Virus record (IMG/VR): IMGVR_UViG_3300032305_000824
Coordinates: 1-32,176 of that record
Strand: one strand, 5' to 3'
Length of the DNA stretch: 32,176 nt
From: a virus
Lineage: Duplodnaviria; Caudoviricetes
Made by a program: the position numbers and the translations under genes. The notes beneath the pieces are model-generated. The model did no database searches and was not told the DNA's origin. It saw only the letters and a list, made by a program, of their open reading frames with translations. Positions 1-32,176 of this stretch are shown piece after piece (within the stretch, counting starts at the first letter, position 1; every line of letters begins with the position of its first letter).

Positions 1-587
1 TCATTCTCACACCAGTAGACATTTTCAAGATCTGCTTTTGCAATTATACCATCTATTTGTGCGTCCTTGTTAATTTTCTGAATTGACACGACATTTGCAA
101 ATTGATTTGCTGGATTATCTACCAAAGATAATTCATTAAGTTCATAATCTTTAACAACTCTAATTGTCTTAGCAACATTTTCATCATAGGCATTTTCTGA
201 ATCTTTAATTATTCCGCCAATTGAAAAACCTGAAAGAGTTCCATCAAGTACTTTTTCCCAAGTATCTTGAGCACCTTTAGAAATATAAGCATCTACATAA
301 ACACCATTGTAAAGTCTATCCGTAGACTTATCAAAAAACTTTTCTTGTCTAAAATTAACAACCTTGCCTACTGCAATAGATTGATGCATTTCTCTTAAAT
401 TACCACGAAACATTTCAAAGGCTTTTATACTAACATCAGTGGGAACAATATCTGCTTGTTTGTCAAGGTTATCAAGCGTAGCAAAACCAGAAACGATTCT
501 ACGCTCTACATCCACTTTAGCAATTGGCATAGATAACTTTATATCATCGTTATCTGAAGTCCAATAAGCCTTGCTTAAATTAGTCAT
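1..587 (-). CDS. Prohead (capsid maturation) protease, HK97-type; 3'-truncated by the window edge
   Basis: Not in the ORF track; translated by hand from ATG at 587: MTNLSKAYWTSDNDDIKLSMPIAKVDVERRIVSGFATLDNLDKQADIV...LREMHQ...WEKVLDGTLSGFSIGG...LNELSLVDNPANQFA. The EMH, GFSIGG and ELSLVDxPAN motifs are typical of phage prohead serine proteases, and the gene lies directly downstream of the portal. Confidence 0.9.
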   Translation of the reverse strand, partial: MTNLSKAYWTSDNDDIKLSMPIAKVDVERRIVSGFATLDNLDKQADIVPTDVSIKAFEMFRGNLREMHQSIAVGKVVNFRQEKFFDKSTDRLYNGVYVDAYISKGAQDTWEKVLDGTLSGFSIGGIIKDSENAYDENVAKTIRVVKDYELNELSLVDNPANQFANVVSIQKINKDAQIDGIIAKADLENVYWCEN

Positions 588-637
588 GTTACTTCCTATT
601 ATATATGTATTTTTTATATATTTATAATATTGTTATA

Positions 638-2197
638 TTATACTACAGATCTTCCTTCGCCACCAGGATTTCTTCCTGTTGTGGTTGCAGATGAATCTGA
701 AGCCTCATCAGTTCTTTGCTGATCTCTTTGTCTTGTACCAGCCATCTGAGCATTTTGCTCTGCACGTTGTTGAGGGGTCATAACTACTGGAGTATCTCCT
801 GATGGAACTACTGGAAGTCCAAGTCTAGGTCTGATATCATTTGGAACAACAACTTGTGCTCTTAGATATCTTTCATCAATTTGACTTTGAGTATTTTCAT
901 CAGTCAAAGTTAATTCATTAAACTTTAATAAAAGAATGTCTGTCTTTTCTTTAATAAGTTTATTGATTGTTTTTTCTAAATTCTTTTGAGCTGGTCTTGC
1001 TACCTGCTCTTTAAATGTTCTATCAGATACAAGTGCTGATGCAATTGAACTACCAGGATCTGAACCAACTTTAGAAATTGGAACTTGATGTGCCATAAGG
1101 ATGTCGTGAACATTTGAAGTTCTATATTTATCAAATGAACCTTCTTGAATTCCATTTTCAACTGGTTCCATTTTAAACTCTACCTTGTTATCTGGACCGT
1201 CTCCAGGAAGTGGGATATAAAGAGTTCTATGATTCTGTCCACGAAGACCAGACTGCAGGAATCTAAATAACTTATCTTCTGCTTCTGAACTTAGCTTTGC
1301 ACCTTTAAGTGTAACAATGTATCTTGGGACTGCTTTGTTTTCAAAATAATCAATATTGTATCTTGCAGCAAGGTGATCTCCAACTACTGAAGTTGCAGCA
1401 GATACAACATCTGGAACTCCGTAGTAGGTATTCTTTGGACTATATTTTTTAATGTGGATAAGTTCGTTTGGTCTTTGATCTGTTGTAACTGGATTTACTG
1501 TTTTTTTATCTTGAAAGTTTTTAAAGAAAACAACTCTTTGATTTACAATCTGAACATAGCCATCACGCATACGTCTTACACGAACAGTTGTTGCAGGGAT
1601 ATGACCAATGTAGCCAATCTCTCCAGTATTCTTTCTTCCAATTTCAATATATCCATTTCCAGTTGCTTCATAGTCTGTCATTGCTTTTTCAAGGACGTGG
1701 GTAAAAGTATCTTCATCATTCAATTCTTCAAGCCAATTTGCAAGGTCAGACTTTGCTCTTTCAACTTTTCTTTGTGCTCTAACTCTTTGGTTTGTATCGT
1801 CAATTTCTTCTATTCTTGCTTTAACAATATCAGACATTATAAAACCGTATCCAAGACCAACTGTGTTTGCAACCTTTGCATTAATTGCAGCGTGGTTTGC
1901 AAATGAATTGTCAAAAAAGAATGCTAGTTCATCAAGATTGTAAGGTGGTAAAACAACATCAAAAAGACCGTAGGCTGTGGTTATATCTTGTTCTGGAAAT
2001 AACTGCTTAGATTTTGCACCGTCTTGACCAGTATAGGCTTTATTCATTCTTGTGATTCTACGTTTAAAGTTTGCATCTATGCCATCAAAAACTTTTACAA
2101 GATCGGCTTCGGTCATAAAGTCATCTGTTTTATTTGCAGTTGGCTTATTTCTATCTAGATTATCAATTCTAGCAATAACTTCATTAGTCATTTCCAT
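638..2197 (-). CDS. Phage portal protein
   Basis: 519 aa with DYEATGNGYIE, ELIHIKKYSPKNTYYGVP, YFENKAVP and ILMAHQVP motifs characteristic of HK97/PBSX-like portals; adjacent to the protease. Confidence 0.9.
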   Translation of the reverse strand: MEMTNEVIARIDNLDRNKPTANKTDDFMTEADLVKVFDGIDANFKRRITRMNKAYTGQDGAKSKQLFPEQDITTAYGLFDVVLPPYNLDELAFFFDNSFANHAAINAKVANTVGLGYGFIMSDIVKARIEEIDDTNQRVRAQRKVERAKSDLANWLEELNDEDTFTHVLEKAMTDYEATGNGYIEIGRKNTGEIGYIGHIPATTVRVRRMRDGYVQIVNQRVVFFKNFQDKKTVNPVTTDQRPNELIHIKKYSPKNTYYGVPDVVSAATSVVGDHLAARYNIDYFENKAVPRYIVTLKGAKLSSEAEDKLFRFLQSGLRGQNHRTLYIPLPGDGPDNKVEFKMEPVENGIQEGSFDKYRTSNVHDILMAHQVPISKVGSDPGSSIASALVSDRTFKEQVARPAQKNLEKTINKLIKEKTDILLLKFNELTLTDENTQSQIDERYLRAQVVVPNDIRPRLGLPVVPSGDTPVVMTPQQRAEQNAQMAGTRQRDQQRTDEASDSSATTTGRNPGGEGRSVV

Positions 2198-2555
2198 GTG
2201 TTTTTAGCCCCTTTGCAGCATCAGCAAAAGCACCAGCGTCAAACTCACTTGGTATGTAGCCTTGTTTCATTCTATCAATTTGAACAGAATGCTCTTCATC
2301 TGTAATTCTTGTTACCCCTGCCATAAACCTTGCTTCTCCTGGACCAGCACCGTAGTGTGCTGCAGCCTGAGTAATTCTGTTAATAGCAGCTATATCATAT
2401 TTTCGGGCTGGAATATTCATAAAACTTCCATTGCCATCTCCAAATATTTTTCCTGTTTCTGTTTTCCAAACATATATTCCATATTCAGCACTGTCTTCTA
2501 CGACCCTTACTTTTGGCTTGTTTGGCAGTTTTTGTAATCCTTCTATATAATCCAT
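2184..2555 (-). CDS. Hypothetical phage protein upstream of the portal
   Basis: 123-aa ORF overlapping the portal start; preceded by TGGTACAAT-6nt-ATG (leaderless-type promoter). Confidence 0.75.
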   Translation of the reverse strand: MDYIEGLQKLPNKPKVRVVEDSAEYGIYVWKTETGKIFGDGNGSFMNIPARKYDIAAINRITQAAAHYGAGPGEARFMAGVTRITDEEHSVQIDRMKQGYIPSEFDAGAFADAAKGLKTHGND

Positions 2556-2581
2556 GACATCATTGTACCATAAAATATCAT

Positions 2582-5500
2582 TTAAACCAAAAATACGTCC
2601 CAGGTTACGTCATTTATTACCACAACAGAGTCGTGGCTAACATTAACTACACTATTATCATCAACAATTCCAGAGGACAGACCAGCATAGGTGTTAAAAA
2701 TTTCTTTTGCATTTAAAGAAAGTAGGGATACTTCTTGTGATTGTTCATTTAAAATTGTAGCCCAGGAAGAGGATGCAGACCAATACTGCCAGCTTTCATT
2801 TATAACAGCATTAGTTTCATTATCAAGATTGTCTGAAATTCCTGACCAATCATCATAAGTAGACAAGTTTTGTTTAATAGAATCTAGTTCTACAAAGCTT
2901 GCAACATTATCTACTTTTACTCCAGAATATATTTCTATTTCTCCAATAGATGAATCTAAATATATTGGATAGTGATCTTCTGCAGGTTCTTTTTCAAAAG
3001 ATATAGCAATGTAGTTCCAAGCCAATGGCTCAATCAATATTTTATTAACTAAATTTCCATTTAAAAAGAATCTAGTATTGCTAAGCTCTGCACCAGTATC
3101 AGAATGAAAAATATTAAAGAAGGCTCTTTTACCATCATCTTCAGGATTTAAAACAATGTCAAATGACTCATCAGAACTAAATATTTTACCAATCTTCCTT
3201 CTTTCAGTAAATACATTAGATTCGTTATACATTAAAAACATTTGTAGTCCAACAACTTCTTGATCAATTTTTAGTGAATCATTTATTGGAATAGCAATTC
3301 CTTTTAATAAATTTTCATCTACATCTGGCAAAACTTCTATTCCAGAATCTCCAGCTAAGTATAAATATGGGGATGACTCAGTATTAATAACTATTGGGGT
3401 ATTTCTTTTATAGACATACTGATCTTCATTTTTAACTATTGGATAGAATTTTCCTCCACTAGGAGTATTGATTGAATAGAATTGTCCTTCATCAAAAGAC
3501 AGTGAAGCAAATCCCATATTTTTAATCTTTACATTTTCTGTTTTTACTCCCTTAGAAGAAACTTCAATATGAACAGTTATGTAGTAGTTTGTAAAACCAG
3601 ATACGTCTTTTGGTGGATAAATAATAGTTCCATCATTAATCTTATACTTTGTATTTTCTGAAGAAGTAATTTCTCCTAAATCTAATATTTTATTCATTCC
3701 AATATTTTCTACATTTGTAAACTGAGTATATACTACCTGACCAATTTCAACAATATTTTGTAATGTTATATAAACTTTTGTTGACAAAGAATCTTGATAA
3801 TTTGAAGAATTTTGATTATACTTTGAAAATATTGAACTTGGTGTATCAATATTAAATTGTAACAAATCTAAGTCATATTTTAATTTACCGTCAGCCTGAG
3901 TTATGTACTTTCCAAAATAAGAAAGAGGTATTGAATTTTCCCAATACCCTGAAACTCCTACATCTAAAATTATTGAAGTGTTTGTTGTTTTTGGTAGCAA
4001 GGTATAAGATCCAATGTAGTCATAGAGGTCTACATTAAAGTCTTTAATTGCTATTCCAGATGAATTAAATATTTGAGACCCATCTTTATCTGTAAAGAAA
4101 TCATTGTTAAGTGTTAAAGAAAATATTTTTCCAAGGAATGTTTCTTCTTGATTTCCTGCAAAGTTTAAAGAAAGAGATTCTGGTCTTGAGAAAAAAGATC
4201 CAATAGTTGAGTAATAGGTTTGCTCAATTTTATCAAAATCAATACCTACTGCAAAGTATGAGCTTGCACCAATAGGTGCTGAATTTAAAATAGTTTCATT
4301 ATAAATATACTGAATACTTCCAGAGTTTATTGCTACTTCAAAAATGTTGCCATCAAAATTATTTGAAATATACATTAAAGATTGCCTTGTTGAGACATTG
4401 CTTGAAGACTTAAGTATTGAGTGTATAGATCTTGTTTGAGAACTTGTTTGATTTAATTTTGAAAAATAGATTGTTCCATAAGAGTTACTCGTTGCATATA
4501 AATTATTTGGATCCATTGAGATGTATGGGTAATCTTCATTTTGTATTGCATAATTTTCTTCATAAAAACCTGAAGTAACTAAAGATTTTTGAGAACTTGT
4601 TGATGCTGAATTATTATTAAATATAATTTCTGGCAATTGATATTCTGGCAAAGTAATACCTTTATCGTCAGCTACAAGGTTATTATAAAATCCATCATTC
4701 CATTTACTTCTATCTGGATATCTTATTGTAGAGCTATATCCAGAAAATGGAAAATCTACATATGACAGTGTTCCATTTTTTGATGCAACAATATTTTCTT
4801 GTTCTTGAACACCCTGTCCAAATACATATCTTTTCTTTGCAACTTGCTCTGCAACAGCGTATGGGAATATTGAAAATGAATCTATTTCAAAAAGATATAT
4901 AAACTCATCTGTATAAAATCCTAAATAATCTTCACTTTCTAATGGGAAGGTTGAAATATCTAAAGACTCAATCGTAATTGATATTACCTTTTCTCCATTA
5001 ATCATTAAGAATATTTCATTTTGGCTTTGACAGAAATGAACTAACATTGGTCTATACCATTTTCCAATAAAATAAGACTTAGAATAGCTTCCAACATTTA
5101 CAGTTATAAAATCTCTATCAACATATATTCCATCTTCTGATGCAAGTGGACCAAATATTCTTCTTCTTGTAAGTGCTTCAGGATTAATTCTTAGCCAAAA
5201 TTCTGCTGTGAGTGTTTTGTTAGCCCCATACTGATTTAAAAATCCTTTTCCAGGAAACACTAACGATGGGATTTTATAATATTGTTCAGAATCATCGTAT
5301 ATAGAAGCATTTCTTCCGTCAAGGAATGTTGTATAAGATGATGAAGCAGAGCCTCCATCGAATAACAACTCTTCTAAAGAAGATCCATCAACTAGTGGTA
5401 ATTGACTTACAAGAATATTATCTCTATTTAATTTAATATTTCCAGAAGAGCCATACACCATAGGGATGCCTGATAGCTTTGCAAAAATAGAATTATTTAC

Positions 5501-6232
5501 AGATAAAATATGCCCATGATCTGAGTCATCATTAAAGCCATATGGATCTATAGTAGTACTTTTCATTTCTCCAGGATAGTCTATTAGGGAGCTAATATTG
5601 TTTGGCAACACAGCAATAGATGCACTAGAAATTCCAGTGCTTATTGAATTATATTGCTCAGACCACTGTCCAAGAGATACTCCATTGAAATAAATAGAAG
5701 ACTCTGCCTCAAGTGCATCAACGACTGGATCAAATACAACTCTTATAAAAGGAATAAAGCTTACTCCATCTGTACTTTCAGTATGAGATATTTTTTCCCA
5801 GATGTTTGTTTTTAAAAATGAATACCTTGTAAATAATTCTTGTCCATCTATAACAAATCCTATGTCTGCATATAAAATAGAAGTTTGCTCAGGAATGTAC
5901 ATATAAGTAGATACACAAACACTACCTTTATTTGGGTCAAACTCTGAATAAGATACAGAAGATGATAAAGATAACTTGAACTCTACCGTTGCTGCTGAGG
6001 CTGTAGCAAGATATATCTTGTTTACATCTAAATCATCAAAAGGGTATCCAGACAATGTAAATGCAGAAGCTGAGTTAATAGCATTATCAAAATCCCAATT
6101 ATATTCTGTTATTTCTTTTTCTGCTTGAGAAATTAAAGAAACAAAATAATTTGGCTCATCCATAGCCCACAAAGCCACTGGATGCTCTGCATAGACTCTA
6201 GAAGCATAAAGACTTGAACTTGTGTAGGACAT
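2582..6232 (-). CDS. Large virion structural protein with LamG/concanavalin-A-like beta-sandwich region(s) (minor tail/baseplate-like)
   Basis: 1216 aa, beta-rich. N-terminal 'EHPVALWAMDE' and internal 'LTAEFWLRI...MLVHF...LMINGEKV...IDSFSIFPY' resemble LamG-like folds. SD-like GAGG and TGATAAAAT lie upstream. Function is inferred. Confidence 0.6.
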   Translation of the reverse strand: MSYTSSSLYASRVYAEHPVALWAMDEPNYFVSLISQAEKEITEYNWDFDNAINSASAFTLSGYPFDDLDVNKIYLATASAATVEFKLSLSSSVSYSEFDPNKGSVCVSTYMYIPEQTSILYADIGFVIDGQELFTRYSFLKTNIWEKISHTESTDGVSFIPFIRVVFDPVVDALEAESSIYFNGVSLGQWSEQYNSISTGISSASIAVLPNNISSLIDYPGEMKSTTIDPYGFNDDSDHGHILSVNNSIFAKLSGIPMVYGSSGNIKLNRDNILVSQLPLVDGSSLEELLFDGGSASSSYTTFLDGRNASIYDDSEQYYKIPSLVFPGKGFLNQYGANKTLTAEFWLRINPEALTRRRIFGPLASEDGIYVDRDFITVNVGSYSKSYFIGKWYRPMLVHFCQSQNEIFLMINGEKVISITIESLDISTFPLESEDYLGFYTDEFIYLFEIDSFSIFPYAVAEQVAKKRYVFGQGVQEQENIVASKNGTLSYVDFPFSGYSSTIRYPDRSKWNDGFYNNLVADDKGITLPEYQLPEIIFNNNSASTSSQKSLVTSGFYEENYAIQNEDYPYISMDPNNLYATSNSYGTIYFSKLNQTSSQTRSIHSILKSSSNVSTRQSLMYISNNFDGNIFEVAINSGSIQYIYNETILNSAPIGASSYFAVGIDFDKIEQTYYSTIGSFFSRPESLSLNFAGNQEETFLGKIFSLTLNNDFFTDKDGSQIFNSSGIAIKDFNVDLYDYIGSYTLLPKTTNTSIILDVGVSGYWENSIPLSYFGKYITQADGKLKYDLDLLQFNIDTPSSIFSKYNQNSSNYQDSLSTKVYITLQNIVEIGQVVYTQFTNVENIGMNKILDLGEITSSENTKYKINDGTIIYPPKDVSGFTNYYITVHIEVSSKGVKTENVKIKNMGFASLSFDEGQFYSINTPSGGKFYPIVKNEDQYVYKRNTPIVINTESSPYLYLAGDSGIEVLPDVDENLLKGIAIPINDSLKIDQEVVGLQMFLMYNESNVFTERRKIGKIFSSDESFDIVLNPEDDGKRAFFNIFHSDTGAELSNTRFFLNGNLVNKILIEPLAWNYIAISFEKEPAEDHYPIYLDSSIGEIEIYSGVKVDNVASFVELDSIKQNLSTYDDWSGISDNLDNETNAVINESWQYWSASSSWATILNEQSQEVSLLSLNAKEIFNTYAGLSSGIVDDNSVVNVSHDSVVVINDVTWDVFLV

Positions 6233-6263
6233 AGATTACCTCTATCCTATTTTATCATAGACC

Positions 6264-8204
6264 TTACCTTGTAATGTCTACAATTTCACAAGATCCAGCT
6301 ACGCAACTTAATTCTTGACTACCAGTTGTGCCATCGGTTGTTTCGTATAAAGAAAGCATTTCCCATTTAATTGAATCTGGCATCTTGTCTAAATATGACT
6401 CGTATTCTTCTTTAGAAATTTCTTGGTATGGAGCTTGCTTATAAGAGTGCTCTGTTGATGGAAGGAATGATACTCCACCAATTGAATCAAAGTTATCGAA
6501 TACCCAAGCACCAACACGCATCCATTCATTTTCTTCAACATTAATAGTAACACTTGGATTATGCTCTGTCCAATGAGTTCTATATGTTTTCCACATTTCA
6601 AGATGATCAATTGCAGTTAAATCTTTAGTAAGGACTGCATTCTTTGGAGCCTTAATTGGAAAATAAAATACAGTTGTTAATTCTGGCTTCATAACATCTG
6701 GTTCAAATGGAATACCAGAGTCTTTTAAGAATTGTGTCAATGGATCTTTATTATCTGCTCTGACACTTCTAATGTAGTATTCTGAATACCACGGGTGAAT
6801 TCCAGAGGATACTCCTGTAAGCTGTGAAACTGTCCCTGAAGGCTTTACACAAGTAATTGATACTGATGGATTAATATTTAAAGATTTAGCCTCTTTATCA
6901 TTTACTGAAACAGATAGATGTCTCATTTCATCAAGGAGTAACTCAAGTGCTTTACCATTTGTAGCAGTAATTTTATTTCCATAAATACCTGTTAAAGATA
7001 CGCCAAGAAGTCTTTCTTCTTCACAATTATCTTTCCAAGTTTTTCTAATATATTTAAAGTTCGTTAAAGTTGATTGCCAAGTTCCAAGAATTGTAGCCAG
7101 TCTTACTTTTTCAAGCAAGGTCTCTTTGGTATCACTTGCATCAATAACAACTTCAGTTAAATTACAAAATTCATTTGGACGAAGAAGAATTTCTCCACAA
7201 GGATTGGTTCCTCCAACAAGGCTTGAATCTCTACGACCAAACTTGTCAATGTGCTTACGAACAGAGTCAATGTTATAAATTCCACGTTCGCCAGACTTTG
7301 ATTCGTACAGGTTTCTCCACTCACGAAGGAACTGTGCGGTATTTGGCTTTGAATTATATACAGCAGAGTTATTTGCTAACGCTCTTTGACCATTACTTTC
7401 CCACCATTGACCACTCTTAGCTTTTGCCATTTCAAAATCATCTAGGTTGGAAAGTGAAATTAAAGCACTTCTACGAACTCCTCCAACAACAACAACTTCT
7501 CCAATTTTACACATTAGGTCGTGTGCCTCAATTGACTTCAATCTTCTTCCTGATGCAGATTTAAATGTTTCAATTGTAAAATTAAAAAGATCTACTAACG
7601 GATCTGGACCAGATGCTCTGCCACCAAATACTTTAAGTCTTGCTCCAGCAGGACGAACCTTTGAAACATCCCAGTTTGGAATTTGACCTTGGCAAAGAAG
7701 TGCAATTAACTCTTTGTAAGCCTTTGCCCAACCAAGCTTTGAATCATCAACAACTATGGTTGTGTTTGTTTGAAAGAATGACTCTGCAATAACTGGCAAC
7801 TGACTTATGTATTTTTGTTCAACGCTAAAACCAACTCCAGTACCGTTCATAAGGATATACATAGCCTCATCAAAGGCTCTAGGATTGTCTACAGCAATGA
7901 ATGAGCAATTGTAGGCTGCAATGTGGTCTCTTTCTAAAGCTGGTCCAGCAGTCATCAGTGCCCTCATAGATGGCATTATGTGATGATGCAAGATTGCTTC
8001 TCTAACTTCATTAAAGACTTTTGCATTTGGACTATAGCCGTGATTAAGCACAAGATGATCTCGCATAAAGTTACAATATCTGTCAACTGTTTCCTCCCAC
8101 GTTTCTCTGCGATTTTCGCTTTCAACCCATCTAGCATATCTTGAAATATGGATAAAGTTGCGGTATGGATCTGTTATAGATCCGTTGGAGTCAATAAATG
8201 ACAT
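6264..8204 (-). CDS. nrdJ: Class II adenosylcobalamin-dependent ribonucleotide reductase (monomeric RTPR type)
   Basis: SRYARW/RRETW N-terminus, MPSMRAL, YNCSF, GGVRRSA, catalytic TNPCGE, FCNL, TCVKPSGTVS and C-terminal CxxxxC (CVAGSC). The start was moved from 8261 to ATG 8204 (MSFIDSNG), which follows an SD-like AAGGA. Confidence 0.93.
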   Translation of the reverse strand: MSFIDSNGSITDPYRNFIHISRYARWVESENRRETWEETVDRYCNFMRDHLVLNHGYSPNAKVFNEVREAILHHHIMPSMRALMTAGPALERDHIAAYNCSFIAVDNPRAFDEAMYILMNGTGVGFSVEQKYISQLPVIAESFFQTNTTIVVDDSKLGWAKAYKELIALLCQGQIPNWDVSKVRPAGARLKVFGGRASGPDPLVDLFNFTIETFKSASGRRLKSIEAHDLMCKIGEVVVVGGVRRSALISLSNLDDFEMAKAKSGQWWESNGQRALANNSAVYNSKPNTAQFLREWRNLYESKSGERGIYNIDSVRKHIDKFGRRDSSLVGGTNPCGEILLRPNEFCNLTEVVIDASDTKETLLEKVRLATILGTWQSTLTNFKYIRKTWKDNCEEERLLGVSLTGIYGNKITATNGKALELLLDEMRHLSVSVNDKEAKSLNINPSVSITCVKPSGTVSQLTGVSSGIHPWYSEYYIRSVRADNKDPLTQFLKDSGIPFEPDVMKPELTTVFYFPIKAPKNAVLTKDLTAIDHLEMWKTYRTHWTEHNPSVTINVEENEWMRVGAWVFDNFDSIGGVSFLPSTEHSYKQAPYQEISKEEYESYLDKMPDSIKWEMLSLYETTDGTTGSQELSCVAGSCEIVDITR

Positions 8205-8271
8205 TATGTAACACGTCCTTCTGGTAAAATGGGAATAGTTACATTGTACACTAATATTCAAGGAGAAGCAA

Positions 8272-8493
8272 ATGGAGTTAACAATTCAAGAAGTAACTTA
8301 CTATAACGATCTTGTAAAAAATAATAAAGCATTAAAAATAGAATGTCAATTTAATAAAGAAGATACAATTATTTCTAGAGTTGACAGTAGTGATAAAGTT
8401 TTCTTTTATTGTCTTGGATGTAGATCATCTTTTTATCCAGGAATTAATTTGATAGAAAGAATTAAAGGTTATATTTCTTTAGCTACTTCTTAA
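8272..8493 (+). CDS. Small hypothetical protein, possible Zn-ribbon
   Basis: 73 aa; AAGGAG SD; Cys pattern C...YCLGC; divergent from nrdJ. Confidence 0.7.
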   Translation: MELTIQEVTYYNDLVKNNKALKIECQFNKEDTIISRVDSSDKVFFYCLGCRSSFYPGINLIERIKGYISLATS

Positions 8494-9013
8494 ATAAAAT
8501 TTTAGAGTTTCCTGTTGACTCTTGAATATATCTTCTATTAACAAAATTCTTATCGCCTGGTTTTTTAATTTTGTCTCTTACTGAAAATGTATTAAAGACA
8601 GTTCCAGGGGCAAAGTAAGAAACAATTCCTTGACCAATTGCTAATGCATAAACTTCTTCATCTATTTCTTTTGAATCATTTGTTAAATTAATACCAAGTG
8701 TAGGGCACTTAAAATTCATATCATATTCTTCTCTTGGCATAGATCTTTTTACAAGTGGCATAGTTTTAATTTCAGCCTTTGAACATTGATAGTAAATTTT
8801 ATCTCCAAGCTCTTGCATATTTTGATCATTATTATACAAATAAGCATTGAATAGTTCTTCTGCTGGATATTCTGGTATAAAAAGACTAATGCATATGTCA
8901 GCATTTTGTTCGTGAACTGCTAAGTTGTGGGGAGTTTCTTGTCTAATATATTTCTTTAAAAAAGTTTTAACTGGTTCTGAATATTCATCGCTTTTTATAT
9001 ATATTTTAGCCAT
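8483..9013 (-). CDS. Hypothetical protein, degenerate Amidase_3-like fold
   Basis: Likely start ATG 9013 (MAKIYIK), preceded by TATAAT-6nt. 'ADICISL' and 'ALAIGQGIVSYF' echo Amidase_3 motifs, but the Zn-ligand His residues are not evident. Confidence 0.6.
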   Translation of the reverse strand: MAKIYIKSDEYSEPVKTFLKKYIRQETPHNLAVHEQNADICISLFIPEYPAEELFNAYLYNNDQNMQELGDKIYYQCSKAEIKTMPLVKRSMPREEYDMNFKCPTLGINLTNDSKEIDEEVYALAIGQGIVSYFAPGTVFNTFSVRDKIKKPGDKNFVNRRYIQESTGNSKILFKK

Positions 9014-9020
9014 ACATATA

Positions 9021-10115
9021 TTATAGCGTAAGAATTTTTTTACAAACTTCATCCCAGTCATATCCTCTTTGCTTCATAGAGAATTGCTCAGATATAATTT
9101 CAAAGTTTTTAGTTCTTTCTTCAAGTCTAACTTTTGGATCTAATAATTCTTCCATATGACCAATCCATTCATCAGGAGTATTTGCAATTCTTCCAACTCC
9201 AGAATCTGCAAACAGTTGATACTCTGGAAGTCCTCCAGATGCAATAAAAGGAATTCCTGCTGCTGCATTTTCTAAACCTTTTAAATATGACTTAGCGTGA
9301 TTAAATTCAACATTTCTTAATGGAACAATTCCAACATCCATTCTTCTATATAATTCTGGAACATTTAACATTGTTTTCATTGGTTCAAACGAGCAAAGTT
9401 TTTTATCAATTCCAATTTGATCTGATGCTGATGGAGCATTAATAACATTTCCTGCGTGGTGAAACTTTAAATGTTTCTTTTTTAAATACTCTCCAAAAAA
9501 TGGTTTTAATGTTTCTAGGTCTCCAGATCTCCAGGGAGTAGCACCAACCCAACCAAACGTTGGAAGACGACCAGCATGGTCTTTTCTTTTTATTCCCCAT
9601 CTTTCAAGGTCAATACCATTTCTTATTAAAAATATTGGCTTGTCTGGATACTTTTTTTGATAGTAATCTTTTAAAAATGGGGTAGAAGTTATTAAAGCAT
9701 CTGCTTGTTCAATAATTGCAACATAGTGATCTCTATTATTATCTGGATTTGAATCTGGATGAGTTGTTTTATAAGCAAGATTTGTTTCTTCAAGACCTTC
9801 CATATGATCATCAATATCAACAACAATTTTTTGACCAAGTTCTCTTGCTTTTCTAACATGGTCAACAAATCTTTTAAGCATAACTAATTTTAGAACAATT
9901 ATGTCCCATCCGTGTATTGCTTTTTCATCTGGAATTAAAATACCAAAAGCATGTTCTTCGCTAAATCCTGGTATTCCAATTCCACTTTCCCAGCCATGCT
10001 CCTTCAATTGCTTCATTGGAAGGTATGCTCTATACCATCCACATCCGTTTGGCTGTAGTGGCTTTACGCCAAATGACCAGTCATAGGTTAAAAAAGCAAT
10101 TGTCGGAGTTGGCAT
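9021..10115 (-). CDS. Glycosyltransferase, GT-B fold (GT4-like)
   Basis: GCGWYR, VVDIDD, ADALITSTPFL, IRNGID, FGWVG, DVGIVPL...FNHAKSYLKGLE..AAGIPFIAS motifs typical of phage GT-B glycosyltransferases. Confidence 0.88.
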   Translation of the reverse strand: MPTPTIAFLTYDWSFGVKPLQPNGCGWYRAYLPMKQLKEHGWESGIGIPGFSEEHAFGILIPDEKAIHGWDIIVLKLVMLKRFVDHVRKARELGQKIVVDIDDHMEGLEETNLAYKTTHPDSNPDNNRDHYVAIIEQADALITSTPFLKDYYQKKYPDKPIFLIRNGIDLERWGIKRKDHAGRLPTFGWVGATPWRSGDLETLKPFFGEYLKKKHLKFHHAGNVINAPSASDQIGIDKKLCSFEPMKTMLNVPELYRRMDVGIVPLRNVEFNHAKSYLKGLENAAAGIPFIASGGLPEYQLFADSGVGRIANTPDEWIGHMEELLDPKVRLEERTKNFEIISEQFSMKQRGYDWDEVCKKILTL

Positions 10116-10121
10116 AGGTAA

Positions 10122-10385
10122 TTACTTCTTTGTAATCTTTTTAACTGATTCTAAAACTTCTTTAGCAAATTCATCTGAAGTTGATTTACCAGAAATTTTT
10201 CCAAATGCAATGTCATTCTTATTAAAGAATCTAATAGCAACTGGTGCAAATGCAGCAACTAGGGCATAGACATATGTATAGATATCTGTATTACCTGCCA
10301 TATATAGTGCAAGTGCTGCACCTAAGAATGAGCGACCATAAGATTGCAACATTTCTTTTTGTGATTTTGTTAACGTGAGTACCAT
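10122..10385 (-). CDS. Holin-like small membrane protein
   Basis: 87 aa, two hydrophobic segments (SFLGAALALYMAG; YVYALVAAFAPVAI) and a charged C-terminus; AGGAG SD. Confidence 0.65.
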   Translation of the reverse strand: MVLTLTKSQKEMLQSYGRSFLGAALALYMAGNTDIYTYVYALVAAFAPVAIRFFNKNDIAFGKISGKSTSDEFAKEVLESVKKITKK

Positions 10386-10416
10386 TTTATTTCTCCTGTC
10401 TATAGTACTTGTTAAT

Positions 10417-10445
10417 ATTATATAGTATTTTTAATAAATTGTCAA
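10417..10445 (-). promoter_or_regulatory. Perfect sigma70/SigA consensus promoter
   Basis: Minus strand reads TTGACA-atttattaaaaatacta (17 nt)-TATAAT, upstream of the holin-like and glycosyltransferase genes. Confidence 0.85.
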
Positions 10446-10454
10446 ACAATGTTT

Positions 10455-11483
10455 TTATGGGAATGTTATTGATCCAGTTCCACTTACAAATGTATAAACC
10501 TTATATCCTGCTGGTGTACTACTTGGATTAACAGCTGTTCCATTTCCAGCAATAGTTGAACCAACACTGTTTAAATAACTTATTCCAGATCCTATTATCA
10601 AATTTCCCCAATAATTAGGATATCTAATCATAACAATTCCTGAACCACCAGCAGCACCATTTTCGTTTCTAGCAGAACTACCGCCACCGCCACCACCACC
10701 AGTGTTTGCAGTACCAACTGTTGGTGCTGCAGCGTTATATCCACTAGTTCCTCCACCATAAAAAACACTTGTTCCAGATGGTGGGGTATATCCACCAGGA
10801 GGGTTTACTGTATCAAATACGTTGTTTGCACCACCACCAGCACCACCAAGAGCATCGGGAGCACCGCCACAACCGCCACCAGAAAGTGGACGAGCTGATC
10901 CAGTTATTAATGTTGTACGACCAAAACCACCTTTTGTGTAACTAGAAACTCCAGAATACTGAGGAAAAGTTCCATTGCCACCACCAGATCCAGCACCGCC
11001 ACCACCGCCACCATAGGCGTTACCAGCTTGATTTCCATCCCATCCCTGACCAGCAGTTCCAGCACCACCAGCAGCACCAGTATTAGATCCTGCTCCACCG
11101 CCAGCACCACCAGCACCACCAACTTGTGGAGAGCCACCACCTCTGCCTCCTCCAGCAGAGGTTATTGATGAAAAAATAGAATTTACACCAACTGTGTTGT
11201 TAGGACCTCCTGCACCAACAGTAAGTGGTACTACTAGTCCTGGATTTATAGAAATAACTGACTCTGCTGAAAGATTGCTATTATAGGCTTCTCTACCAGA
11301 GCCTTCTCCTATAACACTTGATCTATAGCCTCCAGCACCGCCACCACCGCCAGGAGAACCGCCACTAGAAATACCACCGCCACCACCGCCAGCAACTACA
11401 ACATATTCTACTCTTATTTTATTTAATCCTTGGAATCCAAAGCCTCTTGAAGATGCTGATCCTCTAGTTGTTAATAGTGGCAT
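10455..11483 (-). CDS. Glycine-rich (polyglycine-II sandwich type) virion/adhesin protein
   Basis: EYVVVAGGGGGG, GGGGAGGYR, ANTGGGGGG, GGSGIVMIRY, YKVYTF motifs. Confidence 0.8.
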   Translation of the reverse strand: MPLLTTRGSASSRGFGFQGLNKIRVEYVVVAGGGGGGISSGGSPGGGGGAGGYRSSVIGEGSGREAYNSNLSAESVISINPGLVVPLTVGAGGPNNTVGVNSIFSSITSAGGGRGGGSPQVGGAGGAGGGAGSNTGAAGGAGTAGQGWDGNQAGNAYGGGGGGAGSGGGNGTFPQYSGVSSYTKGGFGRTTLITGSARPLSGGGCGGAPDALGGAGGGANNVFDTVNPPGGYTPPSGTSVFYGGGTSGYNAAAPTVGTANTGGGGGGGSSARNENGAAGGSGIVMIRYPNYWGNLIIGSGISYLNSVGSTIAGNGTAVNPSSTPAGYKVYTFVSGTGSITFP

Positions 11484-11494
11484 TTAATAATCTC

Positions 11495-12241
11495 CTATGC
11501 AAACTTTGTTTGTGATGCTAAGACAGTATATGCAGGGGAATTACTTGTTTTAACAATTGTATATGAATATATATCAATAGAATTAATATTTCCGCTAGTT
11601 GGGGCTGCTCCATTTTGCCACTTTGGAGTTACAGGAGTTCCATCAATTAAAAGTCCAGTTTGATAAAAAGCGGATGCTCCATTTGTTACTAAAAATGCTA
11701 TTGTTATAGATTGATCTTTTGGAAGAATGCTATTTAAAGTAGTTGATCCATCTCCACGAAAATTTATTGAAAAATTTGCAGAAGCATTTGATGTGTGAAA
11801 TAAAATTGAATGATTTGTTAAAATATTATAGTTTATACTTCCAGATGTGGCTGTTGCAGCAACTGTAACAGCTTCTTGCATTTCTTGTATTGATGAAGTA
11901 CCAGTAAAAAGTGGGGAATTTAAAGTTTTATTAGTTAATGTTTGAGTTGTTCCAGTTCCAACAACTGAATTTCCTGCACCAATTCCGTGAACATTAGAGC
12001 TTGCAGCCTCGTGAGCAGTAATAAGATCATCACTTGCAGTAATTCTTGTGTCAAAATCTACAATATTTGCATAGAGACTATTTACAGCATCATATGTATT
12101 TCCAACTGTAGAATTTCCATAATAAAATAATTCAAGGGCATCTTGAATATTTGCATTATCTGTTAGTTGTGGAACGTATGTATCAAAAGTATTATTACTA
12201 AAACCTTTTGTAATACTAATTTTTTCTGCCACGTTATGCAC
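11495..12241 (-). CDS. Tail-fibre-like protein with C-terminal beta-sandwich (probable fused adaptor/connector)
   Basis: Fibre motif 'QTLTNKTL'; C-terminal 'KWQNGAAPTSGN..SIDIYSYTIVKT...VLASQTKFA'; immediately upstream of a Gly-rich gene. Confidence 0.65.
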   Translation of the reverse strand: MHNVAEKISITKGFSNNTFDTYVPQLTDNANIQDALELFYYGNSTVGNTYDAVNSLYANIVDFDTRITASDDLITAHEAASSNVHGIGAGNSVVGTGTTQTLTNKTLNSPLFTGTSSIQEMQEAVTVAATATSGSINYNILTNHSILFHTSNASANFSINFRGDGSTTLNSILPKDQSITIAFLVTNGASAFYQTGLLIDGTPVTPKWQNGAAPTSGNINSIDIYSYTIVKTSNSPAYTVLASQTKFA

Positions 12242-12830
12242 CTACTCCAGCAGTTATATAGAAGTTTACGGGAACTGCAGATGATGAAATTAAAGATGTA
12301 GATCCAGAAGAAAATTGTGCACCTTTTAATTCTGCAATAAAAGTTTTAACAGCAGGAGATCCAACATTTAAAATATCTTTATTTGAAACAGATACAAAAG
12401 CTGGATTATTTAATTCTGTTGTTGCTTGAATAAGAATTGTATCTGGATCTAAATTTTCTGGTGCAGTAGAATAAAAATCTGCTAAAGGTATTGAAATAGA
12501 TCCAGTACCAGATGTAAAGTTAACTAATTTTTGAATGCTATGAGATATTGGTTGAAAATTTAATATAGATTGCCATAAAGTTCCGCCAGGAGTTGCATTT
12601 AATTTATATACTACCCCATAATTTCCACCAAGAAGTCTATTTATATAAAGATCATTTACTTTTGCATCTACAAGACTTGCTACATTTGCTGCTGCTGTAG
12701 GTAGACCAACGCCAGAATAAAACTGGGATCCTCTTTCTCCTTGTGGACCAATGTCAACACTTACAGATACTGAAGCAGGTGGTCCAACTACAACCAATTC
12801 ATCATTAGATATAATTGTGTCTATTGCCAC
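12234..12830 (-). CDS. Virion protein with short collagen-like GPQGERG motif
   Basis: 198 aa; VDIGPQGERGS...G.G.P...DLYIN; architecture parallels 17797..18270. Confidence 0.65.
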   Translation of the reverse strand: MAIDTIISNDELVVVGPPASVSVSVDIGPQGERGSQFYSGVGLPTAAANVASLVDAKVNDLYINRLLGGNYGVVYKLNATPGGTLWQSILNFQPISHSIQKLVNFTSGTGSISIPLADFYSTAPENLDPDTILIQATTELNNPAFVSVSNKDILNVGSPAVKTFIAELKGAQFSSGSTSLISSSAVPVNFYITAGVGA

Positions 12831-12831
12831 G

Positions 12832-13212
12832 TTACGTTACCGCCACGTCTTGTGTAACACTTATTGTTCCAGTTAAAAGTGTAAATATTTTTCCATAAGA
12901 AGATGATGCAATATTGGTATTCTGAATTTGAACATCATACAAGTATGTTGGATTTGTTAATTGCCTTCCACCAGCTGGAAGAATCCTACAGGAAACGTGG
13001 TCTCCATCTTGAACAGTTGCAGACGCACTATTTATATTAAGAGAACTTATAACAGATGCAGATGCAGATCCTCTAGCTGTTGCAACTACAAATAGTGGGG
13101 TATAGCTAGTAAGGTCATCGAAGACTCCACCAGTTGAATTTTTAGGGTATACAAAAAACTCAAAAGTATCACCTGCATAGTAGTTAAAGTTATATGTTCC
13201 TGGAAATGCCAT
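12832..13212 (-). CDS. Small Ig-like/BppU-like virion protein
   Basis: 126 aa; YNF..YAGDTF...YLYDVQI...LLTGTISVTQDV; paralogous to 18270..18623. Confidence 0.65.
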   Translation of the reverse strand: MAFPGTYNFNYYAGDTFEFFVYPKNSTGGVFDDLTSYTPLFVVATARGSASASVISSLNINSASATVQDGDHVSCRILPAGGRQLTNPTYLYDVQIQNTNIASSSYGKIFTLLTGTISVTQDVAVT

Positions 13213-13231
13213 TGTTAATCACCTAAGATTA

Positions 13232-13627
13232 TTATACCACGGGCGGATGAGGATCTGAATCAACTGGTTCTTCAAAAATTACTTCTTCCCAGTTTAAAAT
13301 ATCTTCATTCCAAGTATAGAATGAGCCCTCTGGGACATCGCTTGGATAAGGAACTGGAGGTTGCCATTGACAAATTTCTTCATCTAATAGCCAGGAATTA
13401 AATGTTTTTGGTGGAATAAAAGCATCAAGATCTAAATCATATGAATACCCAATACCAGCATAATTCTTTCTAATATTTCCATTATAGGAGGTACGAATAC
13501 AGGTTTGATTTCTAAAATTACCATACCAGATTTCTGGGGATAATCCTTCAATTAATTCTGTTTCATCAATACCAACAATAACTTCAGTTACAATGTTGTT
13601 TTCATCTAAAAATGCATAATGTGCCAT
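13232..13627 (-). CDS. Conserved phage protein that accompanies Gly-rich fibre genes (assembly/chaperone-like)
   Basis: MAHYAFLDENNIVTEVIVG...TSYNGNIRKNYAGIGY.YD..LDAFIPPK..SW.LDE..C.W.PP.PYP pattern, recognised from aquatic phage fibre loci; function is inferred. Confidence 0.7.
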   Translation of the reverse strand: MAHYAFLDENNIVTEVIVGIDETELIEGLSPEIWYGNFRNQTCIRTSYNGNIRKNYAGIGYSYDLDLDAFIPPKTFNSWLLDEEICQWQPPVPYPSDVPEGSFYTWNEDILNWEEVIFEEPVDSDPHPPVV

Positions 13628-13673
13628 AAATATATTATATCAGATATATTTTGTAATGTCTAAAAGTTTGCTA

Positions 13674-14591
13674 TTATGCAAAACTTATATTGCCTGTTCC
13701 TGCTGTAAATGATGTTACTTTAAAACCACCTGATGGTGCTGGAGTTGCACCAGTAAGACCAGCCCCAATAGTTATTGTAAGATTATCTGGATATTTTAAG
13801 ATTACAATTCCAGAACCTCCTAAAGAAGGAGTTCCGTTATTGTTACCATTACCGCCACCACCGCTGCCTGTATTTATTGTTCCATTACCGCCAGTACCAT
13901 TACCATTACCGCCACCACCAATACTAGAACCACCGCCACCGCCAAAACCTTGATATGAGCCACCACCGCCACCGCCAGCACGGGTAATTCTTGTGCCAGT
14001 TATGTTTGAAGAAACTCCAGCACCTCCAGTACCACCACTACCATATGCACCACCACTACCGCCACCACCAACAGCACTTGCACCGCCACCACCGCCAGCA
14101 GCACTACCATTTTCAGTCAAACCATTTGTGCCACCAGCAAAACCTTGGCTTCCTGTTCCAGCACCACCCGCTGGGCTTGGAGCACTTCCATTACCACCGC
14201 TACCACCACCAGAACCACCAGCACTACCTGCACCGTTAGAACCACCACGACCACCACCAATTGATGTGATAGATGAAAAAACAGAATTGTTACCATTACT
14301 ATTAGAGCCGCCAGCACCCACTGTTACCGTATAAGGAGTTAAAGTACTCATTGCAAATCCTGATTCAGCCGCATTGCCACCACCAGAGATTTGACCTACA
14401 ACATTTGTGCGATATCCTCCTGCACCACCGCCACCGCCTTGATAAAGACCTCCACCGCCACCGCCAGCAATTACAAGATATTCAATGTTAGTTGTTCCAA
14501 TACGAGATGGATTAGCAATATTTCCAGTACCTTGACCAAACCAACTACTTACCTGAGTTGATGAAAGAGTACGGTGTAAAGGATTAGCCAC
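13674..14591 (-). CDS. Glycine-rich domain protein (cassette 5 effector)
   Basis: EYLVIAGGGGGG...GGSGIVILKYP...FKVTSFTAGTG; GTG start overlaps the upstream stop (TAGTG). Confidence 0.8.
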   Translation of the reverse strand: MANPLHRTLSSTQVSSWFGQGTGNIANPSRIGTTNIEYLVIAGGGGGGLYQGGGGGAGGYRTNVVGQISGGGNAAESGFAMSTLTPYTVTVGAGGSNSNGNNSVFSSITSIGGGRGGSNGAGSAGGSGGGSGGNGSAPSPAGGAGTGSQGFAGGTNGLTENGSAAGGGGGASAVGGGGSGGAYGSGGTGGAGVSSNITGTRITRAGGGGGGSYQGFGGGGGSSIGGGGNGNGTGGNGTINTGSGGGGNGNNNGTPSLGGSGIVILKYPDNLTITIGAGLTGATPAPSGGFKVTSFTAGTGNISFA

Positions 14592-14953
14592 TAGGTAATC
14601 CTGTTTACATAACCTGAAATCGTAACTACATTAGCAAGGCTTGCATATGCATAAACTGTATTTGCAGCACTACCAGTACCAGTTAAAATTAAACCAGGAG
14701 TAATCAAAGTTAGACCAGATGTAGCAGGAATAGATAATTTAATATCATTATCTGGTGATGTAGTACCACCAAATTGAATTGTTAATGTTGATGAAGATGA
14801 TGCAGAATTATATGCATATAACCAAATTTCATCTTCTATTGTTGATGAAACTCCAGTTGCGTGAATAGTTGTGCCAGGGGATGATGTAGCAGCAACTTTA
14901 ACTGCTTTTCCTTGTGTTGAACCTGATAGAAGTACTTTAGAATAAGTTGCCAT
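14591..14953 (-). CDS. 120-aa beta-sandwich connector (cassette 5)
   Basis: MATYSKVLLSGST...DEIWLYAYN...GYVNRIT; translationally coupled to the Gly-rich gene; leaderless TATAAT-6nt-ATG. Confidence 0.75.
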   Translation of the reverse strand: MATYSKVLLSGSTQGKAVKVAATSSPGTTIHATGVSSTIEDEIWLYAYNSASSSSTLTIQFGGTTSPDNDIKLSIPATSGLTLITPGLILTGTGSAANTVYAYASLANVVTISGYVNRIT

Positions 14954-14967
14954 AATTATATTATACC

Positions 14968-16632
14968 TTATCCGAAAATTTGCCCTGGCAAAATAAATTG
15001 ATCAGATTCTCCATTTATATTATTTAAAGCTTCAGTTGTTGCATACGTTGTAGATGCTGAAGATTGTGTAAGATACAAGGAAAGATCTAAAGTTCCCCAA
15101 CTTGCTACGGACCCAGAGGTTGTTAAATACTTTCCAGCATTGCCAGACTGAGATGGTAGTGCATCAATATTATCTAAGTCTACCTGTGTTGCATAAATTG
15201 TAGAAGCAGAGGATTTTGTAAGATAAATTGTTGAAGCAGAAGCTTGTGTAAGATAAGGATTTAAATTTACATTTAATAAAATTTTATTATTTGCATCATC
15301 ATAAGTAGCTGTAATACCTGTATGAGTATTATGTGTAAATAATGTAGATGCATAATCTTGTACTTGATCTCCAGTTAAACTATCAACAATTCCATTTACT
15401 TCTACCCAATAACTACCGTCATAAATAAAGAATGATCCAGTTGATTGCTTATACCAAGTATCTCCAAGAGATGGTGTTGCTGGAGCAGTTTCAGAAACTG
15501 TAGTTGTAGCACCGCCACCGCCAGATACTAATTGATTTACCCACGCTGAAGATGCTGAGTTCCAAACTATTGACTGCCCATTTGCTAATGAATTTATACT
15601 AACATTTGAAAGACTATTTAAAGTATGATTATGAGAAGTTAAAGAATATGTAGAAGATGCACTAGAAATTGTTAAATAATTTGAAAGGTCTGATGCTGTA
15701 GCAAGACCTGATTCTGCTGGAGTTTGATTTTTCCAAAGACCACTTGCAGTATCATATGCAAGGACTTCATTGTCTGCAATACTGCCATTTAGTTCTAATA
15801 AAACATCGTGAATTTCTCTTAATTCAAAACCATTTTGTACTTTTACAAAAATTTCACCATTGTTTGAATTTACTCTAGTTACAATACCAATAAATACTAA
15901 ATGTGCTGGAGCAAATGGTTTGTTTACAAGACCATAAATTAAATTACCATCTGTTCCAAGCCATACTGGATCTCCTGCAGTTGCTGTAGATGTATCAAGA
16001 CCTGCCAACAGACCCTCTGTTACAACTTTAACTACTGCATTATTTGATCCACCAGTTTCTAAAAGACCTAAAGTTTTACTAGAGGCTGCTTCAGTTGCAT
16101 TTGACGCTTTTGAAACAATTATGTTTGTTCCAGCTGCAGAACTTACATATACTGCCTGACCTTTTGCAATAGAGCCATTTAATTTAACATCATGTTTTAA
16201 TACTGATGTAAATCCAGCAGTTGGAGCACTAGTTACATCAATATGCAATTGATTTAAACCATCATCATAATGTACAGAAGCGTTTACATGATTATTATGT
16301 GTAAATAAAGGAGCAACATAATCTTGAACTTGTTCTTGAGTTAATGAAATTACACCATTTACTTCTACCCAATAAGTTCCATCATAAATATAAAATTCAC
16401 CAGTATCATTTTTATACCAAGAATCCCCAGTTTCTGGAGACGCTGGCTCTGTTGTACTAACAGTGGTTCCACCACCGCCACCACCACCTGCACCAAGGAC
16501 TGACCAAGCTCCTGCTTGGTAAATCTTTGCAACGGATGCTGAAGAATTAAAGTATAGTTCTCCATCGGATCCACTTATAGGATCTGAAGGTAGATTAACT
16601 ATCTTTAAAGTACTTAAAAATTTCTTTGCCAT
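14968..16632 (-). CDS. Tail-fibre/adaptor protein (cassette 5)
   Basis: Two P..GD.WY..TG.F.IYDG.YWVEVNG repeats, YLTxSSAS repeats, C-terminal tag DQFILPGQIFG. Confidence 0.75.
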   Translation of the reverse strand: MAKKFLSTLKIVNLPSDPISGSDGELYFNSSASVAKIYQAGAWSVLGAGGGGGGGTTVSTTEPASPETGDSWYKNDTGEFYIYDGTYWVEVNGVISLTQEQVQDYVAPLFTHNNHVNASVHYDDGLNQLHIDVTSAPTAGFTSVLKHDVKLNGSIAKGQAVYVSSAAGTNIIVSKASNATEAASSKTLGLLETGGSNNAVVKVVTEGLLAGLDTSTATAGDPVWLGTDGNLIYGLVNKPFAPAHLVFIGIVTRVNSNNGEIFVKVQNGFELREIHDVLLELNGSIADNEVLAYDTASGLWKNQTPAESGLATASDLSNYLTISSASSTYSLTSHNHTLNSLSNVSINSLANGQSIVWNSASSAWVNQLVSGGGGATTTVSETAPATPSLGDTWYKQSTGSFFIYDGSYWVEVNGIVDSLTGDQVQDYASTLFTHNTHTGITATYDDANNKILLNVNLNPYLTQASASTIYLTKSSASTIYATQVDLDNIDALPSQSGNAGKYLTTSGSVASWGTLDLSLYLTQSSASTTYATTEALNNINGESDQFILPGQIFG

Positions 16633-16652
16633 TTTTTCCTTCTAAAAATGAA

Positions 16653-16674
16653 GGGCTGGGGTTTATTCCAGCCC
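16653..16674 (-). terminator. GC-rich hairpin (intrinsic terminator or 5' stabilising stem)
   Basis: Minus strand GGGCTGG-AATAAACC-CCAGCCC followed by TTCATTTTT, in the 16633-16692 intergenic gap. Confidence 0.55.
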
Positions 16675-16692
16675 CCCACATTATATTATACT

Positions 16693-17778
16693 TTACCCAA
16701 TTACTACAACACGATAAGTGTCAGCAGCGATTGTTGTTGCACTATTGATTTTAATAGTTATAGCAGATGTTGATGTATGTTGTACATCTACTTCTACCTG
16801 ATTATAATCAGCAGCAACTTCATATACTTGAACTGTTACATCCTTGGTTGCAAGGTTGTGTGTTACAGTCCAGGTACATACTCCACTAGTTGATGTTAGC
16901 GATGTGTTATTAACTGCATATTTCTTTGGGAATCCATCAGTTATTAACTTTGATTCTACAGAAGAAATATCAACAGCAAGACCGCTACCAGTTGTTAAAT
17001 AACTTGTTGAAGCTGTAATAATACCAGCAGTTAATGTTCCAACACTTGCAGAATTATCTGAATATGTGAAATCAATTGTTGAAGAATCTGTTAGCATTGT
17101 GCCAACTGTATCTTCAACAAACTCCTGTAATCCAGTTATATTAGCTGTTGTATGTGTATGACCTTCAAGAGAGATAGCAGTTTCACTACCAAGCAATCCA
17201 GCTGACCACTTATCTGAGGATTCGTTCCAAATTAAAGAAGAATTTGTAGAATCTCCACGCTCAACTTCAATACCTGCATTTACTGCAGGTACTCCAGTTA
17301 CATTGCTATTAAGAGTAATTTGATTATCCTCAATTAGCAAAGTTTCTGTATTTAAAGTTGTTACAGTACCACTTACAGTTAGATTACCATTTACACCAAG
17401 ATTTCCTGCTATTGTTACATCGTCTGGAAGACCAATAGTAATTGATCCAGCAGATCCTGAAACATTTACTTCGTTTGCTGTACCAGCAAGACTAATTACA
17501 CCAGTATTTGTAATTGTAAGAGAATTGCCAGCATCATTATAGTTTAATGAAATTCCAGTTCCACTATCAAGTAGATCATTTACTGCATCTCCAATAAATT
17601 CAGTAGACCCAACGGCTTCCCAAGCTGATCCAGTATATACTTTTAACGTGTTGCTAACAGTATTAAAGTAAACTTGACCAGCAATTCCAGTACCTGGATC
17701 TGTAGCCAAATTATGAATAACACCATTACGCAATTCATTACTATTTAAATCAATATTTGTTAAAAATTTTCTAGACAT
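16693..17778 (-). CDS. Tail-fibre-like structural protein
   Basis: GQVYFNT..LKVY..SAW, 'GNLTVSGTVTTLNTE.L.IEDN.I.LN', 'AGIEVERG', C-terminal 'VTHNL.TKDV.VQVY' motifs of phage fibres. Confidence 0.75.
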   Translation of the reverse strand: MSRKFLTNIDLNSNELRNGVIHNLATDPGTGIAGQVYFNTVSNTLKVYTGSAWEAVGSTEFIGDAVNDLLDSGTGISLNYNDAGNSLTITNTGVISLAGTANEVNVSGSAGSITIGLPDDVTIAGNLGVNGNLTVSGTVTTLNTETLLIEDNQITLNSNVTGVPAVNAGIEVERGDSTNSSLIWNESSDKWSAGLLGSETAISLEGHTHTTANITGLQEFVEDTVGTMLTDSSTIDFTYSDNSASVGTLTAGIITASTSYLTTGSGLAVDISSVESKLITDGFPKKYAVNNTSLTSTSGVCTWTVTHNLATKDVTVQVYEVAADYNQVEVDVQHTSTSAITIKINSATTIAADTYRVVVIG

Positions 17779-17796
17779 ATATTTTCACCCCCTTCA

Positions 17797-18270
17797 TTAC
17801 GATAAATACGCCCTTCCCGAAAATGATCCGATAAAGGTTAAAACTACAGTATTTGAATTTGGATAGTTGTATGACCCCTCAACAACTGTTCCTGCTGTAT
17901 CAACTACTGTAATATTAGGAACAAATCCCAATCCGTGTGTTATGTTCCAAGTTGCAGAAGCATTTTCTTGAATATGTACATACCCAAGCTCTTGGCTTCC
18001 AACTAAATCTACTGGAGTTCCCCATCCTGAATCTGTTTTTGGACCATATAAATTCATATTTGAGGTATTTAAATAAAAATCTCCATTTACGCCAAGACCT
18101 GCTGAAGGTGCTCCAGCACCATTTAAAATACCAGTTCCTCTTGCACCTTGAGGACCAGAAGTTCCTAAATCTACATTTACTATTTGTTCTGTTAGATTAA
18201 CATCTACATTTGTTTCATTTACAGAAACATTATTATTTATTTGACTAAGTTCTATTTTAACTTCAGGCAT
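17797..18270 (-). CDS. Virion protein with collagen-like GPQGARG motif and C-terminal 'W.I.HGLG' domain
   Basis: 157 aa; GAPSAGLGVNGDFYLNT..LYGPKT..GWG; coupled (TAATG) to the upstream gene. Confidence 0.7.
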   Translation of the reverse strand: MPEVKIELSQINNNVSVNETNVDVNLTEQIVNVDLGTSGPQGARGTGILNGAGAPSAGLGVNGDFYLNTSNMNLYGPKTDSGWGTPVDLVGSQELGYVHIQENASATWNITHGLGFVPNITVVDTAGTVVEGSYNYPNSNTVVLTFIGSFSGRAYLS

Positions 18271-18623
18271 TATCTAGTTACCTCTGGAGTTACATTAAAT
18301 GTACCTTCGATCAATCTATCAACAATGTTAGATGGACTTACTATCTCTAGGTCATAGACATGTGTTCCAGTAGGGAAGGCAGATGTAGCACTTGCTGAAA
18401 TTAATATATCAATTGTTCCAGCAGATCCACCCAAAGTAATTCCACTACCAGAAACTAGTGAAACCAATGGATTATCAGAATAATATGCTTGCCTTACTTG
18501 AAGTCTTGAGGAATACCCAGATAGATTTACTGGAACTTCATCCAGGGTATATGTTAAAGTCCTTCTAAACGTGCTTCCTTGTGGACAAACAAAGTTTACG
18601 AGCCCTGGGGTCATATTGGGCAC
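18270..18623 (-). CDS. Small Ig-like/BppU-like virion protein
   Basis: 117 aa; QGSTF...VNLSGY...VYDLEI...RLIEGTFNVTPEVTR. Confidence 0.7.
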   Translation of the reverse strand: MPNMTPGLVNFVCPQGSTFRRTLTYTLDEVPVNLSGYSSRLQVRQAYYSDNPLVSLVSGSGITLGGSAGTIDILISASATSAFPTGTHVYDLEIVSPSNIVDRLIEGTFNVTPEVTR

Positions 18624-18664
18624 TCCTATTTAAATTTTCTTACTTTCTTATTATACCAAACTAT

Positions 18665-18979
18665 TTATTTCTTATCTGCAATATATGCTACTAAAACATC
18701 GTGAATTATTCTTAATTCCCCGCTTAATTGCTTAACGTCTGATTTAATTTCATTTTGATTATCTCCTAGACAATTTACCTTGTCTGCCATACTTGATCCG
18801 CCATTTGGAAATATTTGATGTTCTACACGGTCAAGGCGATCTGCTATGGTTCTACCCTTTTGATCTTTACCAAGAATTCTTTCAAATTTTCTTACTGTTG
18901 CATATCCAACGCCTAAGATGGCGGTAAGGGATAAGAACATTTGCCAGTTTTCAACAAACATAGATATTGAATTATTCAC
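18665..18979 (-). CDS. Single-pass membrane protein with coiled coil (actinophage-type NGGSS motif)
   Basis: N-terminal hydrophobic helix, 'IFPNGGSSMADKV', heptad-like C-terminus; GTG start with GGAG upstream. Confidence 0.65.
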   Translation of the reverse strand: MNNSISMFVENWQMFLSLTAILGVGYATVRKFERILGKDQKGRTIADRLDRVEHQIFPNGGSSMADKVNCLGDNQNEIKSDVKQLSGELRIIHDVLVAYIADKK

Positions 18980-19049
18980 GATATTATGATATACTCCAAG
19001 GTAAGACTTAATAGCAATTATAACATATATATAACATAGGAGTTAATAA

Positions 19050-19262
19050 ATGACCAAAACAAAAGAAAAAGTATTAAAAATTTCAGATCGTTGTGATAGA
19101 TGTGGTGCTCAAGCTTTTGTACTTGCTACTGGAGTTTCGGGGGAATTATTATTTTGCGGTCATCATTATAATAAATATGAATATGCAATTACTCAATGGG
19201 CTTATAAGATTGTTAATGAATTAGATACTATTAATGAAAAAAGTGCAAGTAGTAATATTTAG
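19050..19262 (+). CDS. Small Cys/His Zn-binding protein of an actinobacterial/actinophage family (DUF7455-like)
   Basis: DRCDRCGAQA...LLFCGHH; AGGAG SD; the only plus-strand gene inside the fibre block. Confidence 0.75.
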   Translation: MTKTKEKVLKISDRCDRCGAQAFVLATGVSGELLFCGHHYNKYEYAITQWAYKIVNELDTINEKSASSNI

Positions 19263-19265
19263 GTA

Positions 19266-20117
19266 TTAAGATATTCTATATCTTAAAATTACTATTCCAC
19301 TACCGCCACTGCCACCAGCAGCTCCACCATTTTGTCCTGATCCAGCACCACCACCACCTGTGTTTGCTGTTCCACTTGATGCTGGTACTGCTGCACTACC
19401 ACCTTGACCATTTGCACCACCACCAGCACCGCCAGGAGCACTAGTACTAATAGCACCACCACCACCACCACCAGCATAATAAGTTGCTACACCAGTTATT
19501 GAAGATAAAAATCCAATACCTCCAGAACCTCCAGTGTTTGATGCAGATGATGTTCCAGTATTACCGCCACCACCGCCACCGCTACCAGCATAATTTGGTA
19601 AAGTACTACTTGGTCCTCCAGCAAATCCTTGTCCAGCTGTACCACTGCCAGCAGCATATGCAGTCGAACCATTTGATCCTCCAGCACCACCTCCAGATCC
19701 ACCAAGTCTTCCTACTTTTTGTAGACCTCCGCCACCGCCACCGCCAGTTGCAGTAAATCCAAAACAAGAAGAAGAATTTCCATCTGCACCAGTAACAGCA
19801 CCTGTAGCTCCTACACCACCTGCACCAATTGTAATAGAGTTAGAATAAGCTCCAGGAAGTAAAACACTTCCAGAAAGAACTCCGCCTCCGCCTCCGCCTC
19901 CGCCTTGATCTGATCCTCCAGCACCACCTCCTGCAACAATCAAATATTCAACATTTGCTGATCCTGATATAGTAGAAAATGTTCCTGCAGATGTAAAAAT
20001 ATGACATTTATATGATATTCCGTCTTGAACATATTCTGTAATAGAGTTTCCACCAACTGCAATAAAACTATTAAAGTTAAAATTTGAACTTATTGAACTT
20101 AATGAACTAATTGCCAT
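19266..20117 (-). CDS. Glycine-rich domain protein (cassette 4 effector)
   Basis: YKCHIFTSAGTF...VEYLIVAGGG...GGSGIVILRYRIS. Confidence 0.8.
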   Translation of the reverse strand: MAISSLSSISSNFNFNSFIAVGGNSITEYVQDGISYKCHIFTSAGTFSTISGSANVEYLIVAGGGAGGSDQGGGGGGGGVLSGSVLLPGAYSNSITIGAGGVGATGAVTGADGNSSSCFGFTATGGGGGGGLQKVGRLGGSGGGAGGSNGSTAYAAGSGTAGQGFAGGPSSTLPNYAGSGGGGGGNTGTSSASNTGGSGGIGFLSSITGVATYYAGGGGGGAISTSAPGGAGGGANGQGGSAAVPASSGTANTGGGGAGSGQNGGAAGGSGGSGIVILRYRIS

Positions 20118-20450
20118 TTATTCAGTCACCTCAGCGTAAAAGCCTGTAAAAGAAACACTTGCCGAGGAAGCAATAACTGACAAAACATCTGCTTCATCCA
20201 TACTCATTGCTTGATTAACCATATAGGTATCTTTACCAGCAATTGCTGCATCAAAAATAATATAATGCTTAGGATTTATGGCTTCTCCATTTGGTCTAAA
20301 AGCAATACTAAATGTTGCAGTAGCAGATGCAGTATTGCATATATTTATTGCAGAAAAAATTGTTTGTGTACTAGCAGGAACAGTATAAAGAGTAGTAAGA
20401 GTATTAGCCAAAGGCTGAATTTGAACTGGTGATTTGTAACTAGTTGCCAT
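20118..20450 (-). CDS. 110-aa beta-sandwich connector (cassette 4)
   Basis: MATSYKSPVQ...TLYTVPA...SAINICNTAS...GFYAEVT; close paralog of 23505..23837. Confidence 0.8.
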   Translation of the reverse strand: MATSYKSPVQIQPLANTLTTLYTVPASTQTIFSAINICNTASATATFSIAFRPNGEAINPKHYIIFDAAIAGKDTYMVNQAMSMDEADVLSVIASSASVSFTGFYAEVTE

Positions 20451-20795
20451 TTATATACTCCCCCAAAAGAATGGATCAATTGTAGCTTCTGCTTGTCCAG
20501 ATGCAATAATCCAGGTATTACCATTATATACCTTAGTTATAGGCTTTATATTGTTTGTTGAATCTATCCAGATATCTCCAGTTAAAGGATTTGCTGGGGC
20601 AGAAGAAGAATATGGAATTAATCTTTCATATTGAGTGGAGGCAGAAACTTGACTTAAATATGTATTTTGTAATGCAGCTTCTTCAAGATATCCAAATCCT
20701 GCATCTTGTCCTGATTTCTTCCAAAAATTTCCATCCCAATAATATCCTTGATATAAATCATTTACTTGTGGATTAAGAGGAAATGTAGTAGCCAT
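20451..20795 (-). CDS. Short adaptor protein (cassette 4)
   Basis: FP.NPQVND...YWDG..W; GDIWIDST; C-terminal tag IDPFFWGSI. Confidence 0.75.
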   Translation of the reverse strand: MATTFPLNPQVNDLYQGYYWDGNFWKKSGQDAGFGYLEEAALQNTYLSQVSASTQYERLIPYSSSAPANPLTGDIWIDSTNNIKPITKVYNGNTWIIASGQAEATIDPFFWGSI

Positions 20796-20834
20796 AATAT
20801 TATAATTATACCATTTTAATTTTTAGTTATAATG

Positions 20835-21755
20835 TTATACAAAAGTTACTGTTCCTGTTCCTGCTGTAATCGTAGTTACTTTATCTGCTCCAACAGTTGC
20901 AGTAGAAAGTGTTAAACCTGTTGATGAAATAGAAAGTGTTGAAGCATAACGTAAAATAATTACACCTGTACCACCAGCACCACCGTTTGCGTTGAAAGCT
21001 CCTGATTGTCCAGAACCTGAACCACCACCAGCACCTAAATTTACTGCAGGAGCAGCAGGTGTACCGCTACCGTAACCACTGGCAGAAGCCCCACCGCCAG
21101 TACCTCCAGCACCAACGCCAGCACGATAAAAGTTACCACCACCGCCACCGCCAGCACGGAATACTGCCGTGCCAGTTATTGATGAACTTAAACCTGCACC
21201 GCCATTTCCACCGCCATTGCTCACACCAAATCCACCAACCGCACCAGCACCACCGCCACCGCCACCACATACAGTACCAGTATTACCACCGCCACCATCA
21301 AATCCCTCATTGGCAGTCCCACCGCCACCTGCTATGACGGTAGCATTATTATTACTACCACCAGCACCGCCACCTGAACCACCAACTTGAAATTGTGTGT
21401 AAGAACCGCCACCGCCACCAGTAGAAATAATGTTAGCTATATAAGAATTTGAACCCTTGCCACCAGTGCCTCCAGAACCAGCACCGCCAGAACCAATAGA
21501 AACAGCGTATGAAGTATTTCTTAAGAAAGTTTGAATAGAATTATCTGTTAAAGCACCGCCACCCGAAAGATCACCAGGAAAATTTGTGCGATAACCACCA
21601 GCACCGCCGCCTCCGCCGCCACTACCACCACCAGCACCGCCACCAGCAATTACAAGATATTTAATTGCAAGTGCAGCAGCAGCTTGATTTGAAATGCTAT
21701 TACCTTTTGGTAAACCTTGGGCAATAGTAGATGTAACAAGTCTTTTTACAGCCAT
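20835..21755 (-). CDS. Glycine-rich domain protein (cassette 3 effector)
   Basis: KYLVIAGGG...GGTGVIILRY...KVTTITAGTGTVTF. Confidence 0.8.
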   Translation of the reverse strand: MAVKRLVTSTIAQGLPKGNSISNQAAAALAIKYLVIAGGGAGGGSGGGGGGAGGYRTNFPGDLSGGGALTDNSIQTFLRNTSYAVSIGSGGAGSGGTGGKGSNSYIANIISTGGGGGSYTQFQVGGSGGGAGGSNNNATVIAGGGGTANEGFDGGGGNTGTVCGGGGGGAGAVGGFGVSNGGGNGGAGLSSSITGTAVFRAGGGGGGNFYRAGVGAGGTGGGASASGYGSGTPAAPAVNLGAGGGSGSGQSGAFNANGGAGGTGVIILRYASTLSISSTGLTLSTATVGADKVTTITAGTGTVTFV

Positions 21756-22084
21756 TAGTAAATCTCCGAACCATAAGCTCCAAAAGACATACTTGCACTT
21801 GAGGCATATACTGTTAAAATATCACCAGCATCTATTGCTAAAGCAGTTGTTATTAGAGTTGTATCATTTGCAGCAATTGCTACATCGTAAGCCAAATAAT
21901 GCTCATTTGATAGCGTTGCACCATCTGGTCTAATAGCTATTCTATACGAGCCAACAGAGGCACTTCTATTTGCTATTGATAATGTAGATACAATTGCTTG
22001 TTTTCCAGAACCCACAGTATATAAATTAGTATTTGTAGTAGCTGATGGAGAGGATTGCCCCAGCACTTTATAAGATACAGCCAT
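21755..22084 (-). CDS. 109-aa beta-sandwich connector (cassette 3)
   Basis: MAVSYKVLGQSSP...LYTV...IVSTLSIANR...FGAYGSEI; TAATG coupling to the Gly-rich gene. Confidence 0.8.
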   Translation of the reverse strand: MAVSYKVLGQSSPSATTNTNLYTVGSGKQAIVSTLSIANRSASVGSYRIAIRPDGATLSNEHYLAYDVAIAANDTTLITTALAIDAGDILTVYASSASMSFGAYGSEIY

Positions 22085-22092
22085 TTTTTCTC

Positions 22093-22554
22093 CTAAGTTC
22101 CCACAAATATAAGTGGACTAATTGTATTTTGTTCTATTATACCAGGAATAGCAGCAGATGTTGCATAAGTTGTAGACGCTGAAGACTGCGTAAGATATAA
22201 AGTAGATGCTGAAGACTGTGTGAGATATAAAGAGAGATCTATATTATCTAAATCTACTTGTGTTGCATAAATTGTTGAGGCAGATGCCTGGGTAAGATAT
22301 TCAGCAAGGTCTATTGCAGTTCCAGATACTTCTATCCAATATACAGAATCATACATAAATAATTCATTTGTATCTGTATCAAACCAAAACTCTCCTTGTT
22401 CTGGAGCAGCTGGAGGATTAGCAGATACTGAAATACTGGGTGTGTAGTTGTCTACATATTCAGTAGTTGCATATCCAGCCATATCTGGAAGACCAGAAAC
22501 AAGGGGTAGCCAATTAGTTCCATCACTTACATATGCTTTTTTTGCAGTTGGCAT
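22093..22554 (-). CDS. Adaptor protein (cassette 3)
   Basis: P..GEFWFDT; three YLTQxSAST repeats; C-terminal tag ISPLIFVGT. Confidence 0.75.
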   Translation of the reverse strand: MPTAKKAYVSDGTNWLPLVSGLPDMAGYATTEYVDNYTPSISVSANPPAAPEQGEFWFDTDTNELFMYDSVYWIEVSGTAIDLAEYLTQASASTIYATQVDLDNIDLSLYLTQSSASTLYLTQSSASTTYATSAAIPGIIEQNTISPLIFVGT

Positions 22555-22637
22555 AATTTAATCAACCCCTTTTTATATTTAATTATATCATCTTAGATAT
22601 ATTGTATTGGTAAAAGTTTAAAAGTAGTAATATTTAG

Positions 22638-23504
22638 TTAAGCAATTCTATATCTTAAAATTACTATTCCACTACCACCAGAGCTGTTTCTTGTAGCTAA
22701 ATAATTACTACCACCGCCACCGCCACCACTATTTGCAGTACCTGGAGTACTTGCGGTTGCATTTGATCCTTTAGCTCCATTTCCTCCACCGCCTAAGCCA
22801 CCTAATCCACGAGCAGTCTCATATGCACCACCACCACCACCACCAGAATAATAAGTTGTTGTTCCATTAATAGATGATGGTTTTCCAATTCCGCCAGCAC
22901 CACCATTACTTCCAGAAGTTCCATTTCCGCCAGCAGCACCAGCACCACCACCACCACCACCAGGAAGTGCGGTTTGAATATATGCTCCAGTTCCTCCATT
23001 GTTTCCTTGACCGCTTGTTGCAATACCACCAATACTTAGCTGTCCCTGAGTATCGGCAATTGCTCCTCCACCTCCTGAACCACCAGCAAGTCCATTAAAA
23101 CCTTGACCATGAGATCCACCAGCTCCACCACCAATTGCTACAATTCCATTAAATGACGAAGAGTTTCCAGAAATCATTGGAGCAGTTGATGACATTGGTC
23201 CACCTGCTCCAACAACAACTTGATAACTACCTAGACTTGATAAAGTAAGCATTCCTTCTAAAAATCCTCCAGCACCACCGCCACCTCCCCATTCATATCC
23301 TCCACTACCTCCGCCACCAACTATTAAATATTCAACAATTCCAGATCCTTTAGTTACAACAAAATTTTGAGTTTCTATAAAAGTATGAACTCTATAACTA
23401 ATTCCACCAGAAGTAATTTCAGATATAGCACCGCCACCTGCGTTAAGAAAACCAGTAGATTTAACACTATTTAAGGTTGTTGATCTTGCTGAACTAATTC
23501 CCAT
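22638..23504 (-). CDS. Glycine-rich domain protein (cassette 2 effector)
   Basis: YRVHTF...VEYLIVGGGG...GGSGIVILRYRIA. Confidence 0.8.
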   Translation of the reverse strand: MGISSARSTTLNSVKSTGFLNAGGGAISEITSGGISYRVHTFIETQNFVVTKGSGIVEYLIVGGGGSGGYEWGGGGGAGGFLEGMLTLSSLGSYQVVVGAGGPMSSTAPMISGNSSSFNGIVAIGGGAGGSHGQGFNGLAGGSGGGGAIADTQGQLSIGGIATSGQGNNGGTGAYIQTALPGGGGGGAGAAGGNGTSGSNGGAGGIGKPSSINGTTTYYSGGGGGGAYETARGLGGLGGGGNGAKGSNATASTPGTANSGGGGGGSNYLATRNSSGGSGIVILRYRIA

Positions 23505-23837
23505 TTATGGAGTCACCTCAGCGTAAAAACCTATAAAACATACGCTGGCGGTAGAGGCACGAACCGATAAAACATCTGTAGCACCCATAGACATACCTTG
23601 ATTAATCATATAAGTATCATTGCCAGCAATTGTTGCATCATAAATAATGTGATTTTTATCTTCAAGTCCAGCACCACTTGGTCTAAAAGCAATTCTAAAT
23701 GTTGCATCAGTAGATGCAGTATTACAAATATTGATAGCAGAAAATATTGCTTGAGTATCTGCTGGCACTGTGTATAGGGTAGTATAGGTGTTGGCTGATG
23801 GTTCAACCTGAACTGGTGATTTGTAATTAGTTGCCAT
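23505..23837 (-). CDS. 110-aa beta-sandwich connector (cassette 2)
   Basis: MATNYKSPVQ...TLYTVPA...SAINICNTAS...GFYAEVT. Confidence 0.8.
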   Translation of the reverse strand: MATNYKSPVQVEPSANTYTTLYTVPADTQAIFSAINICNTASTDATFRIAFRPSGAGLEDKNHIIYDATIAGNDTYMINQGMSMGATDVLSVRASTASVCFIGFYAEVTP

Positions 23838-24422
23838 TTATATACCTGCCAAAAAGAATGGATGGATTGTAGCTTCTGCTTGTCCAGATGCAATAATCCA
23901 ATTACTACCATTATACACCTTAGTTACAGGCTTTACAATATTTGTTGAGTCTATCCAAATAGTTCCTTCTTCAGGAGATATGGGAGCAGATGATCCATAT
24001 TTGACTAACTCTGTATCTGTTTTTTTAACATAAGTATTTGAAGCAGAAATTTGGGTAAGATAAAGACTTAAATCTAAAGTCCCCCAACTTGCTGCAGATC
24101 CAGAAGTAGTTAGATATTTTCCACCATTTCCACCTTGAGAAGGAAGGGTAGCAGATTCTGGAATATTTGAAAAATAATTATAATCTCCATCCATTACTTT
24201 ATTTGTTAGTATTTGATATCCAGAAGCAGATACATAGGAAATTTCATCAATTACCTCGTTTGAATCTACCCAAATAAATCCTGCTTCGTGGTAGTCTGGT
24301 TCTGTTGCGGAATAAGTAAAAGGCTTCCAATTTTCACCAATAATATTCCAAGATTCTCCATCAAAAATATAGTCTTGAAATTGTTGACTAACGGAAGCGG
24401 ATAAGGGAAAAATAGTAGCCAT
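23838..24422 (-). CDS. Adaptor protein (cassette 2)
   Basis: FP.SASV, LPSQ.GN.GKYLTT, GTIWIDST, C-terminal tag IHPFFLAGI. Confidence 0.75.
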   Translation of the reverse strand: MATIFPLSASVSQQFQDYIFDGESWNIIGENWKPFTYSATEPDYHEAGFIWVDSNEVIDEISYVSASGYQILTNKVMDGDYNYFSNIPESATLPSQGGNGGKYLTTSGSAASWGTLDLSLYLTQISASNTYVKKTDTELVKYGSSAPISPEEGTIWIDSTNIVKPVTKVYNGSNWIIASGQAEATIHPFFLAGI

Positions 24423-24461
24423 AGTATCTTAATTATATCATTATATGTATTATGTTAATAG

Positions 24462-27074
24462 TTAAATTATTATATTACCAGTACCTGCTGTAAATGTATA
24501 AACTTTATATCCTAATCTACTTACTGTACTTAGTGTGTAAGTTAATCCTGCATCAATGCTTGTTAGATCAGAAAATGAATCTGGGTAGGCAATGATTACA
24601 ATACCAGAACCACCTGCTGCACTGCTGCCGATACCCGAAGCACCGTCATAACTAGCACCGCCACCTCCGCCTCCAGTATTTGTTGTACCAGCAACGGCAC
24701 TAACAGTAGCAGTAGCGGAGTTGCCACCACGACCACCACCACCAGAGCCACCAGCACCTCCGTTGCCAAAACCATATCTTGCACCACCGCCACCACCACC
24801 ACCACGAGTAACTGAACTACCAGTAATAGAACTTGCTGTACCAGCACCGCCTACGCCACCGTTGTCACCACTGTGATTTCCACCTACAGCAGAAGAACCA
24901 CCACCACCGCCAGCAGCACCACCAGAAACAGTGGCTTGACTATTTCCACCTGCGTTGCCTTGACCAGATGGGGATGCAGACCCACCAGTCCCACCTGCTC
25001 CACCGTAAGCACCACCAGCACCGCCACCAGAACCACCAGTGCCACCAGTAGCACCAGAACCAGCGGATCCAGTGCCAGTTCCACTAGCACCACTACCGCC
25101 ACCAGTAGATGTAATAGTTGAAAAAACTGAATTTAAACCTTTTGAGCCAGGAGCATTGCCGCTTGGTGCACCAGCACCGCCAGCACCAACTGTAACTGTT
25201 AAAGAACTTCCCAGCGTTGGTGTCAATGTAGATGTTAAATAGCCACCAGCACCGCCACCACCGCCAGCACCGTACGAGTTGCAACCGCCACCGCCACCGC
25301 CAGCAATGACTAAATACTCAACTAATGTAGGTGCTAGTGCAAAACTAATGGAACCTGAGCCAGCTGTGAATGTAGTGACTTTAAATCCGTTATTTATTTC
25401 AGTTGTATAAATAAGACCTGATCCACCAGCACCTAGTGTGATAGCAAATGATGCAGGGTAACGAATGATTACAACGCCTGAACCACCGTTTCCACCAACT
25501 CCTGAATTCCAGTTTCCACCTCCGCCGCCGCCTCGATTAGCAGTTGCAGAATTAGGTGCACCACTTACGACACCAGCACCAGAACTTGCTCCACCAGCCG
25601 TACCGCCAGTACCATCAGCACCACCACCACCACCAGCGGAGTAATTTATTGATGCACCTGAAATAGATGAATTAAATCCAGCACCACCAGTACCACCAAT
25701 ACTAGTATTAGCATTTGAACCTATAGCGGTAGCACCACCACCACCTGCGCCAGCGTTTTTATTTGAACTTGGATTTATTCCACCCGCAAAACCTTGACCA
25801 GAGATTCCTGTTCCACCAGCAGTTCCACCACCGCCACCAGAGCCGCCATTTGCACCATTCTTAGTTTGATTTGTACCAAGAATACCGCCACCAGAGCCAC
25901 CGCCAGTAGCAAGAATGTTTGAGAAAATGCTATCTGCGCCATTGGTTGCGTTATTTAAATTATTTGCTGACTGACCTGCACCACCAGCACCAACTGTGAC
26001 TGTGAATGAACTAGCAACGTCAATAGAAGTTAAGCCACTTAATAAACCACCAGCACCACCACCACCAATCTGTGCGCCACCTCCACCTGCGACAACTAAA
26101 TACTCAGTTGAAACTTTTGCAGGGGAGTATCTAATAATACCAGTACCAGCAGTAAATGTATAAATTTTAAAACCAAAGCGTGAAGTTGTATCTAATGAGT
26201 AAGAAATACCACTACTAATAAATAGATCGTTGAATGTAGATGGGTATGTAATAATTACTACGCCAGAGCCACCATTAGAAGCACCACCACCGCCGCCGCC
26301 AGTATTAACGGTTCCAGTTGATATTCCTGTTGGCGCACCCGCTGTTGAAGAGTTCCATTTACCACCTGAACCACCACCACCAGAACCGCCTGAACCTGCT
26401 GTATCAGCACTACGCCAAGTTACTCCACCACCACCACCAGCACGAGTTACAGATGTACCAGTAATGGATGAACTTAAACCGTTACCACCATTCCCAGCAA
26501 CAGAAGCAGATGCACTAGCACCAACTGCACCAGCACCACCACCACCACCACCAGAAAATGCAGTAAGATTATTTGTACCTGACCCACCTGCAAATCCTTG
26601 ATCGGTTGTACCCAATCCACCTGCTGCTGTAGTGCCACTTACTGCACCATCGCCATACCCACCGCCGCCACCAGAACCACCTATTGCACCAGCAGTAGTT
26701 GAGTTATTTCCTCCACGCCCACCGCCAATTGAGGTTGTTGTTGAAAATACTGAGTCACTTCCATTTGTTCCTAAATTGCTACTTCCTGAGTAAGTTGTTG
26801 AACCTGTACCACCAGCACCAATAGTTAGTGTGTACGAAGTTTCACTTGTAAGTGTTTGTGTTCCAGTTAAATAACCACCAGCACCACCACCACCAAAACT
26901 ACCACCGCCGCCACCGCCAGCAATAACTAAATATTCAACATTAGGAGAATCTCCTGCCCATAAACTTTGTTGTTTATAAATAATATGATCAGATATATTC
27001 CATTTTCCAATTGCAGCACCCGATGTTGGTTGTCTAACTTTTCCAACAACTCCACCATTGGTTAGTCTAGCCAT
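24462..27074 (-). CDS. Protein with three tandem glycine-rich domains (cassette 1 effector)
   Basis: Three units, each EYLV(I/V)AGGG...GGSG(V/I)VII.YP...(F/Y)K..TFTAG(T/S)G. Confidence 0.82.
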   Translation of the reverse strand: MARLTNGGVVGKVRQPTSGAAIGKWNISDHIIYKQQSLWAGDSPNVEYLVIAGGGGGGSFGGGGAGGYLTGTQTLTSETSYTLTIGAGGTGSTTYSGSSNLGTNGSDSVFSTTTSIGGGRGGNNSTTAGAIGGSGGGGGYGDGAVSGTTAAGGLGTTDQGFAGGSGTNNLTAFSGGGGGGAGAVGASASASVAGNGGNGLSSSITGTSVTRAGGGGGVTWRSADTAGSGGSGGGGSGGKWNSSTAGAPTGISTGTVNTGGGGGGASNGGSGVVIITYPSTFNDLFISSGISYSLDTTSRFGFKIYTFTAGTGIIRYSPAKVSTEYLVVAGGGGAQIGGGGAGGLLSGLTSIDVASSFTVTVGAGGAGQSANNLNNATNGADSIFSNILATGGGSGGGILGTNQTKNGANGGSGGGGGTAGGTGISGQGFAGGINPSSNKNAGAGGGGATAIGSNANTSIGGTGGAGFNSSISGASINYSAGGGGGADGTGGTAGGASSGAGVVSGAPNSATANRGGGGGGNWNSGVGGNGGSGVVIIRYPASFAITLGAGGSGLIYTTEINNGFKVTTFTAGSGSISFALAPTLVEYLVIAGGGGGGCNSYGAGGGGGAGGYLTSTLTPTLGSSLTVTVGAGGAGAPSGNAPGSKGLNSVFSTITSTGGGSGASGTGTGSAGSGATGGTGGSGGGAGGAYGGAGGTGGSASPSGQGNAGGNSQATVSGGAAGGGGGSSAVGGNHSGDNGGVGGAGTASSITGSSVTRGGGGGGGARYGFGNGGAGGSGGGGRGGNSATATVSAVAGTTNTGGGGGGASYDGASGIGSSAAGGSGIVIIAYPDSFSDLTSIDAGLTYTLSTVSRLGYKVYTFTAGTGNIII

Positions 27075-27430
27075 TAGCTAATTATTTCATATGAGCAAAC
27101 TGCGTGTAGGGCTGATCCAGTTCCTGCAGTTAATCTTAATGAATCTCCTTCTTCAAGATAAATTCCAGTTGGTTTATCAATTGCAGTAAAGGCAGCATTT
27201 GCAGGTACAGAAACATTATGAACAATTTTATATTCTACAGAACTTCTAAATACACTTACAATAATATTTGCTGCAGTTCCAGTAATATTAGAAATATTTA
27301 AATTATTAATTTTAACAATATACCCGCTTGAAGCAGAATTTGTTACAATATCAGCAGCACTTGTTCCAACTACTTGTACAGCAGTTTTTCCATAAATACT
27401 TGTTACATTTACTATATTTGGATTAGCCAT
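27074..27430 (-). CDS. 118-aa beta-sandwich connector (cassette 1)
   Basis: MANPNIVNVTSIYGKT...IYLEEGDSL...SYEIIS; leaderless TGGTATAAT-6nt-ATG; TAATG coupling. Confidence 0.8.
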   Translation of the reverse strand: MANPNIVNVTSIYGKTAVQVVGTSAADIVTNSASSGYIVKINNLNISNITGTAANIIVSVFRSSVEYKIVHNVSVPANAAFTAIDKPTGIYLEEGDSLRLTAGTGSALHAVCSYEIIS

Positions 27431-27447
27431 TTTTTAATTATACCACC

Positions 27448-27996
27448 TTAAGAACCAAAGACTATTGCCATTGCAATTGCTTTGCCAGTAGATGGTTTTT
27501 CATTTAAATTTGTAATAGTTGCGTAAGTTGTACTAGCACTTGATATATCTAATTTATTTCCAAGAGAGGTTGTTACTGTTGCTGAGAAATTTGCATCGTC
27601 ATTAAGAGCTGCTGCAAGCTCGTTAAGGGTATTTAAAGTTGATGGGGCAGAGTCAACAATTGCTGCAACTGCTGCAGCAGAGGCGGAACTTAAATCAATA
27701 TTATTTAATTCAGTTTTTGTAGCATATGTAGTACTTGCAGAAGCTTGTGTAATATATGTAGAAGAAGCAGAACTTTGTGTTAAATATGGAGATAAGTCAA
27801 GATTTCCAACTTCCTGATCTACATATGAAACTGTAGCAAAAGTATCAGGGATAACACTTGCAGATATTTTTCCACCCACAATTTCGGGGTAATCAGCAGT
27901 TAAATCAATACCAATAATATCCCAGGCAGTTCCATTAAATTCATATCCTTCATAAATTTGTCCAACAGAAGCGGATCCAGGAAATATACTAGCCAT
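27448..27996 (-). CDS. Adaptor protein (cassette 1)
   Basis: DSAPSTLNTLNELAAAL (P2 gpH-type fibre motif), YLTQSSAS repeats, C-terminal tag GKAIAMAIVFGS. Confidence 0.75.
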   Translation of the reverse strand: MASIFPGSASVGQIYEGYEFNGTAWDIIGIDLTADYPEIVGGKISASVIPDTFATVSYVDQEVGNLDLSPYLTQSSASSTYITQASASTTYATKTELNNIDLSSASAAAVAAIVDSAPSTLNTLNELAAALNDDANFSATVTTSLGNKLDISSASTTYATITNLNEKPSTGKAIAMAIVFGS

Positions 27997-28033
27997 AATA
28001 ACTAATTATATCATTAAAGATAATTGGTTTATA

Positions 28034-29569
28034 TTAATCAGTTGCTGCTTTGGCAGGGACTTGTGAAGAATCTACTTCAATTAATGCAAATTTAAAAGAT
28101 TTTCCTGATTTATTATTAACAAGGAATAAATCTTCTTCACCTTCAACTATTGTATAATCTCCAACTCCATTATTTAAATGTAAATCTCCTGTATATAAAT
28201 TTCTCCATCTTAAAGATGTTGTTCCAAGATCATAGGTACTTGTAACTGACGGATTTACATGTCCAGCAAATGTTGCAGTTCCAACAGAACTTATAGAAAA
28301 TCTTCTTGTAAAACTACTTCCAGACCAATGACCAACTCCAAAATTAGTTCCAGTCTCAATACCAATTGTTCCATAGCTAGTTCCATCAGATACATCACTA
28401 CTTGTTACATATATTGCTGGACGAGCTGATGCATCTTTTAAATTCAAAAGACCTGTATCACTTTTTTCATCTACAAAGTCCCATAAAGAATTTCCAATTG
28501 TTACTCTTGTATCATCATTGGTTCTAGTGTATGTTGTAGCACCACTTACATATCCAGTTGTTCCAGTTCCACCAGCAATAATCATTCTTGCATCGCCGTT
28601 ATCTGGTCTACCTGTTAGAAAAGCTATGTTACCTGCGTGTTGTGAATCATCTGTTCCATATAGATGGATTCCAGAACCTAGTGATCCAGTTGAATAAGCA
28701 TCTCCAGCAGCATATATTTGAAGCTCTTGACGGTTATCAGTAGAACTAACTGCAATCTTGGCATTCATTGAGGCTATTCCTCTAGTGTTATTTGCTGCAT
28801 CTCTTGATGACTCAAGTCTTAGTGGTCCAAGAACTTTTAATCCAAGGGAAGATCCATTAACAATATTACCTCCAGTAAGAATTTGACCTCCCTCTGCTTG
28901 AAGACTTAAAGTTGAATTTGCACCATTATCAACAGCTAATATTTCATTATTATCTATTCTAATATTTGTTGACCCTGTGCTACCAATTTGTAATCCGTGG
29001 TCAGTTGAGGAAAGGCTTGCATCTGTTGTAGAAGTTATTCTTAGTGTTGATGCTGTTCCAGAAAAGGCTACGTTATTTAATTGTGTTTGAATATTACTTG
29101 TAACTCCATCAAGATATCCTATCTCAGTATTTGAGACGTTTGCAACTATTGTTTGATATGTAGAACTTGCTGTAGAAATATCTAATTTATTTCCAAGTGC
29201 TGTTGTTATTGTAGTTGCATAATTAGGATCGTCTCCAATGGCTGCTGCAAGTTCGTTTAAAGTATTTAAATTTGCTGGAGCACTATCAATAACTGATAAG
29301 ACTGCATTATCAGCATAAGTCTTTGTTGCATAATTTGTTGAAGCAGAAGCCTGGGTAAGGTAAGTTGTCGAGGCAGTAGAACTAGTTAAATATGCTGATA
29401 ACTCTGAACTATCTAAAAAATAATCTAAGGCAGACCATACACTTGATCCATTACCAATTTTAAATTTTCCAGTATTTGTTTCAAATCCAATTTCCCCTGA
29501 ACTAAGGGTAGGATTAGTGCTAGTCCAATTTGATGAAGTATCTCTTCTTACTTGAATTTTAGTTGCCAT
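28034..29569 (-). CDS. Tail fibre / receptor-binding protein with Mtd_N/HylP-like N-terminal domain
   Basis: IQVRRDT..NW...NP.L..GEIGFET.T.KFKIGNG...W..L.Y N-terminus; SAPANLNTLNELAAA; C-terminal YDLG....RWRNLYTGDLHL.N...YTIVEGEEDLFL.NNKSGK. Confidence 0.8.
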   Translation of the reverse strand: MATKIQVRRDTSSNWTSTNPTLSSGEIGFETNTGKFKIGNGSSVWSALDYFLDSSELSAYLTSSTASTTYLTQASASTNYATKTYADNAVLSVIDSAPANLNTLNELAAAIGDDPNYATTITTALGNKLDISTASSTYQTIVANVSNTEIGYLDGVTSNIQTQLNNVAFSGTASTLRITSTTDASLSSTDHGLQIGSTGSTNIRIDNNEILAVDNGANSTLSLQAEGGQILTGGNIVNGSSLGLKVLGPLRLESSRDAANNTRGIASMNAKIAVSSTDNRQELQIYAAGDAYSTGSLGSGIHLYGTDDSQHAGNIAFLTGRPDNGDARMIIAGGTGTTGYVSGATTYTRTNDDTRVTIGNSLWDFVDEKSDTGLLNLKDASARPAIYVTSSDVSDGTSYGTIGIETGTNFGVGHWSGSSFTRRFSISSVGTATFAGHVNPSVTSTYDLGTTSLRWRNLYTGDLHLNNGVGDYTIVEGEEDLFLVNNKSGKSFKFALIEVDSSQVPAKAATD

Positions 29570-29834
29570 AATAATCTAATTATATCATTTAAATCATTAT
29601 ATATAATTAAAAAATTCGCAAAATCGGCTCGCAAAAAATCGGCAAAATAGTACATATATCCAACACCTTATAACTCCGTTATATATGTAATATTTGCGGG
29701 ATAAAGAAGTATTAAGAAATATGCAGAATATTCCCCTATATGAAGATATATATGGTCAGATATGAATTGATGCTAAAGCATAAGACCAGAAATGAAAATA
29801 TTTATCCCCTGAAAAATTACACAAAATAAGTCTT

Positions 29835-29954
29835 TTATAAGAAATATTCCAGAAGTGACCATTCTACAGCTATTGTTATTAATATCAAGAGTAAGTATTG
29901 TTTATATTCTTTATTACTCATATGAGTCTCTGTAAGTTTTTTTAATAATTTCAT
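29835..29954 (-). CDS. Putative 39-aa membrane microprotein
   Basis: Hand translation MKLLKKLTETHMSNKEYKQYLLLILITIAVEWSLLEYFL; G-rich SD-like sequence and a consensus promoter upstream. Confidence 0.45.
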   Translation of the reverse strand: MKLLKKLTETHMSNKEYKQYLLLILITIAVEWSLLEYFL

Positions 29955-30009
29955 TCCCCTGCCCCCAACTTTTCTATAATTTTAGTTTTTTAAGATTCGC
30001 TACACTCAT

Positions 30010-30038
30010 AGTGTAATACCGTTTTTAATACTTGTCAA
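30010..30038 (-). promoter_or_regulatory. Sigma70/SigA-type promoter
   Basis: Minus strand TTGACA-17nt-TACACT; the -10 is one arm of the palindrome TACAC-TCATA-GTGTA (30001-30015). Confidence 0.7.
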
Positions 30039-30074
30039 ATTGAGCTGCCAGAAACATTGACATATTAAATTATT

Positions 30075-30092
30075 TGTTACCTAATTGTAACA
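30075..30092. promoter_or_regulatory. Operator-like site TGTTAC-N6-GTAACA (also fits the GlnR/MtrA-type GTnAC-N6-GTnAC)
   Basis: Perfect 6-bp inverted repeat, directly followed by ATCTCA-N5-TGAGAT (30097-30113). Confidence 0.45.
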
Positions 30093-30292
30093 TAGCATCT
30101 CACATAATGAGATATATATTCACATCCCCGATTTTTCTGAAAATTTTTATATTTGCAGCTATATCCCAATTTGAAGAAAATCTGAATATTTTGTTAAAGT
30201 GTATGATACATAAATTTAAAAATAGACTCACCATTTATTAGTGAGCCCATCTCTAATTATTTTAGTTTTGAAGTGTAATAAAATTCTAGTTT

Positions 30293-30433
30293 TTAAAATT
30301 CATCTTCAAAGTAGTCTTCTATTTCTTGGTCACTCTCGCAAATGATGCAATAGTTAATTTCCCAAGCCGTCAATTTATCATTGCACTTTAGGCACTTAAC
30401 TTTAGTAATGTTTTCTAATGCTAATTCAGTCAT
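30293..30433 (-). CDS. 46-aa CxxC/CxxC Zn-finger microprotein
   Basis: Hand translation MTELALENITKVKCLKCNDKLTAWEINYCIICESDQEIEDYFEDEF; paralog of 30883..31008. Confidence 0.8.
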   Translation of the reverse strand: MTELALENITKVKCLKCNDKLTAWEINYCIICESDQEIEDYFEDEF

Positions 30434-30436
30434 TGT

Positions 30437-30625
30437 TTAACCCTCAATCATTTCACAAATACCTGCACCTATTGCAGATACTAAACCGATAACGGCGGTT
30501 ACTATCATAACCGTTGGACTCATACCGTCTAATCCAATAACTAGTAGTTGTAGTTCTAGTAGTAGTGCAGGTAGTGAGAAGATACCAGTGAATACTAGTA
30601 CGTCTCTTAGGTGGAATAAAAACAT
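30437..30625 (-). CDS. 62-aa two-TM membrane protein
   Basis: Two hydrophobic helices; purine-rich SD-like AGAAAGAG; directly downstream of RNA element copy 1. Confidence 0.7.
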   Translation of the reverse strand: MFLFHLRDVLVFTGIFSLPALLLELQLLVIGLDGMSPTVMIVTAVIGLVSAIGAGICEMIEG

Positions 30626-30645
30626 TTTTTTCTCTTTCTGTTAGT

Positions 30646-30707
30646 GTTGAGATTTATTTGCTAGGCTCATTCGGTTTCCCGACTTATTTGCTAGGCTCAC
30701 TCTCAAC
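30646..30707 (-). ncRNA. Putative structured leader RNA, symmetric element copy 1
   Basis: Transcript: GUUGAGA-GUGAGCCUAGCAAAUAAG-UCGG GAAA CCGA-AUGAGCCUAGCAAAUAAA-UCUCAAC (7-bp outer stem, GNRA hairpin, duplicated 16-mer core). Confidence 0.65.
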
Positions 30708-30722
30708 CTTTCTTATAGTTCT

Positions 30723-30744
30723 AACTTAGCACACATCACCGACA
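30723..30744 (-). promoter_or_regulatory. Phage early-type promoter TGTCRG-N7-TGnTAnnnT
   Basis: TGTCGG TGATGTG TGC TAAGTT; one of five equally spaced copies. Confidence 0.7.
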
Positions 30745-30781
30745 ATTTCTACCTGAATCTCACTATTTGAGACAATTTTAA

Positions 30782-30797
30782 TGTGATGTGCGTCACA
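30782..30797. promoter_or_regulatory. CRP/GlxR-type binding site
   Basis: TGTGA-TGTGCG-TCACA, a perfect TGTGA-N6-TCACA with flanks AA...T. Confidence 0.75.
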
Positions 30798-30801
30798 TAG
30801 T

Positions 30802-30821
30802 TTGTACACAGGTTATCCACA
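30802..30821 (+). promoter_or_regulatory. Tandem DnaA-box pair
   Basis: TTGTACACA-GG-TTATCCACA; the second box is perfect consensus. Confidence 0.7.
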
Positions 30822-30882
30822 GCTGCCCGCGCCCACGCACTCGGGCGTGTCGTTATGGGTGGTCTAAAATGCCCCTGAACTT

Positions 30883-31008
30883 TTATTCGTATTCAGAATA
30901 ATTTTCAGGCTCACAAATAATGCAGTAGGTATTTTCCCACGATGTTAATTTGTCACCACACTCAATACATTTTGTATTGGTAATGTTTTCAATTAGTAAT
31001 TCATTCAT
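30883..31008 (-). CDS. 41-aa CxxC/CxxC Zn-finger microprotein
   Basis: Hand translation MNELLIENITNTKCIECGDKLTSWENTYCIICEPENYSEYE; GAAAGGA SD. Confidence 0.8.
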   Translation of the reverse strand: MNELLIENITNTKCIECGDKLTSWENTYCIICEPENYSEYE

Positions 31009-31028
31009 AATGAATCCTTTCGTTTTTT

Positions 31029-31094
31029 GTTGATACTTATTTGCTAGGCTCATTTAGATTTTTATCTAACTTATTTGCTAGGCTCATTATCAAC
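31029..31094 (-). ncRNA. Putative structured leader RNA, symmetric element copy 2
   Basis: Transcript: GUUGAUA-AUGAGCCUAGCAAAUAAG-UUAGAU AAAA AUCUAA-AUGAGCCUAGCAAAUAAG-UAUCAAC; stems differ from copy 1 but remain paired. Confidence 0.65.
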
Positions 31095-31109
31095 TATTTA
31101 ATTATTTAG

Positions 31110-31131
31110 ATACTATCAGATTGCTCTGACA
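31110..31131 (-). promoter_or_regulatory. Phage early-type promoter TGTCRG-N7-TGnTAnnnT
   Basis: TGTCAG AGCAATC TGA TAGTAT. Confidence 0.7.
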
Positions 31132-31135
31132 GTTT

Positions 31136-31267
31136 TTACTTGAACAATTTTTTGAATTGTCCAACACCGTTAAAATGTTCTGAACAAGTGTTAACCCATT
31201 CATCACCTAGACGCTTTTCGCCTATGGCTACTGCTTTGCAGTATTCGCATTTAGTGAAGTTTTCCAT
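31136..31267 (-). CDS. 43-aa CxxC/CxxH Zn-binding microprotein
   Basis: Hand translation MENFTKCEYCKAVAIGEKRLGDEWVNTCSEHFNGVGQFKKLFK; GAAAGGAAG SD. Confidence 0.75.
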   Translation of the reverse strand: MENFTKCEYCKAVAIGEKRLGDEWVNTCSEHFNGVGQFKKLFK

Positions 31268-31302
31268 TTGAATCACTTCCTTTCTTTATCTTTATAGTAT
31301 TT

Positions 31303-31324
31303 ACTCTAGCATAGGGGTCTGACA
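31303..31324 (-). promoter_or_regulatory. Phage early-type promoter TGTCRG-N7-TGnTAnnnT
   Basis: TGTCAG ACCCCTA TGC TAGAGT. Confidence 0.75.
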
Positions 31325-31362
31325 TTTTTACCCCTTTTTCGGGCGTGTCGTAAAACTATTTT

Positions 31363-31378
31363 TGTGATGTACATCATA
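31363..31378. promoter_or_regulatory. CRP/GlxR-type binding site (one mismatch)
   Basis: TGTGA-TGTACA-TCATA. Confidence 0.6.
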
Positions 31379-31392
31379 GAACATCTGTTCGA
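31377..31392. promoter_or_regulatory. LexA (SOS) box, Gram-positive/actinobacterial type
   Basis: TAGAAC-ATCT-GTTCGA versus consensus TCGAAC-N4-GTTCGA (one mismatch). Confidence 0.65.
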
Positions 31393-31405
31393 ATGCCCGC
31401 GCCCC

Positions 31406-31425
31406 TGTGGATAACCTGTGTATAA
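31406..31425 (-). promoter_or_regulatory. Tandem DnaA-box pair
   Basis: Minus strand TTATACACA-GG-TTATCCACA; an additional near-box TGTGGATTA lies at 31451-31459. Confidence 0.72.
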
Positions 31426-31460
31426 GATGGGTATAAAATGCCCCTGAACCTGTGGATTAT

Positions 31461-31482
31461 TGTTCACCTAATGTTCACCTAA
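31461..31482 (+). promoter_or_regulatory. PHO-box-like 11-bp direct repeat
   Basis: TGTTCACCTAA x2, perfect; the GTTCACC core with an 11-nt period matches Streptomyces PhoP repeat units. Confidence 0.6.
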
Positions 31483-31506
31483 ACACACCCCCTAAATGGC
31501 AGAAAT

Positions 31507-31528
31507 TGTCAGACCCCTGTGGTATGGT
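31507..31528 (+). promoter_or_regulatory. Phage early-type promoter TGTCRG-N7-TGnTAnnnT
   Basis: TGTCAG ACCCCTG TGG TATGGT. Confidence 0.75.
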
Positions 31529-31559
31529 TATACCATAAGACAAAAAGAAAGGACTCAAA

Positions 31560-31748
31560 ATGAGTTACTTAGAAATGATAAGCCTAGATGAAACAGGCGT
31601 GACCGTTAGCCCTATTGACCAAATCTCAATAGGTGATGAAATAGAAATCTTGTTTGCATTACCTCAAGCGACTCTTGCTTGTGTTGTATGTTTAGCACCC
31701 GTTCAATCTGGCTTGGGACATTCATTCTGCCCACGCCACAAAAAATAG
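31560..31748 (+). CDS. 62-aa protein with C-terminal CxxC/CxxH Zn-binding motif
   Basis: CVVC...FCPRH; GAAAGGA SD. Confidence 0.75.
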   Translation: MSYLEMISLDETGVTVSPIDQISIGDEIEILFALPQATLACVVCLAPVQSGLGHSFCPRHKK

Positions 31749-31762
31749 AAAGGTAAACCAAA

Positions 31763-31921
31763 ATGGCTTACACTAAAATGAAAAATGCGTATCTACTAGT
31801 AGATGCTGTAAAGCAATTAGACGATGCAAAAAAAACTGCATTAGAATTTCCTGCACACCAAAGAATGGTGGACTATTGGGAAAACAAAATTCAAGAATTA
31901 ACTAGGCGTGTCTACAGGTAA
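31763..31921 (+). CDS. 52-aa hypothetical helical protein
   Basis: Hand translation MAYTKMKNAYLLVDAVKQLDDAKKTALEFPAHQRMVDYWENKIQELTRRVYR; GAAAGGT SD. Confidence 0.75.
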   Translation: MAYTKMKNAYLLVDAVKQLDDAKKTALEFPAHQRMVDYWENKIQELTRRVYR

Positions 31922-31924
31922 AAC

Positions 31925-31946
31925 TGTCAGACCCCTATGGTAAGAT
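31925..31946 (+). promoter_or_regulatory. Phage early-type promoter TGTCRG-N7-TGnTAnnnT
   Basis: TGTCAG ACCCCTA TGG TAAGAT. Confidence 0.75.
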
Positions 31947-31977
31947 AAATCTAACAAACAAACGAAAGGTTGCCAAA

Positions 31978-32176
31978 ATGACAACACTAAACACAAAAGA
32001 CTTTCTAGAGTCTTACAATGCCCTAAACAATGCTAAGTTTTCGACACACGATAACCGCCTAGCCTATGTTGCACTTTCCACAATGCTTGAACTTTGCATA
32101 AATTGGAAATACGGAATTAACCAAACCCAAAAAACGCTAGACGAAAAATCTAACGAATGGAAAACCGAATTAGAAA
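31978..32176 (+). CDS. Hypothetical protein, 3'-truncated by the window edge
   Basis: MTTLNTKDFLESYNALNNAKFSTHDNRLAYVALSTMLELCINWKYGINQ... open to the window end; GAAAGGT SD. Confidence 0.7.
   Translation, partial: MTTLNTKDFLESYNALNNAKFSTHDNRLAYVALSTMLELCINWKYGINQTQKTLDEKSNEWKTELE

Follow-up and report, generated by a model that had tools for sequence, protein, structure and literature searches.

Two intergenic blocks of a phage genome, block A (30758-30880) and block B (31339-31482), raise the question of why a virus should set words resembling the binding sites of several host regulators side by side, and which proteins would read them. The preliminary description of this DNA saw order-shuffled mosaics of such sites and offered three answers: that the phage integrates host signals at its early promoters, that it titrates or recruits host regulators, or that it coats its incoming DNA with host proteins.

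The blocks and their recurrence

The whole stretch of DNA analysed, here called the window, is a linear virus fragment of 32 kb (32,176 nucleotides) that is 26% complete. Up to position 29569 its minus strand encodes a portal, a protease, a class II ribonucleotide reductase, a glycosyltransferase and many tail-fibre-like genes. The two blocks are found where small ORFs diverge, adjoining the start of this structural arm. The small genes served by the blocks are likely to be early: they are short, their promoters are of host type, and cultured relatives have their small-gene arm in a similar position. A complete relative, G006, has a portal 97% identical to that of the window and encodes WhiB, RecA, SSB and FtsZ, the last having actinobacterial proteins as its best genome matches (60–61%). 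The closest cultured phages are Stanwilliamsviridae of Streptomyces, with a portal identity of 50–52%.

The sequencing run that holds most of the window is labelled merely as metagenome; two more runs (share 0.21) are freshwater. The region might be a terminal repeat that is the first part to enter the cell: in one DNA run the contig depth goes up near 30130, although summed depths do not represent copy number. Lake RNA contigs from two runs, which derive from relatives and do not show starts, cover 30405-30700 and 31596-31788 and leave 30702-31538 uncovered.

The features of the region, as predicted from its sequence, are as follows.

30293-30433 and 30437-30625: small ORFs predicted to be driven by the promoter at 30723-30744
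30723-30744, minus strand: PafBC-type promoter TGTCGG-N10-TAAGTT with an extended -10 (TG), served by block A
30758-30772, unstranded: TCTCA-N5-TGAGA, slot 1 of block A, centre -49, likely operator of NdgR (IclR family)
30782-30797, unstranded: CRP-type palindrome TGTGA-N6-TCACA of block A, centre -73.5, with phasing across relatives
30802-30821, plus strand: DnaA-box pair, slot 2 of block A, starts 11 bp apart
30824-30834, plus strand: GC box TGCCCGCGCCC of block A
30841-30853, minus strand: GACACGCC, WhiA-type, slot 3 of block A
30852-30880, plus strand: degenerate GTTA(C/T) repeat and T box TAAAATGCCCCTGAAC of block A
30883-31276, minus strand: two small-ORF cassettes between the blocks
31110-31131, minus strand: PafBC-type promoter without boxes, among the cassettes between the blocks
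31303-31324, minus strand: PafBC-type promoter TGTCAG-N10-TAGAGT, whose boxes are those on the left side of block B
31339-31351, minus strand: GACACGCC, WhiA-type, slot 1 of block B, GACAC starting at -53
31363-31378, unstranded: CRP-type TGTGA-N6-TCATA of block B, centre -74.5
31378-31393, unstranded: LexA box, slot 2 of block B, centre -88.5, abutting the CRP site
31394-31404, plus strand: second copy of the GC box, block B
31406-31425, minus strand: DnaA-box pair, slot 3 of block B, in the opposite orientation to the pair of block A
31434-31459, plus strand: second copy of the T box, then a DnaA-like box with one mismatch (31451-31459)
31462-31479, plus strand: PHO-box type, an 11-bp direct repeat of GTTCACC whose centre is near -64 relative to the rightward promoter
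31482-31490, plus strand: AACACACCC, degenerate WhiA-type word at -53, present as intact GACACGCC in the relatives L007, L008 and G006
31507-31528, plus strand: PafBC-type promoter TGTCAG-N10-TATGGT, which opens the rightward small-gene arm
31925-31946, plus strand: the PafBC-type promoter that follows, GACACG lying near -44 on the other strand

All the motifs of the preliminary description are present where it placed them. Named boxes make up 111 of 144 bases of block B and 84 of 123 of block A, for which its statement that the blocks consist almost entirely of motifs is slightly generous. When 29570-32176 was subjected to 1000 dinucleotide shuffles, with motifs that had been chosen after the fact, GACACGCC was present three times against a shuffle mean of 0.017, the CRP-type word gave three strand matches against 0.008, and the DnaA-type word was present four times against 0.30. 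None of these counts was reached in any shuffle, nor were those of the GC box, the T box and TCTCA-N5-TGAGA. The LexA-type word (p 0.026) and the GTTCACC word (p 0.012) are weaker. Most of the motifs are thus above the shuffled background; because they were picked afterwards, the real support comes from recurrence.

The GACAC-plus-CRP pair is estimated to match about 600 stretches in IMG/VR, at least 156 loci being identified, 80 of them with flanks. In GTDB (596 Gb) the same pair has about 720 matches, in scattered taxa, against about 540 expected by chance on an arithmetic estimate. Many related lake phages carry the same system, and in close relatives its boxes are found in several combinations. 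In each of six near-complete relatives the promoters and most of the boxes are gathered in one small-gene region of 10–15 kb. Stretches of 150 bp with at least three kinds of box number two to three per phage, against none in the host-type chromosome G206 (1.35 Mb); the window's contig has them only in blocks A and B.

Promoters and cassette organisation

The preliminary description overlooked the promoters beside the blocks. These have the form TGTC(A/G)G-N10-TAnnnT with no -35 element, and there are five copies in the window. They fit the consensus of PafBC-dependent promoters, including its GTC triplet: PMC8635444 gives it as tGTCgg(N10)tA(N3)T, with the element at -28 to -23, an invariant GTC and no -35. 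The trigger of PafBC is single-stranded DNA, according to PMC11804915.

The spacing was analysed in 87 loci, all above 1.5 kb in length; 80 loci below that length were excluded. A spacing of 10 between TGTC(A/G/C)G and the -10 hexamer was seen 311 times, and every other spacing at most 59 times. There is no consensus in the -35 region, where no base exceeds 0.36 at positions -37 to -33 in 299 promoters. From 518 promoter matches, 310 distinct phage promoters were retained; the underlying loci were retrieved through the WhiA-plus-CRP pattern and are mutually related, which inflates the frequencies and p-values. The -10 hexamers are near consensus (TATAAT in 81, TACAAT in 45 and TATACT in 41 of the 310), and 212 have the TG extension. 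Because these hexamers are so strong, the promoters may also fire without PafBC.

The same promoter type is found in the likely hosts. In a survey of 20 small genomes of Actinomycetes (1.3–1.5 Mb), tandem WYL genes, that is a PafB-PafC pair, are present in 19. All of the 19 recA regions found have a PafBC-type promoter with a LexA box, and in 14 of them GACAC was seen by eye shortly upstream. About 140 GTDB records contain the GACAC-promoter-LexA arrangement; the 80 listed are all actinobacteria, 38 of them named as Planktophila or Nanopelagicaceae and the remainder as other or unclassified members. Because the arrangement is found in records of this lineage, we infer that the host is likely to belong to the Planktophila/Nanopelagicaceae lineage. 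The GC content of the phage is about 35%, compared with 48% for G206. In PMC10202952, hosts of the Planktophila lineage are described as lacking CRISPR spacers, and their two cultured phages, of about 39 kb, are far below the size of the window's phage family.

Viewed from these promoters, blocks A and B are best read as the same upstream control cassette present twice, serving small, likely early genes. Outward from the promoter, the scaffold consists of slot 1 (about -50), a CRP-type box (-74), slot 2 (-88 to -101), a GC box, slot 3 and a T box. Slot 1 holds a WhiA-type or NdgR-type box, slot 2 a LexA box or a DnaA pair, and slot 3 a WhiA-type or DnaA box. Block A reads NdgR, CRP, DnaA pair, GC, WhiA, T, and block B reads WhiA, CRP, LexA, GC, DnaA pair, T. 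The order is therefore shuffled only in part: the contents of the slots differ, but the backbone of CRP, GC box and T box is identical in the two blocks. One module, the DnaA-box pair, is indeed inverted between them. Close relatives have cassettes such as NdgR-CRP-LexA-GC-DnaA-T and CRP-LexA-GC-WhiA-T.

At least one box is present at 239 of the 310 promoters, and 117 have at least three kinds. CRP-type boxes are found at 172, with nearest centres peaking at -74.5 (39), -64.5 (18), -84.5 (14) and -85.5 (12). The 153 boxes within -120 are phased, with R 0.75 at a period of 10.2, and 12 centres at -69.5/-70.5 are off phase. These phases lie 2–3 bp off the class I CRP positions of E. coli. NdgR-type boxes are centred at -49 or -59 and are nearer to the promoter than CRP in 34 of 36 cases; CRP is nearer than DnaA in 53 of 60, and the order of CRP and WhiA is free (56 of 116). 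The commonest position of GACACG is -53, with 41 copies among the 84 promoters that have it on the same strand. A DnaA or WhiA word comes after the GC box in 52 of its 72 matches, and a T box in 41.

Among the three answers of the preliminary description, integration of signals at early promoters fits best, because the boxes lie at fixed distances from PafBC-type promoters. A decoy keeps some support for CRP and DnaA, and the coating of DNA is without specific support. It is probable that control is read by the host, whose state would tune the transcription of the small, likely early genes. The free order of CRP and WhiA, the off-phase CRP centres and the promoters without a box speak against it. 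A different account of the same promoters has the same host proteins as readers but no decision as the outcome: the boxes would recruit whichever host activator happens to be active, so that early output stays constant whatever the state of the slow-growing cell. Within a slot the fillers can replace one another, the 117 promoters with at least three kinds of box have 86 distinct order strings, and the boxes lie upstream at activator-type distances from strong -10 elements, all of which would suit such insurance. However, LexA is a repressor, and its box directly adjoins the CRP site of block B and of the relatives L003, L007, L008 and G006, and the cassettes vary gene by gene, with 71 of the 310 promoters having no box. 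We consider this account unlikely.

Likely identity of the boxes

The CRP, DnaA, LexA and PHO boxes of the window were named by their consensus words. For CRP/GlxR, the shape of the box, its helical phasing and a host CRP with the canonical helix (SRETVNKAL, in 5/5 genomes) speak for the name, but a host regulon with the same word does not. Perfect CRP words are depleted in host-type genomes (2 sites in 17 genomes, 3 strand matches against 24 in the control; in G206, 20 against 49 and 44 in controls), although weak host sites may exist.

The names LexA and DnaA hold up better against host-type genomes. The LexA box of the window is identical at 15 of 16 positions to the LexA box at recA of host-type genomes, the exact host word is present in 17 of 19 recA regions, and G206 has similar boxes at lexA and yneA-like genes. 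No overlap of LexA with the core promoter was found: the phage boxes are at -88 or beyond, unlike the box over the promoter of host recA. Direct repression of the block B promoter by LexA would be unlikely, because the box is centred at -88.5, beside the CRP site and not over the core promoter. For DnaA, the word TT(A/T)TNCACA is paired beside dnaA in G206 at the same 11–12 bp spacing, and 10 of its 37 matches in that genome are non-coding, compared with 5.8% expected.

These two kinds of site, CRP and DnaA, are also the ones that would suit a decoy array, in which replicated phage sites titrate host CRP, DnaA, WhiA and LexA and so disturb replication, division and SOS control. Each phage has between one and nine copies of TGTGA-N6-TCAYA, against only two in all 17 host-type genomes; oriC-like DnaA pairs number 132 among the 310 promoters at scattered positions; and cultured relatives without PafBC promoters have kept small clusters of DnaA and CRP words. 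A decoy would need no fixed distance or helical phase to the -10, yet the CRP, NdgR-type and WhiA-type boxes show these, and LexA boxes are few (13 of the 310 promoters). On balance a decoy seems quite improbable.

The assignment of GACACGCC to WhiA has moderate support. WhiA is encoded in 5/5 host-type genomes, and WhiA-type sites are found there at nrdR (where the word is GACACGCC itself), rpsL, phoH2 and recA. PMC3781837 describes nrdR as a footprinted WhiA target with a GACAC motif, and PMC10243135 describes WhiA sites that vary in spacing and strand. Against the name, GACACGCC has 10 matches in G206, below the 32 of the control, and only 4 are non-coding.

The palindrome TCTCA-N5-TGAGA, which had been left unnamed, is likely to be an NdgR operator. 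It lies between the IclR gene and leuC (called from its N-terminus) in 15 of 17 ndgR-leuC regions, and the other two have a degenerate form in about the same place. G206 has it at ndgR-leuC and at ilvB. Positions 30757-30773 of the window are identical at 16 of 17 bases to the site in L728, and the consensus and regulon of NdgR/LtbR as set out in PMC4340878 and PMC8222616, an imperfect palindrome of 15 bp serving ndgR-leuC and genes of branched-chain amino acids, fit this placement.

A PHO-type (PhoP/RegX3) name is supported for the direct repeat: three of its four matches in G206 are upstream of phoU/kinase, pstS and pstC, with none in the control. Only eight distinct copies of this PHO-type repeat were found in the phages, all within the window's clade. 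In some relatives a GTTA(C/T) repeat resembling GlnR or MtrA sites, degenerate in the window, precedes the T box. The GlnR-type repeat GTnAC-n6-GTnAC (a loose pattern; background on GlnR boxes in PMC10704036) is found at host glnA and amtB and at 24 of the 310 phage promoters. In the wider family the GC box is a short GC palindrome that opens a module of GC box, WhiA or DnaA, and T box. It has no exact match in G206, and none of the top 30 host matches of the T box is in an upstream zone.

Probable host readers and known systems

Proteins that could read the cassettes were sought in the phages. Among 10,188 six-frame segments from six phages and the window, no homologue was found of PafB, PafC, CRP, WhiA, LexA, NdgR, DnaA or one OmpR (best E 0.17), and the RecA and WhiB controls were found in 6/6 phages. 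A phage-encoded WYL or other reader was present in 0 of 5 records, and among 101 of the 144 called proteins of G006 no other such regulator has a Pfam match, except WhiB.

Some further candidate explanations were rejected. RNA structure as the reason for the blocks is not favoured: neither block A nor either strand of block B had a better fold than its shuffles (z 1.59, 0.44 and -0.57), and Rfam gives no matches at E 0.1. Ordinary sigma-70 promoters in 29570-32176 number 8, against 11.7 expected. Counter-silencing of Lsr2 was dropped because Lsr2 is absent from all 17 host-type genomes; it is also absent from the six phages, and G011 was positive.

The cassettes might alternatively serve mainly as handles for recombination, or be bound by a phage protein that has escaped recognition; they would have spread by copying, and their likeness to host boxes would be inherited and mostly idle. 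Cassettes are gained and lost between close relatives: the two small-ORF cassettes at 30883-31276 are absent from L003 and G006, in which the start of block A is joined to the end of block B. In one DNA run, contig joints skip pieces of cassettes (on low-stringency mapping), and the GC and T boxes are phage-specific. Several findings argue the other way. The bases and distances of the boxes hold across relatives while the spacer bases vary, the boxes closely match lineage-specific host sites (as noted above for LexA and NdgR), and the search of six phages and the window found no phage reader. Idle handles are very improbable, and the least likely of the rivals.

Under host-read control, host RNA polymerase with sigma-A would start at the near-consensus extended -10, and host PafBC, switched on by single-stranded DNA, would bind the -26 element and boost the promoter. 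Infection itself may supply the single-stranded DNA. CRP would add activation from one constant face of the helix, and LexA or DnaA beside it would modulate its action; where LexA abuts the CRP site, SOS cleavage would free that site. Further inputs would come from division through WhiA (with host or phage WhiB), from amino acids through NdgR and from phosphate through a regulator of the PhoP/RegX3 type, and the phage's own WhiB could act as a partner of host WhiA. Since the fillers differ by cassette, every small gene would respond to a combination of signals of its own, and recombination between cassettes would swap the fillers.

A more far-reaching proposal is possible but doubtful. The whole early programme would have moved from sigma-70 promoters to the PafBC alarm of the host, infection thereby setting off its own start, and a board of filled slots reading carbon, replication, division, SOS, phosphate, nitrogen and amino-acid status would gate each takeover gene. 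A lytic phage could in this way defer or shape the infection of starved cells, in a widespread family of lake phages that infect the most abundant freshwater bacteria. If real, the slot-based cassettes at PafBC-type promoters would reveal the way in which infection is timed by phages whose hosts grow slowly and are short of nutrients, and would make a DNA-damage sensor an example of a phage start switch. PafBC, CRP, LexA and WhiA are conserved, which makes the claim testable in other actinobacteria. The many natural cassettes can also be used directly to define regulator sites in a host lineage that is barely culturable, as the assignment of NdgR illustrates.

Compared with known systems, the nearest cultured phages share parts of the genome plan but not the promoters. 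Among the Stanwilliamsviridae BillNye, Battuta and Comrade, the small-gene arm has a few DnaA or CRP words, and Battuta has the same order of glycosyltransferase, ribonucleotide reductase and portal as the window. The region of the blocks has only nine short matches in cultured phages, covering at most 9%. In 86 kb scanned from the three genomes there are no PafBC-type promoters, and sigma-70-type matches number 24, 24 and 50 against 3, 7 and 13 in controls. Because these Streptomyces relatives lack PafBC-type promoters and have many of sigma-70 type, the switch looks specific to the lake clade, as far as these 86 kb represent cultured phages.

A literature search, with supplements and most subscription papers outside its scope, found no report of phages with PafBC promoters or with multi-regulator cassettes. 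Repeated units of a promoter with a small gene, gained and lost by recombination, are known as the PeSL mobile promoter cassettes of T4-type phages and the host-takeover cassettes of SPO1-type phages; we know of no host regulator sites on them. In the middle promoters of T4 (sigma appropriation by MotA/AsiA, cited in PMC8635444) a box near -30 replaces the -35, as it does here. T4 encodes its own activators, whereas no phage-encoded PafB-like reader was found in the window's phages.

PafBC-dependent (RecA-NDp) promoters of hosts, as given in PMC8635444, share TGTC(A/G)G-N10-TA-N3-T, the element at -28 to -23 and the lack of a -35 with those of the phages. The phage promoters differ in being viral, in having 9 to 17 copies per small-gene region, stronger -10 hexamers and large upstream cassettes, and their dependence on PafBC is predicted. 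Finally, phages are known to use single host regulators: PMC9437464 mentions CtrA in alphaproteobacterial phages, LexA in GIL01 and CTX, and Spo0A in phi29, with sites for host factors in a phage intergenic region and a proposed role in timing the lytic programme. Each of those cases involves one regulator, whereas here a scaffold that recurs at stress-type promoters has its slots filled by at least six kinds. Control of phages by one host regulator is therefore established, and a slot-based cassette with words for at least six host regulators at PafBC-type promoters would extend such control to several regulators at once.

Probable cassette duplication and additional box modules

Two small cysteine-pair ORFs of the window, at 30330-30433 and 30905-31008, are 71% alike at the DNA level, a likeness that points to a duplication of whole cassettes.

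Two extra modules, AAATGTCCGATTTGTC and CTTGAGCGT, occur in related phage loci (e.g. L022, L048 and L067) and are absent from the window. In these loci CTTGAGCGT is often fused to an NdgR-type or CRP box. AAATGTCCGATTTGTC is also found upstream of a few genes of G206, a host-type actinobacterial chromosome, among them a WhiB-like gene. The same chromosome has PafBC-type promoters at 64067, 405841 and 484043, and the genes that follow them are a CarD-like gene, a lexA/yneA-like pair and a small gene with a LexA box.

Leaders, promoters and repeats in the window

Further elements of the window are:
30654-30699 and 31037-31086, the leaders of two small genes that read leftward, which together hold four TTATTTGCTAGGCTCA copies arranged in pairs
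30098-30112, one more TCTCA-N5-TGAGA palindrome without mismatch (NdgR-type box), upstream of a TTGACA-17-TACACT promoter (30038-30010)
29609-29660, tandem AAAAAAT(T/C)(C/G)GCAAAAT repeats, directly upstream of the structural arm
29122, another TCTCA-N5-TGAGA, within a tail gene
10455-27074, a long series in which glycine-rich tail-fibre-like paralogues alternate with small phrog_1084-type genes

The first of these leaders is predicted to fold better than its shuffles (z -2.63), with its TTATTTGCTAGGCTCA copies opposite each other across an internal loop. Both the box at 30098-30112 and the tandem repeats are kept in the complete close relative, G006, and the repeats are a candidate late promoter.

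Gene content of the close relative

G006 encodes a full FtsZ (L370:8429-9364; Pfam Tubulin and FtsZ_C), which is most like actinobacterial FtsZ. It also has an early-arm small gene consisting of a lone IF2 N-terminal domain (L366:7070-7261), and a weak proteasome-subunit match at L370:19326-19889.

Comparison with cultured Streptomyces phages

In the cultured Streptomyces phage BillNye, three clustered DnaA boxes (L729:24429-24453) lie in a large gap of the small-gene arm, and in Comrade a large gap of that arm has a CRP-type palindrome (L731:22406). These are possibly a simpler form of the array of predicted host-regulator boxes in the window.
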